64,000 bases of DNA from a virus: IMG/VR virus record IMGVR_UViG_3300045988_174937; one strand, written 5' to 3'. Shown piece after piece: positions 1 to 64,000 of this stretch. Below the pieces are notes generated by a model. That model had not been told where the DNA came from. It saw only the letters and a list, made by a program, of their open reading frames with translations, and searched no databases. How positions within the stretch are numbered: position 1 is the stretch's first letter; the number at the start of each line of letters is the position of its first letter. A program made the position numbers and the translations under genes.

Positions 1-96
1 ATGACAGCTATTGAACAGAACCAGGATTCGTTGGTTTGTACGCTGGAAATTAAGACAAAGTACAACGATAAGGTGACCAAAAAAGTAAAACTATGA
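1..96 (+). CDS. partial CDS (3' end only) of a virion-module gene entering from upstream
   Basis: Frame 1 is open from nt 1 to TGA at 94-96. The stop overlaps the next start as ATGA (93-96). Confidence 0.4.
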   Translation: MTAIEQNQDSLVCTLEIKTKYNDKVTKKVKL

Positions 97-1352
97 TAAC
101 GCAGATAACGTCCATCGAGGAGTTGAAGCAGATGTGGCTGGAAATACTCCTGAACAAAACCGACAAGATATCCGATGTATCGGCCGAGTCGGTTTTGAAC
201 GCCATAGCCTATGCCGATTCCAAGATCGGCCAGAAGATTATGGTGAATCAGGCGGTTATCGAGGGACACATCTTCCCGGATACCGCCGCCGGGGAATACC
301 TCGACGCGCTGGCTGCGTTACGGGGCGTGGCGCCGCGTTTCGGAGCGGCTCCGGCTACTACCTACGTCCGCGTGATTGGCGACCCTGGTACGTTCTACCA
401 GGCGGGCACGATGTTTACCTCGACAACGGGGTTGACGTTTGTTTCGACAGAAGACGTTACCATTGGCGGCGTTGACGATACAGGCACCGTGGTTGTAAAT
501 TCGCGTATGGCGTATATCCCCGTTCGCTGTACGAAGTCCGGTGCTACTACTAACGTTCCGCCGCTGTCGTTGAACCGGGTCAACCCTACGCCTCCCGGAC
601 ACCAGAGTTGTACCAACGAATACCAGGCCACGGGCGGCCGCGACCAGGAAGACGATGAAACGTTCCGTATCCGTATCAAAGAAAGCGTCAATCAACTGGC
701 GATGAACACGCTCGCGCAGTTGGAGCAAGTGCTGATGAAAATCAACCCGCGGGTGTTGCGGATATTGAAAGGCGGGTATGGCGAAACGCAGACCACCGGG
801 TCGGCCGCTGAAAGCCGCATCAACCTTACGGTGGTTTCGGTCAACGGCCAGAACTTTACCCAGGAGGAGTTTGACGAAATGTATTCCCGCGCTGAGGAAT
901 ATCTGTGCTTGACCGACCTGCTGCGCGTTTCTATCGCCGGAGCACGTTACCCGGCTATCAACCTGCGTAACGTAAACTGGCTGGCCGTGAATGTTGACTT
1001 TCGTGTTGATATCGACCCGGCGTACAATACCGACGACGTCCGTACCCAGATTCAACTCCAAATGAACAAACTGTTCGACTACCGCTTCTGGGAGCCGGGC
1101 GACAAGGTGGAGTGGGAAGATATGTTGTACGTCGTCAAGAACGTCGAGGGCGTGCGCTACGTTCCCGATACGCATTTCAACCCCAGCTACGACATCAACG
1201 TCCCCGAATACACGTTACCGCGCATACGCAGTTTCGTGATGCGTGACTTGGACGGCAACGTGATTATCGACAACAACGGCGTTCTTTCTGAGGTATTCTA
1301 CCCTAACGTCGAAGACGCAAACTACCAAGCAACCGTGTTAATGTCCATCTGA
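93..1352 (+). CDS. baseplate J-like protein (gpJ/gp47 family)
   Basis: 419 aa. The N-terminal pattern SAESVLNAIAYADSKIG...GEYLDALAALRGVAPRFGAAPATTYVRVIGDPGTFYQAGTMFTS..GLTFVSTEDVTIGG matches what I recall for Baseplate_J proteins. It heads a tail-fibre cluster. Confidence 0.6.
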   Translation: MITQITSIEELKQMWLEILLNKTDKISDVSAESVLNAIAYADSKIGQKIMVNQAVIEGHIFPDTAAGEYLDALAALRGVAPRFGAAPATTYVRVIGDPGTFYQAGTMFTSTTGLTFVSTEDVTIGGVDDTGTVVVNSRMAYIPVRCTKSGATTNVPPLSLNRVNPTPPGHQSCTNEYQATGGRDQEDDETFRIRIKESVNQLAMNTLAQLEQVLMKINPRVLRILKGGYGETQTTGSAAESRINLTVVSVNGQNFTQEEFDEMYSRAEEYLCLTDLLRVSIAGARYPAINLRNVNWLAVNVDFRVDIDPAYNTDDVRTQIQLQMNKLFDYRFWEPGDKVEWEDMLYVVKNVEGVRYVPDTHFNPSYDINVPEYTLPRIRSFVMRDLDGNVIIDNNGVLSEVFYPNVEDANYQATVLMSI

Positions 1353-1353
1353 T

Positions 1354-3477
1354 ATGAATCTCACTACCTCCATACGCAGCAAGGTCGTTATCTCGCCATC
1401 GAACGAGGTGACGATTATGGCCGAGGCCGCGGGTAAACTGCCTGAAATCTACGAGGCAGAGATTCTCCAGGGACCTAAGACCATCAACAATACGAAAGGC
1501 GTTCAGGGCGACCTGATGATAAGCCTGGACAAGCCGCCCGCCGATGCTTCGCTTACGAGCGACGGGCGGTTGCTGTTGACGGTTACGGATGGCGAAGAAA
1601 CAAAGTATCGCCGCGACGGAGCTGACCTGGTGTATGACCGCACCGAGGACCCCGAACTTAGCAACGTGATGGCCTCTGTGGGTGACCAACTGTTGGTGGC
1701 GATTACGTGCGATATATCGGGCCGTGTGTCGTTGACGGAGTTTGTTGACGACCTAACGGGTGGCGCCCCTACGGATGTCGTGCGGTTGTTCCAGGTGTCG
1801 GCTGACGGTATTTTCTGGACCGAGTGGGCAGAACTTACCAACGAGGCCTTAAAAGCACTGGACCCCATTACGGCCGACGGTACGATGATGGTCTCGATAC
1901 AGTACATGCGCCAAGGCGGCGATGCTCCTATCGAGTTCAAGTCCGTTATGTTTACAGGCACGGTGGAGCCTATTCGGTTTGTGGCTCCTACCATCGACGA
2001 GTCGATATTCGCTTCCGTGGCGTCGTCAGAACAGACTAAGCGCATCGAACGTAACCTGTTCAAGAAATTATACTACCGCGGCGTGATGGCGCAATACGTT
2101 ACACGCGGCGCCGACCGTAACTACGACGAAGACCGTGATTACGTGTCGTTGTTCTCGACCGTGGGGCGTTTCTTCGCTATGATGGTATCGTTCGCCAAAC
2201 GGTTCGAAAACATCTACAACGACTTCGACCTACTGCGGGAGTACGTTCGCCAGATAGGATTGTATTTCGACGAAAAGAGCGTCACGTTAGAAGAACTCCA
2301 GTATCTGGCCTCACACTACTACGACGAAATCCGCAAACGCGGTACGTCGATGGTATTCGCTCGTAAGGGCGACGGCCGCCCCTACAACGGCGAATTTGTA
2401 CGGCTGTTCGGTATTGAGGATAGCGACGAGTTGCTGACCGACAACCTGCCCGCCTCGAAGATGGGGTGGTGCCTGGGGCAATCATCACCACTGTATCGCG
2501 GCGTGGGTGATTCTAACCAGCTGAATAAAACTCGTGAAACGTCGCCCGACTTCGAGTCGTTAGACGACTTTGTTACTACGGGTAACGTCGCTATTGAGGA
2601 AATAGCCGACCAGTACATAGTAGGTTACGACCGCGAGAAGAAAACCCCGGTTTACAAGAACAAGGTTTGCCTGAAGATTACCGGCAGCGGCGGGTTAGGC
2701 CGCGGCGACGTCACTACTCCGGTGGACGACCGTGTGTACCGTGCCGACTGCAACCTTTCGTACGAGGTGTCGTTCTGGATGAAGAGCGATGGTAAAGGCA
2801 CGCTGAATTTCGGCACCGAGGGTTTCAACATCTTCAAGACGGTAATCGCTGGCGGTTTCGCCCGCCTGGATTCTACACAGGTAACGGACTATTTCGCCAA
2901 CGAACTACCCCTTTCCACCCTAAAGGCCAACACGTGGTATCACGTCCGCGGTATTATCCATGCTTACAGCACGAAGCCTGTCACCATCAACGCCCCAGGC
3001 CTTAACATCGCTCCGCACCTGGGGACCCAGTTGTGTTACAACAACTATTCTGTCGAGTACATTCTCCCGAAGATTCAACTCGGCGGCGACGACGCCACGG
3101 CCACGCTCTACATATGGGACTACAAGATACGCCCGCTGGTGTACGGCCGCAATATCCTTCCGTTGAAGGAAACGCTCCGCGTCGATGCCCGTTCTAACGG
3201 CTTCATCCAGTCACAGCGGTTATTCTACATCTTCTTGAAGAATAACAACAACACGATGTCTCAGGCCCAGTTGGAGCAAATCGTGAATAAGTACTTGATT
3301 CCGTACGGATTCCAGCCCGTATTCGTTTACGGTACGACGCCCGTTAATACGTCCACTACGCCGTCGGAATTCGCGCCGTATCTGGTGTTGACGCCAAATT
3401 CAATTATCATAAACACAAACGGCGATAGCGGTCTTGTGGACCTGAAGACCAACACTAACGTCATAAAAGTCGAATAA
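1354..3477 (+). CDS. virion structural protein, baseplate/tail-fibre module (function unknown)
   Basis: 707-aa ORF starting 2 nt after the baseplate J stop. No motif recognised. Confidence 0.6.
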   Translation: MNLTTSIRSKVVISPSNEVTIMAEAAGKLPEIYEAEILQGPKTINNTKGVQGDLMISLDKPPADASLTSDGRLLLTVTDGEETKYRRDGADLVYDRTEDPELSNVMASVGDQLLVAITCDISGRVSLTEFVDDLTGGAPTDVVRLFQVSADGIFWTEWAELTNEALKALDPITADGTMMVSIQYMRQGGDAPIEFKSVMFTGTVEPIRFVAPTIDESIFASVASSEQTKRIERNLFKKLYYRGVMAQYVTRGADRNYDEDRDYVSLFSTVGRFFAMMVSFAKRFENIYNDFDLLREYVRQIGLYFDEKSVTLEELQYLASHYYDEIRKRGTSMVFARKGDGRPYNGEFVRLFGIEDSDELLTDNLPASKMGWCLGQSSPLYRGVGDSNQLNKTRETSPDFESLDDFVTTGNVAIEEIADQYIVGYDREKKTPVYKNKVCLKITGSGGLGRGDVTTPVDDRVYRADCNLSYEVSFWMKSDGKGTLNFGTEGFNIFKTVIAGGFARLDSTQVTDYFANELPLSTLKANTWYHVRGIIHAYSTKPVTINAPGLNIAPHLGTQLCYNNYSVEYILPKIQLGGDDATATLYIWDYKIRPLVYGRNILPLKETLRVDARSNGFIQSQRLFYIFLKNNNNTMSQAQLEQIVNKYLIPYGFQPVFVYGTTPVNTSTTPSEFAPYLVLTPNSIIINTNGDSGLVDLKTNTNVIKVE

Positions 3478-3479
3478 AT

Positions 3480-4844
3480 ATGTCGAAACTGAAACTGTCA
3501 CCGAACCTCTTTCTGGAGGTAGCCGAATTGGAGAACTTTCGCCGCCTGATGGTGGATGAGGGTTACAAGGCGGTGTTTAAGTCCATGGTAAAAAATTTCG
3601 GAATCGCTCGCGATTACGACAACAACGCTTTTGAAATCACGGCCACTGGCGAGGCGGACATTGTCTCGATTGCGCCAGGCGTGGCGTGGACTAAGGACTT
3701 CGACCGCATCATCAGCCGTGAAGCCGTAACGCTGCAGGCCATTCAATCCGAAACCAAGACGTGGGTCATCCTTTCACGCGCCGTAACCAACTACGAGGCT
3801 GGAACGGTTTCCGTCACTACCGACGGCACCCTCACAGGCGTCGGAACCGAATTCACAAAGGTTCTTCGCGGTGGCGATAATTTCCCTAACGCTGTCAAGT
3901 TTATCGACTCTACCAAGAACATCCTCAACTACGAGGTTATCAACGTGGTCTCCGACACGTCGGCCGTTATTGCCGCTCCGGCCGTGGCTGAAAGCAACCT
4001 CCGCTATGGCGTGGTGGGGGCGTTCACGCCGGGCTTCGTGCCGTCATCGGCCAACGAACTTATCTACGAATACGACTCGTTCCAGGTACGGATGGTACAG
4101 TCGGATACGGTTCCCGAAATACAGGCAGGCGAAGAATTCATCATCGCCCAGCTGAACTGGGAAAACGGCGAGATGTCGATTGTCGATATGCGTAACTCGT
4201 GTACGTTCAATGTGGAGCCGACGGAGGAAATAGCCGCGGCCTCTTTCAATATCGTCAGCGTACTCAACGTGGAACGTTACGGCAATATGCTGCGTATCGC
4301 CGTCGAGAACGGCTACACTATTACAGGCTTCGAAATCCGGTCGTCAGACCTCCAGTTCCGTATTTTGGAGGGTAACAACAACGTTCTTGGTACGGTATCG
4401 AGCGCGGGGGGAACTATCCCGTCGTCGGTGTTTGCCGGATGGACGCTGTTCAACCGCGCTACCGGCAAGGGCGTGAGAATCGTGGATAACGCCAACACTA
4501 CCCTTACGCTGGCTTCATGGAGCGGCGATATCGCCCTCGGTGAGAGGGACGACTTCGTTATCGTACCTACGGTGGCCGATATCGAATACCAACTCGTGGC
4601 TTTGGACGGCGGGGCGACTACTTGGGGCGGTGTCCGTACCACGGCCCGCTTCCCGGTAACGGACGCCCAGGCCAATATCTTCGTTCCGCTCAACAGCGGT
4701 CAAACCTCTCTCTCGTTGCGCTATCGCGACATCGACGGCCGCAACGCAAGTGCCTTCAAGACGCTTTCGCCGGCGGGGTATAAGGACCTCATCGACGGGA
4801 TGTCGAAAATATTGACGAACTCTGTTTTGATCGTGAATTTATGA
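3480..4844 (+). CDS. virion structural protein, baseplate/tail-fibre module (function unknown)
   Basis: 454-aa ORF tightly coupled to its neighbours. No motif recognised. Confidence 0.6.
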   Translation: MSKLKLSPNLFLEVAELENFRRLMVDEGYKAVFKSMVKNFGIARDYDNNAFEITATGEADIVSIAPGVAWTKDFDRIISREAVTLQAIQSETKTWVILSRAVTNYEAGTVSVTTDGTLTGVGTEFTKVLRGGDNFPNAVKFIDSTKNILNYEVINVVSDTSAVIAAPAVAESNLRYGVVGAFTPGFVPSSANELIYEYDSFQVRMVQSDTVPEIQAGEEFIIAQLNWENGEMSIVDMRNSCTFNVEPTEEIAAASFNIVSVLNVERYGNMLRIAVENGYTITGFEIRSSDLQFRILEGNNNVLGTVSSAGGTIPSSVFAGWTLFNRATGKGVRIVDNANTTLTLASWSGDIALGERDDFVIVPTVADIEYQLVALDGGATTWGGVRTTARFPVTDAQANIFVPLNSGQTSLSLRYRDIDGRNASAFKTLSPAGYKDLIDGMSKILTNSVLIVNL

Positions 4845-5734
4845 TGCTCTTTCTGACAGGCGCGCCTAACTCGCTCGCGACGTCGCCCGACGCGCCTCAA
4901 AACGACCCCCGCATGAGCCTGGGGGGCTACGTGAGTTCAACCCCGGTTCCTAACTCGGCGTTGAACGCACTATTCGACCAGGTATCGTTGCTGACGTTAC
5001 AGAATCGCCCGACGGAATGCATGGCGTTCGCGCTTATTAACAAGAACATGCAACCCGCCGCCGACGTTGAAATCAAGATTGTAGGGGCCGACGATGACCT
5101 CTGTCAGTTCGAGGTAGCCGCCGTTGCGGTGAAGAACCTGCAGATGGAATCGTTGCGCAGCCGTTATCAATTACCTATCGGCGCTACGTTCTACAACGCC
5201 GACTTCCGCCGTGCAGGCGTTCAGGTGACCATACAATCGCCCGCAGCACTCAGCGAGGAGTTTGTACTGGACCCGTTTAATATTCTCGTCAAATCGCCTG
5301 AAACGGCCGATTACGAGGGAACGTTTAATGCCGTTAAGGCGGCGTTCGCCGACAGTTCGGTCTGGCAGGTAGTGTACGTGAGTGAAAAGGTCTTCCGCAT
5401 CGAACGTAAAGATTACGAAGCTATCGACCCATTCCCCGTCAGCGTCATGGCTGAGGAAGACGGCAAGATACGTTTGGAGTTTGACGGCGACTTCCGTAAC
5501 GCCATCAACAATACGTTGCTGGTGGCCGAAACGCTTCAACCCGACGCTTGTATCGGGCTGTGGATAAAACGTACCATCAAAGAAACGGCTCACAAGACCT
5601 GTGAGCAGCTGTTCAAGGAGTACGACGAAAAAGTCAAAGAGGAAACTATAGAACGTATTTCGATAATCGTCAATTATAACCTTGTTGACACTCGTGAATA
5701 CAGCGACGAGTACAACGAACAAGATTATTCATAG
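4841..5734 (+). CDS. hypothetical virion-module protein
   Basis: 297-aa ORF with an ATGA overlap onto the upstream stop. Confidence 0.6.
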   Translation: MMLFLTGAPNSLATSPDAPQNDPRMSLGGYVSSTPVPNSALNALFDQVSLLTLQNRPTECMAFALINKNMQPAADVEIKIVGADDDLCQFEVAAVAVKNLQMESLRSRYQLPIGATFYNADFRRAGVQVTIQSPAALSEEFVLDPFNILVKSPETADYEGTFNAVKAAFADSSVWQVVYVSEKVFRIERKDYEAIDPFPVSVMAEEDGKIRLEFDGDFRNAINNTLLVAETLQPDACIGLWIKRTIKETAHKTCEQLFKEYDEKVKEETIERISIIVNYNLVDTREYSDEYNEQDYS

Positions 5735-5738
5735 CCAT

Positions 5739-6857
5739 ATGCCACTGTCTTATAACGACGTCCGGAAACTTATCCTTCAGACCCTCGAAGAGCGGCCGGA
5801 GGGGACCAAAGTAGAGGTCCCCAACCAGCAGAACTACGAGTTGGCACTGTTGGACTACGTTCAGCAGTTGGAGACAACGATGAGCACGTCGATGGTCGGT
5901 ATTGCCGACGCTGAAACGGAGCCTATCGAACCGCCTTCAGCTCGTGTCGCCTACCTGTCGCAGGTAGGTGTTAAATCCACCGTAACGTACAAGAATTTCG
6001 TTGACGCCCAGCTGAACCCGCTGGTCGTTACGACGGACGAAAGCCACGTGGCGTTTGTCACCTTGTTCTGGAATACCAACTACTGGCAGTTACAAGCCGT
6101 TATGATTCCCGTTATCGCTGGCTCCAGCGGTACGATGGATTATAACGAACTTGAGAACCTCCCCTCTATTAACGGTGTTACGATTAAGGGCGATCTGACG
6201 GCCGAAATGTTAGGGCTGGTTTCGTCTGAAATTTTCGACCAATACAAGAAAGCCACTGACCAACGATTAGACGTTATCGAGGAGGCGTTGTTCGGCTCCA
6301 AAGCCGCGCTGCAAGTAGCGGCTGTTCCGCCCAGTATTACGGCTGGCGTACTTACTGACGTAACGATTAGCTGGTCCACCAAGTTCGACGGCGAGGAAGT
6401 GACGCCCGATTCGCTTACGGTTAAGCGCGGCGACACCGTACTAACGACCGATGTGGCGCTTAAGAGCGTTGTAGACCACATATCGGAGACTGCTCAGTAC
6501 ACGGTAACGGCTGTGATAAAAGGCGTCGCCAAATCGGCTGAAATCGCCGTGGAGGCAAACGCCAAAATGTACTACGGCGCCACCCCGAAAGATACCCTCG
6601 CTGAAGCCGACGTGCTGGCCTTTACGGCCCGTGAAATCGAGACTACTCCGGCAGGCGATATCGAAGTGCCGTTTGGCGAGGTGGCCTATCTGTGGGTGTG
6701 CGTGCCTGCGCCTATGACCATCAAGGGCGTTTCGTCGAGCGGTTTCGGCGTACCTATGAAGCCTGCAGTGGAGGTAACGGTTGAAGGAAACAATTACAAT
6801 TGCTACCGAAGTGCCAACCAGTTTACGGCGGGCGACTTCATCGGTGTTATATCATAA
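5739..6857 (+). CDS. tail fibre / receptor-binding protein, paralog A
   Basis: ATG at 5739; the ORF-track TTG at 5682 would overlap the upstream gene. The C-terminal ~190 aa are homologous to the product of 6870..7901 (WSTKFDGEEVTPDSLTVKRGD vs WSTKFNNQEIEPDSLEVKKGN; YLWVCVP vs YLWLCVP; YNCYRSANQF vs YKCYRSASPF). Confidence 0.65.
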   Translation: MPLSYNDVRKLILQTLEERPEGTKVEVPNQQNYELALLDYVQQLETTMSTSMVGIADAETEPIEPPSARVAYLSQVGVKSTVTYKNFVDAQLNPLVVTTDESHVAFVTLFWNTNYWQLQAVMIPVIAGSSGTMDYNELENLPSINGVTIKGDLTAEMLGLVSSEIFDQYKKATDQRLDVIEEALFGSKAALQVAAVPPSITAGVLTDVTISWSTKFDGEEVTPDSLTVKRGDTVLTTDVALKSVVDHISETAQYTVTAVIKGVAKSAEIAVEANAKMYYGATPKDTLAEADVLAFTAREIETTPAGDIEVPFGEVAYLWVCVPAPMTIKGVSSSGFGVPMKPAVEVTVEGNNYNCYRSANQFTAGDFIGVIS

Positions 6858-6869
6858 TTTCAAAGTACC

Positions 6870-7901
6870 ATGGGAGAATACATTAACATCTATGGCTTGC
6901 TTTTCGCGAAGACCGCCGACGGCAAACTCGCGTTCACAGGCCAAATCTGGGACGAGGAACTGCAAAAGTTCCAGTCCGACATCAACAAGTCGACCCCCCA
7001 GCTGGGCGAGGACGGCAAACTGCCCGCCGACCTGCTTCCGGAGTCGCTTCAGAACGCCACTTCGACCGAGGTCGTTGAGTCGCTTCCTCAAACGGGTGAG
7101 GCCAACAAGATTTACCTCGTCAAGCGCGAGGGCAGCGACCCCGTTGTCTATGACGCCTCGATGTGGATTGACGGCGCGTGGGCTTCGTTCGGCGGTAGCG
7201 GCGGAGGTGAGGTCACAGGGGCCGTTCGTTACGACGAAGCGCAGGGCCTGGAAGACGCTCAGAAAACCCAGGCTCGCGAGAATATCGGAGCGGCTTCACA
7301 GAAAGACGTTGACGATATCAACCAAATCCTGTTCACCCAGTACACCGCTCTGTCGATGAGCCGTACCCCGGCCTCGTTCGAAAAGGGCGTTGAAACCGAG
7401 GTGACGCTGAACTGGTCCACCAAGTTCAACAACCAGGAAATCGAACCCGATTCGCTTGAGGTCAAGAAAGGCAACGAGGTTCTCACCTCCGACAAGACGC
7501 TCAAGACCATCAAGGATTCGGTGACCAACACCCAGGCATACTCCATGACGGCCGTCATCAAAGGCATCACCAAGACCGCTTCGGTAACGGTTAACGCCTA
7601 CTATCCGATGTATTTCGGTGCGTCGGCTAAGACCGCTCTGGAGTCGGCTGATATTCTGGCCATGACCAAGCAACCCATCAAGTCGTCGCCTGCGGGTAAC
7701 GCAACGGTTGAGGTCGGCGCCAACGAGTATCTCTGGCTGTGTGTTCCCTCGACGATGTCCATCAACAGCGTGAAATCGGGCGGTTTCGACGTACCGATGG
7801 CCGCTCCGGTAACGGTTGCCGTTGACGGTAAGGGGGATTACAAATGCTACCGCAGCGCAAGTCCGTTTGCGGAGGGTACGTTTAACGGTGTAATTGCGTA
7901 A
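6870..7901 (+). CDS. tail fibre / receptor-binding protein, paralog B
   Basis: The C-terminal domain is paralogous to 5739..6857. The N-terminal ~95 aa are paralogous to 7907..8134. Confidence 0.65.
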   Translation: MGEYINIYGLLFAKTADGKLAFTGQIWDEELQKFQSDINKSTPQLGEDGKLPADLLPESLQNATSTEVVESLPQTGEANKIYLVKREGSDPVVYDASMWIDGAWASFGGSGGGEVTGAVRYDEAQGLEDAQKTQARENIGAASQKDVDDINQILFTQYTALSMSRTPASFEKGVETEVTLNWSTKFNNQEIEPDSLEVKKGNEVLTSDKTLKTIKDSVTNTQAYSMTAVIKGITKTASVTVNAYYPMYFGASAKTALESADILAMTKQPIKSSPAGNATVEVGANEYLWLCVPSTMSINSVKSGGFDVPMAAPVTVAVDGKGDYKCYRSASPFAEGTFNGVIA

Positions 7902-7906
7902 GGGTC

Positions 7907-8134
7907 ATGGCAGAAATCAATATCTATGGACTCCTTCACTGCAAGGCGGCTGACGGAAAGTTGGCGCGGACTGCGCAAGTCTTTGACGAAGACGAGCAAG
8001 AGTTTCAGAGTGTGATTAATGCCAAAACCGTTCGTTCAGTTACAGTTCGCGGTGTAGAAATCACCGAAAACGCTCCCTCTAAACAAGACAACATTTTGTA
8101 CATCGAGGTAAAACCAGAAACCGATGGCCAATAG
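7907..8134 (+). CDS. short paralog of the tail-fibre N-terminal (anchor) module
   Basis: MAEINIYGLLHCKAADGKLARTAQVFDEDEQEFQSVINAKT aligns with MGEYINIYGLLFAKTADGKLAFTGQIWDEELQKFQSDINKST of 6870..7901. Also NILYIEVKPE vs NKIYLVKREG. Confidence 0.5.
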   Translation: MAEINIYGLLHCKAADGKLARTAQVFDEDEQEFQSVINAKTVRSVTVRGVEITENAPSKQDNILYIEVKPETDGQ

Positions 8135-8405
8135 AAAGATAGCGGATATGGTACTCAACGGACGGCGTTTGCTGTCCGGCGAGGCCATACGCCGCGTTCT
8201 CTTCAACGGTCAGGTCATCTGGCCCTTTACCGAAGGACAACCCGATCCAACCGTTCAGCGCGTTGTCCTTAATGGCGAAGTGTTGTATGACCGAAGTTCT
8301 TTGCCATATCTTGAAATCGAGAAACTGGTGGTGTACGTAAGCCAGAATCCCGCTGAAGAGAGCAAGAACATGATATTTACGAATACAGAATTTACTGTAG
8401 AATAA
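8124..8405 (+). CDS. hypothetical tail-module protein
   Basis: 93-aa ORF with an 11-nt overlap onto the upstream gene. Confidence 0.5.
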   Translation: MANRKIADMVLNGRRLLSGEAIRRVLFNGQVIWPFTEGQPDPTVQRVVLNGEVLYDRSSLPYLEIEKLVVYVSQNPAEESKNMIFTNTEFTVE

Positions 8406-8426
8406 CCCATTTAATCTAAAAAAGCT

Positions 8427-9053
8427 ATGGCTGATGTATCAAAAAGCTACGTCATCTGTACCCCGGGTTCAGGCTCGGGCGATACCGAGTTGACGCTGAA
8501 AGCTAAGGTTGCCAATCTTGGCAACCGTGTAAACCAGACGGACAATTTTACGATTACCGCGCCTGGTGTGACCCCCAACAAGACGTTCTCCGCCATCCTG
8601 CAGGCTGCTGCTGAGTTCGTGTCGTTCGACGACGGTGCTGAGGCATCGGTGCCGAAAGAAGGAGGAACGGTAGTTCTGGACGGTATGTCGAACGCCGCCG
8701 CCATCACGTTCGCTAAGGGCGATGGTGATATCATCGCCGCCGACGTTTCGGCTATCGCCTATCAGGCTAACGGAGCCGCCGCTACGTCGGGCGCAGACAT
8801 CGAGGGCGACCCCGGTGCCACGAAGAAATTCGCGTTCGTCCTGACGCTGGACGCAGCCGAGAACACTACCATCTCGGAGCGTACCCAGCAAATCACCGCC
8901 ACGACCAAGGGTACTAAGAGCGCTACCATCACGCTGAAGCAGACTGCCGGCGACCCCTACCTGGAAATCGACAAGACTTCGGTCAACGTTCCGCAGGACG
9001 GTTCGGGCGTAACGATCAACGTGACGACCAACACCACGTTCACCGTATCGTAA
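8427..9053 (+). CDS. Ig-like (BACON-like) repeat protein, probable fibre or decoration component
   Basis: Repeated pattern of the type GSGDTELTLKAKV...FTITA and YLEIDKTSVNVPQDGSGVTINVTTNTTFTVS, resembling Bacteroidota BACON/Ig-like domains. Confidence 0.4.
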   Translation: MADVSKSYVICTPGSGSGDTELTLKAKVANLGNRVNQTDNFTITAPGVTPNKTFSAILQAAAEFVSFDDGAEASVPKEGGTVVLDGMSNAAAITFAKGDGDIIAADVSAIAYQANGAAATSGADIEGDPGATKKFAFVLTLDAAENTTISERTQQITATTKGTKSATITLKQTAGDPYLEIDKTSVNVPQDGSGVTINVTTNTTFTVS

Positions 9054-9072
9054 CGTCACCAAACTCTACCAT

Positions 9073-9100
9073 CCCGGAGGCGGGGAGACCTACCTCCGGG
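9073..9100 (+). other. intergenic GC hairpin between two Ig-like protein genes
   Basis: CCCGGAGG (9073-9080) pairs with CCTCCGGG (9093-9100) around a 12-nt loop. No T-run follows. Confidence 0.4.
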
Positions 9101-9116
9101 AACAATTAAACCGCGT

Positions 9117-9428
9117 ATGGCTATTCAGAAAACAACAATTGCTTGGGGAGACGGTTCTGGCGACAGTTTCTATGTGTCGTTCGACCCGGCTAAGCTACCT
9201 GGAACAACCTCGGTTGAAGTGACGTCGGACCCAAACTACACAGGAGTTCAACGTCAAAAGACCGTGACCTTCACCACCGACACACCGGGCGTGCCTACTG
9301 GCTCTCAAAGTTCGCGGCAATTGAAGGTCATACAACTTACCGACAACCTGGTTATTGCTACATGGGACACGGCTCAGACCGTTGGTCTTTACGACAATAC
9401 CACCAAGGCCGGATTCCCCAAGAGTTAG
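9117..9428 (+). CDS. Ig-like (BACON-like) domain protein
   Basis: GDGSGDSFYVSFDPAKLPGTTSVEVTSDPNYTGVQRQKTVTFTT resembles one BACON/Ig-like unit. Confidence 0.4.
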   Translation: MAIQKTTIAWGDGSGDSFYVSFDPAKLPGTTSVEVTSDPNYTGVQRQKTVTFTTDTPGVPTGSQSSRQLKVIQLTDNLVIATWDTAQTVGLYDNTTKAGFPKS

Positions 9429-9462
9429 AAACCTTTTCATTAACACTTTAATAATCAAAATT

Positions 9463-9768
9463 ATGAGCAACACAGAGAAGATTAAGGCCCTCGTCGCCAA
9501 GATTCGCGAAAGCCTGCAGATTACTCCCTACGCCACGATGGAGACGGTCAACGACCTGCTCGAGATTGTTGACCTGAAACTGGCCGATGCTGGTCAGGGC
9601 GGCGGCAGCGCCCAGGTTAACTGGGATGACGTTCAGGGCAAGCCCAACATGGAGGAGTACGCCAAGAAGACCGACCTCCTGCAGACCATCACCCTCACGG
9701 GTACGGCTCAGGGTAGCGGAACGGTCGAGGGTAACACCTGCACCATCAACACCACGGCTGGCGCCTAA
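9463..9768 (+). CDS. small tail-fibre-like protein
   Basis: ATG at 9463 inside ORF 9355..9768. The motif VNWDDVQGKPN is typical of phage fibre proteins. Confidence 0.4.
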   Translation: MSNTEKIKALVAKIRESLQITPYATMETVNDLLEIVDLKLADAGQGGGSAQVNWDDVQGKPNMEEYAKKTDLLQTITLTGTAQGSGTVEGNTCTINTTAGA

Positions 9769-9781
9769 ACTACGGTAGGAT

Positions 9782-10219
9782 ATGTGGATTATCTTCAACA
9801 AGCTAATTCCCGTCAAGGGGTTCTGGATGATGACCCTGTGGTTCATGATTTTCGTTCGCGAAGATACGGCACACGGACGTAATATCCCGGCAACTGTTTA
9901 CCGTCACGAGCGTCGTCACTGGCACCAGGTTCTTCAAATCATGATTACCTCCTTTGCGTTGTTCCTTGCAACGTGGCTCATCTACGATTACAACCCTTGG
10001 TGGTGGTTGCTTTGGGTGGCGTCGTATTATGCCGTGTACGTGGCATGCTGGTTGATTGAAATCCTGCTTCCGCCGTATAACATGGCGTACAAGAACATCT
10101 GTTTCGAAACCGAATGCCAATATACCCAGGACGACCCCGATTATTCGCGTCACTTCTGGAATCATTGGTTTGGATGGTTTAAGTATATTTCGAATAAGAA
10201 ATACCCACCCAAGCGGTAA
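9782..10219 (+). CDS. polytopic membrane protein with HExxH motif
   Basis: Several hydrophobic segments plus HERRH (HExxH). It is the last gene before a strong terminator. Confidence 0.45.
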   Translation: MWIIFNKLIPVKGFWMMTLWFMIFVREDTAHGRNIPATVYRHERRHWHQVLQIMITSFALFLATWLIYDYNPWWWLLWVASYYAVYVACWLIEILLPPYNMAYKNICFETECQYTQDDPDYSRHFWNHWFGWFKYISNKKYPPKR

Positions 10220-10241
10220 CGACAGCAGTTCGTAAAGAGAG

Positions 10242-10265
10242 GCCCCGGTTCACGCCGGGGCTTTT
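10242..10265 (+). terminator. intrinsic terminator ending the structural module
   Basis: GCCCCGG (10242-10248) pairs with CCGGGGC (10255-10261) around a 6-nt loop, followed by TTTT. Confidence 0.75.
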
Positions 10266-10409
10266 CGCGTTGTAGGGCTGAAAATCTCATTGGCAGCGAG
10301 TTTTCCTTTACGAGCCTATACACGTACCTCGCCGGAACGTTTTGCGTCGCCTAATGGCTTACAACGTTTATGTGGTTACCAAAGCGTGCAACGGTGTTCG
10401 GGATAAACA

Positions 10410-10485
10410 GGGGTAAACCACTTCAACGACACGCGACCCATACAGCAAGAAGCCACATTGGCAGTAGGGGGAAAGGGGGTAAACC
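10410..10485. repeat. direct repeat GGGGTAAACC x2 in a 348-bp intergenic region
   Basis: Exact 10-mers at 10410-10419 and 10476-10485, with a related GGATAAAC at 10401. CATTGGCAG also occurs twice (10288, 10456). Confidence 0.5.
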
Positions 10486-10567
10486 TCCTTCGCTATATCC
10501 CCCACCAGCAAGTGTATGTGGTGTGCATGCGTGAGGCACGTGATTGTGAAACGAAATTGTTGAAAAG

Positions 10568-10915
10568 ATGACTGTAAATGAATGGCGATTCAAGATATGC
10601 GTGAGAGCGCGTGATGAATGGCGAAAGAATCCTCAAAACTACAACGGCTTGTGCTCGTTGTTTGTGAATACGATAGTCCAAAATGGCCATGAAGAAACTG
10701 ACGACAAAGAGTTCAACGAGTTGATATTCGAGATTATTCGTCGCAAAGGATGTTGTAGGCCAACGGTATCTGAACTCATCCCAGAGTTTGTACGTCCAGC
10801 TGATGCCGATCAAGAAGCGGTCTTTTGGTGGATTACCTCCGATAAACAACGCCGTATGGAGTTTTTGGAGTATTTGGTGTCTTATTACGCCAACGCAGTT
10901 GATAAGGAAGAATAA
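10568..10915 (+). CDS. hypothetical protein
   Basis: 115-aa ORF, the first gene after the long intergenic region. Visibly A/T-richer than the structural genes. Confidence 0.6.
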   Translation: MTVNEWRFKICVRARDEWRKNPQNYNGLCSLFVNTIVQNGHEETDDKEFNELIFEIIRRKGCCRPTVSELIPEFVRPADADQEAVFWWITSDKQRRMEFLEYLVSYYANAVDKEE

Positions 10916-10916
10916 T

Positions 10917-11267
10917 ATGGTTTGGCGACGGGTTAAAGGAGCTGAAACGGCGTGGAGTATTGTACGTGAGGTGGTGTCCTCACGAAAGGTTGGCCAACGT
11001 ATTACGCAAGGAAAAGTGCGTGCTGAGTTGGAAAAGCGTTTGGAGAATTACAAGAAATATGGTTCTTTGGCCACTGTAAACGCTTATTTCAATTATTTGG
11101 CTGGAGCAGGGTACATTCGTCATCGATATCATAACGACCCGTGGGTTATTGTGGAGCCTCTTCCTCCAGACCTTTCATCGGCAAAGTTAGTAGAGATGTA
11201 TAAAAATCGTAAGATAAAACGCGGATATGGCTTGCAGGATAGATATCGCAAGAGAAAATTTCTTTGA
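10917..11267 (+). CDS. hypothetical protein
   Basis: ATG at 10917, 2 nt after the upstream stop, inside ORF 10788..11267. Confidence 0.55.
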   Translation: MVWRRVKGAETAWSIVREVVSSRKVGQRITQGKVRAELEKRLENYKKYGSLATVNAYFNYLAGAGYIRHRYHNDPWVIVEPLPPDLSSAKLVEMYKNRKIKRGYGLQDRYRKRKFL

Positions 11268-12735
11268 ATATTCGTTTCGAAATTCCGACAGTACGGGGAA
11301 ACGGATAGTCGCAGCGGCTCTTACATTCAGGAATCCAAGTCCGTTTGCCTATTCTGACAAGATACAGATGTTCGATAGGCGTATGTTCACATTTCGTGTG
11401 GGGATGTTGCCTACGCTGTTGAAGAAGTTGTCAAATAGGGGATTGGATTATCGGCTACAAGATTACGAATACAAAATACCACGAAAGATAAAAATCGACC
11501 CACGCCTCAGTGGTAAATACATTCACCAGCGGCGGGCTGTAGAAGCGTTTCTGCGGCGGCGTGTAGGTATTATCGTCGTTCCGACGCGCGGCGGTAAAAC
11601 CTACATTGCTGGCGAGTGTATTCGCATATTTTGCGAAGAGCAACCTGCAGACCAGGTGTTGTTCTTGGTGGATAGTAAAACTTTATTTCAACAGGCAATA
11701 GACGATTTTCATCACTATTTTGAACCTTATGGAGGTATAGAAATTGGCGAGATACGTGCTGGGTGTATTGATACCGAAAAGCGCGTAACCGTTGGCATGA
11801 TACAAACCATTCAAGCGACACTGTCTAAACGTTGTACAGATACGCGTAAAAAGAACGGCCTAAAGAATTATTTGAAGTCCATTCGATTTTTGGTCGTTGA
11901 TGAAATACACGATAACGCATCACCAACCAAGCTATCAATCTACAAAAAGTGCATACATCTTACACACCAGCTGAGCCTTTCGGCTACGCCGTATCGTGCA
12001 GAGGCGTTTGTAGAAAACTTGCGTTTGAGGGCTTGGAGTGGTGATGTTGTTTATCGTATAAAGGAAGAAACGCTCCGTGAACGCGGCGTATTAACAGAAT
12101 ACAAGGTGTTTTTGCTGGCCTTGGAACAGGACCCCCGTTCGGTATTAGCTTCGACATATGCAGCGTACCAAAAAGCGATGATATTTAACAACAAGATACG
12201 TGATAATATCGTTGTTTTGGTAGTTAAGATGTGTCAGAGGTGCGGGTTTAAGACCTTGTTGATGTTTCAATCTGTTGACCATGGACGTCACATTAGCGAA
12301 CTCACAGGATGTACGTTTATTCATGGCGACACGGTTAACGAAGAGCGAGAACATGTTAAAGAGGAATTCTTGGCGCGTACTGATGGTGGTGTATTATTGG
12401 CGTCGAATATTTTCAAGAAAGGCGTTACGCTTCCTGAAGTCGAAGTGTTGTTTAACGTTGACGGAGGGCTTGAAAACGCCAACACTATCCAGAAAAAAGG
12501 GCGTGTTCTTGGCGCTACGGTCGATAAGACCCATTCAGCCATTATCGACTTTATTGACTTGGACGATTCTTACTTTGCCGAGCACTCTGCTACACGGTTA
12601 AATACCTACGTTAAAGCCGTCGGCGAGGGTAAGATTGGAATACTCGATACGGCGGTTGATGATTGGTTAAAAACTCTTGAACGATGGCTGACGATTTGGT
12701 TATCTGTAAACAGGCACTCTACCGATACGCCGTGA
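11227..12735 (+). CDS. superfamily 2 DEAD/DEAH-type DNA helicase
   Basis: Motif I VVPTRGGKTYIAGE, motif II LVVDEIHDN, motif III LSATPYR, motif VI QKKGRVLG. Confidence 0.7.
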   Translation: MACRIDIARENFFEYSFRNSDSTGKRIVAAALTFRNPSPFAYSDKIQMFDRRMFTFRVGMLPTLLKKLSNRGLDYRLQDYEYKIPRKIKIDPRLSGKYIHQRRAVEAFLRRRVGIIVVPTRGGKTYIAGECIRIFCEEQPADQVLFLVDSKTLFQQAIDDFHHYFEPYGGIEIGEIRAGCIDTEKRVTVGMIQTIQATLSKRCTDTRKKNGLKNYLKSIRFLVVDEIHDNASPTKLSIYKKCIHLTHQLSLSATPYRAEAFVENLRLRAWSGDVVYRIKEETLRERGVLTEYKVFLLALEQDPRSVLASTYAAYQKAMIFNNKIRDNIVVLVVKMCQRCGFKTLLMFQSVDHGRHISELTGCTFIHGDTVNEEREHVKEEFLARTDGGVLLASNIFKKGVTLPEVEVLFNVDGGLENANTIQKKGRVLGATVDKTHSAIIDFIDLDDSYFAEHSATRLNTYVKAVGEGKIGILDTAVDDWLKTLERWLTIWLSVNRHSTDTP

Positions 12736-13286
12736 GGCTGTTGGTGGATGTGTTGTACCAGATGGGGTGTGATATGCGTCAGACATTCCGTGTGAACGAT
12801 ACCGACATCCACGCGTGGAATCACTTCATAGAGAAATATCCTTCTGCGACGGAAGACTTCACACGACGGTTTATTCTGTTCCAATTACAATGTCGTTACG
12901 GCGAACGACCAAGTGTAACACGTAAGGCGTTAAGTCGTACGCGATTGGCGTGGCTGGTTAGTAAGGCGGCCATAAAATCATGGGAAAAGGTCTATCCGAC
13001 GTCGGCCGCGCGTTTTGTGGCTAAGGGGCTGAAAAGCCGTTTTGACGTCTCTACACTCAAGAGCGAGACCGAGTTACCAGCGTTATTAGTTAGGCTTATA
13101 GACCGCGAAGAAAAAGCCAAGGCGGCGTTTTATGGCGCCAATAAAGGGTTTGCGTGGTGTGTCGTGAATACGACGCTATACCACCACCGGAGTCCCTGGT
13201 GTACGACGTGTAAGTTCAAGGAACAGTGTAAGAAATTACTGGGTAAGAACTACCCGCTTGTGTACAAAATACGAGGATATGCTTAA
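12684..13286 (+). CDS. hypothetical protein (between the two helicases)
   Basis: 200-aa ORF. The start is uncertain because it overlaps the helicase by 52 nt. Confidence 0.5.
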   Translation: MADDLVICKQALYRYAVRLLVDVLYQMGCDMRQTFRVNDTDIHAWNHFIEKYPSATEDFTRRFILFQLQCRYGERPSVTRKALSRTRLAWLVSKAAIKSWEKVYPTSAARFVAKGLKSRFDVSTLKSETELPALLVRLIDREEKAKAAFYGANKGFAWCVVNTTLYHHRSPWCTTCKFKEQCKKLLGKNYPLVYKIRGYA

Positions 13287-14694
13287 AGATAGACTATCGT
13301 CCAACCTAATTACCGAACTGCTCTCGGCGGCTATCCGTAAACGTTCGGTGTTCGATATATTGAACCAATATCTGCGCTTTTCGTACCTCCAGGTTGAGGC
13401 TGAAAAGAAAGTGTGGAAAAAGATGACTGAACGCTATTCCAAAACCGGGCGTGTACCGACCATCGGCCAGTTACAACAGGCCTTTCTGGACGACGAGGGG
13501 GCGTTGGAGTTAATCGAGAATATACGCGACGTCGATGTTACGGACGAAGACATTCCGTCGTTGATAGCGTCGCTGGAAGCGTACATTCGCCAGATGAAAT
13601 TTCTCGACGCTAACGACCGTATCGCCGATTCCTACAACATGGGCGATAAGGAAAAGGCATATAATATCCTCATCAAGGCAGCCGAGGAAATATCACATTT
13701 CACCATCCAGGACGCCAAGTACGACCGCGTGTTCAGCGACTTCAACCGTCGTCAGCTGGAACGGCGGAGCACCGACTGGAATTACCGCTTCAAAATCCCT
13801 ACCTGCATTGACGAACTGGATTACAAGTTAGGCGGTTCGAACGGCGGCCCTGAAACAGGCGAGGCGTGGTTGTGGATGGGTATATCGGGTGCAGGTAAAT
13901 CACAAGCGCTGGTTCACCTGGGTATCGCGGCTTCACGACAGGGGTATCGCGTGGTTCATTTCCAGCTGGAGGGTACGCGTGAACAAGCCATGGCCCGTTA
14001 CGATTCGGCGTGGTTAGGTGGTATCTATCAGGATGTAAAGGTTGGTAATATTTCCGACACTAAACTGAAGATGGCGCAACGCGTCGTGGCCAAGTTAGGT
14101 AAAACCGACATTATCGTCGTGGCGGTTGAAAGTTTCGGTGGCATGACCGTTACCCAGATGCGTCAAGAACTCCAAGACATAGAACGGGCCTATGGCAAAG
14201 TTGACATGATACTGTGGGACTACCTCGAATTGGCCGAGTTAGGTGACGGTCATAGCTATTCGATGAACGAGGAGCGCTTCCGTCAGATGAAACTGGCTCA
14301 GCAGGCCAAGATGCTGGCGATGGAGTTCAACGCCGTGGTTCACGTTGCTACCCAGGCTAACGGTATTCCGCCCGAACTCCTCAATGACCCCGACTTCGTC
14401 ATCACGCGTTACAACCTGGCGGAGGCTAAAGGTAAGGTGAACCCGATGGACGGTTTCGTGACGATGAATTTCACGTCCGACGAGCGCAAGGAAGAAATCA
14501 TGCGTTTGTACCTCGATAAGGCTCGTGAACACAAGGCCGGGGATATTATCCGTATTTGTAACAACATGACCTACTCGCGTTTCTACGACCGTAAGCGAAC
14601 GCTGGAAATGCCGTGGGAGGATATCGTCGAAGAGCAGCACGCTACAAAAACGAAACGCGGGCGGCGTAATACGTCGGTGGACGATGACGAATAA
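13279..14694 (+). CDS. DnaB-like replicative helicase
   Basis: ATG at 13279 (ATGCTTAA overlap with the upstream stop). Walker A GISGAGKSQALVHLG, Walker B-like MILWDYLEL, then HVATQANG. Confidence 0.65.
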   Translation: MLKDRLSSNLITELLSAAIRKRSVFDILNQYLRFSYLQVEAEKKVWKKMTERYSKTGRVPTIGQLQQAFLDDEGALELIENIRDVDVTDEDIPSLIASLEAYIRQMKFLDANDRIADSYNMGDKEKAYNILIKAAEEISHFTIQDAKYDRVFSDFNRRQLERRSTDWNYRFKIPTCIDELDYKLGGSNGGPETGEAWLWMGISGAGKSQALVHLGIAASRQGYRVVHFQLEGTREQAMARYDSAWLGGIYQDVKVGNISDTKLKMAQRVVAKLGKTDIIVVAVESFGGMTVTQMRQELQDIERAYGKVDMILWDYLELAELGDGHSYSMNEERFRQMKLAQQAKMLAMEFNAVVHVATQANGIPPELLNDPDFVITRYNLAEAKGKVNPMDGFVTMNFTSDERKEEIMRLYLDKAREHKAGDIIRICNNMTYSRFYDRKRTLEMPWEDIVEEQHATKTKRGRRNTSVDDDE

Positions 14695-15643
14695 ATGGGG
14701 CATAGACGTTCGTGAGTTGCTTGGTACGAACGGGCGATTTAATTCGCGTCGCACGGAATATATCACCAAGTGCCCTTTTTGTGGGAAAGAATCCCATTTC
14801 TATGTTAATGTCAGCACCCTGCGCTTTTCGTGTAAGAAATGCTGGGAGGAGGGCGGCGTTTACAAGCTACTATCGCAGTTTGATAAGTTGTACCTGTTAG
14901 AGGGAGCCACTATCGAGGAACGCGAGGTAATACCCAAAATCCGCGATTTGGCTGCGTCTGCCACTGAAGACGTAAAACTGGGGCCACTGCCGCCACGGAA
15001 GATGCCTGTGGGCTACAAAGTGTGTTTGCACGACACTTATCTCGAACGCGACCGCGGTCTTACTCCAGCCGTTATGAAGCGATACGCCATTGGCCGTACT
15101 AAGTTGGTGCGGAGGTACGCCGATTATATCCTCATTCCGGTAACTACCGATGGCGTCGTCACGGCTTTCCAGGGCCGTTACGCTTCTAAGAAAGTACCGC
15201 CCGACGCCCTGCGCTGGCGTAACGATACCGGGGCTGACTTCGCCAAGATGCTGTATGGCTACGACGATATAAAGGTGCCCGGCGCGACGGTGATATTGGT
15301 TGAGGGCGTATTCGATAAAATAGCTGTGGACCGTCGGTTACGATTGGACGAGTGTGACGACGTCAAGTGCTGTGCTACGTTCGGCAAGAAAATAAGCGAC
15401 TACCAACGTGCCATGCTCCAGAAAAAGGGCGTCCGCTCGGTGGTGTTGCTTTACGATTTTGACGCCATAAAAGAGATTAAAAAGTACGCGTTCGAATTGG
15501 ACAAATATTTTTCTACAAATATAGTTTTCACGACCAAAAAGGACATTGACGAGTGTAATGAAGCTGAGACGTTGGAGGTTTTCAAACGTTTACAACGTCC
15601 TCGCGATTTTGCTTGGAATGTTATAGGAAAACTAAAAAGGTAA
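14684..15643 (+). CDS. DNA primase (zinc ribbon + Toprim)
   Basis: Zinc ribbon CPFCGKESHFYVNVSTLRFSCKKC; Toprim VILVEGVFDKIAV and LLYDFDA. Confidence 0.7.
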   Translation: MTNKWGIDVRELLGTNGRFNSRRTEYITKCPFCGKESHFYVNVSTLRFSCKKCWEEGGVYKLLSQFDKLYLLEGATIEEREVIPKIRDLAASATEDVKLGPLPPRKMPVGYKVCLHDTYLERDRGLTPAVMKRYAIGRTKLVRRYADYILIPVTTDGVVTAFQGRYASKKVPPDALRWRNDTGADFAKMLYGYDDIKVPGATVILVEGVFDKIAVDRRLRLDECDDVKCCATFGKKISDYQRAMLQKKGVRSVVLLYDFDAIKEIKKYAFELDKYFSTNIVFTTKKDIDECNEAETLEVFKRLQRPRDFAWNVIGKLKR

Positions 15644-15648
15644 CAATC

Positions 15649-16077
15649 ATGAACACCAAGAAGAACCTGTCAGCGGCGGAGTATTTTCACGTTGTGCAAC
15701 AGGAATATCTCATGGCAGAATTTCGACGTAAAATATACTTTTCCCCCAAAGACAAGCGGTATTATGAACGGTTGATGCAGTACAAGCGGGAGAAGATTGA
15801 AGATATCGGCATGCGCTATCGCTTATTGTCGATTTTCAATTCTGTAGATAAGGTAAACGCCATTCGCGCCGAACTGTTCGACCCACTGGGGCGGCCTATG
15901 TTCCATATGAGTGAACAGGATTGGAAGAATTACTATTCTGTAAATTCTGATTTCTCGTATCGAGGCGAGGTTTGGAAACTGGACGCTGTTAAGGGAGATG
16001 TTCTTACTTTATACAACGAACGGCAGGAAGTGTACGCTGACGACGTCTCCAAGGATGAAGTCATAAGAATTTTGTAA
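15649..16077 (+). CDS. hypothetical protein
   Basis: ATG at 15649 inside ORF 15613..16077. Confidence 0.6.
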   Translation: MNTKKNLSAAEYFHVVQQEYLMAEFRRKIYFSPKDKRYYERLMQYKREKIEDIGMRYRLLSIFNSVDKVNAIRAELFDPLGRPMFHMSEQDWKNYYSVNSDFSYRGEVWKLDAVKGDVLTLYNERQEVYADDVSKDEVIRIL

Positions 16078-16094
16078 AATTTTAGCTAAAATTC

Positions 16095-16125
16095 TTTGTA
16101 GATTGAAATATTGTTACTAAATTTG
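16095..16125 (+). promoter_or_regulatory. Bacteroidota-type promoter P1 (-33 TTTG / -7 TAAATTTG)
   Basis: TTTG at 16095-16098, a 19-nt spacer, TAAATTTG at 16118-16125. Shares TTTGTAGATTG with three other copies. Confidence 0.6.
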
Positions 16126-16171
16126 CGCTGGAGTTGGTTGTTAACAGCCAACAATCGTAAAACAAATTGGC

Positions 16172-16804
16172 ATGAAAGCGTCGGAAAAAGCCTACAAAGA
16201 ATTAGAGTATTTAGCTGTTAAATACGCCAACAAGCTATACTCCTATGAAGAGTTGTCACTGGAACGTGACGACCTCTTGCAAGAATTTCGTTTGAAAATT
16301 TTCACTTCTATAAAAGCCTACGGGCGTCGTTGGCTGGCATATCGCCGCGGTGAGGCCCCTAAGCCAGTTCCCCTTAAATACTATGTCGAATGCGCTTGTT
16401 CTAACAAGGGTAATGATATTATGCGTGCTATTCGGAAGGAGAACTACAAACTACGCATCGACCAAACAGCGTATGATTATGGCGTGGAAGATACTGTACA
16501 TGTAGATTCCGGAAAAGATAAATTCGTACTCAATGGCGTTGACGTTTTGGCTAATTTGACTGGTGTAAAGCGTGTTATATTTTCGATGCATGTACGCGGT
16601 CAAAGTAAGAAATTAATGGCGCGTATATTACGCACACCGTTTGCTGTGGCCGAGGGTTACGACCCTAATATGATGATTAACGATGCTAAAATGCTTGTCG
16701 ATAAAATAATCGAAGACCAGAAGCAGTATTTGTTGAACAACCATCGTGCAGCGTTATATTATACACCAACGCGTTACGATTACTATCGTGTACAAGAAGA
16801 TTGA
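16172..16804 (+). CDS. putative sigma-70/ECF-like transcription factor
   Basis: Region-2-like ERDDLLQEFRLKIFTSIKAYGRRW and region-4-like LTGVKRVIFSMHVRGQSKKLMARIL. Sits directly behind promoter P1. Confidence 0.4.
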   Translation: MKASEKAYKELEYLAVKYANKLYSYEELSLERDDLLQEFRLKIFTSIKAYGRRWLAYRRGEAPKPVPLKYYVECACSNKGNDIMRAIRKENYKLRIDQTAYDYGVEDTVHVDSGKDKFVLNGVDVLANLTGVKRVIFSMHVRGQSKKLMARILRTPFAVAEGYDPNMMINDAKMLVDKIIEDQKQYLLNNHRAALYYTPTRYDYYRVQED

Positions 16805-16833
16805 CCAAATTGTCTAACAAAAAGTATAACAAC

Positions 16834-17874
16834 ATGGCAACTAAACTTTCCAAAGTGCAGGTCGAAAAGATGAATGACCTGGATCTCGGTTTCACGGCAA
16901 AAACCGAAGAACAAGCAAGAGAACAACTCCTGGAGTGGCTGGAAGCACATGGTCTTCCGGGCATGGAACAGGAAACGTTCGACAACCTCCTGGACATTGT
17001 CGGTTCGATGTCTTCCATTTCCAGCGACGAAGCTCAGGTTGCTGCTCCTAATTTCGCCGAGGCCGAGGCTGATGAACTGGCTAAGGAGGCTGCTGAGGAA
17101 GAAGCTGAGGCTGATGACGACGAAGAGGAAGAAGAGGTCCCCGCTCCCGCTGAGGCTGTAGAAGCTGAAGAGGAGAAGCCCGCCGCCAAAGAAAAGACCG
17201 CTCCGGCCAAGAAAAAAGCCGCTAAGGCAGCGAAGAAACCTGCGGCCAACAAGCGCGGTGTGCGCTTGGTTCCGCAGAAGAGTAAGGAAGACCTGGCTAA
17301 ACTGCAGGAACTCCTTGGCGATTTGTTCCCGACGGACAAGTACGAGTATGTTCCGGTGTCGCGTGGTATTTCAATCAAGTACCGCGGTACAAACTCCAAA
17401 CAGGTGGCGATTATGTTCGAGAACGTCTACCTCAAAGACGGCGAACCGTCGACTACTAACGTCGTTCTGAACGCATTCCGGAATCAAACGCTTCAGGACA
17501 AACTCACCGACGACGGTGTTCAGTTCGACCAAACGTGGAATGCGTTGCCGCTGTTCAAGAACATCGATTGGAACGAGGCTCTGGAACTCGTCGGTAACTA
17601 CATGAGCGACATCCAGCAGGTAGTGGCCAACACGGACAATCGACTTGGGCGTAACCGCGCTAAGATGGAGGAGGGGCTCAAGGCCAACGACAAGAAGCCG
17701 GCAAAGAAAGCCGCCGCTCCGGTCGCTAAGAAAGCCGCTCCTGCGCCCGCTGCGAAGAAAGCCGCCTCCAAGGCTGAAGCCAAGGCCGAGCCTACCGAGG
17801 ACCCCAAGGCTAAGGCCCGCGCTGCGTTGCTGAAAGCGGCCGCAGCTAAGAAAGCTAAAGCCTCCAAGAAATAA
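16834..17874 (+). CDS. Lys/Ala-rich histone H1-like (putative DNA-binding) protein with an acidic tract
   Basis: ATG at 16834. Acidic stretch EEEAEADDDEEEEE, then AKKAAKAAKKPAANK. C-terminus is KKPAKKAAAPVAKKAAPAPAAKKAASKAEAKA...AAAKKAKASKK. Confidence 0.5.
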   Translation: MATKLSKVQVEKMNDLDLGFTAKTEEQAREQLLEWLEAHGLPGMEQETFDNLLDIVGSMSSISSDEAQVAAPNFAEAEADELAKEAAEEEAEADDDEEEEEVPAPAEAVEAEEEKPAAKEKTAPAKKKAAKAAKKPAANKRGVRLVPQKSKEDLAKLQELLGDLFPTDKYEYVPVSRGISIKYRGTNSKQVAIMFENVYLKDGEPSTTNVVLNAFRNQTLQDKLTDDGVQFDQTWNALPLFKNIDWNEALELVGNYMSDIQQVVANTDNRLGRNRAKMEEGLKANDKKPAKKAAAPVAKKAAPAPAAKKAASKAEAKAEPTEDPKAKARAALLKAAAAKKAKASKK

Positions 17875-17915
17875 ACCCGGAAGGGAGGATACGAGATAGG
17901 TTACTAAATTACCCG

Positions 17916-17941
17916 CCCCGGTCGTCATGGCCGGGGTTTTT
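17916..17941 (+). terminator. intrinsic terminator
   Basis: CCCCGG (17916-17921) pairs with CCGGGG (17931-17936) around a 9-nt loop, followed by TTTTT. Confidence 0.7.
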
Positions 17942-17992
17942 CACATTCCTCGTTCCAGCGTTATTAAGGCCAGATAAAACCGTATTAAGGAT

Positions 17993-19210
17993 ATGAAGCA
18001 AGAATCAATTTCCAAGGCCGAAACGGGCATTAGCCGTTTTGAGTTTGACTATCGGCGGCGTGTGGTATTTACCGACCCGCGCGGTTCGTTCGCCGAGGTG
18101 TATCCGTATATCAACCGCACGATGATGACGACGCTCCCGCTTCAGGATTCTCGTGCTGGTAAGGTACGCGAACTGCTCGACGTCAAGACCATCATCAACA
18201 ACCCGTATCGCCGCTGTGTAGGCGGTTACGCCCGCAACATCAACGTCTTCTTCCTGCTGGCTGAAGCTATGTGGATAGTTACGGGCCGCAAGGACGTCGA
18301 GTTCCTGAAAATCTTCAACGGTAAGATGGTCGATTTTTCCGATAATGGCGTTACGTTCCACGCCCCTTACGGCTGGCGTTTGCGTCACTGGGGTATTTCG
18401 TCCGAGGGCGAGTCGATGGACCCGGGCCTGGACCAGGTAAAGGAAGCCATTCGCCTGCTGAGCGCTGACCCGGAAACGCGTCAGGTGGTGATGTCGATTT
18501 GGAATCCTAAGTTTGACCTCGGCGTGAAATCGAAAGACTTGCCGTGTAACGACATGGTGATGCTGAAAATCCGCGACGGGAAACTCGTTACCACGGTCCA
18601 GAATCGTTCGAACGACCTCCACTGGGGCTTACCCACGAACATCTTCCAGTTCTCGTTCCTGACGGAGGTAATGTCCCTCTGCTTGGGGGTAGAGTTAGGC
18701 GTTCAGACTCACAATTCGCAGTCGCTCCATATCTACGAATGGAATAATATCGCCGAGCAGATGAGCGAACTTTTCGCGTCCAATAATACGCGCCGCAGTT
18801 TGTACTGCGAGGGAGCGATGTCGTACATGATGGACTTTAAGTTCGAATCGGAGGTTCCGGTAAACCGCTTGTGTGAAATAACGGCCTTTATGGAAGAGAT
18901 GATAAATCGCTTGGCAATGCGGCACGCAAAAGGCGATATCTTGGAAGATGAGGCCGGGTTCGAGAACTACGTGTTTGAGAAATCGACCTATTTCTGGGTA
19001 GTTTATCAGCTGTTGAAGGTGTACGTCTTCTACAAGCGCAATATTGGCGCCTACGCGGATGACCGCGATACGTTGCTGAAGTCGTGCTATGCGCTGGTGG
19101 ACCGTATTGCAGGGGCCGTATCCGTTGAAGAAAAGTGGGACTACCTGATGCTGGCTCGCAATTTCTTCGCGGCAAGGTTATCTAACGCAGAAACCTGTAA
19201 ACTCCTGTAA
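17993..19210 (+). CDS. thymidylate synthase-family enzyme (ThyA / pyrimidine hydroxymethylase superfamily) with a long C-terminal extension
   Basis: DQVKEAIRLLSADPETRQVVMSIWNP...DLPCNDMVMLKIRDGKLVTTVQNRSNDLHWGLPTNIFQFSFL...SLHIY aligns with E. coli ThyA [25 protein letters not shown]...[41 protein letters not shown]...DTHLY. 405 aa against about 264 for ThyA. Confidence 0.7.
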   Translation: MKQESISKAETGISRFEFDYRRRVVFTDPRGSFAEVYPYINRTMMTTLPLQDSRAGKVRELLDVKTIINNPYRRCVGGYARNINVFFLLAEAMWIVTGRKDVEFLKIFNGKMVDFSDNGVTFHAPYGWRLRHWGISSEGESMDPGLDQVKEAIRLLSADPETRQVVMSIWNPKFDLGVKSKDLPCNDMVMLKIRDGKLVTTVQNRSNDLHWGLPTNIFQFSFLTEVMSLCLGVELGVQTHNSQSLHIYEWNNIAEQMSELFASNNTRRSLYCEGAMSYMMDFKFESEVPVNRLCEITAFMEEMINRLAMRHAKGDILEDEAGFENYVFEKSTYFWVVYQLLKVYVFYKRNIGAYADDRDTLLKSCYALVDRIAGAVSVEEKWDYLMLARNFFAARLSNAETCKLL

Positions 19211-19211
19211 T

Positions 19212-20906
19212 ATGACTGACTCGCTACGTCGGTGGGCGGAAGATAACTATCTGGCTATCGAAGAAAAGCGCGACGACGAATTGAACATAATCGCTATTGA
19301 GGGCGTGGGGGACTTCTTGTACCTCCACCCCGACGATAGCGGAAAGATAATCGACGAACGGTTCTCGTTCGCGGTAACGGCTGACGAATTCGACGCGCTG
19401 TACGATGGCGTGGTGAAATACATCCTCTTCGAGTTTGGCGGCAAGTTCTACTACTCGAATATCAAAAAGGACCACCTGCGGCTGGATAAAACCGTGGTTT
19501 TCCGTCCCGAATTCCGCGACTTCAAGTATCTCGGCACCAGTACGGCTGAAGAATTGGTTCCGTTCGTTCACCTGGGGGTTCATAGCGAATACGAGTTCTT
19601 GAACGGTTCGTCAAACTGCGAAGAATGGGCTGCTAAGGCCAAATTCAACCGTATGACGGCTCTTGGTATTTGTGACCGTAATACGCTGGCTGGCACGCTC
19701 GCCTTTCAGACCGCTTGCTTGGGCAAGGGGTTGAAACCTATCATCGGCGAAACTGTTACCGTGGCTTGTAACTACGACCCGGCGGCTGACGTTCAGGAAA
19801 CCTTTTCGCTGAAACTCTACGCCATGAATACCCAGGGATGGCGAAACCTGCTGCTGGTTAATAAGGCTATCAACGTCGATTATCAAGGATTCATACCCGC
19901 GGAAGAACTCTACAAGTTAGGCCGCGGCCTGGTATGTGTAATACCGCCTGATAGCGAATTAAACTATTTCAAGGGGGACGTCGAGCGTTGCAAGCGGTTA
20001 TTGACGGCCTATCACGCCGCATTCGACCGTGTGTACTACCAGATTGATACGGTGGAGTACACATCCGAAACCCTATTCCGCGACCACTTGGAAAGTATTG
20101 ATACCTACGTATGCCGCTGTCGTAAGATTAAACTCTACCGACAGACGCCGCCGCTCGTTATAAACGACTCGTATTACCTCGACGCCGAAGAGGCTCCGCT
20201 GAAGTCGCTTCTGAACAAGGTAGCAGGCGTGGTCAATGCCGAAAGTGCGACCCAGTATTTCAAAAACTCAAAAGAGACGATTCTGGCGTATGAAGAGTGG
20301 ATGGATGTAGCCGCGCCCCTTTACGAAAAGATAATCGTTGGTATGACCAATTCCAGCACGTTGGCGGAGAGTATTGACTTTAAGATACCCACCGGAATAC
20401 GTCACCTGCCGAAATACGAGTTTGTTAAAACTACGGTTGAAGACGCCTTTTTCGAGAAACTGGAAGCGGGCGTACAGGAGCGGCTGGTAGGTAAGGTTGA
20501 TAACCTCGATCAGTATCTGGCGGAGTTGGAAAAGGAATGTGCCATCATCGTACCGAACGGGCTGTGTGACTACTTTATGATACTTTGGGACATCATGAAC
20601 TGGTGTCGCGAGCAGGGTATCATGACTGGGTCAGGTCGTGGCTCGGTTTGCGGTTCGTTGATTGCGTATTGCCTGTACATCACGGACGTGGACCCGCTGA
20701 AATACAATCTCATGTTTGAGCGATTTTTGAACTCTAATCGTGTTGAACCAGAAACAATATTTACGGTCGAGTTGGAAAATGGAGATAAATATAAAATCAA
20801 AAAGGGTGAAGAGATAAAAACAGTTGACGGAAAGTTTGTTAAGATTGAATCTGAAGCGGATTTGGTTGATTTGGATGTTGATGTAACTACTCTGAGACTT
20901 TCCTAA
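19212..20906 (+). CDS. dnaE: DNA polymerase III alpha, N-terminal part (PHP domain and first half of palm)
   Basis: PHP motif FVHLGVHSEYEFLNG and palm motif GSGRGSVCGSLIAYCLYITDVDPLKYNLMFERFLNSNRV. Homology then ends and a stop follows 54 codons later. Confidence 0.85.
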   Translation: MTDSLRRWAEDNYLAIEEKRDDELNIIAIEGVGDFLYLHPDDSGKIIDERFSFAVTADEFDALYDGVVKYILFEFGGKFYYSNIKKDHLRLDKTVVFRPEFRDFKYLGTSTAEELVPFVHLGVHSEYEFLNGSSNCEEWAAKAKFNRMTALGICDRNTLAGTLAFQTACLGKGLKPIIGETVTVACNYDPAADVQETFSLKLYAMNTQGWRNLLLVNKAINVDYQGFIPAEELYKLGRGLVCVIPPDSELNYFKGDVERCKRLLTAYHAAFDRVYYQIDTVEYTSETLFRDHLESIDTYVCRCRKIKLYRQTPPLVINDSYYLDAEEAPLKSLLNKVAGVVNAESATQYFKNSKETILAYEEWMDVAAPLYEKIIVGMTNSSTLAESIDFKIPTGIRHLPKYEFVKTTVEDAFFEKLEAGVQERLVGKVDNLDQYLAELEKECAIIVPNGLCDYFMILWDIMNWCREQGIMTGSGRGSVCGSLIAYCLYITDVDPLKYNLMFERFLNSNRVEPETIFTVELENGDKYKIKKGEEIKTVDGKFVKIESEADLVDLDVDVTTLRLS

Positions 20907-21012
20907 ATGAGACAATGTTATTATGATGGCGATACTCCGCCGTTTGGGTGGAATAGAGGAAGAGTGAAACATGAAAATAAAAAAGGTTGAGAAAATATCA
21001 GTTGCCCGTCAG
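20742..21012 (+). other. A/T-rich insertion splitting dnaE (candidate ORF-less intron, or a genuine gene split)
   Basis: It lies between FERFLNSNR and DSMPDIDCDF, which are contiguous in canonical Pol III alpha. The two exon-like parts are in different frames. These boundaries follow the 5'-exon-U / intron-terminal-G convention but are not proven. Confidence 0.35.
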
Positions 21013-23814
21013 GACAGCATGCCTGATATCGACTGCGACTTCCCGGTGGCGTTCCGTGATACGGTGAAAGAGTACATGGCCCGTCGTTACGGCGTGGACC
21101 ACGTTTGTTCCGTGGGTACGTACACGCGCATGAAACTGAAGACCTGTTTGAAGGACTTTGGTAAGGTTATGGGCGTTCCGTTTGCGGTGATGAATAAACT
21201 CACCAAGGACATTGACGACCAAATAGAATACACGTGGGGCGACCTGTTCAACTACGCCGCAACGTCGCGGGAATTATTCCGTTTCGTCCAGGACCACCCG
21301 GAGTTGGTACACATGACGAAATACGCCCTTACACAGTGTAAGACGGGTTCGGTTCATCCGTCGGCCGTTATCATCGTACCCAAGGAAGACGAAGATGGTC
21401 ACCCCATCGACCTTTACGGGTGGATGCCTATGAAACGCATGGGTGGCGTGCTGGTCTCCGAGTGGGAGGGTAAGTATATCGACAAGTCAGGGTTCTTGAA
21501 AGAGGATATTTTGGGCCTCAACCAACTGGATAAGTTTTCGTCTATTCTGAAACTTATCGCCAAGAACCGCAAGGAGCAAATCGACGTCAACACCATTCCG
21601 TTCGGCGACGAGGAGGTATTCCGGTATTTCCAGCGCGGGTGGTGTGAGGATGTGTTCCAATTTGGTGCTATGGGGTTGATGAATTACTGCCGCGAGGCCA
21701 AGCCGCATAGCCTGGACGACCTTATCGCTATGACGGCGTTGTTCCGGCCCGGTCCTATGGATGTAAAGGCGCACGAAACGTTCGTTGAAATTAAGAACGG
21801 CGCCAGGAAGCCTAAGTTCGACCCCGGTATGGAGGAAATCACGCGCGACACCTATTCGCTTTATACCTACCAGGAGCAGATAATGAAAGCGATGGTTGTC
21901 GGAGGATTAACCCCCGTTGAGTCAGATGAATGTCGTACTTACATCAAGAAGAAAAACCACGAAGCGCTGGCCCAGTTTAAGGGAAAGTTCGTAAATGGAT
22001 ATTCGGCGTTGATAGAATCACGAGGCGTTGAATCTAAACGCGCCGCGGCCCAGGCTTCTGAGGTTTGGGACAAGATGCTGGCATTTGCTTCGTATGGCTT
22101 CAATAAGTGCTTGGCAGGTTCGGAACGTATTCGTCGCGTAGGTATTACGCGCGGTTCGTATGCTCCCACTATCGAAGAGATGTACGAAATAAAGAATCGC
22201 ACGTCTGATTTATGGCTATCTCACGAATCGTTAAGCGATAAGTATATTCGTTCAGGGTACGGAATGTGCTGGTCGTTAAACGACGAAGGCAGGTTGGTTC
22301 GTAATAAAATCGTTGACATCCGTTTTGAAGGTGTGCGTCCAGTTTACGAAATCACTGTACGTTCCGGCGAAAAGATACGCTGTACGTCTAATCACCGCTT
22401 CCCGACACTGGCGGGTGAAATGTCTATAGATAGCGGTTTGGCAGTTGGTGCTCGATTGTATATCTGGGCTGGATACGAAGAAACGAATAAGGATTATTCG
22501 TTCCAACGCGGTAGGTCTCAAAACTATCCTACGAAGGGTCAGTGCGGATTCCAGCGTCAAGAATATCATCCCACCGTTGACTTTGAAAATTTCAAACGCC
22601 AACACGCCGGATGCCCGTGTGATAAGTGCGGCAAAGTGGGAAAACGCATGGAGGCTCATCATATGGATGGGAATCGGGCGAATAATGACGTTAGCAACCT
22701 GATGTGGCTCTGTAATTCGTGTCATAAGAAAATCCACTTTGAAACGCTACCGCGTCACCGAATGGGTGAAAAGGGATTGTTAACACGATTGGAAGAAATC
22801 GTCAATATTCAGTGCGTAGGTGAAGAAAAAGTCTATGACGTGGAGGTGAGCGGCAACGTGTCACACACGTTTTTGACTGACGGTGGTGTGGTAACGTGTA
22901 ATTCTCACGCCGTGGCCTATACCATGATGTCGTACTGGTCGCAGTGGTTTAAGGTCAACTACCCACTGGAGTTCTGGACGACGTCGCTTCAGTATACCTC
23001 GAAGGAATCCGATATCCCGTATCGCTTGGTGGAGATGAAGAAAACCGGGGCTGAAATTGAGGTCCGTCCGCCGGATATCAATTTCTCAGGTGAAACCTTT
23101 ACGTGCGACCCCAAGACGAACCGTATCTTCTTTTCGCTGGGTAAGGTCAAGGGAGTAGGCGAGCGGGCGTTAACGCTATTGAAAGCCATGAAAGACGAGC
23201 ACGGCGAAGTGTTCTCGTTTGAGGACTTCATAACCTCCGCCCCGAAAGGCATAAACCGTACCGTGGTGCTGCGCCTTATTATGGCTGGAGCGTTCGACCT
23301 GGTAGAAGATATCCGGAACCCGCGTCAGCGTCTGGACATCGTCAAGCAGTATCTCGAACGTCGCGGCGAACCGCTTTCCGACGAATTCACTTCGCCTGAT
23401 GCTCACACTAACGCCTGGTGGGTCTTCAAACAGCGTGAATTAACCGGGTACGGCGAAGTAGACTACGAACGTATGATGAACGAATACGGACTCGGAAAAC
23501 GAATGGTCCGGCTGTACGTTACCGCCGCCGAGTTTGAGCGCAAACACGAAGGTGACGAGGTTTGCATCGTTGGCCGTGTGAATAACGTATTCGAACGCCA
23601 AACCAAGGGTGGCGATTCTTACGGAGTACTGCAAGTGGAGGTCAACGACCTCATCATCCAGATTACGTTGTGGCCCGACTTTTGGCTTCATCAGCCGGAA
23701 AACGAAGCTACGCTGTTGAACCGTATCGTGGCCGTTTCAGGGCGTGTGAATTATTTCGCTGGAAAGAAGACCGTACAGTCTTCACAATCTACAAGGTTAG
23801 AGATATTACAATAG
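20971..23814 (+). CDS. dnaE: DNA polymerase III alpha, C-terminal part (catalytic aspartates, fingers, OB region), containing an intein
   Basis: After a 15-aa leader it resumes with SMPDIDCDF. Further motifs: LFRPGPMD, and YGFNK / SHAVAYTMMSYWSQWFKVNYPLEFW split by the intein. Confidence 0.85.
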   Translation: MKIKKVEKISVARQDSMPDIDCDFPVAFRDTVKEYMARRYGVDHVCSVGTYTRMKLKTCLKDFGKVMGVPFAVMNKLTKDIDDQIEYTWGDLFNYAATSRELFRFVQDHPELVHMTKYALTQCKTGSVHPSAVIIVPKEDEDGHPIDLYGWMPMKRMGGVLVSEWEGKYIDKSGFLKEDILGLNQLDKFSSILKLIAKNRKEQIDVNTIPFGDEEVFRYFQRGWCEDVFQFGAMGLMNYCREAKPHSLDDLIAMTALFRPGPMDVKAHETFVEIKNGARKPKFDPGMEEITRDTYSLYTYQEQIMKAMVVGGLTPVESDECRTYIKKKNHEALAQFKGKFVNGYSALIESRGVESKRAAAQASEVWDKMLAFASYGFNKCLAGSERIRRVGITRGSYAPTIEEMYEIKNRTSDLWLSHESLSDKYIRSGYGMCWSLNDEGRLVRNKIVDIRFEGVRPVYEITVRSGEKIRCTSNHRFPTLAGEMSIDSGLAVGARLYIWAGYEETNKDYSFQRGRSQNYPTKGQCGFQRQEYHPTVDFENFKRQHAGCPCDKCGKVGKRMEAHHMDGNRANNDVSNLMWLCNSCHKKIHFETLPRHRMGEKGLLTRLEEIVNIQCVGEEKVYDVEVSGNVSHTFLTDGGVVTCNSHAVAYTMMSYWSQWFKVNYPLEFWTTSLQYTSKESDIPYRLVEMKKTGAEIEVRPPDINFSGETFTCDPKTNRIFFSLGKVKGVGERALTLLKAMKDEHGEVFSFEDFITSAPKGINRTVVLRLIMAGAFDLVEDIRNPRQRLDIVKQYLERRGEPLSDEFTSPDAHTNAWWVFKQRELTGYGEVDYERMMNEYGLGKRMVRLYVTAAEFERKHEGDEVCIVGRVNNVFERQTKGGDSYGVLQVEVNDLIIQITLWPDFWLHQPENEATLLNRIVAVSGRVNYFAGKKTVQSSQSTRLEILQ
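22108..22902 (+). mobile_element. intein with HNH homing-endonuclease domain inside dnaE
   Basis: In-frame 265 codons. Cys1 (CLAGSERI), block B IRCTSNHRF, HNH HHMDGNRANNDVSNLMWLCNSCHKKIH, block F/G VYDVEV..HTFL..GGVVTCN, then +1 Ser. The exteins rejoin to the canonical YGFNK-SHA. Confidence 0.8.
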
Positions 23815-23830
23815 TAGAACAAAATCGGTT

Positions 23831-24478
23831 ATGCAAAAGGATGATTTAATCAAACTCTTCAGTCGTGACCACCTGGCGCGGTTGGATAACATCAAGCAGT
23901 GGTTGGAGTACGACCGCCACCAGCAGGAAAGCGTTTCACAACATTCATACAAGGTATCAGTCTTCACGATGTGCCTGCTGGACTATCTCTGGCCCGGAGG
24001 GGACGATAATAATACGGTGGCCGCGTTTAAGTATCAGACGCTGAAGATGGCGCTGATGCACGACTTCGACGAGGCTGTTCTGCGTCGTGATATCACCCAC
24101 GAACTGAAATACAACGCCTACAACGGGTCGGAACTGCGTAACGTTTTGGACGAGTTTGTCGCTCACCAGGTAGCGGACGAATTTGGTGACGATTCAGTAG
24201 TCTCCAAAACGCTTTCTAAGGATGCGCCGTATTACGACGTTGCTCACGCGATTGTAAAGGTTGCTGATTGGATGGCGTTGCTGTATTTCCTGAAGCGCGA
24301 ACTGGCTATGGGGAACCGCTCGTGGCCCTTGAATTTGCTGCCGTACTGCAAGGAAAGCTACCGTAAGGCGGTTTCAACGTTACAAAGTACGTGTGTATCG
24401 GCGGATATTTGTGAGCAAGAGCGCCTGATGTACGTATGGGTAGGAGCCATTAATGACTTACAAAACGATATTATTTAA
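23831..24478 (+). CDS. HD-domain 5'-deoxynucleotidase (YfbR-like)
   Basis: ESVSQHSYKVSVFT, MALMHDFDEAVLRRDITHELKY and VKVADWMALLYFLKRELAMGN align with E. coli YfbR [35 protein letters not shown] and [21 protein letters not shown]. Confidence 0.7.
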   Translation: MQKDDLIKLFSRDHLARLDNIKQWLEYDRHQQESVSQHSYKVSVFTMCLLDYLWPGGDDNNTVAAFKYQTLKMALMHDFDEAVLRRDITHELKYNAYNGSELRNVLDEFVAHQVADEFGDDSVVSKTLSKDAPYYDVAHAIVKVADWMALLYFLKRELAMGNRSWPLNLLPYCKESYRKAVSTLQSTCVSADICEQERLMYVWVGAINDLQNDII

Positions 24479-24479
24479 T

Positions 24480-24845
24480 ATGGACAAGAAGAATCAAGAA
24501 TCATTGATTGCGCAGGTGTCTTGCGACATCGAGCGTATCTGCCAATCTGAACCTGAAGCCGCCCAGGCTCTGGCGATGACTATCAACCACATCGCCGGGA
24601 CGTACTCCGATAAGTACGCCGACGGCGAAAAGGTTATCGACACCAAGAAGATGTTGTACGGTATGGACCACGGTGCGGCCATCAACATCTACCAGGTAAC
24701 GCGCTATCTTCAGCGGTACATCACCGTGGGTCACAACAAGAGCCGTCTGATTCGCGACTTGGAAAAAGCCGTTCACTACCTCATTATCGAAATCACGCGT
24801 CGCGTGCGTTCGGGCGACGTAAGCCAACAAGAACCTAAAGAATGA
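24480..24845 (+). CDS. DUF3310/SaV-like phage protein
   Basis: ATG at 24480. INIYQVTRYLQRYITVGHNKSRLIRDLEKAVHYLIIEI matches the ..KY..R......DL.KA.~YL pattern I recall for DUF3310. Confidence 0.4.
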   Translation: MDKKNQESLIAQVSCDIERICQSEPEAAQALAMTINHIAGTYSDKYADGEKVIDTKKMLYGMDHGAAINIYQVTRYLQRYITVGHNKSRLIRDLEKAVHYLIIEITRRVRSGDVSQQEPKE

Positions 24846-25381
24846 AACGGAAACTGCTGATTGGAAAGAACGTCTACGAAATCGAATTTCAGGAATTCGA
24901 GGACGAAATCGACGTTGACGAATTGATGACCATCCACTACGAAAATCTGGTTGGTGAAATTATCACTTTCCCGGTTGTCGTAAACCGTCTCGGCCTGCTG
25001 CTGGCCGATGCCGAGCGAGCGCTGGCTGAAACGAAACTCAACTGCGAGATTATGGAAGCCAAGGTTCGCGAGGAGATACGCAACGCCCTCAACGACGAAG
25101 AGGACCGCAAGAAACCGGCAACCGTCGATGAGGTAAACACGGCCGTCTATCAGAGCCCGGTTTATAAGGCCAATAAACTCAAACTGTTTGAGGCCCAAAA
25201 GACGCGTGATTATGTCGCTTCGCTTCTGTTTTCCGCCAAGGATAAGTCGTCGAAACTGGATAAATTATCGCTGTCGATACCAGCAGGCGATATCGAGGAG
25301 CACCTCCTCCAGAGTAAGGCGAATTCGGTTATGAAAGTACGCAAACGCCGCAAACTGATTCCTGACGAAGACGACAGTTAA
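24842..25381 (+). CDS. hypothetical coiled-coil protein (possible UvsY-like recombination mediator)
   Basis: 179 aa with an ATGA overlap. The position just upstream of the SSB and RecA candidates and a loose resemblance to T4 UvsY are the only support. Confidence 0.3.
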   Translation: MKRKLLIGKNVYEIEFQEFEDEIDVDELMTIHYENLVGEIITFPVVVNRLGLLLADAERALAETKLNCEIMEAKVREEIRNALNDEEDRKKPATVDEVNTAVYQSPVYKANKLKLFEAQKTRDYVASLLFSAKDKSSKLDKLSLSIPAGDIEEHLLQSKANSVMKVRKRRKLIPDEDDS

Positions 25382-25419
25382 CAACGTTTATATTAACACC
25401 TTAACAAAATCAAAGTATT

Positions 25420-26703
25420 ATGGCAAATGATTTGCGGAGTAAGCTGAAAGCAACTCCCATCAAAAAACTCAAGGCTCGCATCGACGAAGACAACTCGATG
25501 CTGAACAACGGTAACGCCGAGTTCCTGTCGCTTGAGGACGGTAAACTGATGAAGATTCGTATCTTCCCGGCCCATCCCGACCACGACAATTTCTACGTAC
25601 CCCGGAAATGCTACTGGCTGCCGTTTACTACGGATTCCGGCGACGAGCGCCGCGGTACGGTACTGGATTCGATTTTCCACGGCAAGACCGCTATGGACAT
25701 CGTCCAGGAATATGTCGCCTATGTGAAGACCCACGGGTCGGAGAATGCCGTGGCCGCCGTTACGGCCCAGCGTGATGGCCTGCTGCCGTCGCTTTCGTGG
25801 CTGTGCTACGCCGCTGAGGTCAAGGAGGACGATATGGACCCCAAACTGTGGGAGTTCAAGAAGACCGTTCGCGACGCCATGAACCGTCTGGCCATCACCG
25901 AGGAGGAAGACGAACCCATCGAGACCGACCCGTTCACCGACCCGGACGAGGGCCTGCCGCTGTTCGTCAAGTACATCAAGAACCCGAACAAGAAAAAGGG
26001 CGAGAACTACTACGACGTGTCGCTCGGCAAGAAGCCCAAGGCATGCCCCCTCACGGACGAGGCCATCGAGAAATTCATGAAACTGAAGCCCATCGAGGAG
26101 GTCGCCGGAACGTACACGCTGGAAATGTTCGAACGCGCCTTGGAGGGTCTCCAGAATTTCGACGAGCAGCACGGTATCGACATCTTCGGCGACGACGAGT
26201 GGATGGAGATTGTGGAGAAAGTACGCGCCCAGTACAGCGACTCCGACGACGAACCCAAGAAGAAAGTCACCAAGAAAGCCGCCAAGCGTCGTGACGATGA
26301 CGATGAGGATGACGTTCCGCCCGTTCGTACGAAGAAGAACCGCCCCGGTGTCCGCATCCCCGAGCCTGAGGAGCCGGAAGAGGAGCCGGACAACGAGCCT
26401 GAACCTGAACCGGAGCCTGAGGTAGAGGGTGCTGATGACGGCCTCGACGATATGGACCGCGCTGAACTCAAGGCGTTCATCCGCGACAACGACCTCGGCG
26501 AAACGGTCAAGGTTTACAAGTCCACGACCGACGATCAGATTCGCGAGAAGATTCGCGAGGCCCTGGGGTTGGACGGCGGTGACGAAGAGGAAGAAGAGGC
26601 CCCCGCTCCGGAACCTGAACCGGAAGAGGAGGACGAGGCACCGGAACCCTCCAGCGCAGCCCGCTCGCTGGCGTCGATTCGCGCCAAACTCGGTAAGAAA
26701 TAA
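25420..26703 (+). CDS. putative single-stranded DNA-binding protein (gp32-like) with acidic PE-rich tail
   Basis: The N-terminus GNAEFLSLEDGKLMKIRIFPAHPD resembles the T4 gp32 N-terminal pattern. It has a long acidic C-terminal region (PEPEEPEEEPDNEPEPEPEPE, DEEEEEAPAPEPEPEEEDE) and sits next to the recombinase. Confidence 0.4.
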   Translation: MANDLRSKLKATPIKKLKARIDEDNSMLNNGNAEFLSLEDGKLMKIRIFPAHPDHDNFYVPRKCYWLPFTTDSGDERRGTVLDSIFHGKTAMDIVQEYVAYVKTHGSENAVAAVTAQRDGLLPSLSWLCYAAEVKEDDMDPKLWEFKKTVRDAMNRLAITEEEDEPIETDPFTDPDEGLPLFVKYIKNPNKKKGENYYDVSLGKKPKACPLTDEAIEKFMKLKPIEEVAGTYTLEMFERALEGLQNFDEQHGIDIFGDDEWMEIVEKVRAQYSDSDDEPKKKVTKKAAKRRDDDDEDDVPPVRTKKNRPGVRIPEPEEPEEEPDNEPEPEPEPEVEGADDGLDDMDRAELKAFIRDNDLGETVKVYKSTTDDQIREKIREALGLDGGDEEEEEAPAPEPEPEEEDEAPEPSSAARSLASIRAKLGKK

Positions 26704-26723
26704 CCCCCGTGATACTTTTCCCG

Positions 26724-26759
26724 CGGCTGGCTGGCTTTCGTGGTTGGCCAGCCGTTTTT
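26724..26759 (+). terminator. intrinsic terminator
   Basis: CGGCTGGC (26724-26731) pairs with GCCAGCCG (26747-26754), followed by TTTTT. Confidence 0.65.
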
Positions 26760-26773
26760 AACTATCTACAATT

Positions 26774-27907
26774 ATGTCGAAAATTTCAAGCGTTTTGAAT
26801 AAACTTACGGCCCAGTTTAACTCCGAAGACGTTATCACGTTCAAGAAGAAAGACGGTTTTTCGGAGATTAAATCGTGGGCCTATACCGGTAGTCCCGAAC
26901 TGGACTGGAACCTGCGCACGTTCGGTTTACCGACGGGTATCATCGAGATTGCGGGTCGCAGCCGCAGTGGTAAGACTACCGAGGGTCTGGAGGCCATGAA
27001 ATACTTTCTGGCCGAGAATCCCGATACCGGGTTGGCGTGTATCCTTTCGTCGGAAAACCGCGACAACAAGGACTACGCCATCCAGCTGGGCGTGGACATT
27101 TCTCGCGTGGCTATCATCAAAATTCACTACGTCGAGCAGATGTTCGTGCGCGTTAGTAAGTTCGTAAAGGACGCTCACGCGCTGTTCGCCGAGGCGGGTA
27201 TCAAAGAAAAGCCGCGATTCTTCTTCCTTTGGGATTCACTTGGTGCTACGCTTTCCAAGGCCGAGTATGACGCCCTCCGCGCTAACGTCGATAACATGAA
27301 TAAAGCCGCATCAAAAGGCGAAGAACTCGAAAAGTTACAAGAGCCCAAGATGATGGCGTTTGCTAAATCGGCCAAGATGTTCGCCAAGGGCCTGGTCGGG
27401 CTTTGCTACACCAACGTGATCCATTTCGTGATGCTCAACCACCAGTACGAACAAAACGTTATGGGTGTTACGTCGCGCAAAAGTACTGGTGGAGAATGGG
27501 TGGAGTTACTCCCCTGCCTACGTCTTCAAATGCGTGTGACAGAAATGAAGAAGATCGACGACGTGGAGGTGGCTCAAATTTCAGAGGTTAAGGTTATCAA
27601 GAACGACTTCGGTTCGCGCCAAAAGACGTACATCCGCATTCTGCTTGGGTACGGCATTATCCTTTCCGAGGAAGACATCGAGTACGGCGTTGAACGTGGT
27701 ATTATCCAGAAGCCGTCCAAAACCGTGTACTCGGCCTTGAATGGTAAACTGCGTTGGAAATCGGACCGCGAACTCTACCAGCTGTACTATGACCAGAACC
27801 CGTTAATTTCGGCACTGGAAAAAGTGATTGCTGCTAATCGCCATAAGGACCTCCGTGAGTGGCGAAGCAAGATGGCGGAGGAGGCAGAAGTCGTTTCCGA
27901 CAATTAG
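26774..27907 (+). CDS. RecA/UvsX-like recombinase ATPase
   Basis: LDWNLRTFGLPTGIIEIAGRSRSGKTTEGLEAM (RecA-type Walker A context) and FFFLWDSLGAT. Confidence 0.65.
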   Translation: MSKISSVLNKLTAQFNSEDVITFKKKDGFSEIKSWAYTGSPELDWNLRTFGLPTGIIEIAGRSRSGKTTEGLEAMKYFLAENPDTGLACILSSENRDNKDYAIQLGVDISRVAIIKIHYVEQMFVRVSKFVKDAHALFAEAGIKEKPRFFFLWDSLGATLSKAEYDALRANVDNMNKAASKGEELEKLQEPKMMAFAKSAKMFAKGLVGLCYTNVIHFVMLNHQYEQNVMGVTSRKSTGGEWVELLPCLRLQMRVTEMKKIDDVEVAQISEVKVIKNDFGSRQKTYIRILLGYGIILSEEDIEYGVERGIIQKPSKTVYSALNGKLRWKSDRELYQLYYDQNPLISALEKVIAANRHKDLREWRSKMAEEAEVVSDN

Positions 27908-27936
27908 CCAACGTTTATCTTGGTAAACTTTACAAA

Positions 27937-28995
27937 ATGAAACGGAAATCGAACAAAAGTCCCGTGGCCATCTTAGGTTTCGACCCTCACTTGTCGAAAG
28001 ACAACGTGACGGTGGTACGGGATTTATTCAACCAGACGTTTGCGCTGGCTGAAGAAATAGGTTGTAAGATTGTGATTCTGGGCGGTGACGTATTCACGTC
28101 CCGCTCGGCACAACCTTTGGAAGTCCTCGACGCTTGGCGTGAAATTACCGAAGACGCTGAAGCGCGTGGACTGGAAATCGCGGTTATTCCCGGCAACCAC
28201 GATAAGACTGACCCGAACTCCGACCGCAGCTACCTCAGTGTGTGTCCGGGAGCAGCTACGGTTGTAAGCCAAGCGTCGGAGTTTGTGTGGAATGGGGTGT
28301 CGTTCGTGTTGATACCCTACTATGGCGACGCCAAGTGGTTAGAGGAGAAATTGGCCGTCGATAACGGTTTGGAACGTGAAACGTTTGACGGGCCGCGGTT
28401 CATGATAACACACGTGGCTGTGGAGGGCGTTCGTAATAACGACGGTACGCAGGTTGAAAGTGACATCCGCCCGGATATGTTCCGTAACTACGACGCGGTG
28501 TTCGTGGGTCACTACCACAACGCCTCGGACGTGGGCGAAAAGGTCCACTATCTGGGTTCGATGTGCCAGAACAACTTTGGCGAAACGCCCGACGACAAGG
28601 GTGTGACCATCGTGTATGACGACGGCACGTGGGAGCACCGCCCGTTACGCTTTCCGCGGTATGTCCGTGAAACTGTCTCAGCGACCGATACAGCGACTTT
28701 ACGTAATCTCATGGATAAGTACTCCGGTGAAGATTATGACCGCGTCAGAATCGTCGTAACGGGTTCTAAAGCCGATTGCGAAAAACTCAACGCCTCGGAG
28801 TTCTCGGCTGCGGGTATCGAAATCAAGTTTCAAGCCGATGAAACCGCCGCTGCTATGGCTACGGCGGCCGACCCTGAGAAGATTGTAACGTTCCGTAAAT
28901 CCACCATCGTTAAGAATTTCATGGAATTCTGCAAGGAACGCGACATACGTGGCGAGCGTATGAAGGAGGGCCTGGCGATGCTTAAAGAACTGTGA
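27937..28995 (+). CDS. Mre11/SbcD-like nuclease (gp47-like)
   Basis: ATG at 27937. Phosphoesterase motifs ILGFDPH, ILGGDVF, VIPGNHD, ITHVAVEG, FVGHYHN. Confidence 0.75.
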   Translation: MKRKSNKSPVAILGFDPHLSKDNVTVVRDLFNQTFALAEEIGCKIVILGGDVFTSRSAQPLEVLDAWREITEDAEARGLEIAVIPGNHDKTDPNSDRSYLSVCPGAATVVSQASEFVWNGVSFVLIPYYGDAKWLEEKLAVDNGLERETFDGPRFMITHVAVEGVRNNDGTQVESDIRPDMFRNYDAVFVGHYHNASDVGEKVHYLGSMCQNNFGETPDDKGVTIVYDDGTWEHRPLRFPRYVRETVSATDTATLRNLMDKYSGEDYDRVRIVVTGSKADCEKLNASEFSAAGIEIKFQADETAAAMATAADPEKIVTFRKSTIVKNFMEFCKERDIRGERMKEGLAMLKEL

Positions 28996-28996
28996 T

Positions 28997-30868
28997 ATGT
29001 GGTATCCTGTAAAAATAGAATTTGGCGGCTTGTTCGCATTTCGTGACCGGGCCGAGGTAGTATTCAAGCGTGGCGAATGTACGGTGATATTTGGCGATAA
29101 CCAGACCGACCGCGGTTCGCTGAATAACGGCTCCGGTAAATCGACGCTATTCGAAGCGATATCGCTGGCGCTTACGGGTGACTTGTTACCGCGTGATACG
29201 CCTATCACGCGCGATAAGGCCATCAACCGCTCCAGCGACGAAGCGTGGGTGACGATGCAGTTGGCTAACGACGTTCTTCACCAGACCATGGAGATTCGCC
29301 GTCGCTTTTATCGTAAGCGAAGCGCCAAGGCCACGCTCTTCGAAAACGACCGTGAGAACACTCAGCTGACGTCCGTGGCCGAGGTCGATAAGCGGGTATT
29401 AGAGTTGCTGGGGCTGAGCCGTGAGGACCTCCTCCGCTACTACATTATCAGTCAGGATCGTCAGTACAACTTTCTGACCGCACCCGATACTACCAAAAAG
29501 GAGATTCTGAACCGCATCACCAACGCCGATATGCTCCAGCCCGTTTTGGATGCTATCAAGGCCGACCACAAGGCCGCCGACGAGCGCGTGGCGGAATACG
29601 ATACTAAGGTACTCACGCTGAATACCAAAATCGAAACTCTTGAAGAAAACCTGAAGGAGTTGAAAGCCAATAACGCTTCAGCGGCCAATATCAAGGGGAT
29701 GTGTGACCTGCTTGGCGAATACATTAAGGACGCCGCCGCGCTCGGTGTTCAGGCCAAGGATATTCGTCGCGAATTCGAGGACGAAAAGGCTAAGCGCATG
29801 CAGTTCGAACAGCAGTTGGAAACCGCGCCGAACTTTACGGAAGATATCGCCGCGGCGGAGAATAATATCACCGCCATCAAGAACGAACGCAAGAAGAACC
29901 GCCGTGCTAAGGTTGATTTGGAGTTGGCGTTAGAGGGCGTTATCGAATGTCCTAAGTGCGGCGAACAGTTCCTCCCCAACAGCGAACTTAACCTTACCCC
30001 GGACCAGATTCGTAAGAATATCGCCCAGCGGGAACGCGCCGACGAACAGTTTGCGCTGGACGTCAAAAAGGCCGAAAAGACGCTCGAAGAACTCGAAGAA
30101 AAACAACGTGACTACGAGCAGGTGGCGACCGAACTGGCTCGTGTAAAGCGTAATATGAAGGATATTCGCGACCGGGCCGACAGGTTGAAACGCCAGATGG
30201 ATGAAATCGACCGTCGCCAGGAAGACCTGACTAAGCGTATCGAAGCGGCTAAACGGGCCGCCGCTGAGGATGCTTCGATTAAATCTACCGAGAGTAAGAT
30301 TAAAGCAGCCAAGGCTGAACTCAAGGCCGCTAAGGCCGAACTGGCCGACTTCCGGTATTTGGCCGAGTCGATGGCGTTCTGGGACTTCCACATGGGTAAG
30401 AACGGGTTCACTACGTATCTCGCTAACAAAGCAATTGACGCTTTGACAGGTAGCGCCAACCGATTCTTGGAGATAATGGACATGGATTTTCGCCTACATA
30501 TTACTCCGTTTCAAACGCTTAAGAATGGCGATGCGCGTGATAAAATGGAAGTCTTCATATCTTCGGATGGAATATCAACCAACGGTTACGCAACGTACTC
30601 TGGCGGCGAGCGGCAACGAGTAGGTATCGCGGCTCTTTTAGGGGTCCAGCGCTTGCTTAACATGAGTACCGACGGACGCGGCTTGGATATGTTGTTGTTA
30701 GATGAAAGTCTTAGCGGAGTTGATTCATTAGGAACTATGTCTATCGTGAAAACGATGAAACGGTTGAAGACTACTATTTGGCTAATCACTCAGAATATAG
30801 AAGACCCCTCTTTCTTTGATAGCGTTATTTGTGTTCGTAAAATAGACGGCGTTTCTACACTTGTCTAA
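28997..30868 (+). CDS. Rad50/SbcC-like ATPase (gp46-like)
   Basis: Walker A NNGSGKSTLFEAISLAL, long coiled coil with CPKC hook, signature YSGGERQRVGIA, Walker B MLLLDESLSGVD. Confidence 0.75.
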   Translation: MWYPVKIEFGGLFAFRDRAEVVFKRGECTVIFGDNQTDRGSLNNGSGKSTLFEAISLALTGDLLPRDTPITRDKAINRSSDEAWVTMQLANDVLHQTMEIRRRFYRKRSAKATLFENDRENTQLTSVAEVDKRVLELLGLSREDLLRYYIISQDRQYNFLTAPDTTKKEILNRITNADMLQPVLDAIKADHKAADERVAEYDTKVLTLNTKIETLEENLKELKANNASAANIKGMCDLLGEYIKDAAALGVQAKDIRREFEDEKAKRMQFEQQLETAPNFTEDIAAAENNITAIKNERKKNRRAKVDLELALEGVIECPKCGEQFLPNSELNLTPDQIRKNIAQRERADEQFALDVKKAEKTLEELEEKQRDYEQVATELARVKRNMKDIRDRADRLKRQMDEIDRRQEDLTKRIEAAKRAAAEDASIKSTESKIKAAKAELKAAKAELADFRYLAESMAFWDFHMGKNGFTTYLANKAIDALTGSANRFLEIMDMDFRLHITPFQTLKNGDARDKMEVFISSDGISTNGYATYSGGERQRVGIAALLGVQRLLNMSTDGRGLDMLLLDESLSGVDSLGTMSIVKTMKRLKTTIWLITQNIEDPSFFDSVICVRKIDGVSTLV

Positions 30869-30908
30869 TAAGTCTCCTAAACAATTATAACCGTATAAAA
30901 CTGGTAAC

Positions 30909-31760
30909 ATGTACGGTATAATTTACAAAACTACGAACCTCGTCAACGGCAAGATTTACATCGGCCAACACGTTTGCAAATCTGACGAGTTTGACGGGTA
31001 TTTGGGGAGCGGAAGGAATTTAATCTTCGCCGTTAGGCATTACGGTCCTGAGAACTTCAAGCGCGAAACACTCTGCGTATGCGATACCCAGCTACAACTC
31101 GACGCTTGGGAGATGCTTTACATCAAGAAATTCGATTCGACCAACAAGAAGGTTGGCTACAACATCCTCCCTGGTTCATCGAATATGTTTGGTCAAGTAA
31201 ACCCGGCTAAAATTCCTGAGGTTAAGTGTAAAATGTCAATCGCCGCTAAACGGAGGTTATCTTCTCCAGCAGCGCGAGAAGCAATAAGGATTCGGATGAC
31301 AGGAATTAAGCAATCAGAAGAGTCAAAAGCCAAGAAGTCCCAATCTCTTATCGGGAGAATTATCACTGCAGAACACCGCGAAAAGATATCGAAAGCGTTA
31401 AGAGGAAAGAAAAAGACTCAAGAGCACATAAACAAAGTTGCCGAGGCGTTGCGCGGTAAACATCACACCGAAGAATGGAAAAGAAGACATTCGGAAATTA
31501 TGTCAGGGCGTGTACGAGGCGCAATGTCGGATGATACTAAACGCAAAATTTCTGAAGCTAACAAGAAATATTATAGTAAACATAAAAATGTGGTGTCGGA
31601 ACGGATGAAGAAATACTATTCTACTCATCCTCATCCGCTAACCGGAACACAATTTGTATGGATTAATAATGGATTGAAAAATAAACGTTTACCAAAGGGA
31701 GTTGTAATTCCCGATGGGTGGTCCAAGGGTATGATTCGTAACAACGTTATTATCTTATAG
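30909..31760 (+). CDS. free-standing GIY-YIG homing endonuclease with NUMOD3-like repeats
   Basis: MYGIIYKTTNLVNGKIYIGQH...YLGSG...E. The C-terminus has repeats EHREKISKALRGKKKTQEHINKVAEALRGKHHTEEWKRRHSEIMSGR. The gene is A/T-rich. Confidence 0.8.
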   Translation: MYGIIYKTTNLVNGKIYIGQHVCKSDEFDGYLGSGRNLIFAVRHYGPENFKRETLCVCDTQLQLDAWEMLYIKKFDSTNKKVGYNILPGSSNMFGQVNPAKIPEVKCKMSIAAKRRLSSPAAREAIRIRMTGIKQSEESKAKKSQSLIGRIITAEHREKISKALRGKKKTQEHINKVAEALRGKHHTEEWKRRHSEIMSGRVRGAMSDDTKRKISEANKKYYSKHKNVVSERMKKYYSTHPHPLTGTQFVWINNGLKNKRLPKGVVIPDGWSKGMIRNNVIIL

Positions 31761-31779
31761 TTTCAAATAAGATATAACG

Positions 31780-32253
31780 ATGAAATCATCCGTAACAACC
31801 TACTACAAGGACCGATTGATAATCGGCATAGACCCCGGAGCCGCAGGCGGCATCGGAGTCTACTCCATCGACAAAGGTCGGTTGGTGGCGGCGGTAAAAA
31901 TGCCCGAAACACCAACTGACCTTTTGGCGTTCTTAAAACTCCATTCGCTGAACTCACGCTGTTTCCTGGAAAAGGTAGGTGGCATACCGGGTGACGCCGC
32001 TAACGCTATGTTCAATTTCGGCCGCGGTTACGGTCATTTGGAAATGGCGCTGTTGGCTTGTCGTATTCCTACCGAAACCGTTACTCCCCAGAAATGGCAG
32101 AAAGAATTCCAACTCGGCGTTCGTGGTAAGATGACCAAGACCGAGTGGAAGAACAAACTCAAAGCCAAGGCCCAACAGCTATTTCCGCAATTCAACGTAA
32201 CTTTGGCCACTTGCGACGCGATGCTGATTGCGTTGTACGGTAGCCGTCAATAA
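31780..32253 (+). CDS. RuvC-like Holliday junction resolvase
   Basis: IIGIDPGAAGGIGVY at the N-terminus and CDAMLIALYG at the C-terminus, the usual RuvC-fold acidic residue positions. Confidence 0.6.
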   Translation: MKSSVTTYYKDRLIIGIDPGAAGGIGVYSIDKGRLVAAVKMPETPTDLLAFLKLHSLNSRCFLEKVGGIPGDAANAMFNFGRGYGHLEMALLACRIPTETVTPQKWQKEFQLGVRGKMTKTEWKNKLKAKAQQLFPQFNVTLATCDAMLIALYGSRQ

Positions 32254-32261
32254 TCAGCCCT

Positions 32262-32591
32262 ATGGAATTCGTTTGTAAGAACCCCGAGTGCCCGCGCTAC
32301 GCCCAGCGCGACTACTATTCATCGGTAAGCGTGGTGATGCGCGATGGCGAGCCGTTCTGTAAGCAATCGCCGTGTCCGGCTTGCGGTAAGATACGTGAAG
32401 AAATCAAAAAGGAAACGCCCGCTGACCTCAAGGGCGTCTATTTCGGCCGTTTTAGAGCGATGTCCAAGGAGCAGAAACAGGAATCCCTAAAGCGGCGCTC
32501 TCACGAACACTTCAAGAAGCACATCGCTCAGGAACGCCGTGCCAAGTTAGCTGCCGTAAAGGCTGAAGGAAACGCGATGTTTAAGAAATAA
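32262..32591 (+). CDS. zinc-ribbon protein with basic tail
   Basis: CKNPECP...CPACG cysteine pairs and a Lys/Arg-rich C-terminus. Confidence 0.55.
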   Translation: MEFVCKNPECPRYAQRDYYSSVSVVMRDGEPFCKQSPCPACGKIREEIKKETPADLKGVYFGRFRAMSKEQKQESLKRRSHEHFKKHIAQERRAKLAAVKAEGNAMFKK

Positions 32592-32605
32592 CCACGTTGC
32601 GCCGT

Positions 32606-33244
32606 ATGCGAAAGTCTGTCGAACACCAGTTATTCAGCCAAACTTTTAAGTATCGTATTGGCTTTGTTAATCGTTGCATTGTCATAATTCGTTATTGTAA
32701 CGATGAACGACGCGCAGCGGCTTATCGTAATTTGTTGTTCCGGATGATGGGAGCTATTGTAACCAAGAATGTAACAAACTATCTTAGCTTATTGCATGGT
32801 TCCAATGCCCCTGATATTCCAACGCGTGACGAGGTTATTGCTGATTGTTATGCAATGTTTAACAAATGTTTAGAGAAATTTGTTATACTAAAAGGGGCCA
32901 ATTTCTACTTTTATTTCAATAAATCGATGTCCCGTAACTTCTACACTCTTTACAAGAAGAGTCTGAAGGACCGTCATGGTGACATTTCTGAAGCGTTGAA
33001 CTCCACACACCCAGACCTCCGTACGAGTACTTTGGCTGACGACACCGATATAACCTTTGCGACGTATGGTTTTAACGAAGTGGAGGTCCGAATTTCACGC
33101 TCGCGGTTACATGGCCAGCGAAAATCAGAGTTCTTAGCCGATAACCCGGATATTACACCAGCGATGTACGGCCGAGCGTTGGTGCATATTAAGCAACTTT
33201 TGGCCGATATTAGAAAACAATACGGATATGGAAAGGAAGATTGA
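32606..33244 (+). CDS. second putative sigma-like factor
   Basis: ATG at 32606. Region-2-like TRDEVIADCYAMFNKCLEKFV..ANFYFYFNKSMSRNFYTLYKK and region-4-like GFNEVEVRISRSRLHGQRKSEFLADNPDITPAMYGRALVHIKQLL. A/T-rich. Confidence 0.3.
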   Translation: MRKSVEHQLFSQTFKYRIGFVNRCIVIIRYCNDERRAAAYRNLLFRMMGAIVTKNVTNYLSLLHGSNAPDIPTRDEVIADCYAMFNKCLEKFVILKGANFYFYFNKSMSRNFYTLYKKSLKDRHGDISEALNSTHPDLRTSTLADDTDITFATYGFNEVEVRISRSRLHGQRKSEFLADNPDITPAMYGRALVHIKQLLADIRKQYGYGKED

Positions 33245-33551
33245 AATTATCACTACCATTTTGGAAAGCGGTTTTGCCGTTTTGGAGGTTTGGATGTACG
33301 GTAACGACCCGTTGGTGTTCTTGGTAAACAAGTTTACGCCATCGGTGGAATCCAACGTGGCGTCCATCGACTACTGCGAGGTGACGGGTTACGACATTAC
33401 AGCGTTTATACGCTTAGAGTCGGTAGAGATGCACCGAGGAAAGGCGGCCGTGCTGTCGAAACTCGAATCCATCGTACAGAACCAAAAGGCACTGAATTTC
33501 CAGTTTCACAAAAGCGTCAAATGGATTTACTGGACATCGACTCGTGGATAG
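33228..33551 (+). CDS. hypothetical protein
   Basis: 107-aa ORF with a 17-nt overlap onto the upstream gene. Confidence 0.55.
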   Translation: MERKIEIITTILESGFAVLEVWMYGNDPLVFLVNKFTPSVESNVASIDYCEVTGYDITAFIRLESVEMHRGKAAVLSKLESIVQNQKALNFQFHKSVKWIYWTSTRG

Positions 33552-33583
33552 TATCGGTAACAAAATTGTAAAACAAAATCGTC

Positions 33584-35119
33584 ATGGCTTTTCAGCCGTC
33601 GCCCTATCAACAGGCAATATATAACGAGGTAGCTACTACAAACCACAATATCAACGTCAACGCCGTGGCTGGTAGTGGTAAGACTACCACCCTACTCGGC
33701 TGCTTGGAACGCATCCCGCGTGGAAAATCCATCATTTTCATGGCCTTCAATACCTCCATCGTGAAGGAATTGCAGGCCCGTAACCGCCGCCCGAATGTCG
33801 ATATAATGACGTTACATTCTTACGGGTGGCGGTTGTTGTTACGTCGGTACGGCCGCACCGCCAAGATGAACCCGAATAAGTCCATAGCCAAATTGGAGGT
33901 TGTGTTGAAGCACCACGCCCACGACGAGCAGGTACAGGAACTGTTGTTAAGGCGCAAAAAGGGATATCTGATTTACTTAATTCCGAAGATAGTAGACCTT
34001 ATGCGGACGTCGCTTTGTCGTCCTGAAATCGGCGAAATTGAGGCATTGTGTGAGTATCACGATATCGACTGTGACCTGCTGGAAAAACAACTGGCGCTGG
34101 AAACGTTTGCCGAGGGGGCCGCCGACCATTCGCAGTTTGACTTTACCGATATGTTGTACGTCCCGGTGACGGATCCCAGTATTCGCTTCCGTAAGTATGA
34201 GGTGATAATGGTGGACGAGAGCCAGGACATGAGCCTCCTGCAGCACGAGTTGATAAAACGCGCACTGGACCGCCGTTCACGATTGATAACCGTTGGCGAC
34301 CCGCGTCAGGCCATATACGGTTTCGCCGGAGCGGACGCCAACAGTTACTCCCGGTTGGCCGAATTAAACGGTGAAAGCGTGGAAATGCCGTTGTCGGTGT
34401 GCTATCGCTGTGGACGACGTATCGTCGAAGAGGCTGAAAAGATTGTTCCCTACATACGCCCCTACGAACACGCTCATGAGGGAGAGGTCAGCGTCGGTTC
34501 TTTGAACGACATCGAAGACGGCGATTGGATAATATGCCGTAACCTGCGCCCCCTGGTGGAGGTTTACCTGTGGCTGTTGAAAAACAAGATTAAATCACGT
34601 GTCCGCGGTAAGGACATCGGTCGCAGTTTGGTGGATTTGGTAGACAAGACGGGAGCCCGTACTATCGACGAGTTGGAAAAGCTACTTTGGAAAGAAGCCG
34701 ATAAACTGGCCCAGAAACTGCGTGCTAAGGGTTGGAAGAACCCCGACGCGTCGCCGAAGATGGATGAACTCTTGGAGAAAATCGAAGTGTTACGCGCGTT
34801 GGCCGTTGAAGCCGATACGGTAGTAGAACTGCGTGAAATAATCGAGGGAATTTTTACCGACGACCTGGAGGGAATCCTGTTGATGACTATACATAAGTCC
34901 AAGGGTCTTGAAAACGACAACGTGTTCTTTCTGGCCCCGGAACTTATCCCGTCGCGTTTCGCTACACAGCCGTGGCAGTTAGAGCAAGAATCAAACCTGA
35001 AATATGTGGCCATTACACGCGCCAAGAATTCACTAATATACGTTCCCTTAAATCAAGCAAAATATGACACCAGCCAACCATTCAACGGAAGATATCCAAT
35101 CCAAGGTTCACGACGATGA
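33584..35119 (+). CDS. UvrD/PcrA/Rep-like superfamily 1 helicase
   Basis: VNAVAGSGKTTTLL, IMVDESQDMS, TVGDPRQAIYGFAGAD, LMTIHKSKGLE, KYVAITRAKNSL. Confidence 0.8.
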   Translation: MAFQPSPYQQAIYNEVATTNHNINVNAVAGSGKTTTLLGCLERIPRGKSIIFMAFNTSIVKELQARNRRPNVDIMTLHSYGWRLLLRRYGRTAKMNPNKSIAKLEVVLKHHAHDEQVQELLLRRKKGYLIYLIPKIVDLMRTSLCRPEIGEIEALCEYHDIDCDLLEKQLALETFAEGAADHSQFDFTDMLYVPVTDPSIRFRKYEVIMVDESQDMSLLQHELIKRALDRRSRLITVGDPRQAIYGFAGADANSYSRLAELNGESVEMPLSVCYRCGRRIVEEAEKIVPYIRPYEHAHEGEVSVGSLNDIEDGDWIICRNLRPLVEVYLWLLKNKIKSRVRGKDIGRSLVDLVDKTGARTIDELEKLLWKEADKLAQKLRAKGWKNPDASPKMDELLEKIEVLRALAVEADTVVELREIIEGIFTDDLEGILLMTIHKSKGLENDNVFFLAPELIPSRFATQPWQLEQESNLKYVAITRAKNSLIYVPLNQAKYDTSQPFNGRYPIQGSRR

Positions 35120-35268
35120 ACTCAATAAGGCCGAGGACCGTATTGAGGACCACGAAGAGGAAACCATCGAGCGTCATTTTCCCCGCCGTGCGCCACGCCA
35201 ACGGACACGAGTCCCATCGCCCAAAGAAATCGCCAACGTTTTTAAGAAATGAAAACTTTTTAACAACG

Positions 35269-35664
35269 ATGAAAAATTTATACTACCTTTTGAAACGTAA
35301 CGCCGATAGCGGAAAGCCCGTTTATCACCAATGGCTGCGGTCGGGATTGATAGGCCGCGGGCGTGGCTTTTCGGAATCGTCCGACCCGGACTTCGCGTTC
35401 CGCACCGAAGACCCTATCGAAATCCTGGTACACTACGAATACCTCCGCACGGAAATCCATTCGCCCTACGAGTGGGAGTTGGTGGCCTATATGATGGACG
35501 ACGCCCAGCGTTCGTGGGCGGACCAGAGTCCTGCGGCGGAATACAGAAACGTACTACCGCCAACTGAAAGCATCGAGGCTTGGAAACGCCGTATGGCCTA
35601 CGACCCAGCCCTGATGGAGGTTTACACCGCCAAACTGGATGAACTACGCAAAAACTACGTATAA
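35269..35664 (+). CDS. hypothetical protein
   Basis: ATG at 35269 inside ORF 35116..35664. The upstream part of that ORF reads like non-coding sequence. Confidence 0.5.
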   Translation: MKNLYYLLKRNADSGKPVYHQWLRSGLIGRGRGFSESSDPDFAFRTEDPIEILVHYEYLRTEIHSPYEWELVAYMMDDAQRSWADQSPAAEYRNVLPPTESIEAWKRRMAYDPALMEVYTAKLDELRKNYV

Positions 35665-36329
35665 TGAAAACTGTTGAAAACTACACGAATCGCGAGTGGT
35701 ATTACCGTGCTGGCTATAAGGTCGCGCGAATCTTCACTACGGGTTGTATGCCTGTTATGGAAGACACGACCGAGAGTTCCGAAATGATGGTCGTCGCCAG
35801 GAATTTCCCCGATTCCCCGAACTCGGTGCTGATTCCCCTGGAAAAGTTTCACGAGCGTTGTTTGTGTCCCGCGACGCTACTGCCGGGAGACCTCGTCGCC
35901 CGATTGAATCACGGCTCGATAGTGCAGATTTACAGGGTGGCTGAAGAGGAATCAGGAGCGGTTCTTTCTTCTGAGACGAAATATAATTTGGTGCCGTTGA
36001 ATTTCGGCGACCTTACACCAACGGGTGGCGAACCTGTCCCCAACGTGGATCCCGTCGTTACCAGCGAAAACGTCATCACGGTATCAGGCGAAACAAAGAC
36101 CATCATGGGTAGTTATTTCAAGTACATTACGGCTCGCCAGCTGGACACGCTCAAGTACGACGCCCTGCGTGAAAACGTTCGGCGAATTGCCGTTAAAATC
36201 AGCGGTTTCCTTAATAAGGACCGTTGGCGTGAGTACACCGCGGACCAGTTCGCTGCGCTGGAAGACATCGATGCGCTTATCAAATCGGCCACCAAAATAA
36301 TCAAAAAAGTAGATGGTGAAGAAGAGTAA
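35664..36329 (+). CDS. hypothetical protein
   Basis: 221-aa ORF with a TAATG overlap. Confidence 0.6.
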   Translation: MKTVENYTNREWYYRAGYKVARIFTTGCMPVMEDTTESSEMMVVARNFPDSPNSVLIPLEKFHERCLCPATLLPGDLVARLNHGSIVQIYRVAEEESGAVLSSETKYNLVPLNFGDLTPTGGEPVPNVDPVVTSENVITVSGETKTIMGSYFKYITARQLDTLKYDALRENVRRIAVKISGFLNKDRWREYTADQFAALEDIDALIKSATKIIKKVDGEEE

Positions 36330-36525
36330 GGCGCGGTTCTTCCGCGTGGGGAAGAGGTATCTGTTGCCTGTAGGTACGTCGTTTGTCGTGGTAAAGATAC
36401 GCCCCGAACAGAACACAATGAACGTTCAATTCATCGGTCCTGATTGCTCCACGTCGGGCGTCGAATCGGTTAATTTAGTAAACTACAAGAAAGCGCTCCA
36501 GCGAGGAGAAATTGAAGAAATCTAA
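36313..36525 (+). CDS. hypothetical small protein
   Basis: 70-aa ORF coupled to the upstream gene. Confidence 0.5.
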   Translation: MVKKSKARFFRVGKRYLLPVGTSFVVVKIRPEQNTMNVQFIGPDCSTSGVESVNLVNYKKALQRGEIEEI

Positions 36526-36531
36526 CTACCT

Positions 36532-36999
36532 ATGAAATTTACACCTGAAAATATTAATGAACTGCCAGACGACGGCGTATTTGTGTTCGGCTCTAATACC
36601 GACGGCGAACACTGCGGTGGCGCGGCCTACACGGCGATGAAACGTTTTGGCGCCGTCAACGGTCAAGCCGAGGGTCCCCAGGGCCGAAGCTACGCCATCC
36701 CGACGATGGAGTACGTCGAAATCAACGCCGAAGACGAATTCCCGGAATATAATAAAGCAAAGGTTCCGTCCAAGGTGCTTTTGGAGGCGTGTGACCGCTT
36801 CATCCTCTACACCAGCCAACACCCCGAATTGCGTTTCTACGTAACGAAGATTGGTTGCGGAATTGCTGGTTGGAGCGTGGATGAAGTCGCTAAAACGTTT
36901 GCCACGGCCTTGGCGTCGTTTCTGGTTCCACTGCCTGATAATATCGTTTGGCCGCGCGAGTTCTACGAAATACTGCAGAGCCATGGCTTGGTTGGTTAG
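36532..36999 (+). CDS. macrodomain-like protein (putative ADP-ribose binding/hydrolase)
   Basis: VFVFGSNTDGEHCGGAAYTAMKRFGA and TKIGCGIAGWSVDEVAKTF resemble the two glycine-rich macrodomain motifs (NAAN..GGGGV.GAI and P.I.TGI.G.P...A). Confidence 0.35.
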   Translation: MKFTPENINELPDDGVFVFGSNTDGEHCGGAAYTAMKRFGAVNGQAEGPQGRSYAIPTMEYVEINAEDEFPEYNKAKVPSKVLLEACDRFILYTSQHPELRFYVTKIGCGIAGWSVDEVAKTFATALASFLVPLPDNIVWPREFYEILQSHGLVG

Positions 37000-37774
37000 A
37001 CACGCCGTGGAGGGGTACATCCTCACCGACCAGCACCCGATTAGGATAAAAGACCATCGGTTGTTCTTCAGCGAAGCCAAGTCCGTCGCCATTACCCCAG
37101 AGCAGGCCGCCATATTGTTGGATGGCGCCACGCTGGAGAACGGTGAGTACGTCCAACTGCGTTCTTCGTCGATGGTAGCTATCAAGCCCGGATATTATAC
37201 CGCCGATGCCGATGGTACGTTCCACTGGTTTGAACGCCGTCCGTCGTACTACGACGGCCAATGGTACACCACTGACGGCCGTTCGGAGTTGGTCGATAAG
37301 CGCGTACTGGAAGGACGCCTACCGCGCATCCCCACCCCCGACGACCAGTATCCTACGCAGTACGGCCCCAAACAGGCCCATACAGAGTCGTTAATCGGTA
37401 CGGACGTACTACCTGCCCCGGCATCGGCAGAACTCTTGGCACGAGGCTTAAAACCGCGAAAACAACTGGGGTACGTACTGCGCCGTGGACACCATTCGGG
37501 CGTATTACTCACCACCCATCAGCCGCGGGCGTTTGAAGCCCTACGAAACCACCGCTACCAACCAGCGTTTACTTTGGAAGACGTGTTGATGGAATTACTG
37601 ACGTATGGTCGTGTGCGTCTCGAACTGTTGGACGACAACCGCGTGTTGGTAGAAATCGACCAGTCGAAGAACCTATACATCGACCGTAATATCGCCATGG
37701 CGTTATTTGGCGCCCTGCTGTACGCTAATGCGATGTTGCGTAAAGAAGCAGAAATATGGAAAGAGAAGCGATGA
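36983..37774 (+). CDS. hypothetical protein
   Basis: ATG at 36983 inside ORF 36851..37774. Confidence 0.55.
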   Translation: MAWLVRHAVEGYILTDQHPIRIKDHRLFFSEAKSVAITPEQAAILLDGATLENGEYVQLRSSSMVAIKPGYYTADADGTFHWFERRPSYYDGQWYTTDGRSELVDKRVLEGRLPRIPTPDDQYPTQYGPKQAHTESLIGTDVLPAPASAELLARGLKPRKQLGYVLRRGHHSGVLLTTHQPRAFEALRNHRYQPAFTLEDVLMELLTYGRVRLELLDDNRVLVEIDQSKNLYIDRNIAMALFGALLYANAMLRKEAEIWKEKR

Positions 37775-38313
37775 AATACTACGTCACGTCGGCCGGAACG
37801 GCGACTTACGACGCTATTTTTGCGTTGGCGTGGAAACGAATACAGGCCCTGAATGCCGCACGGGCGTTTGTCGCGGGCGTTGGTGGCGTAAGCTATCGAC
37901 CAGCCAAAATGCTCTGGGCTGGCGGTATCTCCACCGTGGAGTTTACCACCACTCCGCCGTCAGGTTGGCGACGCGACGGTTCACCGTTGGCTAATATGTA
38001 TCGCCCTGACTCTACACCCGAGGGCCGTGCGCTTTACGAACGTATTCAGCGCCTACCACGTGTTGGCCGTAACGAGGTGAACGCCTTGGTGGGTTATACG
38101 GACTATTTCGCTGGATGTCGTGTGGAGGTAGAGGCCAACGTTAAAATCGTTGGCGTTAAGTTCGGTTTCGCCGTGTCGAAGTGGATGGTGGAATCGGGAC
38201 GCGCCAAAATACCCGCCGACTGCACCGAGGTCTCCAAGGAGGCATATGCCGACCTCACAGGCCAGAATATACGGTTGGCGTACAAACGTAAAAAACAACA
38301 GCAGAAGATATGA
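37771..38313 (+). CDS. hypothetical protein
   Basis: ATG at 37771 with an ATGA overlap. Confidence 0.55.
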   Translation: MKYYVTSAGTATYDAIFALAWKRIQALNAARAFVAGVGGVSYRPAKMLWAGGISTVEFTTTPPSGWRRDGSPLANMYRPDSTPEGRALYERIQRLPRVGRNEVNALVGYTDYFAGCRVEVEANVKIVGVKFGFAVSKWMVESGRAKIPADCTEVSKEAYADLTGQNIRLAYKRKKQQQKI

Positions 38314-38501
38314 GTACCGAGTTGATAGGCGTTGTAGGATTCGTCGTGTTTTTGGTGACGATAGTCCTTGTAATGATAATAGCGTTGGCGGAAGAACGTC
38401 GGAAACGTTCCGCGTCGCGTAAGCGAATCAACGCCCTACGCACCAACCGCCTGCGTTGGCTGTTGTTTAAGGAACGTGAAGAACAAAACCGCAAACGATG
38501 A
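38310..38501 (+). CDS. small membrane protein
   Basis: 63 aa. Hydrophobic N-terminus LIGVVGFVVFLVTIVLVMIIALA, then a basic tail. Confidence 0.5.
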   Translation: MSTELIGVVGFVVFLVTIVLVMIIALAEERRKRSASRKRINALRTNRLRWLLFKEREEQNRKR

Positions 38502-38538
38502 CTAAATTTGATTCCAACAGAAGAATTGGTTGACGATT

Positions 38539-38760
38539 ATGAGCAGTATGAATAAAAAGCGTCGCGGCCCTGCCGTATGTACTACGCCGCGTAACAACGT
38601 GCGGTTGGAACTCCACGAGTTGGAACTTTTGGTGAACACGTTGGAGGTTGAAGCAGGCATCAACCAAGCCGCGGTGGTCTATACCGATATGCAGTATACG
38701 GCCTTGGCGAATAAACTACGCTGGACGTTAGTACGCGAACGAGAACGCACCAAAAGATGA
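38539..38760 (+). CDS. hypothetical small protein
   Basis: ATG at 38539 inside ORF 38530..38760, which has a TTG start in the track. Confidence 0.5.
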   Translation: MSSMNKKRRGPAVCTTPRNNVRLELHELELLVNTLEVEAGINQAAVVYTDMQYTALANKLRWTLVRERERTKR

Positions 38761-39077
38761 AATACGAAATCTATAAAACGCGTGACGGGCTCCTGATCCC
38801 TGTACTCTACCCAGAGGACGCGGGTCAGGCGTTTCGCTTAACCGTCCCCGACGCCGTAAAGGTCAGCGAGGGTACAGCGCGTAACACCATCGCCTACGGA
38901 ATAGTCCCTACGCGTATGCGCCGCCAACCGTTTCCCGTCCATAACAACATTTGGCGTGACCGCGAATTGCTTGGCGCTTTGAGCGGTGACCACAACCGCT
39001 GGGCTTTTGTGGATTATCGTAACGAGGTGGCGCCAAAATACCCATTGTCGGCGCTCCATTCTAACGAAGAGCAATAA
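38757..39077 (+). CDS. hypothetical protein
   Basis: 106-aa ORF with an ATGA overlap. Confidence 0.55.
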   Translation: MKYEIYKTRDGLLIPVLYPEDAGQAFRLTVPDAVKVSEGTARNTIAYGIVPTRMRRQPFPVHNNIWRDRELLGALSGDHNRWAFVDYRNEVAPKYPLSALHSNEEQ

Positions 39078-39136
39078 TCTACAATGGTGTAGAATCCTCC
39101 AAACCATTTATTATTACAAAAATTAACAAGACAAAT

Positions 39137-40378
39137 ATGGCGGAAAGTCCTAACAATCTCGGTATCAACGATGAAATACCAGCCGATGTGGTTGATGCTG
39201 TTGCATGGCGAAAATACCAAGTTCTTCGCCATTCGATAATCGTACGACGTGTATCGGTTACGGCCAGCGACGGAACCAGCATTAACCTTAATTGGTTTCC
39301 TGAAAAGCTACATCGCTCGATAAAACATCTCTCTCCCGAAGAACGCGAAGAAATCGAAGCGCTGTATTCCAAGCGCAAGAAAGTGGTTATGGTCGCCAGC
39401 CGCCAAAAAGCCATCGCTCGGGGTAGTTATATCGCTGGACAAAAGCGTCGTGCTGAAGCCCGTGCCGAATTCGAAAAGCTGAACGCCAGCGACCTATCTC
39501 TGGTCGAAGATATCAAGGAACTACTCGGTAAGATGTTCACCCCCAAGGAGGTTGTACGTATTATGGCCGAAAGCCGTGAATTGGAGATTACCCAGGACTA
39601 CGTACAGGAAATCCTCAAGCGCCATATCACCGATATCGAGAAACGCCGCGAAGAGTTCCGTAACCGTGTACAGGATGTGCGTCTGTATTCGAAGCGTCCT
39701 CGGTTGGAGGAATTGGCGTGGATGTATAGCCAGATGAAACTCCGTTACAAGGCCCTGCGTGGTGTGGAAGCCTACAACGCCATGTTGCGTACTTTGGAGC
39801 AAATACGAAAGGAAGCTGAGGGTGACCAAATCTTCATTAACGGCGCTGTGGACATTAACGTCGAAGCAGAGATACGTATGCACATCCAGGAAACCATCTA
39901 CAAGAGTATTAACCTCAAAGAGATTATCCTGGGACGCGTGGCGGCACGTATGAACTGGAGTCTACCAAAACTCGTTGCTGGACTTCACAACTCGTATTAC
40001 GCCCGCTTCATGCCTACCAACGAAGAGTATGACCCCAAGGCAGAAATGGAATATCCATCATCCATGAACTACGACTTCAACCGCATACAACATGACCACG
40101 CCGTAAGCGGTATTGACGAAGTGGAGGATGTAAAGGCCGAACCCGTTACCGATAACGAACGTACTACAGCCACCGCCATCCGCGACTTGTTCTTGCAACG
40201 TATCAAGCAACAGCGTGATGCTTTGGAAGAACCACGGCGACGTGTTGAAGCAGAAACGGAATTCTGGCGCACAAAGTTTAACAAGACAGCGGGTGACGAC
40301 CACGAATTAACCAAGGAGGAGGGACGTGTACCGCAACATAAGTTTAACAAAAAGCAAAAATCTAAATTCAAGAAGTGA
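39137..40378 (+). CDS. hypothetical protein (coiled-coil, basic C-terminus)
   Basis: 413-aa ORF. No motif recognised. Confidence 0.6.
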   Translation: MAESPNNLGINDEIPADVVDAVAWRKYQVLRHSIIVRRVSVTASDGTSINLNWFPEKLHRSIKHLSPEEREEIEALYSKRKKVVMVASRQKAIARGSYIAGQKRRAEARAEFEKLNASDLSLVEDIKELLGKMFTPKEVVRIMAESRELEITQDYVQEILKRHITDIEKRREEFRNRVQDVRLYSKRPRLEELAWMYSQMKLRYKALRGVEAYNAMLRTLEQIRKEAEGDQIFINGAVDINVEAEIRMHIQETIYKSINLKEIILGRVAARMNWSLPKLVAGLHNSYYARFMPTNEEYDPKAEMEYPSSMNYDFNRIQHDHAVSGIDEVEDVKAEPVTDNERTTATAIRDLFLQRIKQQRDALEEPRRRVEAETEFWRTKFNKTAGDDHELTKEEGRVPQHKFNKKQKSKFKK

Positions 40379-40947
40379 TGGAAATTCAAGAATTCAAGCA
40401 GCGCTGGAACGGCCAGCCCATCGAACTCATCAGCACCGAGGAAGCGTGCGTGTTGGTAAATCTTCAGCGCGAACTGGAGGAGCGTGCGTCGTATGTCGCT
40501 CAAAAGGCCGCGGCCATCGGTTGGCAGGCCTCAAAGGTAGTACCCGTCGCCAACGGCTGGGCCGATCGTACCCGTAACCTGATGTTCGTTGGCGACGACG
40601 TGGCAGGGAAGTTCGTAACTACCCCCACCGAGGTACGTTCGTTTGGCGAATTTCGGCGCGACTTCGAAAACATGATGTACATGCTGCAGACGCGCGTTGA
40701 GGCCTCGGACTACGTGATGGGCGCCATCCGTTCGCTGGGCTTCGACGTTCGTCCCGACACCACGGTGGAGAAGATGACGGCGATGGAAATAGCCGCCGTG
40801 GCGTCGTCCCCTGAGACAGGTGTAGTTCCGGCGTTCGCCAACACGTCAGCGGCCGTGTACATCTCCCTCAGCGAAAAGGACCGTAACGTGCGATTTGTGG
40901 CCGTGGCCGGAGTCGGGTGGTACAAGGTAACGTTCGCCGATCGATAA
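40378..40947 (+). CDS. hypothetical protein
   Basis: ATG at 40378 (TGATG overlap). The track uses GTG at 40375. Confidence 0.6.
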   Translation: MEIQEFKQRWNGQPIELISTEEACVLVNLQRELEERASYVAQKAAAIGWQASKVVPVANGWADRTRNLMFVGDDVAGKFVTTPTEVRSFGEFRRDFENMMYMLQTRVEASDYVMGAIRSLGFDVRPDTTVEKMTAMEIAAVASSPETGVVPAFANTSAAVYISLSEKDRNVRFVAVAGVGWYKVTFADR

Positions 40948-40965
40948 CGAAAATTCAAGACCAAA

Positions 40966-41511
40966 ATGGACGACAAATCGACATTATTCGCCGCGCTGGT
41001 GTGCGCCTTGGCTATCGTCGTGGCGCTGATCGCGGAACACCGCCCGTCTTTCTTCTGGTGGCGGTATTTGTTCGGGTTGGAGAAAACCAGCCCTGACGAA
41101 ATGGAATGGAACGAGGTGTTACAGCGTATTCGTAAACGCACTCAACGGGCCTTTGAACGCGAACCTGGCTCCAAGGTCCTTTCCAACGGCGTCTACGCTG
41201 AGTACCACGAAGAAGAATACCCTGGCGGCAACTTGCGTCAGGAATTGACACTGTGGCTGAAACGACAAAATATGCTCCAATTCCCGTTCGTGGTGAATAT
41301 CTGTTTACTCGACGGTACGGCTGATATCACGGGCATTGGCGCCAACGAAGCCGACGACTACCAGTGGATGATGGAGCAAATTGGTGCTGAGTCGTGCTAC
41401 GAAATCGCCAAGCGGACGTATATCTGTGAGCAGGGCAGCCACCGCGGCCAAACCGAACGCGCCAAGGTCGAACACGAGTACATCCAGTGGATAGCGCGGA
41501 AATTCATCTAA
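40966..41511 (+). CDS. hypothetical protein with N-terminal transmembrane segment
   Basis: 181 aa. LFAALVCALAIVVALIA near the N-terminus. Confidence 0.6.
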   Translation: MDDKSTLFAALVCALAIVVALIAEHRPSFFWWRYLFGLEKTSPDEMEWNEVLQRIRKRTQRAFEREPGSKVLSNGVYAEYHEEEYPGGNLRQELTLWLKRQNMLQFPFVVNICLLDGTADITGIGANEADDYQWMMEQIGAESCYEIAKRTYICEQGSHRGQTERAKVEHEYIQWIARKFI

Positions 41512-41555
41512 CAACGTTACTCCACCAGACGCCGCGAGGCGGTGTAACACTTCTT

Positions 41556-41588
41556 CCCCCAGTAGGCGAGTGCCTGCTGGGGGTTTTG
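41556..41588 (+). terminator. intrinsic terminator
   Basis: CCCCCAGTAGGC pairs with GCCTGCTGGGGG (one mismatch), followed by TTTTG. Confidence 0.7.
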
Positions 41589-41628
41589 TATAAAATTCGA
41601 TAAATTATCGAAAAAGTCGCCAAAATAT

Positions 41629-41659
41629 TTTGTAGATTGGAAAATTCGTATTACCTTTG
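41629..41659 (+). promoter_or_regulatory. Bacteroidota-type promoter P2
   Basis: TTTG at 41629-41632, a 19-nt spacer, TACCTTTG at 41652-41659. Nearly identical to P4 over about 45 bp. Confidence 0.65.
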
Positions 41660-41668
41660 TAGTGGAAA

Positions 41669-41881
41669 ATGAAACTAAACTCTGTAAAAATGGACAAGAA
41701 TCGTAAACAACTGGAAGAACGCGCCGCGTGGATGCTGGTTATAATCGTCGTCGTGATAGCTTTCGTTGGCGTCAACTTGGTGTGGTACGGCGAGGGCTTG
41801 ACGAAACTGTGCGGACTGCTCGTTATTGGGTATGGCGGGTATGTGATTAACCGGATTATTGAACGCTTAAACCGTCGGTAG
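41669..41881 (+). CDS. small membrane protein
   Basis: 70 aa with AAWMLVIIVVVIAFVGVNLVWYG and LCGLLVIGYGGYVI. ATG 41669 is only 9 nt from the -7 box, so ATG 41690 may be the real start. Confidence 0.5.
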   Translation: MKLNSVKMDKNRKQLEERAAWMLVIIVVVIAFVGVNLVWYGEGLTKLCGLLVIGYGGYVINRIIERLNRR

Positions 41882-41885
41882 CCCT

Positions 41886-41993
41886 ATGACGCGTGAAATG
41901 ATTATCGCTGCGGCGTATGCTGCTGGCTGGGATGGTGAAACGCCCAGCGTTACCGAGGCTGAAGCCTATTTGGCCGCCATCGTAAGATTGTAG
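41886..41993 (+). CDS. possible 35-aa ORF not in the ORF track
   Basis: ATG 41886 to TAG 41991-41993 (MTREMIIAAAYAAGWDGETPSVTEAEAYLAAIVRL) fills an otherwise empty 133-nt gap. Confidence 0.2.
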   Translation: MTREMIIAAAYAAGWDGETPSVTEAEAYLAAIVRL

Positions 41994-42014
41994 AACCGTA
42001 TTGTGTTTTGAAAA

Positions 42015-42242
42015 ATGGAAAAGAATTACATCGTTAACGATCAAACTCGTTATATCCCGCGGGAAGAACTCGTCCAATTGGAAGAAACCATCTGGTGGGC
42101 TTCGCGCCTCACAAATCCTGATATTATCGTGACTAACACCGATAATTTTGAAGACGTTGACGCTTATCGTTCAGCGGCCCTCCAAGAATTAGCGCGAATT
42201 AACGTGCGCCGTCAAGAACTCTTGAAAATACTATTAGAATAG
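42015..42242 (+). CDS. hypothetical small protein
   Basis: 75-aa ORF. Confidence 0.5.
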   Translation: MEKNYIVNDQTRYIPREELVQLEETIWWASRLTNPDIIVTNTDNFEDVDAYRSAALQELARINVRRQELLKILLE

Positions 42243-42247
42243 CAAAT

Positions 42248-42574
42248 ATGAAATCCGAGACCCTTAAACAGTTCCTGGCTGAGAAGCGTAAGGCCTACGC
42301 CCAGTCCGCTGAGGCCGTAATGAAGACGTTGGACACGCTTACGCACGTAAGCGGTAACGCGTACTTCGGTTCGGCCGTAATTATCAACATCACCGATCTC
42401 GAAGGCAAAGTCTTAGCCGACGCCGCCATCAACGGCGAGTTCTTCGACGCCTTACGGCCTCACCTCGTTGAGGCGTATCGCCAAACGCTGGCTGAAAAGT
42501 CAATTTTCGCTGAACACAATCTCCGTAAAATGCAATGTATGATCAAGGCCCTCGACCCCGAGCGCTCTAAATAA
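42248..42574 (+). CDS. hypothetical protein
   Basis: 108-aa ORF. Confidence 0.55.
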   Translation: MKSETLKQFLAEKRKAYAQSAEAVMKTLDTLTHVSGNAYFGSAVIINITDLEGKVLADAAINGEFFDALRPHLVEAYRQTLAEKSIFAEHNLRKMQCMIKALDPERSK

Positions 42575-42585
42575 CCCCCCAAACG

Positions 42586-42915
42586 ATGAATCCTCTGTAC
42601 CGTATCGGCTCCCGCGTGAAGGTTAAGACGTGGCCCGAAATAGCTGAATACGTCGGTGTTGAATACGACGAACGGACGTTCTTGGAGTTGGAAGGCGTGG
42701 TATACGATGACGCCAACGACGACCCTATCGGGTTGTTGGACGAAATGTACGACGCCGCTGGTAAGGGCGAAGACACGTGCCTTATCGTTGGCGGCGATAC
42801 CGAGGACGAGTTCCCGACCTACCACCTGCGTAACCTACGCACAGGCCAGATGGTAGAACGCGAACCACGTGCGCCGTACCAGTTCCGTGATTGGATGTTA
42901 AAACTGACGCGGTGA
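42586..42915 (+). CDS. hypothetical protein
   Basis: 109-aa ORF. Confidence 0.55.
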   Translation: MNPLYRIGSRVKVKTWPEIAEYVGVEYDERTFLELEGVVYDDANDDPIGLLDEMYDAAGKGEDTCLIVGGDTEDEFPTYHLRNLRTGQMVEREPRAPYQFRDWMLKLTR

Positions 42916-43148
42916 TGACTAAGGACGAAATAATACGCCAAATCGAGGATGTACGTCGTCAACGCGCCAAGACCGAACGCCAGTTGATAGCGCGAGGACG
43001 CGGTTATCCCGTCCACAACGACGCCGAGGTAGAACTCACACTCGATGAGTACCACTACGAGGGTTCTTCGTCACGCAGCGAGGAGCGGCTGTTGGCCCTC
43101 CTGGACGAAGAACGCGCTAAATACACCACCACCCTAACTTATCTGTGA
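42915..43148 (+). CDS. hypothetical small protein
   Basis: ATG at 42915 (TGATG overlap) inside ORF 42891..43148. Confidence 0.5.
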   Translation: MTKDEIIRQIEDVRRQRAKTERQLIARGRGYPVHNDAEVELTLDEYHYEGSSSRSEERLLALLDEERAKYTTTLTYL

Positions 43149-43149
43149 T

Positions 43150-43632
43150 ATGGCCCGACAACACGGTAAGCGCGACATTCTGTACGACGGCAGTGCCGCG
43201 CTCAAGGAACTTACAGAAAACTACGCCACGATGGATGTAAAGGCGTTCTGTGCTAAATGGGGGCTGTCGATTGCTACAGTTCGCTCGACGGCCTCGCGGA
43301 GGGGTTTACACCGTCTTCGTGGGAAACAGGCTAAAATCGGCACCGCCAACACGAATAAGGGCATTCAGCGTCCCGTGCTGCCGAAGCCCGAGCCTGAAAC
43401 CCCGCCCGCGCCAGCCTACGAACCGCCAAAAGATATGATTCCGCCATCGTTACTTAAACAGGTACGTGGTCGTCGCTTGCGGGCTTGGAAAGAACCCTCG
43501 TCGCGTGCCGAACTCAACACGATGCCTGTACCGTATCCGTTCAGCGAAATCGCCGACGCACCCTACAACCGCGGATTGGATGAAACACCAGAAGAAACGG
43601 GTCGCGTTATAAGACACACCAAAAACCGATAG
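43150..43632 (+). CDS. hypothetical protein, possible helix-turn-helix
   Basis: 160 aa. FCAKWGLSIATVRSTASRRGL resembles an HTH. Confidence 0.5.
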   Translation: MARQHGKRDILYDGSAALKELTENYATMDVKAFCAKWGLSIATVRSTASRRGLHRLRGKQAKIGTANTNKGIQRPVLPKPEPETPPAPAYEPPKDMIPPSLLKQVRGRRLRAWKEPSSRAELNTMPVPYPFSEIADAPYNRGLDETPEETGRVIRHTKNR

Positions 43633-43634
43633 CC

Positions 43635-44186
43635 ATGGACTACAAAGGACGTATATGCCGCCTGATCGTTGACGAATTGCCCGTTGACGCCTACGGAATG
43701 CGGGTGTTGGCCGCGGCACGTGACCTGTGGGCCAAGCAGGGTAAGGTGTGTATTTCAACGGGTCGTGCTTTGGGTGATTCCTTTCCGGTGGTACAGATTA
43801 TTGGCGGCGAACCGATGAACTACCCACAGCGCGTTATCGACGTCGTCACCGAATTGCGCCAAGCTAACCCACGTGTGTGGGTAAAGCTATTCACCGGGTT
43901 CCCCGACACGGAGGCGTTACTGAAAATAGCACCGTTGGTGAATGCTATTTCGGTGACGCTGGCGAGTGTGGATGATGAAAACCACTTCCGGGCTGCGCGT
44001 TTAGGGTTCCGCGACTTTGGTAAAACCAGTATGGAGATACGCTACAACTCCACCACCGGAGAAGACCCTACAGGCCGCGTATTTCCCCAGTATTGGCGGT
44101 TGGTGGATATGGCTCGTGTTGGTGACTATCTGTTGGAATCGACAGCCTGGGTGATGAAATACGCCAACGGAACGTTATTTAACTAA
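43635..44186 (+). CDS. hypothetical protein
   Basis: 183-aa ORF. It contains IIGGEP but no CxxxCxxC cluster motif. Confidence 0.55.
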   Translation: MDYKGRICRLIVDELPVDAYGMRVLAAARDLWAKQGKVCISTGRALGDSFPVVQIIGGEPMNYPQRVIDVVTELRQANPRVWVKLFTGFPDTEALLKIAPLVNAISVTLASVDDENHFRAARLGFRDFGKTSMEIRYNSTTGEDPTGRVFPQYWRLVDMARVGDYLLESTAWVMKYANGTLFN

Positions 44187-44201
44187 AATCTCGTAAACGA
44201 T

Positions 44202-44639
44202 ATGGACCAAAAACGTAACTACGACGACCCGCGCCTCAGCGAAGAAATGCGCCGTTACGGGTGTTACACCGTACCCAGCGATGACCCTAAGCACCCGCAC
44301 GACGCTCAAATCTGTCTAACGCCCGAGTTCCTGACCAACACCAAGGGGTACGCCATCACGATGGATATGGGGTTTGGAAAAGAACGTATCAACTCGTGGA
44401 CGCGTAACGCCAACGGCGTACTGGAGTTTCGCCAGTTCCCCGACCGCCTTTACCTCAACGAAACACCTGGTGAGGGTAAGTACACCGCCAACATCACGCT
44501 GACGTGTGAGTGTGGCGAAAATATCTCCCTCACTCACGACCAGGCGCGAATCTTTATGCGTGGCGCGTTTGAGGACCGCTACCTACCCAAGGTTCTGCTG
44601 CGCTGTCCTAAGTGTAACAAAATGCTATTCAAACCGTGA
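44202..44639 (+). CDS. zinc-ribbon-like hypothetical protein
   Basis: 145 aa with CECG...CPKC cysteine pairs. Confidence 0.55.
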   Translation: MDQKRNYDDPRLSEEMRRYGCYTVPSDDPKHPHDAQICLTPEFLTNTKGYAITMDMGFGKERINSWTRNANGVLEFRQFPDRLYLNETPGEGKYTANITLTCECGENISLTHDQARIFMRGAFEDRYLPKVLLRCPKCNKMLFKP

Positions 44640-44758
44640 TGAAACCGTTGGTATATATACTTAGGTTGGTGGTCCGTGTGGTCATCAACCTCCTTTATTT
44701 TATGGCTTGGAGTGTAGTTTTGGCGTTATTGGCGATGACGATATATTCGCTTGTGTGA
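44639..44758 (+). CDS. possible 39-aa hydrophobic ORF not in the ORF track
   Basis: ATG 44639 (TGATG overlap) to TGA 44756-44758: MKPLVYILRLVVRVVINLLYFMAWSVVLALLAMTIYSLV. Confidence 0.25.
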   Translation: MKPLVYILRLVVRVVINLLYFMAWSVVLALLAMTIYSLV

Positions 44759-44806
44759 CGTTTTGAGGATGTTGGTAAAAAAGTTGAAAAATTTTCTCCA
44801 AAATAT

Positions 44807-44837
44807 TTTGTAGATTGGAGAAAAGTTACTAATTTTG
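44807..44837 (+). promoter_or_regulatory. Bacteroidota-type promoter P3
   Basis: TTTG at 44807-44810, a 19-nt spacer, TAATTTTG at 44830-44837. Shares CCAAAATATTTTGTAGATTGG and TTTGCTCTTGGAAAAGAA with the other copies. Confidence 0.65.
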
Positions 44838-44869
44838 CTCTTGGAAAAGAAAACTAAACACTCAAAATT

Positions 44870-45316
44870 ATGAAAGCAACTATTGAAACTATCCGCGAAA
44901 TTGTAAAGGTTCTGACCGCTGACGAACAGCAACTCCTGAAAGACACCTTCCTCTACGGAGGCTGGGGAGACACCGACTACGAGTTCCTTGACGAAAACGG
45001 CAAGACCGAAACCGTTGGTGCTTGGGGCTACTGCACGAACGACGCCCGTGAGGGTGGACACTTTGCTGGTCGTGTCGTGGCTACGATGTTCCGCTCAATC
45101 TACAAGAAACTCTGTACCGCTAACCGTAACCAGATTGGCGCTCACCTTTCGCACTGTAACGACTGGTGGGGTGATGGTAGCGGTGATATGCTGTTCGTGC
45201 GCTCGGCGTGGGATAAGGCGTGGATGGAATGGGCCAAGGAGCCCATCCAGCCCGCTGAAGAGCCCAAGAACGAGGAGCGCCTGACCGACGCCATCAACGC
45301 TTTCCTCGCCAAGTAA
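44870..45316 (+). CDS. hypothetical protein
   Basis: 148-aa ORF, 32 nt downstream of the P3 -7 box. Confidence 0.6.
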   Translation: MKATIETIREIVKVLTADEQQLLKDTFLYGGWGDTDYEFLDENGKTETVGAWGYCTNDAREGGHFAGRVVATMFRSIYKKLCTANRNQIGAHLSHCNDWWGDGSGDMLFVRSAWDKAWMEWAKEPIQPAEEPKNEERLTDAINAFLAK

Positions 45317-45346
45317 AATAGTCAAAACCGCAAAACAAATAGCACG

Positions 45347-46174
45347 ATGAAAACGTACCGTATCAACCAATTCAAGACCAAGGAGGCCGTCATGGACGCC
45401 ATCATCGAGGTCTTCAAACGCCGCGAGGATTGGACCGAAGCCGAGGCCCGCCGTACCGGCATCAATCCCGAACCCACGTTCAAGGCCCAAAAGGCATACG
45501 ACCTGGCGTTCCAATCGATGGGGGGTAATTCGTTCCGGCCGGGTGAATACCAAAAGTCGAAGCGCGAAATGGTCGATTACCTGAACAATATGGAGTCGCT
45601 GTTTCACGACGCCCGCCTGAAATGGTTCCGCTTCTACACCCAGCACACCTACCTCTCCACCGACGCCGGCAAGAGCGAACGTGAAGCCCTCTTGAAAAAG
45701 ATTAACGTTTACAACGCTTCTATCGAGGGGTTGACGAACAATTTCTCCCGCGAATTGCTTGAGTTCCTGGAGAAGAATCGTAACTGCGTCGATTGGCGCG
45801 TGGCGCGGTATAGCGAGGATTCCGTAACGTTCGGGTTGGTGGATGCGGCCGATAATATCGACCAGCAGTCGCTGCTGACGTTTTACATCGATCGCGGCGT
45901 TACCGGCAACGACGAGCCTACGTTGGTAACCTCCATCCAGAATCAGGGGCGCTGGTCGTGTGAAGAGGTCGGACCGCAGTACGTCCGATATGCATGGATG
46001 GGCCTACTGCTGTTGGACGACCGCCTCAAATCGCTTAAAGAGGCGATGATAGGGTACGGGTCCGGCGTGAAGCAGATGACGACTGCCATCAGCACCGCCA
46101 ACGTTCAATTGCGTGAACTCGGGTTGGCGGACTGCGAAGCCCGCTTCGAAGAGTACGAACGCCAAAACTGGTAA
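45347..46174 (+). CDS. hypothetical protein
   Basis: 275-aa ORF. Confidence 0.6.
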   Translation: MKTYRINQFKTKEAVMDAIIEVFKRREDWTEAEARRTGINPEPTFKAQKAYDLAFQSMGGNSFRPGEYQKSKREMVDYLNNMESLFHDARLKWFRFYTQHTYLSTDAGKSEREALLKKINVYNASIEGLTNNFSRELLEFLEKNRNCVDWRVARYSEDSVTFGLVDAADNIDQQSLLTFYIDRGVTGNDEPTLVTSIQNQGRWSCEEVGPQYVRYAWMGLLLLDDRLKSLKEAMIGYGSGVKQMTTAISTANVQLRELGLADCEARFEEYERQNW

Positions 46175-46177
46175 GCC

Positions 46178-46480
46178 ATGAAACCCAAAAACCTTGTAAA
46201 TCTTTACATCGTCAACGCCGACACCAACAGCGACCTGCGCGATATGCCCGACACCGAACGTCGTATCGTCGAAGAGCGACGGCTGACAATGTCGCGCGAC
46301 CTGCTCCCCGCCCCTAACATCTTCACCCACGTACTTATCAACGGCGAACGGCGCAACGCCATAGCGGTGCAAAACCTTACGCACCGCGAGGCAGCCGAAG
46401 CGTGGTATCGCGTGGGGGTGACGTTCGGCGACTTCAACCCCGATCGCCAGATGTTCGAGAAAGTAGAAATTGAAGTCTAA
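46178..46480 (+). CDS. hypothetical protein
   Basis: 100-aa ORF. Confidence 0.55.
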   Translation: MKPKNLVNLYIVNADTNSDLRDMPDTERRIVEERRLTMSRDLLPAPNIFTHVLINGERRNAIAVQNLTHREAAEAWYRVGVTFGDFNPDRQMFEKVEIEV

Positions 46481-46499
46481 TCCCCTAATACAACGAATT

Positions 46500-46727
46500 A
46501 TGGCACCTAATCGAGTAACCCGCGCCACGGCCATGGCTACGGCCCGTGACTACGCAAAGAACCATTCCAAGGAGGCTATCCGTGTACAGGTAGCCCTGTA
46601 CCGCGACCAGGTCAAATCACTCAACCGCGCTAAGGCCAACGCCAGTGAAGAAGAAGTTCGTCGGTTGTGTGAACGTATAGCCGACACCCGTGAACTGCTA
46701 CGGGCATTCGAAAGGGAGGCCCAGTAA
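46500..46727 (+). CDS. hypothetical small protein
   Basis: ATG at 46500 inside ORF 46470..46727, which has a TTG start in the track. Confidence 0.5.
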   Translation: MAPNRVTRATAMATARDYAKNHSKEAIRVQVALYRDQVKSLNRAKANASEEEVRRLCERIADTRELLRAFEREAQ

Positions 46728-46766
46728 CCGAATTTCCGTAAACCATTCAAATCATAGTACAACAAA

Positions 46767-47765
46767 ATGGAAACAAACGTAATTACCACCGTGTTCAACG
46801 CCCAGGAGGCGTTACCTATCAACGACGAAGCGCGTATCACCAAGGCCCAGATCCTGTTCCTGTACGCTGCGGCCAATGCCGCCGCTGACCGCCCGAGTAT
46901 CATCTGCGTGGACGAGGGTCCGCTGCCTTTCACTGACGTGGCTGAAGCGGCCCCGCGTTACGGCGAAATCCGTCAATGGCTGGGGACGTTCCTGGACAAC
47001 AACCTGGTATTTCGGGCGATGATGCCTATCGACGACAACGCCACGGTCGTCAGCGAAATCAAGCGTCTGTCGCACGAGTGTACCGACGCCGGGCTGTTGG
47101 AGTTTTGCGTTGACGACGACACGCTCCGCTTTACAGCGCTTGGCGTCGAGGCCATCGAAAAGTACGGCCCGGTGCTGGACGAGGAGTGGCGATTAATCGA
47201 GCGTACCGTGTTGGAGGTCGTCAACGAACGTTACGGCCACTGCGGCATAGGCGTGGAGAAAATCGCTCGCCACGTCCCCACCACCAACCCGCGTGAACTC
47301 TACGGCCAATTCGTGTTGGTGGAACAAGACCTGATGTCCGCTGTGTATCGCCGCACCGACGGCGTACTGTTAGCCAACGTGTTTGGCGTGGGTACGTTCC
47401 TGGTAGAGAAACTGATCGCTTTCAACGTACCGCTGCTGGCTACGTTGGCCGATGAGGGTTGGCTCCGTACCAATCCCGACGGCATCCAGCGAGAGTACCA
47501 CGCGCGTTTCAAGGCTCAGTCGGAGGCGTACCGCCGTGAGCACGGAATCCAAGACCCCGACGAAGAGGAACAACCCGCCGCTGCTACCCACGACAACCCC
47601 ATGGCGGCGTTGGCTGCGATGTTAGGTCGTGAACTGGGGGCCAAGGTGGGGCTGCGCCGTATCGACGTTCCTGCTGACGGTGGCGAGCCCCAGGTGACGG
47701 ACCTGGACGATAAGGTGGCCGACGCCGAAGCGGTGTTGAAAGCCGAGGACAAGCCCGTATCGTAA
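46767..47765 (+). CDS. hypothetical protein (last gene before the iteron region)
   Basis: 332-aa ORF. No motif recognised. Confidence 0.6.
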   Translation: METNVITTVFNAQEALPINDEARITKAQILFLYAAANAAADRPSIICVDEGPLPFTDVAEAAPRYGEIRQWLGTFLDNNLVFRAMMPIDDNATVVSEIKRLSHECTDAGLLEFCVDDDTLRFTALGVEAIEKYGPVLDEEWRLIERTVLEVVNERYGHCGIGVEKIARHVPTTNPRELYGQFVLVEQDLMSAVYRRTDGVLLANVFGVGTFLVEKLIAFNVPLLATLADEGWLRTNPDGIQREYHARFKAQSEAYRREHGIQDPDEEEQPAAATHDNPMAALAAMLGRELGAKVGLRRIDVPADGGEPQVTDLDDKVADAEAVLKAEDKPVS

Positions 47766-47788
47766 CGAACCGCGTTTTCTATCTTCAC

Positions 47789-47822
47789 AGAGCCACCCTA
47801 AACCCATGGGGTGGCTCATTTT
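47789..47822 (+). terminator. intrinsic terminator
   Basis: GAGCCACCC (47789-47797) pairs with GGGTGGCTC (47808-47816), followed by ATTTTTG. Confidence 0.75.
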
Positions 47823-47904
47823 GTCGTTGTGTGCTGCTGATAATACGTTTTCGGTACACCTGGGTCACCTGCGAGGCGATACGCAGATGCCATGCCGAAA
47901 ATCT

Positions 47905-48069
47905 GGTTGAAGATTTTGACTCCTTTGGCGATTTGCGTAAAACTGCTGTTGGAAGATGTTGTAGAAAAACGATGTTTTGGCGTTTTATTTGTGCTGTTGG
48001 AAGATTTTCACACTCTTGGAAGATTTCCGCGTTATTTTGACGCTCTCCAAGACCTCTGTTGGCGATTTC
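47905..48069. repeat. array of seven iteron-like direct repeats, consensus (C)TGTTGG(A/C)(A/G)GATTT
   Basis: TTGAAGATTTT 47907, TTGGCGATTTG 47925, TTGGAAGATGTT 47949, TTGGCGTTTT 47977, TTGGAAGATTTT 47997, TTGGAAGATTTC 48016, TTGGCGATTTC 48059. Confidence 0.7.
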
Positions 48070-48170
48070 CCCCTATGGTTCTCCCCCTTTCTTCCCCCTG
48101 ATGGTTTTTCTCCTCCCCCCACCCCTCTACTTTTCCTTTACCCCCTATAATCCCCCTTCTCCTTACCCCC
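48069..48170. repeat. polypyrimidine tract with eight C4-C6 runs (G-runs on the minus strand)
   Basis: C-runs at 48069-73, 48083-87, 48094-98, 48115-20, 48122-25, 48141-45, 48152-56 and 48166-70. There are almost no purines between them. Confidence 0.8.
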
Positions 48171-48178
48171 AATTTCCG

Positions 48179-48210
48179 GTGTAAAAGAGAAAAAACACTC
48201 TCTTTTACAC
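48179..48210. repeat. perfect 12-bp inverted repeat (hairpin/cruciform)
   Basis: GTGTAAAAGAGA (48179-48190), 8-nt loop AAAAACAC, TCTCTTTTACAC (48199-48210). Confidence 0.8.
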
Positions 48211-48345
48211 TTTCCAGGCCCTCACGTGCCCCCGCGCGCGTGCATGCATACATGCGAGAACGCACATGAAAACATCGTCTTTCCAGCACGCCAAAGCACT
48301 GCGTCGAACCGCCAACGTTATTGAGTTCGTAAAACCTACCACGAA

Positions 48346-48600
48346 ATGGAACAAGAAGCTAAACAACATCCCTACATCGGCCATATTGCCCGCAGTATGC
48401 AGCGTATGGCTCATGAATACGCCAAACAGATAATCACACGTCAACTCGACGTCAAGAGTATCACCGTCGGTAGCACCAACGGTTTTGAACTCACGCTGAC
48501 CGATAAGCGCCAACAGCAAACGGCCAAAGTACAACCAGGAGTCAGGCAACTTCGCCTATTTCCAGACGACGGTCAAATGGTAAAATCCGTAACACGATGA
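48346..48600 (+). CDS. hypothetical small protein
   Basis: 84-aa ORF, the first gene after the repeat region. Confidence 0.5.
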   Translation: MEQEAKQHPYIGHIARSMQRMAHEYAKQIITRQLDVKSITVGSTNGFELTLTDKRQQQTAKVQPGVRQLRLFPDDGQMVKSVTR

Positions 48601-49178
48601 AACGCCTGATTCGTTGGATAATCAATTGGCTCTACGCCGAAGAAATCGCCGCCTTGGTACAAGAGGCCGTCGATGACGAATTCGAAGCCACGTGGCCCGA
48701 AGCGTTTCGCCATCAGCCGGAACACAATTCGGTAATTCCCCAGGAAATCTGGGCCGCGGTAATACTCAACCTGCCAAACCACGCCGAAATCATCCACGGC
48801 CAGTGGATGGATAATACCAACCACATTCATATCTTGACACGAACGGTAAAACTCGCCAACACTACTTACATTCGCGAATTCCAACTCACGATGGACGCCT
48901 ACCGCCTACGTTTGGACCACGCCCATAGTCGTGACGAGATATTCTGCGGCCGATACGCCCACCTGCTCCAAGTACAGATACGGCTGCCGGGCAACTACAA
49001 TTCCCCCAAGGCTGATTACGTGTTGGAATTTTCGCTTATGCAGTACCACCTCGCTGGGCCTGGCGTGGAAGGAGCAGTTCCGTATTGGCGTTGTAACACA
49101 AAACCCGATATTATCCACGCCTTTACCAGCGAGACTTTGGCGGGTATCGAGCGAGGACTAAAACATTTCGAGAAATGA
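48597..49178 (+). CDS. hypothetical protein
   Basis: 193-aa ORF with an ATGA overlap. Confidence 0.6.
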   Translation: MKRLIRWIINWLYAEEIAALVQEAVDDEFEATWPEAFRHQPEHNSVIPQEIWAAVILNLPNHAEIIHGQWMDNTNHIHILTRTVKLANTTYIREFQLTMDAYRLRLDHAHSRDEIFCGRYAHLLQVQIRLPGNYNSPKADYVLEFSLMQYHLAGPGVEGAVPYWRCNTKPDIIHAFTSETLAGIERGLKHFEK

Positions 49179-49540
49179 GCGAATTCTTTCATACCGGGCG
49201 TTTCTTCCAGCAAGACGCCGAGCGTACCCGCACTGAACAGCTGGAACGCCAAAAGCAAGAACAACGTTATCTGGGTTCAGCCACGCGGCTCCCCGGTATG
49301 CGGTTGTACGAGTTCAATTATAAGACCGGAGAATGTCGGGAGATTGGTACCGAGACCACACTGGAAATAGACGTCACCACAGGGAAACCCGTTACGCGTC
49401 GCGCCGTTAAGGTCCAATACAACCCCGATTGTGTTTATTTACAGGCCCTCAACAACCGTAACGCCATGCGTAAGTTGGTAAAGGCCGGGTACATCAAAAT
49501 GGTGAAACAAGATGGTAAAGGTCCGCACGTCGAAGATTGA
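49175..49540 (+). CDS. hypothetical protein
   Basis: 121-aa ORF with an ATGA overlap. Confidence 0.55.
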   Translation: MSEFFHTGRFFQQDAERTRTEQLERQKQEQRYLGSATRLPGMRLYEFNYKTGECREIGTETTLEIDVTTGKPVTRRAVKVQYNPDCVYLQALNNRNAMRKLVKAGYIKMVKQDGKGPHVED

Positions 49541-49973
49541 CGAAAAACAACCCGCCGCTCCGGCAAAACGTACTTTGAAGCGGCGTTACAATCCCCAGCG
49601 TAACGCTGATGACGGCGTCGACTACGACGAAGACAATGTCGACGAGGGTTCCGTCATGGGGATGGAAGAATTTCTAACCGAGTTAATAGGTAAATCAAAG
49701 AACAAACGCTTAAACGCCGTTTTCATCGAACTTGGCGATACGTTAATTCCGTATTACATCGTCCAAACCATCGAGAAAGTAACGATGTTTGACGAAGACG
49801 AAGAACGTATGATGTACGGAATCGCCATCAACAAGGACATCGGCGTTGGCGTTGAAGGAGGGAAGAGTGTAGCTGAGTGGTGGTACGACGCCGATATTCG
49901 TGACCGTGCTTACTTGTCACTTCGTCAGCAGTTGGCTGATGCTGGATTGACAATTATAAGACCGCAGGAATAA
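49512..49973 (+). CDS. hypothetical protein
   Basis: 153-aa ORF with a 29-nt overlap onto the upstream gene. Confidence 0.55.
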   Translation: MVKVRTSKIDEKQPAAPAKRTLKRRYNPQRNADDGVDYDEDNVDEGSVMGMEEFLTELIGKSKNKRLNAVFIELGDTLIPYYIVQTIEKVTMFDEDEERMMYGIAINKDIGVGVEGGKSVAEWWYDADIRDRAYLSLRQQLADAGLTIIRPQE

Positions 49974-50018
49974 AGGTTTAACAACCTCATATTTATCAAC
50001 AATCAAAATTATCGTACA

Positions 50019-50306
50019 ATGAAAGTGCAAGATTTTTACAGTGCGTTGGCCGCCAAGGCTGACACCACCAAGGCCCAGGCGATTGCTTTCGTCCGTGCTC
50101 TGGAAGAGATTCTCACCGAGGAGGTTCGCGACAAGGGCGAAACCGTCGCCATCGGTAAGGTAGGAAAGTTCGTCCAAAAGGACCAGCCGTCACGTATGGC
50201 GCGTAATCCGCAGACGGGCGTTACGGCCCCCACCGAGCCCTACAAGACCATCCAGTTCCGCCCGGCGTACAGTTTCCGCGCCTACGGCAAAAAGGCTAAG
50301 AAATAG
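50019..50306 (+). CDS. HU/IHF-family DNA-binding protein
   Basis: 95 aa. GKVGKFVQKDQPSRMARNPQTGVTAPTEPYKTIQFRPAYSFR matches the HU arm motif R.ARNP.TGE.I.I.A...V.F.P. Confidence 0.75.
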   Translation: MKVQDFYSALAAKADTTKAQAIAFVRALEEILTEEVRDKGETVAIGKVGKFVQKDQPSRMARNPQTGVTAPTEPYKTIQFRPAYSFRAYGKKAKK

Positions 50307-50340
50307 CCCGTAACTGGTAACGCAGTTCGCTTTCGCACGT

Positions 50341-50374
50341 CCGCCAGGGAGGTGGTTTGCCCTGGCGGATTTTT
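50341..50374 (+). terminator. intrinsic terminator
   Basis: CCGCCAGGG (50341-50349) pairs with CCCTGGCGG (50360-50368), followed by ATTTTT. Confidence 0.8.
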
Positions 50375-50667
50375 AGTTACTTTCGCTACAACGTTATAGT
50401 ATCTGAAATGAGGGAACGCCGCTTTACGCCAAGCAACGAAGAGTTAGGTTTTCAGCGAGTGTAGTTTCTTTTCCGACCGCGGTGTTTCCTCTACCATACC
50501 CCAGGCTGGTGGGGTCGGAGTCAGGCCTCCAAACGGTATAAGCCCTGTCGCCAGCAAACAAATTGTCTCCAAGGCAGCAACGCAGACTTCCTCCATAGCG
50601 AGCGCCGGAGCGGAGGAGACAGACTCTACAAGGGGAAGAGTATAAGCGATACGTCGCGCCCCTTGAT

Positions 50668-50738
50668 TGGCCTGTGGTGTAATGGTAACACACCAGATTT
50701 TGGATCTGGCGTTGGAGGTTCGAATCCTTCCGGGCCGA
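50668..50738 (+). tRNA. tRNA-Gln(TTG): tRNA-Gln (anticodon TTG)
   Basis: Acceptor TGGCCTG / CGGGCCG plus discriminator A. Anticodon arm CCAGA-TTTTGGA-TCTGG, giving anticodon TTG at 50700-50702. T arm GGAGG-TTCGAAT-CCTTC. No encoded CCA. Confidence 0.85.
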
Positions 50739-50958
50739 CTAAACCCCCAATTAAAACCGCGTGTGGCAGACGTGGCCCGAAAGTCCATGGGTGAGGGGGT
50801 TTTTAAGAAATTTCGTTCGTTAACGTTGTGGCAGTTCGCCCGTGCCGGCAAAGGGAACACCAATAGGAACGGCAACCGACGAGCGCGGGGCGTGAAATAT
50901 CGCCCCGACCTTAAAGTCTTAACAGACTTCCATCAATCAAAGGTTTAATTCACCCCCG

Positions 50959-50996
50959 ACCGCCCCACAGTAGTGATACAGCGAGGCGGTTTTTTA
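50959..50996 (+). terminator. probable intrinsic terminator closing the tRNA-containing non-coding unit
   Basis: ACCGCC (50959-50964) pairs with GGCGGT (50985-50990) around a 20-nt loop, followed by a T-run. Confidence 0.5.
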
Positions 50997-51032
50997 ATTT
51001 TACAGCGTTACTTACGAAAAACTTAAAATGAT

Positions 51033-51701
51033 ATGAAACGTTCACCGTACCTTGTAATGGACACTGAAACCGGGGGCCTGGACCCCGCACAGAACCCCAT
51101 AACGTCGTTTGCAGCCGTTGTTTTAGACTTTAACACCCTGAAAGAGGTAGACCGCTGGGAAACCTACGTAAAGCCGTACAATGGTCTCCAAATAACGAAA
51201 GAATCCATTTCTAAGACCATGGTCAATATGGCTGAGGTGAATCGAGGTATGGAGTTGGATGCGTTTATCGAAGCACTGGGGCGGTTCTGTACTCAAAATT
51301 TCTCCGACGCCAAGGGCAAAGAGCAGCGCCGCCTGATAGGTGTGGGTCACAACGTGATGTTCGACGTGGCGATGTTATCGGCGGCGTTTGAATATTCATC
51401 CTATGGACGGAAATACGACCTATTCACCTACATCCAAGAACAGACGCTGGACACGATGTACTTTTCCAAAATGATGTACGGCTTGACGGGCGACGAGAAA
51501 ATGACTCTTGGCGCCACGTGTGAACGCGCGGGGATTATACTTACCGACGCCCATGGCGCGATGAACGACGTGGAAGCCACGGCCGAGTATTTCCGCTATT
51601 GCGTGCGGCGGTTGCGTGCTACGGGTGATATATCATCCGCCACCGAGAAAAAGTCTCGCCGTCGCGGTAACGAGTTCTTCGAGTTCAAGTGCGCCAAGTA
51701 G
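51033..51701 (+). CDS. DnaQ-like 3'-5' exonuclease (Pol III epsilon-like)
   Basis: Exo I LVMDTETGGLD, Exo II VGHNVMFDVAML, Exo III DAHGAMNDVEATAEYF. Confidence 0.7.
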   Translation: MKRSPYLVMDTETGGLDPAQNPITSFAAVVLDFNTLKEVDRWETYVKPYNGLQITKESISKTMVNMAEVNRGMELDAFIEALGRFCTQNFSDAKGKEQRRLIGVGHNVMFDVAMLSAAFEYSSYGRKYDLFTYIQEQTLDTMYFSKMMYGLTGDEKMTLGATCERAGIILTDAHGAMNDVEATAEYFRYCVRRLRATGDISSATEKKSRRRGNEFFEFKCAK

Positions 51702-51748
51702 AAACAGCCAACGTTATACAGTGTGTCTAACAACAAAACTGTACAACG

Positions 51749-52132
51749 ATGAAACAAGAACTTTTCGAAAAAGGCGTCAAGGCGGCCATTGCCGACATCT
51801 TAGAACGTTCGCTTAACAAATGGGTTAGTGTGATGGAACCTGGCGCGTCGTTTGGTGCTATCCTCACTAAGAACGGCATCAGCCCCAAGGTATCGCCGGC
51901 GCTGTTCAAAGTACTTTCCAGCGTGGGTATTATCCAACGCGAAGGCGTGAAGTCAACGATCAGATATCGTTACGTCCCCACCTCCGTCACTATCCCTGAT
52001 CTCGATAAATTGGCGGCGCAGGTTTGGTTGGAGAATCAAGACTACAGCCGCGCGAAACGTGCTACTTCAAGGCAAAAACATGTAACCCCCCCCGTGCGAC
52101 GTCAACCAGAACGGAAAGGCAATTCGCGTTAA
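51749..52132 (+). CDS. hypothetical protein (may continue past the C8 tract by frameshift)
   Basis: 127-aa ORF. The C8 run at 52086-52093 lies 13 codons before its stop. Confidence 0.55.
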   Translation: MKQELFEKGVKAAIADILERSLNKWVSVMEPGASFGAILTKNGISPKVSPALFKVLSSVGIIQREGVKSTIRYRYVPTSVTIPDLDKLAAQVWLENQDYSRAKRATSRQKHVTPPVRRQPERKGNSR

Positions 52133-52208
52133 GGGCAACATTCTCCCTCAAATTGGCGATTCGCGTTACATTATCACGGGCGCAGAAGGGCCTATCGAAA
52201 TCATCGAG

Positions 52209-52439
52209 GTGAAGATCGTCACCATTTATCGCGATCCTCACGACGGAAAATACAATTTCGACGTTGTGTATCGTCTGCCTGACACCGAGGGACTGATTAC
52301 GATGGAACGGGTGTTGTTACAAGAACTCCACCTCAAACCGGAAGACATTTTCGCCCATCTCCAGCGCACGATGGTACGTTTCCGCGGTGAGTTGTTTCCA
52401 ACTATAAAACGAGAAACCGTAAAACAAAATGGCAGATAA
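52209..52439 (+). CDS. hypothetical protein; 5' end uncertain (frame open from 52086)
   Basis: The track start is GTG 52209. The same frame is open and looks coding back to the C8 run, with no ATG. Confidence 0.4.
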   Translation: MKIVTIYRDPHDGKYNFDVVYRLPDTEGLITMERVLLQELHLKPEDIFAHLQRTMVRFRGELFPTIKRETVKQNGR

Positions 52440-52905
52440 CGCACGTGTCGCTCAAACGCCCGAAGAGGTAGAAGCGACAAAACAGTACACCGAAAAGGAC
52501 GAAAACCGCCAACTGGCCTTTTCCAAAGCACTCGAATTGCTTCGTATTTTGTGTAAAGACGCTTTGGAACGGGAAATGATAGCCCAGCGCACTTTCACCC
52601 GTACAGAGGTTGTAAAGAAAACGACGCTGTCGCACCGTAAAGCGTTGGACCTGTTGGAGACGCTTCAGACGTTCGGTTACGTCGATATAATGGACGCCAA
52701 CAAGACAAAATTCTGCTTCACTTTTAACGCCGACGACCGTGCAGCGGTCCATAAGGCCAAGATTATACAGCTGACTACGTTGCTCGGGGCAGCTATCGAG
52801 AGTTACAACTCCGTGCTCTTGAAAGAATACCCCGAAGAGGTGTACCAGCGCGAGACCCTGGAAATGGAACGTTACCTCGCCCAGGCGTTGAATTTGAAGA
52901 GATGA
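52429..52905 (+). CDS. hypothetical protein, possible winged-helix (small terminase candidate by position only)
   Basis: 158 aa. TRTEVVKKTTLSHRKALDLLETLQTFGYVD looks wHTH-like. It lies immediately upstream of the large terminase. Confidence 0.5.
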   Translation: MADNARVAQTPEEVEATKQYTEKDENRQLAFSKALELLRILCKDALEREMIAQRTFTRTEVVKKTTLSHRKALDLLETLQTFGYVDIMDANKTKFCFTFNADDRAAVHKAKIIQLTTLLGAAIESYNSVLLKEYPEEVYQRETLEMERYLAQALNLKR

Positions 52906-52925
52906 GTTTTGTTGTGGACCCGGTA

Positions 52926-52958
52926 ACACCCAGAGGGAATCGAGACCCCTTTGGGTGT
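52926..52958 (+). promoter_or_regulatory. 12-bp stem hairpin 10 nt upstream of the terminase start
   Basis: ACACCCAGAGGG (52926-52937) pairs with CCCTTTGGGTGT (52947-52958), with one G-T pair and a 9-nt loop. No T-run follows. Confidence 0.4.
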
Positions 52959-52967
52959 TGCTATTAA

Positions 52968-54659
52968 ATGGCTATTATGATACAACCAGCCCTCCCCCAT
53001 CCTTCATTCGTTGAGCCATCGTATAACCATCGTTTGGCTTGCTTGGAACTTGTAGATGAAATAATACAAGCCATGGATGAACGCGGTCTCAACGAAATGA
53101 TGAATGGCGATGTTCGTGATGTAGATGCCGTTTTCGACGCACTTATGCAGGATACCTACCGCGTTCTATACACAGGCGATATGTCTATTGATTTTCGTCC
53201 CAGATATGAAGAGAATCTATCAGCGGTCGTTGAAGATACCCTACGATGCGCCAATTTGACGTATTTCATCACTTCGGTCATCCCCGATTTTCAACTATCG
53301 TGGCACCACCTGGAGTGGGGAGAGTTAGTACAGCAACACAAGAAATTGTGTATCAATGCTGCTCGTGACCACGGAAAGTCGTTCTATTTCTCCAACGCCT
53401 ACGCCGCGTGGCAGTTATATCGCTATACACGCCCGCGCACAAGGAGTTATTCAAAGCGACCCACGGCGGCTTCGTCTAACCGCGGTTTCTTGTTTTCGTT
53501 CTCTTTACAACAGGGAATCGACCTCATGGAGATTTTGAAGGGGACTATCGAGGAGAATGACATTCTGAAGGAGCGGCTGTTCCCTCAGTCTACGGCCAAC
53601 AGTTGGTCTGCTACCAACATCGTATGTCGTAATGGAGCGCGGTTGACGGTAAAGGGTTTTGGCTCTTCGGTGCGTGGTGCTCACCCGTACTGGATTATCG
53701 TCGATGACGGCTTGAAGGACAACGTCATCTACTCCAGTCTTCAGCGAAATAAGTCCACCGACTATTTCCACTCCGTGATTATGAACATGCTCGTACCCGG
53801 CGGCCAGATTATCGTCGTCGGTACGCCGTTCCACGCCGAGGACCTTTACGGCGACCTCAAGACCAAGAACGGTTGGTTCGTTATCGAGTATCCGGCCATC
53901 TTCCCCGACGGGCGAATCCTTTGGCCCCAGCGCTGGTCGTTCAAGGACCTGATGGATAAAAAGGAGACTCAGGGTTCAATCATCTTCTCGCGTGAGAACC
54001 TTTGCCGCCCGATTACCAACGAGTCGTCAATATTCCCGATGGAAATCCTCACGCGTTCGCTACTGCGGATGGAAAATTACACGTTGGTGGATTCACGCGA
54101 AGAATTCCCTGTTAAGTTCTCCAAGGTGGTGGTCGGGTGTGACTTCGCTATTTCAGCCAACGTCGGCGCCGACTACGCCGTATTCAGCGTGTGGGGTATC
54201 GACGAGTTGACCGACGAACGCTGGTTGTTACACCTCTACCGCGAAAAAGGTGTAAAGTTCTTCGAACAGATGAACGTCCTGCGCCGTATCAACTCCCACT
54301 TCCGGCCTGACCTTATCGTGATGGAGAATAACACATTCCAACAGATATTCGTTGAGACGGCCGACACCGAGGGGATGCCCGTTATCGGTCACACTACGGG
54401 AATTGATAAGTACGACTTGAAAACCGGGTGGCCACACCTCTCAACGCTATTCGAACGTGGCAAAATCCACATTCCAGTGGGCAACGTCTACTCTCAGCAG
54501 GTCAAGGACCTCATATTCCAAGACCTCGGTTCCGTTGCCTTTACCGAAAAGGGGCTGGAGAGCGTCGGCAGTCACGATGATATTTCGTCGTCGTTCTGGT
54601 TGGCCGACTTGGCGGCGTCGCGTATGACCACTGGATTTAAGTTCGATTTGTTAGGATAA
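52968..54659 (+). CDS. terL: terminase large subunit
   Basis: Walker A-like AARDHGKS, Walker B-like YWIIVDDG, nuclease-domain VVVGCDFAISANVGADYAVFSVWG. 563 aa. Confidence 0.75.
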   Translation: MAIMIQPALPHPSFVEPSYNHRLACLELVDEIIQAMDERGLNEMMNGDVRDVDAVFDALMQDTYRVLYTGDMSIDFRPRYEENLSAVVEDTLRCANLTYFITSVIPDFQLSWHHLEWGELVQQHKKLCINAARDHGKSFYFSNAYAAWQLYRYTRPRTRSYSKRPTAASSNRGFLFSFSLQQGIDLMEILKGTIEENDILKERLFPQSTANSWSATNIVCRNGARLTVKGFGSSVRGAHPYWIIVDDGLKDNVIYSSLQRNKSTDYFHSVIMNMLVPGGQIIVVGTPFHAEDLYGDLKTKNGWFVIEYPAIFPDGRILWPQRWSFKDLMDKKETQGSIIFSRENLCRPITNESSIFPMEILTRSLLRMENYTLVDSREEFPVKFSKVVVGCDFAISANVGADYAVFSVWGIDELTDERWLLHLYREKGVKFFEQMNVLRRINSHFRPDLIVMENNTFQQIFVETADTEGMPVIGHTTGIDKYDLKTGWPHLSTLFERGKIHIPVGNVYSQQVKDLIFQDLGSVAFTEKGLESVGSHDDISSSFWLADLAASRMTTGFKFDLLG

Positions 54660-54693
54660 CAAGGTTATTTTCGATGAATAAAACATAGAATGT

Positions 54694-55218
54694 ATGGTTG
54701 TTAAATTTAAGAAAGTGCACCCCGAAGCCGTACTGCCGGCGTATGCTCACCCTGACGGTGAGGATAACGGACTGGACCTCGTGGCTGTGGCCGTAAAGGA
54801 AACCGAAGATTACATCGAATACGATACCGGCATCGCCGCTGAAATCCCCAAGGGGTACTGCGGCCTGCTGGTCCCGAATTCGCGTTGTTCGAAAATGGAC
54901 CTGGTGATGTGTAACGCGCCGGGCGTTATCGACCCAGGCTATCGCGGTACGATGCGCGCTCGTTACAAGAAGACGTGGCACTTACCGACGTTAGTCCACA
55001 GGTTCTTCAAGAGCGTCTGCGGATTGCTTTCCAACGTCTTCGGCGAGGTCGCCGGAATGAAGCCTCAAAACGTGAATATGAATACCAAGGAATTCAAGGT
55101 GGGTGACGTTGTGGCCCAGCTGGTCATCGTCCCCGCGCCGTATATCGAAGTGGAGGAAGCCGACACGCTGACGCCCTCGCTGCGTGACGCCGGAGGATTC
55201 GGTTCAACGATTAAATAG
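54694..55218 (+). CDS. dut: dUTPase (trimeric type) with an insertion between motifs III and IV
   Basis: Motifs NGLDLVA, VPNSRCS, GVIDPGYRGT, VGDVVAQLVI, RDAGGFGST. About 25-30 extra residues (KKTWHLPTLVHRFFKSVCGLLSNVFGEVAGMKPQNV) follow motif III. Confidence 0.8.
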   Translation: MVVKFKKVHPEAVLPAYAHPDGEDNGLDLVAVAVKETEDYIEYDTGIAAEIPKGYCGLLVPNSRCSKMDLVMCNAPGVIDPGYRGTMRARYKKTWHLPTLVHRFFKSVCGLLSNVFGEVAGMKPQNVNMNTKEFKVGDVVAQLVIVPAPYIEVEEADTLTPSLRDAGGFGSTIK

Positions 55219-55220
55219 CC

Positions 55221-55817
55221 ATGAAAACGATTCTCTTACACAATCCCGCCAAACAGGACAACGTCGAAGCGATGGCCGACGCGCTGGTAGAGTCGATGCG
55301 TTACGCCAATAGCGCGGTTGATTATCCCGATGTTTCCAAGGCCAAGCCTGATGACGGCGTTCCGGCCGAGTGGTTCTACAAGGCATACGTCGGTACGGCC
55401 CCCACGTCGGAACTCACGGCCATTCTCCAGTACACGCAGCAGCGGATGATCTTTGACCAGATTGGCGAAACGTTCCTCGGTATCGCCCTCACTGAGATGA
55501 AGCACTACGACCGATTAGGCGACTTCATTAACCGTATCGGAGGTAACGTATCGCGACCTGCGTTTTCGGCAGCCAAAGTGGACATTACGACCAAAAGCGC
55601 GGCCGAAGCCGTCCAGATCAACATCCGCGCCGAGCAGGACACCATCGCCGAGTACGAAAAACTCATTCAGCGTATTCAGGCCAACAACCCTACACCAACT
55701 GTGACCTCGGCGTTGGCCATCCAACTTATCAACAAGATTGTCGCCGACGAGCACGTACACGTCCGTCTGTTGGCGGAGTTGGCGCAATCCCTCGGCGAGG
55801 AAGACACTACGTTATGA
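55221..55817 (+). CDS. ferritin-like protein (Mn-catalase/CotJC-like family)
   Basis: SELTAILQYTQQ...FLGIALTEMKHYDRLGDFINRIGG...RAEQDTIAEYEKLIQ...IVADEHVHVRLL matches the four-helix di-metal pattern of CotJC-type proteins. Confidence 0.5.
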   Translation: MKTILLHNPAKQDNVEAMADALVESMRYANSAVDYPDVSKAKPDDGVPAEWFYKAYVGTAPTSELTAILQYTQQRMIFDQIGETFLGIALTEMKHYDRLGDFINRIGGNVSRPAFSAAKVDITTKSAAEAVQINIRAEQDTIAEYEKLIQRIQANNPTPTVTSALAIQLINKIVADEHVHVRLLAELAQSLGEEDTTL

Positions 55818-56104
55818 AAGCCGACCTCCGGAAATATACCTCGCTGTTGTTAGCCGCTGTAAAGCGCATCGAAGCCGAACGCCCAGGAGTCATAGCCTGG
55901 GCGTCTCGTCAAGAACGGTGGTGGGAGTTGTGCGTCAGCGATTACGACCTTTACCGCAGTGAGGAATTTGCGCGCATAAAGAAAACCTATCGCCAGGCGT
56001 TGGCTGTTGCGGGCGGTGGTGAGTTGATATTCTGCTACGCTAAACCTGACGCCGAGCGGCTATACGAATTGGAGTTGAAAGGTAATTTGGTGATGGATTG
56101 TTAA
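55814..56104 (+). CDS. hypothetical protein
   Basis: 96-aa ORF with an ATGA overlap. Confidence 0.5.
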   Translation: MKADLRKYTSLLLAAVKRIEAERPGVIAWASRQERWWELCVSDYDLYRSEEFARIKKTYRQALAVAGGGELIFCYAKPDAERLYELELKGNLVMDC

Positions 56105-56120
56105 ATTTTCGCCAAAATAT

Positions 56121-56151
56121 TTTGTAGATTGTAAAATTCGTATTACCTTTG
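56121..56151 (+). promoter_or_regulatory. Bacteroidota-type promoter P4
   Basis: TTTG at 56121-56124, a 19-nt spacer, TACCTTTG at 56144-56151. About 45 bp are nearly identical to P2. Confidence 0.65.
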
Positions 56152-56183
56152 CTCTTGGAAAAGAATCGTAAAACAAAATCGTT

Positions 56184-57011
56184 ATGGAAACTACACAAGA
56201 CATCAACTCCATCCTTTCGAAACTGAAGAAACTGCAGCGGCTTTACGAAGGAGCAAAAGCTATCAATTCCGAGGCTGAGGCCGCTAACGCCGCCGCTAAA
56301 ATTCAGAACCTCCTCACCCAGTACAACCTTTCGATGGCCGATTTGGACTCGGTAGCCGATGACTCACAGAAAAGTAGCGTGACGGAGGACCAATTGGATG
56401 ACCGTTGGTCACGTAAGACTGGCGGCGCATGGGACCAACTCCTGTTGTATGGAATTTGTAAGTACAATTTCTGCTACACAATAGTCAGCCAAAAACATAC
56501 GAGCCGAATTACAAGCGGCGGCAGGCTTGTTTACGAGGTGCGTCGTAAATTCATCGTAATTGGCGAGCAACAGAACATCGAGGTTGTTAAGTGGCTATTC
56601 GCCGTATTATCTCGGCAATTGTACGAACTCTCCAAGAAGCGTTACAAGGAGTATTTGGCCGACGATTCACAGGCGTTGATTCGGTCGTTTACGGGCGAAA
56701 AGCGCATGTCTCCAGCCAAGTTCCATCGTTCGTATCTGGCGGGAGCGGCCAAAGGTGTTCAGGACCGCCTCAAGGAGGAGCGTGACCGCGAACTCCAGGC
56801 TCAAGTGCAGGTCAACGCGCTGGTGCTTCGTACGGACCAGAAATTGAACGATTACGTGGCCGAGAATTACAAGGACTTACGCTCGTCGCGTCCGATGCAT
56901 ATAGGCAGTGGCCACGCTATGGCGATGGGGCGTGAAGATGGCCGCAAGGTTAATATAACCCGCGGCGGTATCGCTGTTTCGAATACCAACCCTAACCAGA
57001 TAGCGCAATGA
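56184..57011 (+). CDS. DUF2786-like phage protein
   Basis: The N-terminus ILSKLKKLQRLYEGAKAINSEAEAANAAAKIQNLLTQYNLSMADL matches the DUF2786 pattern KI.KLLALAE...N..EAEAA..KAQ.L... Confidence 0.45.
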   Translation: METTQDINSILSKLKKLQRLYEGAKAINSEAEAANAAAKIQNLLTQYNLSMADLDSVADDSQKSSVTEDQLDDRWSRKTGGAWDQLLLYGICKYNFCYTIVSQKHTSRITSGGRLVYEVRRKFIVIGEQQNIEVVKWLFAVLSRQLYELSKKRYKEYLADDSQALIRSFTGEKRMSPAKFHRSYLAGAAKGVQDRLKEERDRELQAQVQVNALVLRTDQKLNDYVAENYKDLRSSRPMHIGSGHAMAMGREDGRKVNITRGGIAVSNTNPNQIAQ

Positions 57012-58000
57012 AAATAAACCTCGTATTTGACGGGAATTTCCTGTACCATCTGTCGTTCTCGATATTTTCGACGTACTACCGCAACGAAGACCTCTGTGAG
57101 GTCTTGGACGACCGCGAAAAGCGCCAGGTTCTGATACGTAAATGCGTGATGAACCTGTGCGCCGCGGTACGGCGATTTGGTGATGACGTAAACCGCGTGG
57201 TGGTAGTCATCGACTCCCACTCGTGGCGACGCGAGGTGTACGACGACTACAAGTACGCCCTCACGCGGGTGAAGGAACCGTGGAGCGACGCATTTGTAGA
57301 GGTCCTGGGTGAATTTGAAGCGTTATTGCGTAAACGCGGGTTAATCGTTACCCGCGTACCGGGTGCTGAGGGTGACGACCTGATGATGTTGTGGGCTTTC
57401 GCACTGGACGAACTCCCCGACGAAGAAACCGTAATACTCACAGCCGATAGCGATATTCGCCAGTTGATAACGCCAACGATTTCGGTCTTCAACTACAACT
57501 CCAAGTTCATGAAATTCTACGTCTTTCCGGGGAAAGATGGTTTTTGGAACGAACGCTTGGATGCCGATATCCAGGTCCTCACAACCGAGGCGCTGGAGGT
57601 CTTGCTGTATAAGGTGCTGATGGGGGATAAGTCGGATAATATCCCCAAGGTACGGCGCGGATTTGGTGATAAGGCGTTCAACCGTTTTATCGACGCGTTG
57701 AAGGGGGAACTGAACGGGCGTCTGCCGTCACCGACTGTATTCCAGGAGTACAGTTATACGAAGATGGCGTTGTGGATTCAATCCAAGTTCGAGAAATTTC
57801 TGGGTGCGCCGCTGAGTACCGAAGAAATTGGGCAAATTCTGTTCAACGTCAAGTTGACTTGGCTGTCGCCGTCGGTTTACGGCCCACGTCAGGAAGAACT
57901 GTTAATAGCGATGGCCGAGGAAATAGCCAACACGAAGGATTCGTACAACTATAAAAAGGCGTACACGCTTGAAGACTTCTACGGAATGTTAATAAAGTGA
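57008..58000 (+). CDS. 5'-3' exonuclease / flap endonuclease (T4 RNase H-like)
   Basis: NLVFDGNFL, VVVIDSHSWRREVYDDYK, PGAEGDDLM, LTADSDIRQL, LMGDKSDNIPKV. Confidence 0.7.
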   Translation: MKINLVFDGNFLYHLSFSIFSTYYRNEDLCEVLDDREKRQVLIRKCVMNLCAAVRRFGDDVNRVVVVIDSHSWRREVYDDYKYALTRVKEPWSDAFVEVLGEFEALLRKRGLIVTRVPGAEGDDLMMLWAFALDELPDEETVILTADSDIRQLITPTISVFNYNSKFMKFYVFPGKDGFWNERLDADIQVLTTEALEVLLYKVLMGDKSDNIPKVRRGFGDKAFNRFIDALKGELNGRLPSPTVFQEYSYTKMALWIQSKFEKFLGAPLSTEEIGQILFNVKLTWLSPSVYGPRQEELLIAMAEEIANTKDSYNYKKAYTLEDFYGMLIK

Positions 58001-58020
58001 TTAACCAAAGATAAGACGCT

Positions 58021-58221
58021 ATGAAAAAGTGGATGTGGATTCTGATTATCGCGGTGGTCTTGACGATTGCTGCGGTAGTTTACGCCCATGAGGCGAAGAT
58101 TATCCACACGCTGGTGGCTATCCTCTCGTTTGTGGCGGGAGTGGTGGCTCACTGGGCGTGGGGCAAATACGTGGCCGCCAAGGCCGTTAAACAGGTAAGT
58201 GGCGATGGAAAACATTCGTGA
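58021..58221 (+). CDS. small membrane protein
   Basis: 66 aa with two hydrophobic segments (WMWILIIAVVLTIAAVVYA; LVAILSFVAGVVAHWAW). Confidence 0.5.
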   Translation: MKKWMWILIIAVVLTIAAVVYAHEAKIIHTLVAILSFVAGVVAHWAWGKYVAAKAVKQVSGDGKHS

Positions 58222-58879
58222 CATCATCCTCGGTGCTCGGGCTGAACGCCAGGAGCACATGCTGAAAGGATTCGCCCCGGTGGCCGACGAAACCGAGAGC
58301 GACAAGGTTGAAAAGGGCGATAACGTCTTCGAGAAGATGGCCGACGCCATCGAGAAGTCGTGTTCCGACGACGCCGAAGAAGCCCTCCAGGCCGAAATCG
58401 AAAAGTCGGACATCATGAACGCCATCAGCGGTTACGATTCCAACATCAAGTTCGGTAAACTGGGTAAGGAAATCAAGGCCAAACTCAAGGCCGATGTCCT
58501 TCCGTCGCTTAACGCCAAACTGCAGGTACTCTCGGCTGAAATCGAGAGCAAACTTGAGGATTGTGGCGGCGTACCTACCGAAAGCGTTCCCGCGTGGTGG
58601 ACATCCGAAATCAAGATGGAATTGCCGTTCCGTATCTTCAGCTGGAAAGACCGCGATTGCAGTCCCGGTCCTCAACTGGCTGGCACGCTTGTCGGTGAGG
58701 AAAAGGAGAACCCGGTTACTCCCGAAATGTGCCGTTGCCGCGAGGAGTACAACGAAAAGGTACGCGAATACGCCAATGTGGCTACTGACGTCAAGGCGTG
58801 TGAAATCCTCGAGACCAATCTTTCCGACAACGAACGCTACCAGCTGTCACCTCGTCAGCTGACGGTGTTCGGGTTTTAG
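58205..58879 (+). CDS. hypothetical acidic protein
   Basis: ATG at 58205 inside ORF 58199..58879, which has a GTG start in the track. Confidence 0.55.
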   Translation: MENIRDIILGARAERQEHMLKGFAPVADETESDKVEKGDNVFEKMADAIEKSCSDDAEEALQAEIEKSDIMNAISGYDSNIKFGKLGKEIKAKLKADVLPSLNAKLQVLSAEIESKLEDCGGVPTESVPAWWTSEIKMELPFRIFSWKDRDCSPGPQLAGTLVGEEKENPVTPEMCRCREEYNEKVREYANVATDVKACEILETNLSDNERYQLSPRQLTVFGF

Positions 58880-58919
58880 TTTCTTTTCTGTTTCCATTTT
58901 GTTAGGTAGTTAGGACAGC

Positions 58920-58956
58920 GGCCCCGATTCGTAAGCGTTTCGGGGCCAAAGTTTTT
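58920..58956 (+). terminator. intrinsic terminator
   Basis: GGCCCCGA (58920-58927) pairs with TCGGGGCC (58940-58947), followed by AAAGTTTTT. Confidence 0.65.
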
Positions 58957-58962
58957 AACCGT

Positions 58963-59277
58963 ATGAACGCATGGAGATATTTCAAAATAGGTGACATCGT
59001 GACGGACCCCGAGGTGTGGGGCCGGACGACTTTTGTAATACGCTCGTTTCACGGCAACGACTACTGCCCATTAATCGCTGCAGAGTCCCTGAAACCAATC
59101 CGCGGTAAACGCATAAGGGTAAACCTCGGCGTACCTGAAACGCGACTTGTAAACGCCCCAAAACGTCCGTTGATGAAGATTGCGGATGATACGTTACGGA
59201 GGTTGGTCGGAAAAAGCACGGAAGCACGGCGTGAATTGTTAATTAGAACTTATCGTAAGCAAAATGGCGACATTTGA
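58963..59277 (+). CDS. hypothetical protein
   Basis: 104-aa ORF. Confidence 0.5.
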   Translation: MNAWRYFKIGDIVTDPEVWGRTTFVIRSFHGNDYCPLIAAESLKPIRGKRIRVNLGVPETRLVNAPKRPLMKIADDTLRRLVGKSTEARRELLIRTYRKQNGDI

Positions 59278-60274
59278 CCATTACCCCTGGGCTGATAAAC
59301 TACCTGCTGCCACACTTGACGTCAGCGAGGAGCACTATCACGATTTCTTCCGGACTATGTTTGAGCGTCAGATGATATGGAAGCGGCGGTTCCTGGACCA
59401 GAAGCCGCGTCCGTGGACTGATGACCCCATATTACGCGACTACAAATTCACCAACGTATATCGCGAACTGGACCGTAATTCACAGTGGCAGATACGCAAC
59501 ATCCTCCTGGACGACGAACTGACGTTGACGAATATGGTATGGAAGATGATGGTGTTCCGGTATTTCAACAATCCCCCGACGTTTGAATACGCACGTGAAA
59601 AGTACGGCTGGGGTGCAGGTATTCCGGATTACAACCAGTACGACGAGAAGACTTTTGCTGAAATGGTAGCGTCGTATCGGTTGTCGGGGCATAACCCCTT
59701 CACTACGGCTTATCTTATCAACTCGATGGCTGCGCCCGGTAAGACACGCGATGAATGTTACACAGGAACGGTCGTTCCTACGTTACATCGCCGTTTGTAT
59801 GAGCTGATGCGCGTTGTATTAACGGCAAAAACCCCTGAGGACATTATTCAGTTCCTAAGAACACTTCCAGCGTCAGCGGCGTTTATCGCTCATGAGTTCT
59901 ATCAGGATTTCACCTATATACCGCGCTACACTTATCGTCGTTTTATGCGCTTTACCCAGGATGACTACACTAACGTGGGTCCAGGTGCATCAACAGGATT
60001 ACGTTTGATATTTCCATCACTAAAATGTCAAGTAGATGGTATATATCGCCTGCGCGACGAAGCCGCAAAAGCGTTGTCTGTTTATGGAGATTTCCCTTAT
60101 CTGCACTGGCACAAACTGGAGAACGGGTACTACACTACACCGAATGGCGAATTAACGCTTCACCAAGTAGAGATGTGGTTGTGTGAGTATCAAAAGTATT
60201 GGAAAGTCAAAATCGGCCAAGGAAAGCAGCGGAGCCTTTTCCAGCCGCATACAAAAAGTGATGCATTTCAATGA
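59264..60274 (+). CDS. candidate DNA thymidine-hypermodification enzyme (aGPT-Pplase-like)
   Basis: FERQMIWKRRFLDQKPRPWTDDPILRDYKFTNVYRELDRNSQW matches the signature I recall for the alpha-glutamyl/putrescinyl thymine pyrophosphorylase family. This is recalled from memory and was not searched. Confidence 0.4.
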   Translation: MATFDHYPWADKLPAATLDVSEEHYHDFFRTMFERQMIWKRRFLDQKPRPWTDDPILRDYKFTNVYRELDRNSQWQIRNILLDDELTLTNMVWKMMVFRYFNNPPTFEYAREKYGWGAGIPDYNQYDEKTFAEMVASYRLSGHNPFTTAYLINSMAAPGKTRDECYTGTVVPTLHRRLYELMRVVLTAKTPEDIIQFLRTLPASAAFIAHEFYQDFTYIPRYTYRRFMRFTQDDYTNVGPGASTGLRLIFPSLKCQVDGIYRLRDEAAKALSVYGDFPYLHWHKLENGYYTTPNGELTLHQVEMWLCEYQKYWKVKIGQGKQRSLFQPHTKSDAFQ

Positions 60275-60594
60275 TAACGTTCCATCGACCAATAGAGGTG
60301 AAAGAATTCATGGGTATTGATTTTCAGTCTTTGGCTGAAGACCTTACTACGAGTGCCGCTAAACTTTGTGTTATAGGCACTTTTATTACTCCAATGACCG
60401 TTGATGAGGTTAAGATATTCAAACGGTTGTTGGAGTATATTCGTTTTGATGGCGAGTGGCAGGGAGCCTATGATGACCAGACCGATTATTACTACTGGAA
60501 TGGCCGAACGATTGTTATTTGGGGCGATATCGCAAACCAGGCGTTGATTTTGCAGCGCAATCAACGAAACGACGTTTTGGCATTCTTCCCCTAA
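60271..60594 (+). CDS. hypothetical protein
   Basis: 107-aa ORF with an ATGA overlap. A/T-rich. Confidence 0.5.
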   Translation: MITFHRPIEVKEFMGIDFQSLAEDLTTSAAKLCVIGTFITPMTVDEVKIFKRLLEYIRFDGEWQGAYDDQTDYYYWNGRTIVIWGDIANQALILQRNQRNDVLAFFP

Positions 60595-60627
60595 CACCAA
60601 TTATAGCAAAGCAAATTGGATAATATC

Positions 60628-62397
60628 ATGCTCGGCATAAAAGAAAGACTCGAAATGGTGGACCGCGCTCAGCAGACATTAGCAGTACGCAAGTCGTTAC
60701 TGCTGGAAAGTGCTATGCGCAGCGATAATCCGTCCGACATAATCAAAGCCGCCCAAATATTCAACCAGCAATCTAAGCCTGGAAATTCGGCTCCGCGGGC
60801 GTACTTGATTGACCCCCTGGAGTTCAACTCATTTTTGGGATATAAGGATAAGCCGTTTTCGCTTTCGTACGAAACGTTGCGCCGGATGAGCCGTACCCCC
60901 ATCATCAACTCGATTATCAAGACCCGTAAGAACCAGATAGCCGACTTCGCTGAACCGCAGGCCGACCGCTATTCGACGGGTTTTGTTATTCGGCGTAAAC
61001 CCAAGTTCGGCCAGGAGCAGAAGATGGACACGCAGGACCGCAAAATTGCGTCTTCCATCACCGACTTCATCCTCAACTGTGGTGATACCGCTACATGGGG
61101 CGGCGACGAGTTTGACGAGTTCATCCGTAAGATTGTGGACGACTCGCTGACGTTCGACCAGATGACGTTTGAGTGTATTCGTAACCGCCGCGGCAAACTG
61201 GTCCGCTTCCAGGCGGTTGATGCCGCTACGTTCCGTCTGGCGGAATCGTATTTCGACGGCGAGTACAACAACCCCTACTTTGAGGGAGCGATGATGGACG
61301 ACCGCCAGAACTGGGGACCCAAGGTCGATGGCTATTATCCGGCCTACGTCCAGGTGTACCAAACGGCCAAGGTAGCGCAGTTCTACCCCTGGGAGTTGTG
61401 CTTCGGCATCCGCAACCCAACCACGTCGATTTACGCCAATGGGTACGGAAACTCGGAGTTGGAAGAATTAATCAACGTCGTAACATCGATGCTTTGGGGC
61501 GACGAGTACAACCGCCGCTTCTTCTCGCAGGGTTCGGCCCCGAAAGGTCTTCTGCGTATCAAAGGTAACGTGAACGAGGCTTCGTTACAGCAGTTCAAGC
61601 AGCAGTGGCAAGCCATGATATCGGGCGTTATGCAGTCGTGGAAGACGCCCGTCGTTGAGGGTGATATCGACTGGGTTGACCTCCAGAAGAACAACCGCGA
61701 TATGGAGTACAACTCGTGGATGGAATACCTGATTAAAATCGCCTGTGCGGTGTTCTGTATCGACCCTACAGAAATCGGCTGGGATATTTCGCGTTCCAAC
61801 GGAAGCGGCCTAACGTTCGGCGACGGCCAAAAGCAGCGCATGGAGCAGTCGAAGGACAAGGGCCTTTACCCGATGCTGAAATTCATCCAGCGTAAGGTTA
61901 ACAAGTTCATCGTCGAGCAAATCAACCCCGACTTCGAATTCGTATTCATGGGCCTCAACGGAATGACCATTTCTGAGGAGCTGGATATGGACATCAAACG
62001 CCTCCAGGCTTTCCAGACCGTGGATGAAATTCGCGAGAAATGGGACCTCCCGGCTATCGGCGAAGAAAAGGGCGGCGATACTATCGAAAACTCCGTTATT
62101 CAGCAAGCCATCAGCGCCAAACAGCAACAACAGCAACAGGCCGCGATGGGCGGTATGGGCATGGGCGGAGGCAATCCGTTCGAAGAGGCCGCGGGTATGG
62201 GTATGGAGGGCGGAGGCCCCGCTGACCAGCCTGTGGCCGGAGGCGACGGCGAAGAAGACGCCGCCGCTCAGCCGGGAAACCCGTTCGACCTTTACGCCGA
62301 GGGTGACCAAGAAGAAACCATGAAGGCACGCGAGTCTAACCCCCTCGTGGCTGCATTCGACGAATACTTACAAAAAGCAATACACCATGACGAGTAA
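60628..62397 (+). CDS. portal protein (probable)
   Basis: ATG at 60628 (the track uses TTG 60616). About 590 aa, in the terminase neighbourhood, with a Gln/Gly/Met-rich acidic C-terminal tail. No precise motif was checked. Confidence 0.55.
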   Translation: MLGIKERLEMVDRAQQTLAVRKSLLLESAMRSDNPSDIIKAAQIFNQQSKPGNSAPRAYLIDPLEFNSFLGYKDKPFSLSYETLRRMSRTPIINSIIKTRKNQIADFAEPQADRYSTGFVIRRKPKFGQEQKMDTQDRKIASSITDFILNCGDTATWGGDEFDEFIRKIVDDSLTFDQMTFECIRNRRGKLVRFQAVDAATFRLAESYFDGEYNNPYFEGAMMDDRQNWGPKVDGYYPAYVQVYQTAKVAQFYPWELCFGIRNPTTSIYANGYGNSELEELINVVTSMLWGDEYNRRFFSQGSAPKGLLRIKGNVNEASLQQFKQQWQAMISGVMQSWKTPVVEGDIDWVDLQKNNRDMEYNSWMEYLIKIACAVFCIDPTEIGWDISRSNGSGLTFGDGQKQRMEQSKDKGLYPMLKFIQRKVNKFIVEQINPDFEFVFMGLNGMTISEELDMDIKRLQAFQTVDEIREKWDLPAIGEEKGGDTIENSVIQQAISAKQQQQQQAAMGGMGMGGGNPFEEAAGMGMEGGGPADQPVAGGDGEEDAAAQPGNPFDLYAEGDQEETMKARESNPLVAAFDEYLQKAIHHDE

Positions 62398-62644
62398 CGA
62401 GAAAAACACCGCGCCTATTGTCCAGTTGCTGGCTGACGCTATGCCGAAACCGATTGTTGACGCCTCGGGTGGCGACGTTATCTACCGCGGCTACGCGCCT
62501 ATCGGTACGGGTCAAGGCGAGGCCGGGTGGCGCATCGAACGGGAAACCACCGCCGACGGTATCACCATCACCGAGTATCCCCAGGGGGATATGAGTTACA
62601 ATTTCGTGTGGGACGACCGCAAGACCTACGTATATTCACGCTAA
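62387..62644 (+). CDS. hypothetical small protein
   Basis: 85-aa ORF with an 11-nt overlap onto the portal gene. Confidence 0.5.
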   Translation: MTSNEKNTAPIVQLLADAMPKPIVDASGGDVIYRGYAPIGTGQGEAGWRIERETTADGITITEYPQGDMSYNFVWDDRKTYVYSR

Positions 62645-62655
62645 CAAAGTTCAAA

Positions 62656-64000
62656 ATGGCAACTATTGACGTCGGAACTGTAGCAGGTATTTCCATCGGC
62701 ACGACGCCTCCGTCGAACCCGGCGATTATCTGGTACGATACTACCGACAAACTCCACAAAAGTTACGATGCCTCGCTCGGGCAGTGGGTTCCGATGTCGC
62801 AGGCAATTGTGACCCAGATAAACGACTTCAACGACCTTATCAATAAGGCCAATCTCCCCGGCGGTTTACCTATCGCGGCGTTCTACAACGTCCTGAAGCG
62901 TGACTCCGACCCGTTCTGGAGCACCATGGTGTGGGTAGTAGGCCAAACACGTATTCAGTACGTCGATAAGCAAAACAACATCATCGTCGAAGACCTCGCG
63001 GGTCAGGGTACGACCACGCAATACGTTGCTTCGACGAACTATTTCTTCGATAATATCGTGGCGACTTTCGACCAGAAGACGTCACAACTCAATTTCGATT
63101 TTCAACAGTTGGCTGATAACCCGGCATTGGCCGACGTGTTGTACGGTATGCGGGTTGTTAATGATAACCCCACGCTGGTTAAGCGCACTGTGAAGTCGTT
63201 ACTTTCGACGTCACCCAAGAACTCGTTAGGATTCGTAAACGGTTTGTTCTTTGACTTTGGCGCGGCGATGAGCGGCATTATCGTTTCCGAGCAAGCCAAC
63301 GATACCCAGGTAGTCGGGTACAAGCAGTACACGGCCGATTATGCCGCGATGGATAAAACATTCCAGGAGGTTCAGAGAATCATCAACGACTGGCAAAACG
63401 GCTCGCAACAGATGATCTTCAGCGCCCGGCTGATTGAGGTGAATCCTGTTACGGCTACTATTGCCGCACCGCAAGACCTTACTACGACCGACGATTTGAA
63501 AATGGCGCTCAACAAGATTCAAGGCTGGTACAACCGCTTGAAACTGGCTACCGGAATGAGCCTGTCGTCGGCGTATAAAGCTGATCCCGCCACCAAGGGT
63601 GTTATGCCTGCTGGCGGCGATCCTGTTGAAAAAGCCATCGCGCTGCTTCACCAAGCCATTTTGGATGTCGATTTTTCGCAGTACGGCGATTCCAGTAACA
63701 TCAAGATAGGCGGTTCACAAGACGACTTCCCTGACATACCTTATATGTCTTTTATCGACGTTGAAGGTTCGGTTCGTCAAGCGTTTGAGGTAGTGTGGAG
63801 TGCGTTGGGTAATATCATTACGGGTGACGATACTGGCGAAATACTGAAGAAACTCGTTGTTTCGTCTTCCATATTCGAGCGCAACGTGCTGAAAAGCCAC
63901 TTGGCCAGAGGTATTGTTGGCGGCTTCGACGATTACAGCATTCTGTCTGGCGGCAGTACTTACAACGTCGAGTTGGGGAAGCGCTATTTTTACACTTTGA
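62656..64000 (+). CDS. partial CDS (5' part) of a large head-module protein running off the window end
   Basis: From ATG 62656 I translated to nt 64000 without meeting a stop (MATIDVGTVAGISIGTTPPSNPAIIWYDTTDKLHKSYD...). It is absent from the track only because it is incomplete. Confidence 0.6.
   Translation, partial: MATIDVGTVAGISIGTTPPSNPAIIWYDTTDKLHKSYDASLGQWVPMSQAIVTQINDFNDLINKANLPGGLPIAAFYNVLKRDSDPFWSTMVWVVGQTRIQYVDKQNNIIVEDLAGQGTTTQYVASTNYFFDNIVATFDQKTSQLNFDFQQLADNPALADVLYGMRVVNDNPTLVKRTVKSLLSTSPKNSLGFVNGLFFDFGAAMSGIIVSEQANDTQVVGYKQYTADYAAMDKTFQEVQRIINDWQNGSQQMIFSARLIEVNPVTATIAAPQDLTTTDDLKMALNKIQGWYNRLKLATGMSLSSAYKADPATKGVMPAGGDPVEKAIALLHQAILDVDFSQYGDSSNIKIGGSQDDFPDIPYMSFIDVEGSVRQAFEVVWSALGNIITGDDTGEILKKLVVSSSIFERNVLKSHLARGIVGGFDDYSILSGGSTYNVELGKRYFYTL

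Follow-up and report, generated by a model that had tools for sequence, protein, structure and literature searches.

Genes and features at the locus

The window, by which we mean the whole stretch of 64,000 nucleotides that was analysed, contains an open reading frame at 17993-19210 that begins with ATG and encodes a protein of 405 amino acids (hereafter the query), exactly as the earlier note had it. The features considered here are as follows.

17915..17941, plus strand: terminator-like hairpin with a 9-bp GC-rich stem, a 5-nt loop and a U-run, between the upstream gene and the hydroxymethylase gene (RNA folding)
17993..19210, plus strand: ThyA-superfamily enzyme of 405 aa, predicted dUMP 5-hydroxymethylase of the SPO1 gp29 type (ORF, Pfam/PHROG, homologues, signature residues, tree, AF2 model)
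19212..23814 (ORFs 19212-20906 and 20971-23814), plus strand: split DNA polymerase III alpha-type replicase, directly downstream of the hydroxymethylase gene (Pfam PHP, DNA_pol3_alpha, DNA_pol3_finger, HHH_6, Intein_splicing, HNH)
23831..24478, plus strand: YfbR-like HD-domain 5'-deoxynucleotidase (PF12917, E = 8.2e-11, above cutoff)
54694..55218, plus strand: dUTPase with an internal insertion (PF00692, E = 1.6e-9, in two stretches)
59264..60274, plus strand: stand-alone clade 1 aGPT-Pplase of 336 aa (Pfam HMUDK_hel, PF18723, E = 3.5e-50; tblastn)

The hairpin folded at -18 kcal/mol (z = -3.8), and 0 of 200 shuffled sequences folded as well. It was not listed by the consensus terminator scan; direct folding supports it, and a new transcription unit starts there and runs into the replicase genes. 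The hydroxymethylase gene stops at 19210, right next to the PolIII-alpha start at 19212, and the second replicase reading frame (20971-23814) carries an intein with HNH. The dUTPase, the YfbR-like nucleotidase and the aGPT-Pplase-like protein previously reported in the window are all present at the positions listed. The NCBIfam dut model gave the dUTPase 67.8 bits, under its 103-bit cutoff, and the NCBIfam 5'-deoxynucleotidase match of the 23831-24478 protein was weak and below cutoff. Of the accessory enzymes that hmU phages typically encode, the window yielded no dCMP deaminase, no dNMP kinase and no recognisable dTTPase, and comparison of ten of its unannotated mid-sized proteins with PHROGs returned nothing informative.

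The source is an uncultured, probably gut-dwelling phage of ~100 kb, and its terminase is nearest to those of Bacteroides phages. Because a near-identity DNA search of the 12-32 kb part of the window against cultured phages gave no match, the phage is taken to be without a close cultured relative.

The query reading frame is genuine, far beyond chance, since it has hundreds of full-length homologues (627 at E ≤ 1e-10; 506 cluster representatives at E ≤ 1e-30). An exact-sequence look-up found no record of the identical protein on public contigs. Pfam Thymidylat_synt (PF00303) matched query residues 86-261 (E = 3.7e-23; 82 bits versus a 24.3-bit cutoff), and PHROG 5131, 'thymidylate synthase', covered residues 36-353 (E = 4.8e-70). 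Every public source that names the family, Pfam, PHROG and JGI among them, uses the name thymidylate synthase (TS), which appears to be an automatic annotation.

Family placement, predicted structure and active site

The closest characterised relative of the query was SPO1 gp29 (45.7% identity over residues 54-248, E = 3e-45, 172 bits), a dUMP hydroxymethylase (PMC8989533, PMC6400193). It was followed in bit score by the 'dUMP hydroxymethylase' proteins of SP8 and SP10 (SP10 gp188), M6/YuA-like enzymes (133), ViI-like enzymes (100-110) and canonical phage TS (55-77). The DNA of M6/YuA-like and ViI-like phages carries 5-hmdU-derived bases. The hydroxymethylases of M6/YuA, PaMx11, Sonora and ViI share the query's residue signature, with 31% identity over residues 51-399, the C-terminal extension included. 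All seven NCBIfam TS equivalog models (cutoffs 108-427 bits) scored the query below cutoff, the best score being 77.4 bits versus 327.

It had been suggested that the protein be placed phylogenetically against the ThyA, SPO1 gp29 and T4 gp42 types. In a neighbor-joining tree (200 bootstraps, support counted on bipartitions), it fell with the dUMP-hydroxymethylase-type sequences, which split from TS and T4 gp42 in 100% of the replicates. Support was 100% for the query family as a monophyletic group and 70% for its sister relation to SPO1/SP10. Kinship with SPO1 gp29 is limited to 46% identity, in the core only, and to that sister support of 70%; SPO1 and SP10 belong to the Herelleviridae, whereas the phage studied here is unrelated to them in host and type.

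The AF2 model of the query (pLDDT 83.9, pTM 0.89) predicts a ThyA fold. Its core spans approximately residues 34-262 and follows a 33-aa N-terminal extension; in the model, the C-terminal tail of ThyA is replaced by a helical bundle, a five-helix extension at approximately residues 289-393. Foldseek matches of the model to MilA and ThyA had E-values of 1e-15 to 1e-12. The top match was the hydroxymethylase MilA, over ~350-360 columns that include part of the C-terminal helices, on which the helical extension of MilA partly superposes; ThyA matched over 260-290 columns. The Pfam ThyA match stops short of the last 144 residues (262-405). Following the conserved Tyr (Tyr248, equivalent to E. coli Tyr209), there are 157 residues in the query, as in SPO1 and SP10, versus 55 in E. 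coli ThyA, so the net C-terminal gain is ~100 aa. The same length was 119-162 in the hydroxymethylase-type set, 55-63 in four TS and 28 in T4 gp42. The C-terminal extension of roughly 130-150 aa given in the earlier note is therefore accurate as a measure of the portion unalignable to ThyA and somewhat high as net extra length. The C-terminal extension of SPO1 gp29 and SP10 aligns weakly with that of the query, and the 33-aa N-terminal extension belongs to the query.

Statements about residues rest on alignments with E. coli ThyA (Ec numbering), and invariance was counted over 49 homologues. Each motif that had been singled out from the sequence was recovered: the catalytic Cys lies in KDLPCN (Cys185, Ec Cys146), the RS.D motif is N-R-S-N-D (Ec Q165-R166-S167-C168-D169), the Asn of LPTN is Asn216 (Ec Asn177, where T4 gp42 has Asp), and both deviations from invariant ThyA positions, PCH to PCN and YQRS to QNRS, were seen in the alignment. 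These motif residues are invariant across the 49 homologues, and the signature residues of the query are D182, C185, N186, N204, D208 and N216. The catalytic and dUMP/folate-site residues are likewise all kept and invariant (Ec E58, Y94, R126, C146, R166, S167, D169, H207 and Y209). Fold, nucleophile, dUMP-binding residues and Asn177 are common to the query, E. coli ThyA and phage Td.

That the core catalytic residues (Cys146, Glu58, Tyr94, Arg166, Ser167, Asp169, Asn177, His207 and Tyr209) stand in a ThyA fold agrees with the database labels, and both would suit a divergent but bona fide TS making dTMP and DHF for phage DNA synthesis. The features that seal the TS active site are, however, missing from the query: Asp stands in for Leu143 and Asn for His147, Trp80/Trp83 give way to a gap or non-Trp residues, and the C-terminal tail to the helical bundle. 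L143, H147 and W80 were present in the four TS compared. The query also differs from E. coli ThyA by Q165N, and the two are ~21% identical. The 100% bootstrap split, the scores under every TS equivalog cutoff and the characterised dUMP hydroxymethylases as nearest relatives argue in the same direction. A TS would need DHFR to recycle DHF, and no DHFR was found among the scanned ORFs. We consider a dTMP-forming enzyme very improbable.

In this superfamily, Leu143 keeps water out, residue 177 decides between dUMP and dCMP, and D169N is the mark of 5-hydroxy-dCMP synthases (PMC6400193, PMC13326640). An Asp or Glu at position 143 activates the substrate water, and the T4 D145N mutant is dead (PMC6400193); the criterion for water activation is accordingly an acidic side chain at the third position ahead of the catalytic Cys (PMC6400193, PMC13326640). 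In the query this residue is Asp182 of KDLPCN, at the Ec Leu143 site, and it is invariant in the family. The water-activating Asp is found in the same place in T4 gp42 and MilA. At the three published diagnostic positions the query has Asp143, Asp169 and Asn177 (Ec numbering), the same as SPO1 gp29. The combination of D143, N147, N165, D169 and N177 without W80/W83 is common to the query family, SPO1, SP10, PaMx11, Sonora and one ViI-like enzyme.

MilA was the top PDB match by sequence as well as structure, which favors hydroxymethylation of another pyrimidine nucleotide, either CMP/UMP, as by MilA, or dCMP, as by T4 gp42, the latter feeding the glycosyltransferases of relatives described below. 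No solved dUMP hydroxymethylase is among the PDB matches, so that MilA's rank reflects what has been solved; the best phage matches are dUMP enzymes. Asn at Ec 177 indicates a uracil rather than a cytosine substrate (PMC13326640), and it was found in 49 of 49 family members (Asn216 in the query), whereas T4 gp42 and MilA (the latter according to PMC13326640) have the cytosine-specific Asp. Enzymes of the T4 gp42 type combine Asp177 with a Ser/Thr two residues before the catalytic Tyr, a Ser-x-Tyr motif that MilA also has; the query has Asn216 and Ala124-Pro-Tyr126, and T4 gp42 differs further in being short. The Ser/Thr is itself a published hydroxymethylase signature (PMC6400193). Since it is absent from SPO1 and SP10 as well as from the query, it appears to be specific to the dCMP type.

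A different possibility is undescribed C5 chemistry on dUMP, by direct hydroxylation or by trapping of the methylene intermediate with a nucleophile other than water. The ThyA superfamily recently yielded an unexpected 5-hydroxy-dCMP synthesis (PMC13326640), the N-terminal extension is particular to the query clade, whose C-terminal bundle is divergent, and the downstream toolkit is non-canonical (see below). The 5-hydroxy-dCMP synthases of the RB69 gp48 type, however, carry D169N and N177D, whereas the query keeps Asp208 and Asn216. Moreover, all examined active-site positions are identical in SPO1 gp29 and SP10 gp188, which have both lost W80/W83 and whose product is 5-hmdUMP. We give such new chemistry a small chance.

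To judge from the sequence, the product of the gene is thus very probably an SPO1 gp29-type dUMP 5-hydroxymethylase. The proposal that this ThyA homologue is a candidate dUMP hydroxymethylase rather than a TS gains support from the homology ranking, the tree, the diagnostic residues, the NCBIfam cutoffs, the match to MilA and the co-occurrence of PF18723. This kind of enzyme is already known, and the query is a further member.

Candidate modification genes in and beyond the window

By tblastn, the 59264-60274 protein was homologous to the C-terminal domain (residues 317-597) of the SP10 5-hmdU DNA kinase gp186, to PaMx11 gp50 and to Sonora gp42. It contains no Walker A motif. Its E303 and C307 are invariant across both aGPT-Pplase clades and align with the Glu and Cys that are essential in clade 2 transferases; its sequence assigns it to clade 1, as opposed to clade 2, the experimentally proven transferase. 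The protein is kept at 54-59% identity in distant relatives. PF18723 is otherwise found in thymidine-hypermodification clusters, and the co-occurrence of a family specific to such clusters speaks against a TS, just as its tie to 5-hmdU pathways speaks against a dCMP or CMP/UMP hydroxymethylase.

As a candidate dTMP/dNMP phosphatase, the YfbR-like protein would run down the supply of thymidylate. PaMx11 also carries an HD protein beside its hydroxymethylase. By BLASTP the HD protein of the window showed no significant similarity to PaMx11 gp52, and no orthology is claimed for that reason.

The genes in the window had been described as together forming a toolkit for replacing or hypermodifying thymidine. 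The genes are present, but the set differs from the M6/ViI/SP10 standard because its aGPT-Pplase is of clade 1 and the canonical kinase is absent. Kinase and transferase were sought by tblastn in the window and in 100+ loci tiling the whole genome of one relative. The SP10, Sonora and PaMx11 kinases matched no canonical 5-hmdU DNA kinase (PF18748/PF18747), neither in the window nor in the relative's other loci, Pfam recognised no 5-hmdU DNA kinase among ~80 ORFs, and a Walker A scan found no small Walker A protein; a very divergent kinase may have escaped these searches. No amino acid:DNA transferase (clade 2 aGPT-Pplase, PF18724 ADDT) was found in the window or relatives, while the positive controls for PF18724, PaMx11 gp46 and Sonora gp39, both matched. 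A standard cassette of the M6/ViI/SP10 type was rejected, tblastn, Walker A and Pfam having all yielded neither kinase nor clade 2 transferase. Of the three hallmarks of the canonical system (M6, ViI, SP10, PhiW-14, PaMx11), only the clade 1 aGPT-Pplase (PF18723) was found.

Known systems differ from this arrangement in several ways. SPO1 ends at 5-hmdU and is without an aGPT-Pplase, whereas the phage studied here has one of clade 1. In SP10, the PF18723 domain is fused to a P-loop 5-hmdU DNA kinase, and such a kinase is absent here. In the M6/YuA, PaMx11, Sonora and ViI clusters, a PF18723 gene and an HD-domain gene accompany the hydroxymethylase, as in the present phage, and in PaMx11 and Sonora the PF18723-type gene directly adjoins it. 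In these four, however, a 5-HMUDK kinase and a PF18724 transferase sit in one compact cassette together with PLP, rSAM, FAD or acetyltransferase tailoring enzymes, whereas the genes of the window are dispersed and without detectable kinase or PF18724.

Contigs of the same species carry, just outside the window, a radical SAM enzyme, a 495-aa T4 AGT-like GT-B glycosyltransferase and a small conserved ORF of 226 aa. A 583-aa P-loop protein is encoded next to the glycosyltransferase. In a sister lineage, a TET-associated glycosyltransferase (Pfam TAGT) occupies the slot of the GT-B gene. Neither the 495-aa nor the 226-aa protein had a significant match in PDB or Pfam by sequence or profile, and the former has no detectable sequence similarity to solved glycosyltransferases. 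Its likeness to T4 AGT is that of the GT-B fold in the predicted structure of a 52%-identical homologue, for which T4 AGT was among the best matches (TMq 0.53-0.54). Because the GT-B protein also matched no cultured phage record, no cultured model system was identified. The 226-aa ORF has LmbE-like motifs, which would suggest an LmbE-like deacetylase; its match to Dbv21 was at only E = 2.4.

T4 AGT and the TET-associated glycosyltransferases are best known for acting on 5-hmC, a resemblance that would suit a query acting on dCMP. The PDB, on the other hand, includes T4 AGT crystallised with HMU-containing DNA, and the acceptor of the 495-aa enzyme is presumed to be 5-hmdU in what would be a DNA-directed role. 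Given also the Asn177 and the PF18723 partner, hydroxymethylation of a pyrimidine nucleotide other than dUMP is very unlikely.

Proposed pathway and its meaning

From the fold, family placement, diagnostic residues and gene context, we infer the product of the dUMP hydroxymethylase, the fate of its cofactor, incorporation into DNA and further modification. Cys185 would attack C6 of dUMP, as in ThyA, and the one-carbon unit from 5,10-methylene-THF would give an exocyclic 5-methylene intermediate. In ThyA, a hydride from THF is transferred to this intermediate. In the query, an active-site water would add to the methylene instead, giving 5-hydroxymethyl-dUMP and THF. That water would be activated by Asp182, where ThyA has Leu143, in an active site predicted to be without the solvent-shielding Trp80/Trp83 and C-terminal tail, and Asn216 (Ec Asn177) would hold the specificity for uracil.

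The hydroxymethylase gene appears to head a replicase operon. The dUTPase would provide dUMP as substrate and keep dUTP from DNA, and a plausible task of the YfbR-like nucleotidase is to drain dTMP. Kinases of the host would then produce 5-hmdUTP, and the phage PolIII-alpha-type replicase, which we infer to be its consumer, would insert 5-hmdU in place of T. With an enzyme that almost certainly makes 5-hmdUMP, the phage is likely to have the thymine of its DNA replaced or decorated. Once replicated, the base probably undergoes further modification by a route other than the canonical kinase and amino-acid-transferase one; the conserved candidate partners are the clade 1 aGPT-Pplase and, outside the window, the small conserved ORF and the DNA-glucosyltransferase-like GT-B enzyme.

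We propose tentatively, as a possibility open to doubt, that this widespread clade makes 5-hmdU before replication and then decorates it without recourse to the amino acid:DNA transferase or to the 5-hmdU DNA kinase known so far. In the likeliest form of this, a sugar would be attached directly to 5-hmdU in DNA, giving phages a counterpart of trypanosomal base J. The glycosyltransferase would be swappable, GT-B and T4 AGT-like in this species and GT-A and TET-associated in the sister lineage. Addition of GlcNAc and its de-N-acetylation to an amino sugar would be possible through the 226-aa ORF, to go by its LmbE-like motifs. The clade 1 aGPT-Pplase, which keeps the Glu/Cys pair, and the radical SAM enzyme could also act on the base.

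Since the enzyme fits a known family, the main immediate value of the finding is a corrected annotation: hundreds of metagenomic 'thymidylate synthase' proteins are most likely dUMP hydroxymethylases. A common clade of ~100 kb phages, whose nearest cultured relatives grow on Bacteroides, probably carries a non-canonical thymine. Modified DNA withstands restriction and CRISPR cleavage and introduces bias when virome libraries are prepared and sequenced. The partner set is of greater interest, as a clade 1 aGPT-Pplase is kept while the kinase and transferase of all reconstituted thymidine hypermodification pathways are absent. A DNA-glucosyltransferase-like enzyme is kept instead, in a slot that exchanges GT-A and GT-B types. 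The downstream chemistry may be new, perhaps a glycosylated 5-hmdU, and the clade is suited to asking what role clade 1 aGPT-Pplases play and whether glycosylated 5-hmdU occurs in phages.

Sequence, relatives and predicted chemistry of the ThyA-family protein

The earlier note had proposed that a 405-aa ThyA homolog is a dUMP hydroxymethylase rather than a thymidylate synthase (TS). The reading frame was present as described, with the following features beside it.

17993-19210, + strand: ThyA-superfamily ORF (the query), ATG start, 405 aa
17915-17941: strong terminator-like hairpin before the query ORF (-18 kcal/mol, z = -3.8)
19212-20906 and 20971-23814: DNA polymerase III alpha-type replicase, split within the NTPase domain

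Because the query stop codon abuts the start of the split replicase gene and the hairpin lies ahead, the query heads the replicase transcription unit. The Pfam thymidylate synthase model covers residues 86-261 (E=3.7e-23), and residues 36-353 match a PHROG labelled thymidylate synthase (E=4.8e-70). Alignment with E. coli ThyA (Ec numbering) bore out each residue named previously: the catalytic Cys is Cys185 in KDLPCN (Ec Cys146), the RS.D motif is N-R-S-N-D (Ec 165-169), the Asn of LPTN is Asn216 (Ec Asn177), and ThyA PCH and YQRS are replaced by PCN and QNRS. The N-terminal extension is 33 aa, the final 144 residues lie outside the ThyA profile, and 157 residues follow the conserved Tyr (Ec 209) versus 55 in ThyA. 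The best NCBIfam TS equivalog model gave 77 bits against a 327-bit cutoff, and the query was under the cutoff of all seven NCBIfam TS models, which is a clean negative test for TS.

T4 dCMP hydroxymethylase has Asp145 at the position of TS Leu143, three residues ahead of its catalytic Cys; this Asp activates the water attacking the exocyclic methylene, and activity is lost in D145N. ThyA keeps solvent from the site by means of Trp83 and its C-terminal tail (PMC6400193). A 2026 study summarised three diagnostic positions: 143 (Leu for methylation, Asp/Glu for hydroxymethylation), 169 (D169N marking 5-hydroxy-dCMP synthases) and 177 (Asn for dUMP, Asp for dCMP) (PMC13326640). The query has Asp143, Asp169 and Asn177, in common with SPO1 gp29, SP10 gp188, PaMx11 gp51, Sonora gp44 and a ViI-like enzyme. 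The query and these five hydroxymethylase-type enzymes also have N147 and N165, lack Trp80/Trp83 and carry 119-162 residues after the Tyr. Four TS have L143, H147, W80 and 55-63 residues after the Tyr, and T4 gp42 has D143, D177 and 28 residues. The examined diagnostic positions were invariant in 49 members of the query family (the query and its metagenomic homologs). A second proposed dCMP hydroxymethylase signature, Ser/Thr-x-Tyr, was absent in the query (Ala-Pro-Tyr) and was treated as specific to the dCMP type, since SPO1 and SP10 equally lack it.

Homology was ranked against 50,697 phage records. Bacillus hmU phages came first: SPO1, whose gp29 is 45.7% identical across residues 54-248 (E=3e-45), SP8, and SP10, where the protein is annotated dUMP hydroxymethylase. 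M6/YuA-like Pseudomonas phages and Stenotrophomonas phage Sonora formed the second tier (31% identity over query residues 51-399, extension included), followed by ViI-like phages (100-110 bits) and, lowest, canonical phage thymidylate synthases (55-77 bits). The ranking agrees with known biology, as every top-ranked group has DNA that contains 5-hmdU or bases derived from it (PMC8989533, PMC5889632). A neighbour-joining tree (190 core columns, 200 bootstrap replicates) was built from four canonical TS, T4 gp42, SPO1, SP10, PaMx11, Sonora, the ViI-like enzyme and five query-family members. The ten dUMP hydroxymethylase-type sequences were split from the rest in 100% of bootstraps, the query family was monophyletic (100%), and SPO1/SP10 was its sister in 70% of replicates. 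At E<=1e-30 the family numbers 506 representatives. The public sources that give it a name use 'thymidylate synthase'; the clade is abundant and probably mis-annotated.

On every feature that could be tested the query grouped with SPO1 gp29-type dUMP hydroxymethylases, and it fell outside TS, dCMP hydroxymethylases and 5-hydroxy-dCMP synthases by the marks of each class. The query therefore belongs to a known enzyme class. The match ranking, tree, diagnostic residues and NCBIfam scores all support the proposal of the earlier note, and we consider it highly likely that the query is a dUMP hydroxymethylase.

The query AlphaFold2 model (pLDDT 83.9, pTM 0.89) has five helices at 289-393 after the ThyA core. 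Among PDB entries the CMP hydroxymethylase MilA matched it best (E=3e-15), over some 350-360 columns, against 260-290 columns for ThyA structures; no dUMP hydroxymethylase structure was among the PDB matches. From the diagnostic residues and the structural comparison, the enzyme would most likely carry out a ThyA-like methylene transfer to dUMP, then hydration in place of hydride transfer, giving 5-hmdUMP and THF.

Replication and nucleotide genes of the window

Nearly all genes lie on the + strand of this phage genome segment. Two companions claimed for the query were located: a YfbR-like HD nucleotidase gene at 23831-24478 and a dUTPase gene at 54694-55218. The dUTPase has an insertion of about 40 aa between two stretches matching Pfam and NCBIfam models, and its NCBIfam score does not reach the cutoff. 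One enzyme of the hmU pathway, described recently, is both a dTTPase and a dUTPase (PMC13458397). Directly after the dUTPase, within this nucleotide-metabolism neighbourhood, is a ferritin-like/rubrerythrin-like di-iron protein (55221-55817; PF00210, E=7.7e-10).

An intein carrying an HNH endonuclease lies within the second replicase ORF at residues ~400-636. A GIY-YIG/NUMOD3 homing-endonuclease-like gene (30909-31760), between a Rad50-like gene and downstream genes, is a second mobile element of the replication module. The 357-aa product of the gene directly upstream of the query (16801-17874) has long tails rich in Lys and Ala, with AKKAA-type repeats, and an acidic stretch of Glu and Ala, features reminiscent of DNA-coating proteins such as histone H1-like ones. 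One tRNA-Gln (anticodon TTG) lies at 50668-50739. The large terminase (52968-54659) is 37% identical to its closest cultured relatives, which belong to phages of Bacteroides thetaiotaomicron from the DAC and SJC03 series; a 'Bacteriophage sp.' contig from human faeces is also among the nearest. These relatives suggest a gut Bacteroidales host.

A clade 1 aGPT-Pplase and the standard hypermodification route

The third companion, an aGPT-Pplase-like protein, was also found, but it belongs to clade 1 (PF18723) and not to the proven transferase clade 2.

59264-60274: clade 1 aGPT-Pplase (HMUDK_hel), PF18723, E=3.5e-50

Pfam now parts HMUDK_hel (formerly clade 1) from PF18724 ADDT (formerly clade 2, the proven transferases). 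Phage homologs, annotated aGPT-pyrophosphorylase, include PaMx11 gp50 and Sonora gp42, which directly adjoin the hydroxymethylase genes of their own phages, and the C-terminal domain of SP10 gp186, a verified 5-hmdU DNA kinase (PMC8989533). By gene order M6 gp55 would be the counterpart of PaMx11 gp50; the reconstituted glycine-transfer step ran without M6 gp55 (PMC8989533). E303 and C307 (Glu-x3-Cys) of the window protein are invariant in an alignment of clades 1 and 2, and in clade 2 a conserved Cys and a Glu near it proved essential (PMC8989533). Since it keeps this pair, the protein is probably catalytic. It stands alone, lacking a kinase domain, and no kinase to make its presumed substrate was found.

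Pfam and homology searches of the window found neither a P-loop 5-hmdU DNA kinase nor a PF18724 transferase. The window holds only part of a genome, relatives having contigs of about 100 kb. IMG/VR contig 155488 (100,053 bp), which shares 96% identity with the window in the portal and 99% in the baseplate protein, was therefore examined around the whole circle outside the window. No kinase- or transferase-like gene was found there. The standard hypermodification route is thus not encoded, barring a non-homologous enzyme. Near the modification genes, just one P-loop protein is left unassigned: a conserved 583-aa protein directly downstream of a glycosyltransferase on contig 155488 (L070:12470-14218; homolog L088:13141-14931 on contig 165188). 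It bears the motifs GGAGIGKS (Walker A) and LLFDD (Walker B-like) and showed no resemblance to 5-hmdU DNA kinases already known.

An exchanged glycosyltransferase slot

On contig 155488 (L070:10001-12431), genes for a radical SAM/SPASM protein and for a TET-associated glycosyltransferase (TAGT, GT-A; PF20691, E=5.4e-13) lie some 9-12 kb beyond the portal. Contigs of the window's own species (97-99.5% DNA identity), including 165188 (L088:10001-13109), retain a 226-aa ORF along with the radical SAM gene, and a 495-aa protein takes the place of the TAGT. In both lineages the order is radical SAM gene, conserved 226-aa ORF, glycosyltransferase. The 495-aa protein had no Pfam and no PDB sequence match. 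Two of its homologs are named glycosyltransferase by JGI, and one homolog has a GT4 domain. The AlphaFold2 model of a 52% identical homolog has a GT-B fold (pLDDT 79.9), and its best structural matches were BshA, MshA and phage T4 alpha-glucosyltransferase, the last with the highest TM-scores (0.53-0.54, HMU-containing DNA entries included). The GT-B protein was absent from all cultured phage records searched. The slot has thus been exchanged between lineages, with GT-A in the sister lineage of contig 155488 and GT-B in the window's species. Distant relatives (portal 60-68% identical) conserve the pair of 226-aa ORF and GT-B and the PF18723 gene, and do not conserve the radical SAM gene.

The 226-aa ORF (L088:10945-11625; homologs in loci L031, L036, L039, L046 and L114) has QPHSDD and GHPFH motifs, which we take to resemble the zinc-ligand motifs of LmbE/PIG-L de-N-acetylases. 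A profile search with it gave nothing significant, the LmbE-type deacetylase Dbv21 appearing at E=2.4. BshA and MshA are GlcNAc transferases, and their products in bacillithiol and mycothiol synthesis are deacetylated by LmbE/PIG-L-type enzymes. The ORF before the radical SAM gene (L088:9069-10001) has an HPYCRC motif at its end. Its counterpart in a distant relative (L114:7743-9212) forms a fusion with a Pfam 'InPase' domain (PF18823), which stands where the window's clade has the radical SAM gene.

We read these genes as suggesting that 5-hmdU in the DNA is glycosylated, and the exchange of GT-A and GT-B in one slot fits the diversification expected under host-defence pressure. A literature search turned up no phage reported to have glycosylated 5-hmdU; phage DNA glycosyltransferases have been reported to be associated with ThyA-family genes at survey level (bioRxiv 10.1101/2023.12.21.572611). 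While the enzyme class of the query is already known, its partner set is unlike any reconstituted pathway, and the query clade likely harbours a thymidine modification route so far undescribed.

Follow-up and report, generated by a model that had tools for sequence, protein, structure and literature searches.

Within the finger region of DnaE, several intein insertion points (a-d, g) lie within 75 residues of each other, forming a hot spot according to the survey by Novikova et al. 2016 (PMC4760082), which deals with cellular genomes, mostly those of cyanobacteria. One of these points (PolIII-alpha point a) harbors the cyanobacterial split DnaE intein (Ssp/Npu), a vertically inherited class 1 element possessing the Hint fold, Cys1 and a terminal Asn, devoid of an endonuclease and followed by a +1 Cys. 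In phages, class 1 inteins with the penultimate His replaced (by Gly, Lys or Ser) are known from DNA-metabolism genes of mycobacteriophages, and splicing has been demonstrated for at least one of them (Kelley et al. 2016, PMC5050341). A different kind of invasion is represented by genes fractured by free-standing homing endonucleases, e.g., nrdA/MobE of Aeh1 and gp43 of Aeromonas phage 25 (Dassa et al. 2009, PMC2677866).

The locus described here is located in a stretch of phage DNA of 64,000 nucleotides (hereafter, the window). Very probably, it comprises a 265-codon HNH-bearing intein in the replicative polymerase gene of an uncultured gut-type phage; the element is a well supported but ordinary member of a large, already known kind of mobile element. 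It shares the host protein, the finger motif, the Hint fold, class 1 membership, Cys1 and the terminal Asn with the cyanobacterial intein but, unlike the latter, it is unsplit, carries an endonuclease, precedes a +1 Ser and is not confined to vertical inheritance. Its insertion site falls in the same stretch as the hot spot delineated in PMC4760082, although the present intein is phage-borne and the survey concerns cells. The preliminary description placed the site a few residues from the cyanobacterial one; the distance is four residues downstream (PDB 1zde: KFAEY|intein|CFN). Like the mycobacteriophage inteins, it resides in a DNA-metabolism gene of a phage and lacks the penultimate His; the host genes and host phyla are different, and Cys is absent from the replacements quoted in PMC5050341.

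Anatomy of the insert in DnaE

The insert is situated in an ORF of 947 aa (20971..23814, + strand) representing the C-terminal piece of DnaE. The features of the locus are as follows (coordinates are those of the window).

19212..20906, + strand: DnaE N-terminal piece, 564 aa, with the PHP domain and the first part of the polymerase core; outside the intein
20742..21015, + strand: split-site remnant of a GIY-YIG cassette (tail, stop, spacer, head), with the endonuclease ORF deleted
20971..22107, + strand: N-extein in the C-terminal piece, polymerase core and finger, with the end ...ASYGFNK; Pfam DNA_pol3_alpha, DNA_pol3_finger (1.4e-38)
22108..22902, + strand: whole intein, 265 codons, supported by translation, profiles, structural model and intein-less alleles
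22108..22467, + strand: Hint N-lobe, with block A (Cys1, CLAGSE), a helical insert (residues 22-49) and block B T93-S-N-H96 (22384-22395)
22612..22737, + strand: HNH endonuclease core, a beta-beta-alpha metal finger containing two CxxC pairs (CPCDKC...E-HH...N...N...CNSCHKKIH)
22783..22902, + strand: Hint C-lobe, with block F VYDVEV...SHTFL (D244, H253) and block G VVTCN (Cys264, Asn265)
22903..23814, + strand: C-extein, the rest of the fingers, HhH and OB region, starting with the +1 Ser (22903-22905, TCT); Pfam HHH_6 (7.9e-17)

The translation of 22048-22962 reads ...AFASYGFNK|CLAGSERIRRV...GGVVTCN|SHAVAYTMMSYW, that is, an in-frame insert of 265 codons (22108-22902, Cys1 to Asn265) splits the YGFNK|SHA finger motif of the phage DnaE, starts with Cys and ends in ...VVTCN followed by Ser. 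The junction DNA is ...TTC AAT AAG|TGC TTG GCA... on the left and ...ACG TGT AAT|TCT CAC GCC on the right. The limits, codon number and initial Cys proposed in the preliminary description proved exact, and the motifs listed there (RCTSNHRF; CPCDKC...HHMDGNRANN...CNSCHKKIH; VYDVEV..SHTFL..VVTCN; the +1 Ser) were all found. The insert is not a product of chance, since the intein-less allele L002, with a DNA identity of 97.5-98.4%, lacks exactly these 795 bases. Intein-less alleles of 682 aa with DnaE 93-99% identical read YGFNKSHAVAY; the intein-less protein P0003 (extein 99% identical) reads ...ASYGFNKSHAVAYTMM..., and has this motif in common with P0025. At the DNA level, the insertion point of the intein-less allele appears as ...GCTTCGTATGGCTTCAATAAGTCGCACGCCGTGGCCTAT... 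Hence, the intein-less alleles match the predicted ligated junction, and the insertion is in frame within a conserved motif of the host protein.

The splicing domain is recognized in the insert by Pfam Intein_splicing (PF14890, 36.5 bits vs. a gathering score of 35.8) and by TIGR01445 intein_Nterm (31 bits vs. a cut-off of 24.5, residues 1-100), with TIGR01443 intein_Cterm remaining below its cut-off (11.8 vs. 15.6 bits). A profile search for Hint similarity had been named in advance as capable of overturning the intein reading, which the matches obtained leave standing. In the PDB, phmmer retrieved the NpuDnaB intein (3e-9) and the gp41-1 intein (3.6e-8), with matches over residues 48-119. 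The structure was inferred with AlphaFold (AF2) from an alignment of 24 family sequences (pLDDT 89.7), the single-sequence model being useless (pLDDT 31). All of the 50 Foldseek matches listed from the PDB were intein or Hint-fold domains; the target TM-scores were 0.83 for the NpuDnaB intein and 0.80 for Mtu RecA, and the cyanobacterial DnaE intein 1zd7 was matched at 3.6e-8. The insert displays the Hint fold, Cys1, block B TxxH, terminal Asn and +1 Ser of a class 1 intein.

The endonuclease domain is matched by Pfam HNH_3 (PF13392, 25.1 bits vs. a gathering score of 24.8, residues 175-203) and HNH (PF01844, 23.2 vs. 21.4 bits, residues 171-211). In the AF2 model, it adopts the strand-strand-helix arrangement (strands 181-185 and 198-202, helix 203-213), and its residues C171, C174, H184, H185, N197, C202, C205 and H206 are invariant in alignment A1 (24 sequences). 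The motif search revealed no other HNH, GIY-YIG or LAGLIDADG motif in the window. The profile scores above the thresholds, together with the intein-less alleles showing exactly the predicted junction, bear out the initial reading of the insert as an HNH-type intein.

Phage polymerase genes also host introns, and this is all that speaks for a group I or group II intron, or else an assembly artefact, in place of a protein-level element. Such an explanation is hardly credible: the reading frame is continuous across both junctions, with Hint and HNH encoded in frame, the Rfam scan of 19000-24000 gave no match at E<=0.01, and many independent samples and assemblers yielded an identical sequence.

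Family relatives, penultimate residue and predicted splicing

The own family of the element consists of metagenomic HNH inteins at the DnaE FN(K/R/A)|SH(A/S) site, represented by 130 clusters at E<=1e-30. Its members resemble the present intein in the host protein, the insertion point, the C1/TxNH/HNH/YD/H/terminal N layout and the penultimate Cys or Ser. The 130 parsed sequences are mostly 257-286 residues long, and SH follows the intein in 129 of them. Among the 150 matches listed, identity to the present intein amounts to 30-50% (best 47%), and this allele is less than 50% identical to the best-scoring representatives of the family. The source assemblies and MAGs are labelled mostly as Bacteroidales (e.g., Lepagella muris, Palleniella muris, Prevotella sp. 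MGM2), and a few bear the labels of other taxa. A few relatives (P0188, P0223, P0260) occupy the Y|[CS]FN site. The literature search retrieved no paper naming or testing the DnaE FN(K/R/A)|SH(A/S) HNH intein family.

Among the INPHARED phages, the whole gene had no match by megablast, and the only phage with a related full-length HNH intein in DnaE is Gordonia phage Wojtek (gp72, OL455890.1; 27.5% identity over 98% of the query). Its intein interrupts the same YxFNxxH motif but sits two residues upstream (YSF|...|NIAH), is followed by a +1 Asn and keeps the penultimate His (HHN); this junction was confirmed by comparison with intein-less relatives. The mycobacteriophage ThyX inteins align over 99% of the present intein with an identity of 26%.

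The residues expected to take part in splicing are conserved in the family of 131 sequences: T93 in 130, H96 in 131, D244 in 121 and H253 in 124 of them. Cys1 and Asn265 are invariant in alignment A1 (24 sequences), bearing in mind that Cys1 and a terminal Asn followed by Ser were demanded by the pattern with which the family sequences were extracted. The penultimate His of block G is usual for inteins but not obligatory. In the present intein, the penultimate residue is Cys264. The absence of the usual His, pointed out in the preliminary description, is real; still, it is not an oddity but the norm of the family, whose 130 relatives, nearly all occupying the same DnaE site, have Cys in 59, Ser in 56 and His in 5 cases.

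The missing His and the sub-threshold TIGR01443 score could be taken as signs of a domain insertion that does not splice, of a degenerate intein kept in the mature polymerase, or of a DnaE pseudogene. This is very improbable: the most conserved finger motif, YGFNKSH, would stay interrupted, all other splicing residues are conserved across the 131 relatives, the frame is open in every copy, and hundreds of near-complete genomes contain the insert. Moreover, there is experimental proof of splicing for phage inteins devoid of the penultimate His (Kelley et al. 2016, PMC5050341). The protein cluster with the intein includes 389 members, which come from many samples and lie on near-complete contigs of ~97-102 kb; hence, an intein-interrupted essential gene is compatible with a viable and abundant phage.

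According to a bolder reading, Cys or Ser at the penultimate position would mark a mechanistically distinct, undescribed subclass of DnaE inteins; in its Cys-bearing members, such as the present one, a reversible Cys264-Cys1 disulfide could tie polymerase maturation and phage replication to the redox state of the anaerobic host. We regard it as improbable, since Ser is as common as Cys and Cys264 does not covary with any other Cys: in the family sequences, a disulfide partner was sought at positions 54, 92 and 146, none of which showed a positive association.

Splicing of the present intein probably takes place, and the element would then be a bifunctional class-1 intein operating as follows. 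DnaE would be translated with the 265-residue insert in the finger motif; an N-S acyl shift would occur at Cys1 with the assistance of block B Thr93/His96, and the acyl group would be passed to the +1 Ser. Cyclisation of Asn265 would follow, assisted by Asp244/His253 of block F in place of the absent penultimate His, and the final O-N shift would yield ...YGFNK-SHAVAY... and the active polymerase. The HNH domain, which is inserted between the N- and C-lobes of Hint, is predicted to cleave DNA: during co-infection, it would nick or cut the intein-less DnaE at or near TTCAATAAG|TCGCACGCC, and repair from the intein-bearing genome would copy the 795-bp element along with a few tens of flanking bases.

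In terms of annotation, it is the product of splicing that would represent the mature polymerase, and the label of the 947-aa ORF should mention the intein. Since trypsin cuts at the junction Lys, the junction peptide YGFNKSHAVAY is invisible in a tryptic digest. The diagnostic fully tryptic peptide present only in the spliced protein would be SHAVAYTMMSYWSQWFK, and the precursor-specific one is VYDVEVSGNVSHTFLTDGGVVTCNSHAVAYTMMSYWSQWFK; junction-spanning peptides released by a different protease (Glu-C or chymotrypsin) would be diagnostic as well. From the technological viewpoint, compact inteins with the +1 Ser and penultimate Cys/Ser might give new splicing properties.

Distribution and lateral spread among related phages

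The presence of the intein is polymorphic with exact boundaries: the gap at the site is 0 nt in L002 and 18 other loci and exactly 795 nt in all intein-bearing loci. The intein has spread laterally, and recently. Its DNA is 99.6-100% identical across phages with the flanking DnaE DNA only ~80% identical, and an identical 795-nt copy is found on five independent contigs in two extein backgrounds. For the window compared with L003 and L004, 792 of the 795 intein bases are identical vs. 80.8% and 78.6% of the flanking extein DNA. As is typical of mobile elements, the presence is sporadic among close relatives, and the divergence of the element is discordant with that of the host gene. The GC3 of the intein is 0.47 vs. 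0.64-0.65 in the exteins. All alleles with an intein use TCT for the +1 Ser, and most of those without one use TCG. The co-conversion tracts are not the same in L003 and L004; their length is 16-37 nt at the left border and 3-54 nt at the right one. Such short tracts, together with the near-identical intein on diverged flanks, point to recent homing between related phages.

A second intein allele, with 66% amino-acid identity, occupies the same site. Between alleles A and B, pN is ~0.25 vs. pS of ~0.8 in every domain, HNH included; for the HNH segment, the values are ~0.26 and ~0.80, and since pN is far below pS, the endonuclease is under purifying selection.

It is conceivable, though improbable, that the intein has retained splicing, whereas its HNH domain has ceased to make it mobile, so the distribution reflects passive recombination between co-infecting phages or vertical inheritance. 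Ordinary recombination during co-infection could, in principle, spread the intein without HNH activity; cleavage by HNH is a prediction, the copy in the window contains three private substitutions, and only 5 of the 24 IMG/VR gene copies have an intein, hence it has not swept to fixation. At the same time, all catalytic and zinc-binding residues of HNH are intact and invariant across the family, and its pN/pS contrast between the alleles speaks against idleness. Furthermore, identical 795-nt copies on ~80% backgrounds, with very short tracts centred on the insertion point, are characteristic of homing initiated by a break rather than of random recombination. One of the private changes is P101L at a position where the family consensus is Pro, and the copy in the window could be slightly impaired by it.

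If homing is indeed at work, this phage group offers a natural and very recent snapshot of it, with identical intein copies residing on diverged genomes and a single site contested by two diverged intein alleles. The group can be useful for the population genetics of selfish-element life cycles in gut phages.

The break at 20.7 kb

The N-terminal piece of DnaE is matched by Pfam PHP (1e-16) and DNA_pol3_alpha (3.6e-31), and its counterpart in the unsplit allele P0025 is residues 1-514; at the position of the break, the unsplit alleles read FERFLNETRVSGERAKSADSLPDIDCDF. At the split site, the N-terminal piece ends in an acidic 54-aa tail (20742-20903) and a stop codon; after a spacer of 64 nt, the C-terminal piece starts with a basic head of 15 aa (20971-21015). 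In L008 and L012, a GIY-YIG ORF of 249-250 aa is located at the break, and 699 nt of L008 are missing at 20916|20917 of the window. The break had been put forward as a second, independent invasion of the same gene. It is real and separate from the intein; nevertheless, the invader was not an intein but a GIY-YIG cassette, the ORF of which is retained in L008 and L012. A split intein was considered at this place and rejected. Such an intein would have an N fragment with Cys/Ser1 and TxxH and a C fragment with Asn (usually His-Asn) ahead of a +1 nucleophile, adding up to a Hint fold of ~130 residues. However, neither Cys nor His occurs in the tail EPETIF...TTLRLS (54 aa), Asp is the last residue of the head MKIKKVEKISVARQD (15 aa), and the profile search found no Hint domain in the N-terminal piece at E<=1.

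It is this break only that resembles the fractured genes (PMC2677866), in that an essential replication gene is divided into two ORFs via a GIY-YIG cassette; unlike those systems, the endonuclease ORF is deleted in the window, and the flanking tails lack split-intein residues. All four combinations of split or unsplit gene with or without the intein were found. Across the phage group, the same essential gene harbors GIY-YIG cassettes at two further sites besides that of the intein. A 900-nt insert in L026, in which the Rfam scan detected no intron or other RNA family, is another GIY-YIG ORF.

The insert and its assignment to inteins

In the window, DnaE is divided between two ORFs, an N piece and a C piece, the latter harboring the insert; the genes flanking DnaE, annotated from the syntenic locus L002 of a relative, are uninterrupted:

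17993-19210, upstream of DnaE: thymidylate-synthase homologue (PF00303)
19212..20906, preceding the 947-aa ORF: DnaE N piece, 564 aa, with the PHP domain and the first part of the polymerase core
20742-21015, between ORFs 19212..20906 and 20971..23814: split-site remnant of a GIY-YIG homing-endonuclease cassette
20971..23814, + strand: DnaE C piece, 947 aa, with the remaining core, the finger domain and the HhH domain
22108-22902, within the 947-aa ORF: intein insert, 265 codons, bounds from translation
23831-24478, downstream of DnaE: YfbR-like HD-domain protein (PF12917, PF13023)

The translation of 22048-22962 reads ...AFASYGFNK↓CLAGSERIRRV ... GGVVTCN↓SHAVAYTMMSYW (↓, insert boundary); hence, the insert occupies exactly 22108-22902, in frame, as the preliminary description had it, and every intein and HNH motif quoted there is found in the window sequence. 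In the DNA, the junctions are ...TTCAATAAG↓TGCTTGGCA... on the upstream side of the insert and ...ACGTGTAAT↓TCTCACGCC... on the downstream side.

The proposed identity, an intein with an HNH nuclease, was borne out by profile searches of the isolated insert: both Hint models, Pfam Intein_splicing (36.5 bits; curated threshold 35.8) and NCBIfam intein_Nterm (31; threshold 24.5), scored above threshold, as did HNH_3 (25.1; threshold 24.8) and HNH (23.2; threshold 21.4). The short C-terminal splicing model TIGR01443 alone was sub-threshold (11.8 vs. 15.6), a shortfall consistent with the absent penultimate His. Among solved inteins, the insert sequence matched NpuDnaB (3e-9) and gp41-1 (3.6e-8). 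The fold agrees as well. AlphaFold with single-sequence input gave an unusable model (pLDDT 31); with 24 family members, the intein model reached a pLDDT of 89.7, and all 50 of the 50 PDB matches listed by Foldseek were inteins or Hint-fold domains, including Mtu RecA, Ssp DnaB, Ssp DnaE, gp41-1 and NpuDnaB (target TM-score of the last, 0.83). A strand-strand-helix unit at residues 181-213, spanning the HH...N...N...CxxCH motif, lies between both Hint lobes, the standard place of an intein endonuclease. Overall, we infer both splicing and cleavage: the element is very likely a functional class-1 intein whose HNH homing endonuclease is active.

Intein-less alleles, recent spread and a competing allele

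In computational terms, the case that mature DnaE is meant to be without the insert is made most strongly by the sequences of intein-less alleles. The 947-aa protein as a query retrieved thousands of DnaE relatives; among the nearest (93-99% identity), the commonest length was 682 aa, i.e., 947 minus 265, and other lengths represented unsplit DnaE without (1187 aa) or with (1452 aa) the intein. The protein relatives P0003 and P0025 (the latter an unsplit allele) have the junction sequence ...ASYGFNKSHAVAYTMMSYW..., and L002, 97.5-98.4% identical to the window in DNA, lacks exactly the 795 intein bases. Intein-bearing proteins form a cluster of 389 members from many samples, on contigs of up to 102.7 kb, so an interrupted DnaE is compatible with a successful phage. 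That the insert is retained unspliced, or that the gene is a pseudogene, is very improbable.

Comparison with further alleles provides sequence-based evidence of recent mobility of the intein. In the loci L003 and L004, it resides in an unsplit DnaE whose flanks share only 80.8% (N-extein) and 78.6% (C-extein) identity with those of the window, while the intein DNA is identical at 792/795 positions. A fully identical 795-nt copy of this allele (allele A) recurs in five independent contigs and two extein backgrounds (IMG/VR and Logan contigs). That the insert is an RNA intron or stems from faulty assembly is scarcely credible. The window copy differs from the allele-A copy by three private changes, two synonymous and P101L (CCG to CTG, window 22409, intein codon 101, in FPTPxGE directly after block B); this position is Pro in the family consensus and in every other allele-A copy seen. 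Donor bases replace background-specific SNPs over a tract of 16-37 nt on the left of the insertion point and of 3-54 nt on its right, the right-hand tract differing between L003 and L004. The +1 Ser codon is TCT in all intein-bearing and TCG in most intein-less alleles, GC3 is 0.47 in the intein vs. 0.64-0.65 in the exteins, and 5 of the 24 IMG/VR gene copies covering the site carry an intein.

A diverged intein (allele B), likewise of 265 codons, occupies the same site in L027 (IMG/VR_UViG_3300029572_000001) and L030 (3300045988_170732), with 64% nucleotide and 66% amino-acid identity to the window's allele. Two inteins of a single phage group therefore compete for the same homing site; this, and the very clean homing signature, is mildly notable. 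Between the alleles, synonymous sites are saturated (pS ~0.8) and pN is ~0.25 in every segment including HNH, which argues that the splicing and nuclease functions are both under purifying selection; an intein that only splices, its nuclease being dead, is accordingly an unlikely reading.

Endonuclease cassettes in the same gene

At the 20.7-kb break, unsplit alleles read FERFLNETRVSGERAKSADSLPDIDCDF. In the window, the N piece instead ends in an acidic tail of 54 aa and, after a stop codon and a spacer of 64 nt, the C piece opens with a basic head of 15 aa; together these take the place of the native loop SGERAKSAD. In many relatives (e.g., L008, L012, L025), both pieces are separated by a 249-250-aa ORF starting M(Y/Q)GIIYKTTNLVNGKIYIGQH, a GIY-YIG endonuclease that includes NUMOD-like repeats; 699 nt present in L008 are missing from the window, and with them the endonuclease ORF. 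Two diverged tail + endonuclease variants occur. The tails may serve as docking peptides of complementary charge. A split intein at this break was ruled out, since the tails lack a Cys1, any His and a terminal Asn and have no Hint match; the break fits known cases in which a free-standing homing endonuclease has fractured a gene (Dassa et al. 2009, PMC2677866).

All four combinations of split or unsplit DnaE with or without the intein occur. Thus, of the suggested two independent invasions of one gene, the independence holds, the second element being of another kind, a GIY-YIG cassette rather than an intein. At a third site (~window 22010-22040 equivalent, ~30 codons upstream of the intein site), a paralogous 292-aa GIY-YIG ORF splits DnaE into 863-aa and 332-aa ORFs in L026 (4055-4933) and L027, the latter carrying this cassette together with allele B. 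The third-site insert has no Rfam match and is therefore not an intron. The crowding of three selfish-element sites in one essential gene is mildly notable.

The intein family and the phage

The native flanks of the Ssp DnaE split intein in PDB 1zde (KFAEY↓intein↓CFN) place the window's site in the same motif, 4 residues downstream, in line with the proximity noted earlier. Novikova et al. (PMC4760082) call this part of the PolIII-alpha fingers a hot spot for inteins, in which insertion points a-d and g all fall within 75 residues. Searched exhaustively with HMMER, 1.84 billion representative proteins yielded 2655 relatives of the intein at E<=1e-3 and 130 at E<=1e-30, the closest with just 47% identity. 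Nearly all of the best 150 of the 2655 were in DnaE, interrupted at FN(K/R/A)↓SH(A/S), and a few relatives lay at neighboring positions, Y↓[CS]FN (the cyanobacterial site) or FN↓[CS]xH. In 131 aligned inteins, T93 (130/131), H96 (131/131), D244 (121/131) and H253 (124/131) are conserved; Cys1 and Asn265, both prerequisites in the extraction pattern, do not vary among the 24 sequences of alignment A1.

The penultimate Cys is present as described, yet it is not unusual: of 130 family members, 59 have Cys at this position, 56 have Ser and only 5 have His. Phage inteins with the penultimate His replaced are documented, at least one of which splices, and a block F His further upstream has been proposed to make up for the loss (Kelley et al. 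2016, PMC5050341). HNH inteins, DnaE-finger inteins, phage inteins lacking the penultimate His and polymerase genes fractured by endonucleases are each established; a literature search found no description by name of the large metagenomic DnaE HNH-intein family, of which the window element is a new, well-documented member. Its members in genome assemblies and MAGs are labeled mostly gut Bacteroidales, a few being labeled as other taxa.

In INPHARED, the sole phage with a related full-length HNH intein in DnaE is Gordonia phage Wojtek (gp72, OL455890.1; L001 1718-5758), inserted as ...ATYSF↓CVTGDT...GFIHHN↓NIAHCVSY. Its intein-less relatives LuckyLeo and Apeppi have YSFNIAHCVSY, which makes Asn the +1 residue of the Wojtek intein; Asn is unable to serve as the usual splice nucleophile, and this intein may perform cleavage alone, splice non-canonically or be defective.

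The window comes from a tailed phage not in culture, probably one of Bacteroidota; it encodes a terminase, portal protein, baseplate protein, DnaB-type helicase, SbcC-like protein and thymidylate synthase, and related contigs measure 97-102 kb. Among cultured phages, the closest are the Bacteroides thetaiotaomicron phages DAC16-23, with 37% identity in TerL, and phages of Chryseobacterium, Cellulophaga and Tenacibaculum, with 34% in DnaE. The 199-kb contig IMGVR_UViG_3300029572_000001 contains two different DnaE copies ~100 kb apart (L021, L027), one intein-less, the other with the GIY-YIG cassette and allele B, which suggests an assembly joining two related phage genomes.

Follow-up and report, generated by a model that had tools for sequence, protein, structure and literature searches.

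Hypermodification of thymidine guards phage DNA from restriction enzymes, and its pathways supply new DNA-modifying enzymes. To our knowledge, all characterised pathways go via two enzymes, the 5-hmdU DNA kinase and the clade 2 transferase. The locus considered here, which lies in a 64,000-nucleotide stretch of virus DNA (IMG/VR record IMGVR_UViG_3300045988_174937; hereafter the window), raises the question of what a protein of the aGPT-Pplase superfamily does in a human-gut phage in which neither of these two enzymes was found. The gene, the small ORF that precedes it and two conserved blocks within it are as follows:

58963..59277, plus strand: orf104, a small ORF with no assigned function, sharing 14 nt with the beginning of the PF18723 gene
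59264..60274, plus strand: standalone PF18723 protein of 336 amino acids (ATG-start ORF, Pfam, PHROG, fold)
59363..59488, plus strand: N-terminal signature block ERQMIWKRRF....PRPWTDDPILRDYKFTNVYRELDRNSQW, from the translation, with residues R35, R42, W51, N64, R67 and D70
60161..60199, plus strand: motif HQVEMWLCEYQKY, from the translation, with E303 at 60170..60172 and C307 at 60182..60184

The original prediction had assigned this ORF, by its N-terminal signature, to the family that decorates 5-hmdU in phage DNA. Both the ORF and the signature are real, and the superfamily and the connection with hypermodification are borne out, but the clade is not. In a profile search against the two aGPT-Pplase clades the protein matched PF18723 (E 3.5e-50; 171.4 bits, where the cut-off is 25; residues 23-319, profile positions 2-278 of 281), whereas PF18724 (clade 2, ADDT) gave nothing in Pfam at E<=0.1, and it is clade 2, the amino-acid:DNA transferases, that is the clade shown to decorate 5-hmdU. 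These comparisons support membership of clade 1 of the superfamily and not of the proven amino-acid:DNA transferase clade. No second Pfam family, a kinase domain included, was detected in the protein at E<=0.1. Our own HMM of the PF18723 family recovered it at 1.5e-113 and PHROG 2396 at 1.2e-48, a ViI-type protein annotated ‘aGPT-Pplase1 domain’ matches PF18723 too (4e-81), and a sequence search of the PDB returned nothing meaningful. The family goes under two names, being aGPT-Pplase clade 1 in GenBank and UniProt records and ‘5-hmdU DNA kinase, helical domain’ (HMUDK_hel) in current Pfam. The protein has 709 close homologues and, in the library of representatives, 3,555 clusters at 50% identity, and nearly all of the 150 nearest PF18723 representatives are standalone proteins, not kinase fusions. 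Comparison of the gene with its orthologues, in the only four pairs that were usable, gave dN/dS values of 0.06-0.13.

Conservation was assessed over 137 diverse representatives with 24-47% identity to the 336-residue protein. The residues of the signature block (R35, R42, W51, N64, R67 and D70) are conserved in 86-99% of them. A wider set, consisting of R35, N64, R67, D70, R99, F207, G241 and the C-terminal motif E303-x3-C307-E308-x2-K311, is present in its entirety in our protein, and each member of it is kept in 92-100% of the representatives. Within the motif, C307 is invariant (137/137), and K311, E308 and E303 are found in 99%, 98% and 92% respectively, the last being otherwise Gln. Since the cysteine is universally conserved, PF18723 is probably an enzyme, with C307 as its candidate nucleophile and E303 as its candidate catalytic acid. 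The signature block appears to be specific to clade 1, because the hhalign match to clade 2 is confined to residues C-terminal of it.

The AlphaFold model of the protein (pLDDT 90.2) is all-alpha, with the helix-hairpin-helix-glycosylase-like fold of known members of the family. Its best viral fold match is the fused 5-hmdU DNA kinase of SP10 (TMq 0.75), Foldseek matches to the SP10, phiRSL1 and PhiW-14 members range from E 3e-14 to 1e-7 (TMq 0.57-0.75), and its structural neighbours carry the label ‘Pplase1 ... clade 1’. The two aGPT-Pplase clades have been described as paralogues that share this glycosylase-like fold (PMC5889632). Predicted models of the amino-acid:DNA transferases match ours with a probability of 1.00 and a TM of about 0.5; among 350,542 PDB chains the top match, a weak one, was 8Z2M, the PaMx11 gp46 transferase (E 0.19, TM 0.38/0.43), and DNA glycosylases appeared among the PDB fold matches at low probability only. 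Both MAFFT and hhalign align E303 and C307 with E243 and C247 of PaMx11 gp46, in an alignment whose overall statistical support is insecure. E243 and C247 lie in the active site of gp46, where Cys247 is the proposed covalent nucleophile (PMC11472151); on this alignment clade 1 and the clade 2 transferase PaMx11 gp46/PUGT would have in common a nucleophilic-cysteine motif with a Glu four residues upstream. Profile-profile proof of homology between the clades was not reached: narrow hhalign profiles gave no significant match (probability 0.2%), wide profiles gave P = 0.047, and the probability ranged from 0.2 to 1.1% over both runs. Because this profile support is marginal, the equivalence of the Cys/Glu pair rests on the short motif together with the fold. 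The clades also differ, in that the signature block of clade 1 (R35...D70) is without counterpart in the clade 2 alignment.

The window contains no P-loop 5-hmdU DNA kinase (PF18748) by Pfam scans or custom HMM, as had been noted. The accompanying suggestion, that a kinase outside the window might complete the pathway, found no support in the wider search. Over the whole genome of about 97 kb, the part past position 64000 being read from a sister strain of 86% identity, custom HMMs run with filters off gave a best kinase E of 0.011, to the P-loop of a helicase, and a best clade 2 E of 1.1, against positive controls of 1e-58 to 1e-107. The same held for 193 related loci (3.39 Mb), which yielded 105 PF18723 matches and not one kinase or clade 2 transferase. 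Families of PLP decarboxylases, SplB-like radical-SAM enzymes, FAD lyases and acetyltransferases were likewise not found in the genome. The clade 2 transferases require 5-PmdU made by the kinase (PMC8989533), and the gut phage is without that kinase. Adjacency to a P-loop kinase is not universal in PF18723, as at 8 of 14 diverse loci the nearest 6 kb hold no kinase. The Bacillus phage YungSlug, considered as a cultured kinase-less precedent, was rejected because an HMM located the kinase two genes upstream (L003:4086-4790, E 3e-61).

Three genes of the window would be expected to serve the supply of 5-hmdU:

17993..19210, plus strand: ThyA-fold enzyme of 405 amino acids, putative dUMP hydroxymethylase (PF00303 1.9e-22, partial; PHROG 5131 4.8e-70)
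23831..24478, plus strand: YfbR-like HD 5′-deoxynucleotidase (PF12917 9.3e-10; HD_3 9e-7)
54694..55218, plus strand: dUTPase/dCTP-deaminase-like protein (PF00692 3.9e-8; DCD 2.3e-4; PHROG 135 dUTPase 4.4e-28)

The nearest relatives of the ThyA-fold enzyme are the hydroxymethylases of SPO1 (gp29), SP8, SP-10 and PaMx11. Its core is 45.7% identical to SPO1 gp29, 48% to the YungSlug enzyme, 40% to the ‘dUMP hydroxymethylase’ of SP-10 and 40% to PaMx11 gp51, and the catalytic residues Cys185 and Asn216 are invariant with the SPO1, SP-10, YungSlug and PaMx11 enzymes. We infer from these sequences that it supplies 5-hmdUMP. Of 28 near-complete contigs, at least 21 carry both the ThyA-like gene and PF18723. 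The HD nucleotidase, which usually accompanies the hydroxymethylase, would remove the competing dNMP; its homologues directly follow the ThyA-like gene in PaMx11 (gp52), Yuavirus PAC9 (ORF82) and the contigs L292 and L300, and of 101 loci, 67 have an HD homologue no more than 6 kb from the ThyA-like gene. The third protein may be a source of dUMP and keep out dUTP or dTTP, by analogy with phage SH-Ab 15599, in which a dTTPase/dUTPase feeds the hypermodification pathway (PMC13458397). Because an SPO1-gp29-like hydroxymethylase, an HD 5′-deoxynucleotidase and a dUTPase are all encoded, the gut phage likely makes 5-hmdU DNA.

A search for partners beyond the window, which had been proposed with a kinase and PLP, radical-SAM and glycosyltransferase enzymes in mind, returned the last two and neither of the others. 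About 11 kb downstream, past the window end, are a radical-SAM/SPASM enzyme and glycosyltransferase cassettes that vary between strains. In the sister strain, the genes outside the window include a radical-SAM/SPASM gene and a TAGT (PF20691 2.5e-13; PHROG 842 3.7e-17). The strains closest to the window, whose own strain is known to position 64000, carry in place of the TAGT, at the same site, a weakly glycosyltransferase-like cassette of 226- and 495-residue proteins. These two also drew no assignment from Pfam, PHROG or the PDB, and the 495-residue protein is weakly GT-B-like (Glyco_transf_4 E 0.001 for a homologue of 49% identity, and a motif-level hhalign match). That cassette is adjoined by a 583-residue P-loop protein and a 794-residue protein with a kinase-like motif (recognised by eye only); neither has an assignment in Pfam, PHROG or the PDB, and each might be a kinase that has escaped recognition.

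In the gut phage genome the PF18723 gene lies between FEN and portal, adjacent neither to the glycosyltransferase and radical-SAM genes nor to the hydroxymethylase, and because the genes are dispersed in this way the linkage between PF18723 and glycosyltransferases is drawn from other phages. The diverse loci came from a scan centred on the ThyA-like gene, with co-occurrence counted over ±6 kb; a scan of viral contigs by PF18723 alignment kept the gut phage family only, and the distant representatives P0300 and P0250 stand on 1.3-kb contigs that show no gene context. Among unrelated phages, a TAGT was present in 6 of 7 kinase-less PF18723 loci, in none of six kinase-linked loci and in none of five with both kinase and transferase. 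PF18723, a ThyA-like gene, an HD gene and a TAGT occur together, with no kinase, in the sister strains (L014 type) and in L286, L292, L293, L297, L300 and L305. Three of these, the 41-47 kb contigs L292, L293 and L297, have the order TAGT-PF18723-ThyA-like, with the HD gene next in L292, and in the unrelated contig L300 the genes form an unbroken cluster, PF18723-TAGT-GT-like-rSAM/SPASM-ThyA-like-HD. Across unrelated phages, then, PF18723 pairs with either the kinase or a TAGT glycosyltransferase.

The PF18723 gene stands 4.6 kb past the putative large terminase and immediately before the portal gene. The order TerL...DUF2786-FEN-orf226-orf104-PF18723-portal is kept, at identities as low as 52%, in 45-47 of the 47 related loci with complete flanks; orf104, which matched nothing in Pfam or PHROG, has a homologue in 45 of the 47, and only the small ORF downstream of the PF18723 gene (60271..60594) is variable, being present in 13. 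The region 58963..60594 had been described as A/T-richer than its neighbours and hence as an acquired cassette. Beside the FEN and portal genes the difference exists (GC 0.472 against 0.508 and 0.540; GC3 0.47-0.53 against 0.66-0.69), but over the window as a whole it is unexceptional, since the region falls at the 11.6th percentile of windows of the same size and the PF18723 gene at z = -0.93 among 51 window genes, six of which are lower. On the conserved synteny and these composition statistics we reject an acquired A/T-rich cassette. A Bacteroidota host, also proposed, finds a weak hint in one 97-kb relative that sits in a Bacteroidales MAG, and another contig is binned with Sulfuricurvum.

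Our preferred reading, which we hold to be somewhat probable, is that the protein is a standalone clade 1 aGPT-Pplase acting on 5-hmdU, with a sugar-bearing or other non-amino-acid derivative as the likely product. The dUTPase-like enzyme and the SPO1-gp29-like hydroxymethylase would generate 5-hmdUMP while the HD nucleotidase cleared the competing nucleotide, and DNA would be built with 5-hmdU instead of thymidine. Once the DNA was replicated, the PF18723 protein would flip 5-hmdU, whether free or O-derivatised, into its pocket, where Cys307 would attack C6 of the pyrimidine with Glu303 as the acid and the C5-methylene would become reactive, a scheme modelled on the one proposed for the homologous transferase PaMx11 gp46. 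The partners would be glycosyltransferases acting on the DNA (the TAGT, or the GT-B-like protein with the 226-residue protein) and the radical-SAM/SPASM enzyme. It is the lack of kinase and clade 2 transferase, together with the nature of these partners, that makes a non-amino-acid product likely. Clade 1 proteins are not known to act as amino-acid:DNA transferases, and M6 gp55 and ViI gp160, which to judge from their relatives and synteny would belong to clade 1, were not needed for hypermodification in vitro, with no activity reported (PMC8989533).

A different outcome of much the same chemistry has to be considered, namely that PF18723 turns 5-hmdU in DNA, or an activated ester of it, back to thymine. 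Cys307 would add at C6, loss of the leaving group would create an exocyclic methylene, and this would be reduced by a hydride donor, yielding a sequence-specific mix of modified bases and plain T. Published work states that 5-hmdU is converted in situ to thymidine or to a hypermodified base, the thymidine route being one that ‘is still unknown’ (PNAS 2018, PMC5889632). PF18723 is found in every mixed-thymidine phage examined (PhiW-14, SP-10, ViI-like, M6/Yuavirus, PaMx11 and SH-Ab 15599), and no PF18723 was found in the plain-hmdU phages SPO1, SP8 and CP-51, a Bacillus-phage query included, an absence that speaks for the preferred reading as well; the DNA of phage 15599 is about 77% plain dT though its supply route is 5-hmdU only (PMC13458397). 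The invariant Cys and Glu are of catalytic type, and gp51 with borohydride converts 5-PmdU to thymidine (PMC8989533), which makes the chemistry feasible on this fold. Thymine restoration would also account both for the dispensability of clade 1 in hypermodification and for its fusion to the kinase. However, thymidine was not reported from lysate reconstitutions with M6 gp55 or ViI gp160 on thymine-free SP8 DNA, the all-helical 336-residue protein has no visible domain for binding a cofactor or donating a hydride, the gut phage is without a kinase to make a good leaving group, and the pairing with TAGT in kinase-less loci is not something that this route predicts. We think it unlikely that restoration is the function of the protein.

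We also doubt that PF18723 is a non-catalytic subunit for base flipping or targeting, which would recognise 5-hmdU in its sequence context and present it to the kinase or glycosyltransferase, although the current Pfam name implies such a role. In SP-10 the domain and the kinase form a single protein of 637 residues, and in PaMx11, Yuavirus and five metagenomic loci the domain comes immediately after the kinase, while TAGT, the alternative partner, targets the same oxygen atom as the kinase. Dispensability of clade 1 in vitro, where the enzyme was in excess, is in keeping with a targeting role, as are the five loci with kinase and transferase that do without PF18723, in the manner of an optional accessory, and the sequence-context specificity of hypermodification in such phages (PMC13458397). 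Against this, a passive module would not need a lone cysteine kept without exception next to Glu and Lys that are invariant too, within the motif that in the related transferase holds the covalent nucleophile, and the nearest representatives, as noted, are nearly all standalone. Finally, that the protein is a small terminase subunit is highly improbable: a weak match to PHROG 800 ‘terminase small subunit’ (1.5e-7, residues 103-314), the same label on relatives in SP-10, a Klebsiella phage and a Pseudomonas phage, and the position between large terminase and portal are set against a PF18723 match more than 40 orders of magnitude stronger, a transferase/glycosylase-like fold, and the placing of the gene in other phages within nucleotide-metabolism clusters by a ThyA-like gene and DNA polymerase rather than in packaging modules, and the label appears to be a propagated misannotation, since it is carried by PaMx11 gp49 and SP-10 gp186, both experimentally 5-hmdU DNA kinases (PMC8989533).

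A clade 1 enzyme that acts on 5-hmdU, the reading we prefer, can be set beside other known systems. In the hypermodifying phages, the clade 1 proteins ViI gp160, M6 gp55, PaMx11 gp50, PhiW-14 C9DG43 and the C-terminal half of SP-10 gp186 match PF18723 over its full length, as ours does. They resemble it in fold (TMq 0.57-0.75) and in the E-x3-C-E-x2-K motif, and are accompanied by a dUMP hydroxymethylase and an HD 5′-deoxynucleotidase, but they are only 24-30% identical to it. In those phages PF18723 is fused or adjacent to the P-loop kinase, clade 2 co-occurs and the gene sits in a nucleotide-metabolism cluster, whereas the gut phage family has neither partner and keeps the gene between FEN and portal. 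Of the classical system of PhiW-14, SP10, ViI, M6 and PaMx11, the gut phage thus shares the putative hydroxymethylase and not the kinase, clade 2 transferase or tailoring enzymes, and its radical-SAM enzyme is of SPASM type, unlike the photolyase-like type annotated in an M6-like phage.

Closer in gene set are the HTVC023P-type Pelagiphages, for which TS and aG/PT-PPlase1 have been described as ‘partner AMGs’ with no mention of a kinase (PMC9599517). These marine phages are small podoviruses that keep the genes together near PolA, in contrast to a human-gut phage of about 97 kb that has a contractile-tail gene set, a DnaE-type polymerase and dispersed genes; the radical-SAM/SPASM and alternative sugar-transferase cassettes are extra in the gut phages, and both groups are known from their genes alone. 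With TAGT systems and trypanosome base J there is a shared glycosyltransferase family (PF20691) and a shared logic, in which a hydroxymethyl-pyrimidine in DNA is then glycosylated; phage T-dioxygenases that make 5hmU are said to be ‘frequently associated with glycosyltransferases’, in passages without mention of PF18723 (PMC13229309). The difference lies in timing, since a dioxygenase hydroxymethylates after replication in the TAGT systems and the ThyA-fold enzyme of the gut phage would do so before it, and Pfam scans of the window and the sister-strain remainder found no TET/JBP-type dioxygenase.

In conclusion, PF18723, third of the conserved components of thymidine hypermodification, is a strongly conserved core gene in a widespread family of human-gut phages that are without the 5-hmdU DNA kinase and the clade 2 transferase. 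We offer it as a tentative possibility that the family constitutes a second class of cysteine-dependent DNA-pyrimidine enzymes acting on 5-hmdU, engaged in a kinase-free, sugar-based hypermodification (base-J-like or more elaborate) with glycosyltransferases and SPASM radical-SAM enzymes in abundant gut phages, and/or in the conversion of 5-hmdU to thymine. A sugar-based 5-hmdU pathway is thereby predicted in gut and marine phages alike, and PF18723 becomes a concrete candidate for how 5-hmdU becomes thymine in phage DNA. Modified DNA of this kind could bias sequencing and restriction-based analyses of the gut virome. For the phages themselves, the finding points to an uncharacterised, probably sugar-based, disguise of their DNA.

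The gene was located exactly by the original prediction, and the N-terminal signature quoted there is indeed encoded within it. The open reading frame and its two small neighbours are as follows.

59264..60274 (+), target open reading frame, ATG start, 336 aa
59363..59488 (+), N-terminal signature quoted in the original prediction, in translation
58963..59277, orf104, upstream of the target, overlapping its start by 14 nt and travelling with the PF18723 gene
60271..60594, orf107, between the target and the portal gene, GC 0.43, present in 13 of 47 related loci

The protein matches a single Pfam family, PF18723, over nearly its complete length (E = 3.5e-50), with no second family at E ≤ 0.1. 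The current Pfam name is ‘HMUDK_hel, 5-hmdU DNA kinase, helical domain’, and in GenBank and UniProt the family goes by aGPT-Pplase clade 1: PF18723 is matched at 4e-81 by a protein of a ViI-type Klebsiella phage with the annotation ‘aGPT-Pplase1 domain-containing’, the Bacillus phage Nachito homologue is annotated ‘aGPT-pyrophosphorylase clade 1’, and the structural neighbours of the target protein bear the label ‘Pplase1 ... clade 1’. The profile search suggested at the outset thus upholds the predicted superfamily but not the clade, as the proven glycine, serine and putrescine:DNA transferases M6 gp51, PaMx11 gp46, ViI gp247 and PhiW-14 gp109 form clade 2 (PMC8989533), now Pfam PF18724 ‘ADDT’, and in PaMx11 it is gp50 rather than gp46 that corresponds to our protein. 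We infer that M6 gp55 and ViI gp160 are PF18723 members, on the grounds of synteny with a Yuavirus relative and of the ViI-like Klebsiella phage; lysates without M6 gp55 still make the hypermodified intermediate, and ViI gp160 is one of a redundant pair (PMC8989533; PMC5889632). There are 709 close homologues of the target protein in a collection of 5.8 billion proteins and 3,555 family clusters at 50% identity in a representative library, and dN/dS against orthologues is 0.06–0.13 (dS being usable in four pairs only). The target is a real, constrained gene that extends a known family by a new, distantly related member.

The A/T-richness of 58963..60594 had been read as the mark of an acquired cassette. 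The region is A/T-richer than its neighbours (GC 0.472 vs 0.508 for FEN and 0.540 for portal; GC3 0.47–0.53 vs 0.66–0.69), but it is no exception in the window, where it ranks at the 11.6th percentile and the target gene itself (z = −0.93) is exceeded in A/T content by 6 of 51 genes. GC values of 0.42–0.44 are found in other genes too (10788..12735, 15613..16804 and 32597..33244; window mean 0.513), and the genome is patchy in composition generally. Acquisition is contradicted by the gene order TerL ... DUF2786–FEN–orf226–orf104–PF18723–portal, which 45–47 of the 47 fully flanked loci retain at identities as low as 52%; orf107, the one variable element in this otherwise fixed order, is the sole plausibly mobile piece. 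Downstream of portal, outside the window, lies a variable head-region protein of 521–691 aa (L005:16720-18474), for which precomputed Pfam matches assign an ADP-ribosyltransferase exotoxin domain to one strain and not to others.

Scanning of all window open reading frames with Pfam and PHROG identified three genes relevant to 5-hmdU supply.

17993..19210, ThyA-fold protein, dUMP hydroxymethylase-like
23831..24478, YfbR-like HD 5′-deoxynucleotidase
54694..55218, dUTPase-like gene

The closest cultured relatives of the ThyA-fold protein are the classical dUMP hydroxymethylases of SPO1 (gp29, 45.7% over the core), SP8, SP82G, CP-51, SP-10, YungSlug (48%) and PaMx11 (gp51, 40%), with which it shares invariant catalytic Cys185 and Asn216. 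Asparagine rather than aspartate at the latter position we take to denote uracil specificity, with thymidylate synthase and T4 dCMP hydroxymethylase as precedents. A ThyA-fold hydroxymethylase, an HD nucleotidase and a dUTPase are standard companions in 5-hmdU phages (PMC13458397, and the gene orders compared here), and because homologues of all three are present this phage very probably puts 5-hmdU in place of dT during replication. The replicative polymerase is of the DnaE type (Pol III alpha) and split over two frames (19212..20906 and 20971..23814), the second containing an intein with an HNH endonuclease (Intein_splicing 1.1e-7; HNH_3 5.6e-5). A low-GC (0.42) frame at 30909..31760, with a NUMOD3 motif and, by eye, a GIY-YIG-like N-terminus, probably represents an insertion behind the SbcC-like gene, coding for a free-standing homing endonuclease. 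The frame 50019..50306 codes for a DNA-binding protein of the HU family (PF00216, 2.6e-14); the HU-like protein TF1 of SPO1 prefers 5-hmdU DNA, and one may speculate by analogy that this protein has a similar preference. The gap of ~700 bp between the HU-like and RNase T-like exonuclease genes holds a single tRNA-Gln (anticodon TTG, 50668..50739) and a long minus-strand frame that is probably spurious.

The genome is about 97 kb, from human gut metagenomes, and the third lying beyond the window was read from an IMG/VR contig of a sister strain, by way of two loci that overlap. Since the proven kinase of PaMx11 scarcely registers (18 bits) with the Pfam model for the P-loop 5-hmdU DNA kinase, we built our own HMM from 120 sequences of the M6, PaMx11 and SP10 types, along with HMMs for clades 1 and 2, and scanned six-frame open reading frames of at least 40 aa over the whole genome with all filters off. 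Positive controls scored 1e-58 to 1e-135. Neither a kinase (best match E = 0.011, to the P-loop of a helicase) nor a clade 2 transferase (best E = 1.1) was found, which bears out the original statement that the window lacks a kinase and speaks against the suggestion that the pathway might be completed by one elsewhere in the genome; 193 related loci (3.39 Mb) likewise gave no match to either and 105 to PF18723. A caveat on the absence of a kinase is that uncharacterised 583-aa P-loop and 794-aa proteins, either of which might be an unrecognised kinase, stand beside the sugar-transferase cassette. At that position outside the window (L014:13402-17541 in a relative), the 583-aa protein is conserved (PHROG 1250), and the 794-aa protein, without database match, has by eye a protein-kinase-like ‘D-x4-N ... 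DNG’ motif.

A search for radical-SAM or glycosyltransferase partners had also been proposed, and for these there are candidates. About 9.5–11 kb downstream of the target gene in the sister strain, a radical-SAM/SPASM enzyme (PF04055, 1.4e-15; PF13186, 3.5e-12) adjoins a protein of the TET/5mYOX-associated glycosyltransferase (TAGT) family (PF20691, 2.5e-13; PHROG 842 ‘beta-glucosyl-HMC-alpha-glucosyltransferase’, 3.7e-17). In the contigs nearest the window, with a target protein 99% identical, the same site holds an alternative cassette of a 226-aa and a weakly GT-B-like 495-aa protein, which has only 45 residues, at the junction, in common with TAGT and which recurs in distant relatives at 41% and 49% identity.

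L014:10933-13366 and L013:10933-14041 (relatives), about 9.5–13 kb downstream of the target gene, radical-SAM/SPASM enzyme then TAGT, or 226-aa and 495-aa proteins

The cassettes are exchanged between strains otherwise 86–99% identical, as would be expected of DNA-modification genes under host-defence selection.

For phages outside this family, we compared the loci around ThyA-like genes.

Genes within ±6 kb of ThyA-like genes
PF18723 only, 8 loci
PF18723 and kinase, 5 loci
Kinase and clade 2 without PF18723, 5 loci
PF18723, kinase and clade 2, 1 locus

PF18723 is therefore separable from the kinase/transferase pair, and its constant partner is the hydroxymethylase; within the present family, ThyA-like and PF18723 genes occur together in at least 21 of 28 near-complete contigs. 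Among the kinase-less loci, a 64.6-kb contig (L300) has the contiguous order PF18723–TAGT–GT-like–rSAM/SPASM–ThyA-like–HD, and two other loci read PF18723–GT-like–TAGT ... ThyA-like (L305) and TAGT–PF18723–ThyA-like–HD (L292). A small TAGT HMM matched 6/7 kinase-less PF18723 loci (3 of these 6 independent of model building), 0/6 kinase-linked and 0/5 kinase-plus-transferase loci, all within ±6 kb, so that a more distant kinase is possible. In Pelagiphages, TS and PPlase1 were found co-located, sometimes with a 5′-deoxynucleotidase and the same glucosyltransferase family, in an independent 2022 study (PMC9599517). A hydroxymethylase homologue occurs in 230 Bacillus-phage records; PF18723 was not found in the plain-hmdU phages SPO1, SP8 and CP-51, even with a Bacillus-phage query. 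YungSlug has an unannotated 5-hmdU DNA kinase (L003:4086-4790, HMM E = 3e-61) and, between it and the PF18723 gene, a Tad2-like (Thoeris anti-defence) domain protein (L003:5399-5929).

An AlphaFold model of the target protein (29 homologues; pLDDT 90.2, pTM 0.87) is all-helical bar one small hairpin. Among predicted viral structures it is best matched by other proteins of PF18723, those of SP10 (a fused kinase, TMq 0.75), phiRSL1 and PhiW-14, and amino-acid:DNA transferase models rank next (E about 1e-2, probability 1.00, TM about 0.5). Among 350,542 PDB chains the top match, albeit a weak one, is PaMx11 gp46 (8Z2M; E = 0.19, probability 0.85, TM 0.38/0.43), followed at low probability by helix-hairpin-helix DNA glycosylases. 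Across 137 representatives 24–47% identical to our protein, C307 is present in all, K311 in 99%, E308 in 98% and E303 in 92% (otherwise Gln), and a second block comprises R35, N64, R67, D70 and R99, each at 97–99%. MAFFT and hhalign alike pair E303/C307 with E243/C247 of gp46, with marginal profile-profile statistics (clade 1 vs clade 2 non-significant for narrow profiles, P = 0.047 for wide ones). Cys247 of gp46 is the proposed covalent nucleophile, with E243 within the active site (PMC11472151), and in our alignment it is the sole invariant cysteine of clade 2. PF18723 is thus probably an enzyme with the same Cys-at-C6 chemistry as gp46, more than a helical appendage.

On balance we lean towards a Cys-dependent, base-flipping enzyme or enzyme subunit: the target protein would flip out 5-hmdU, or an O-derivatised form, in DNA and act on it, within a kinase-independent hypermodification pathway involving glycosyltransferase and radical-SAM enzymes. 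A non-catalytic subunit targeting whichever enzyme modifies the hydroxymethyl oxygen would suit the kinase-or-TAGT dichotomy, but the invariant cysteine does not fit and we consider this unlikely. Similarly doubtful is the idea that the protein supplies the missing conversion of 5-hmdU to thymine, a step that “is still unknown” (PMC5889632): the phyletic pattern agrees, but no thymidine formation was reported for lysates with clade 1 proteins, and this phage has no kinase. A small terminase is extremely improbable, the name going back to misannotation of PaMx11 gp49 (L002:4417-4986) and SP-10 gp186 (L207:3053-4966), which experiments have proven to be 5-hmdU DNA kinases and which RefSeq labels ‘terminase small subunit’. 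PHROG 800 bears this label too, and it is passed on to PF18723 proteins as new phages are annotated.

In conclusion, the original interpretation is supported in part, its Bacteroidota host being weakly hinted at. As read here from the genes, the combination of PF18723, glycosyltransferases and a SPASM radical-SAM enzyme, lacking the kinase/transferase pair, would be a new form of thymidine hypermodification; such a system had so far only been glimpsed in Pelagiphage genomics. In the present phages, a widespread human-gut family, it belongs to the conserved core.
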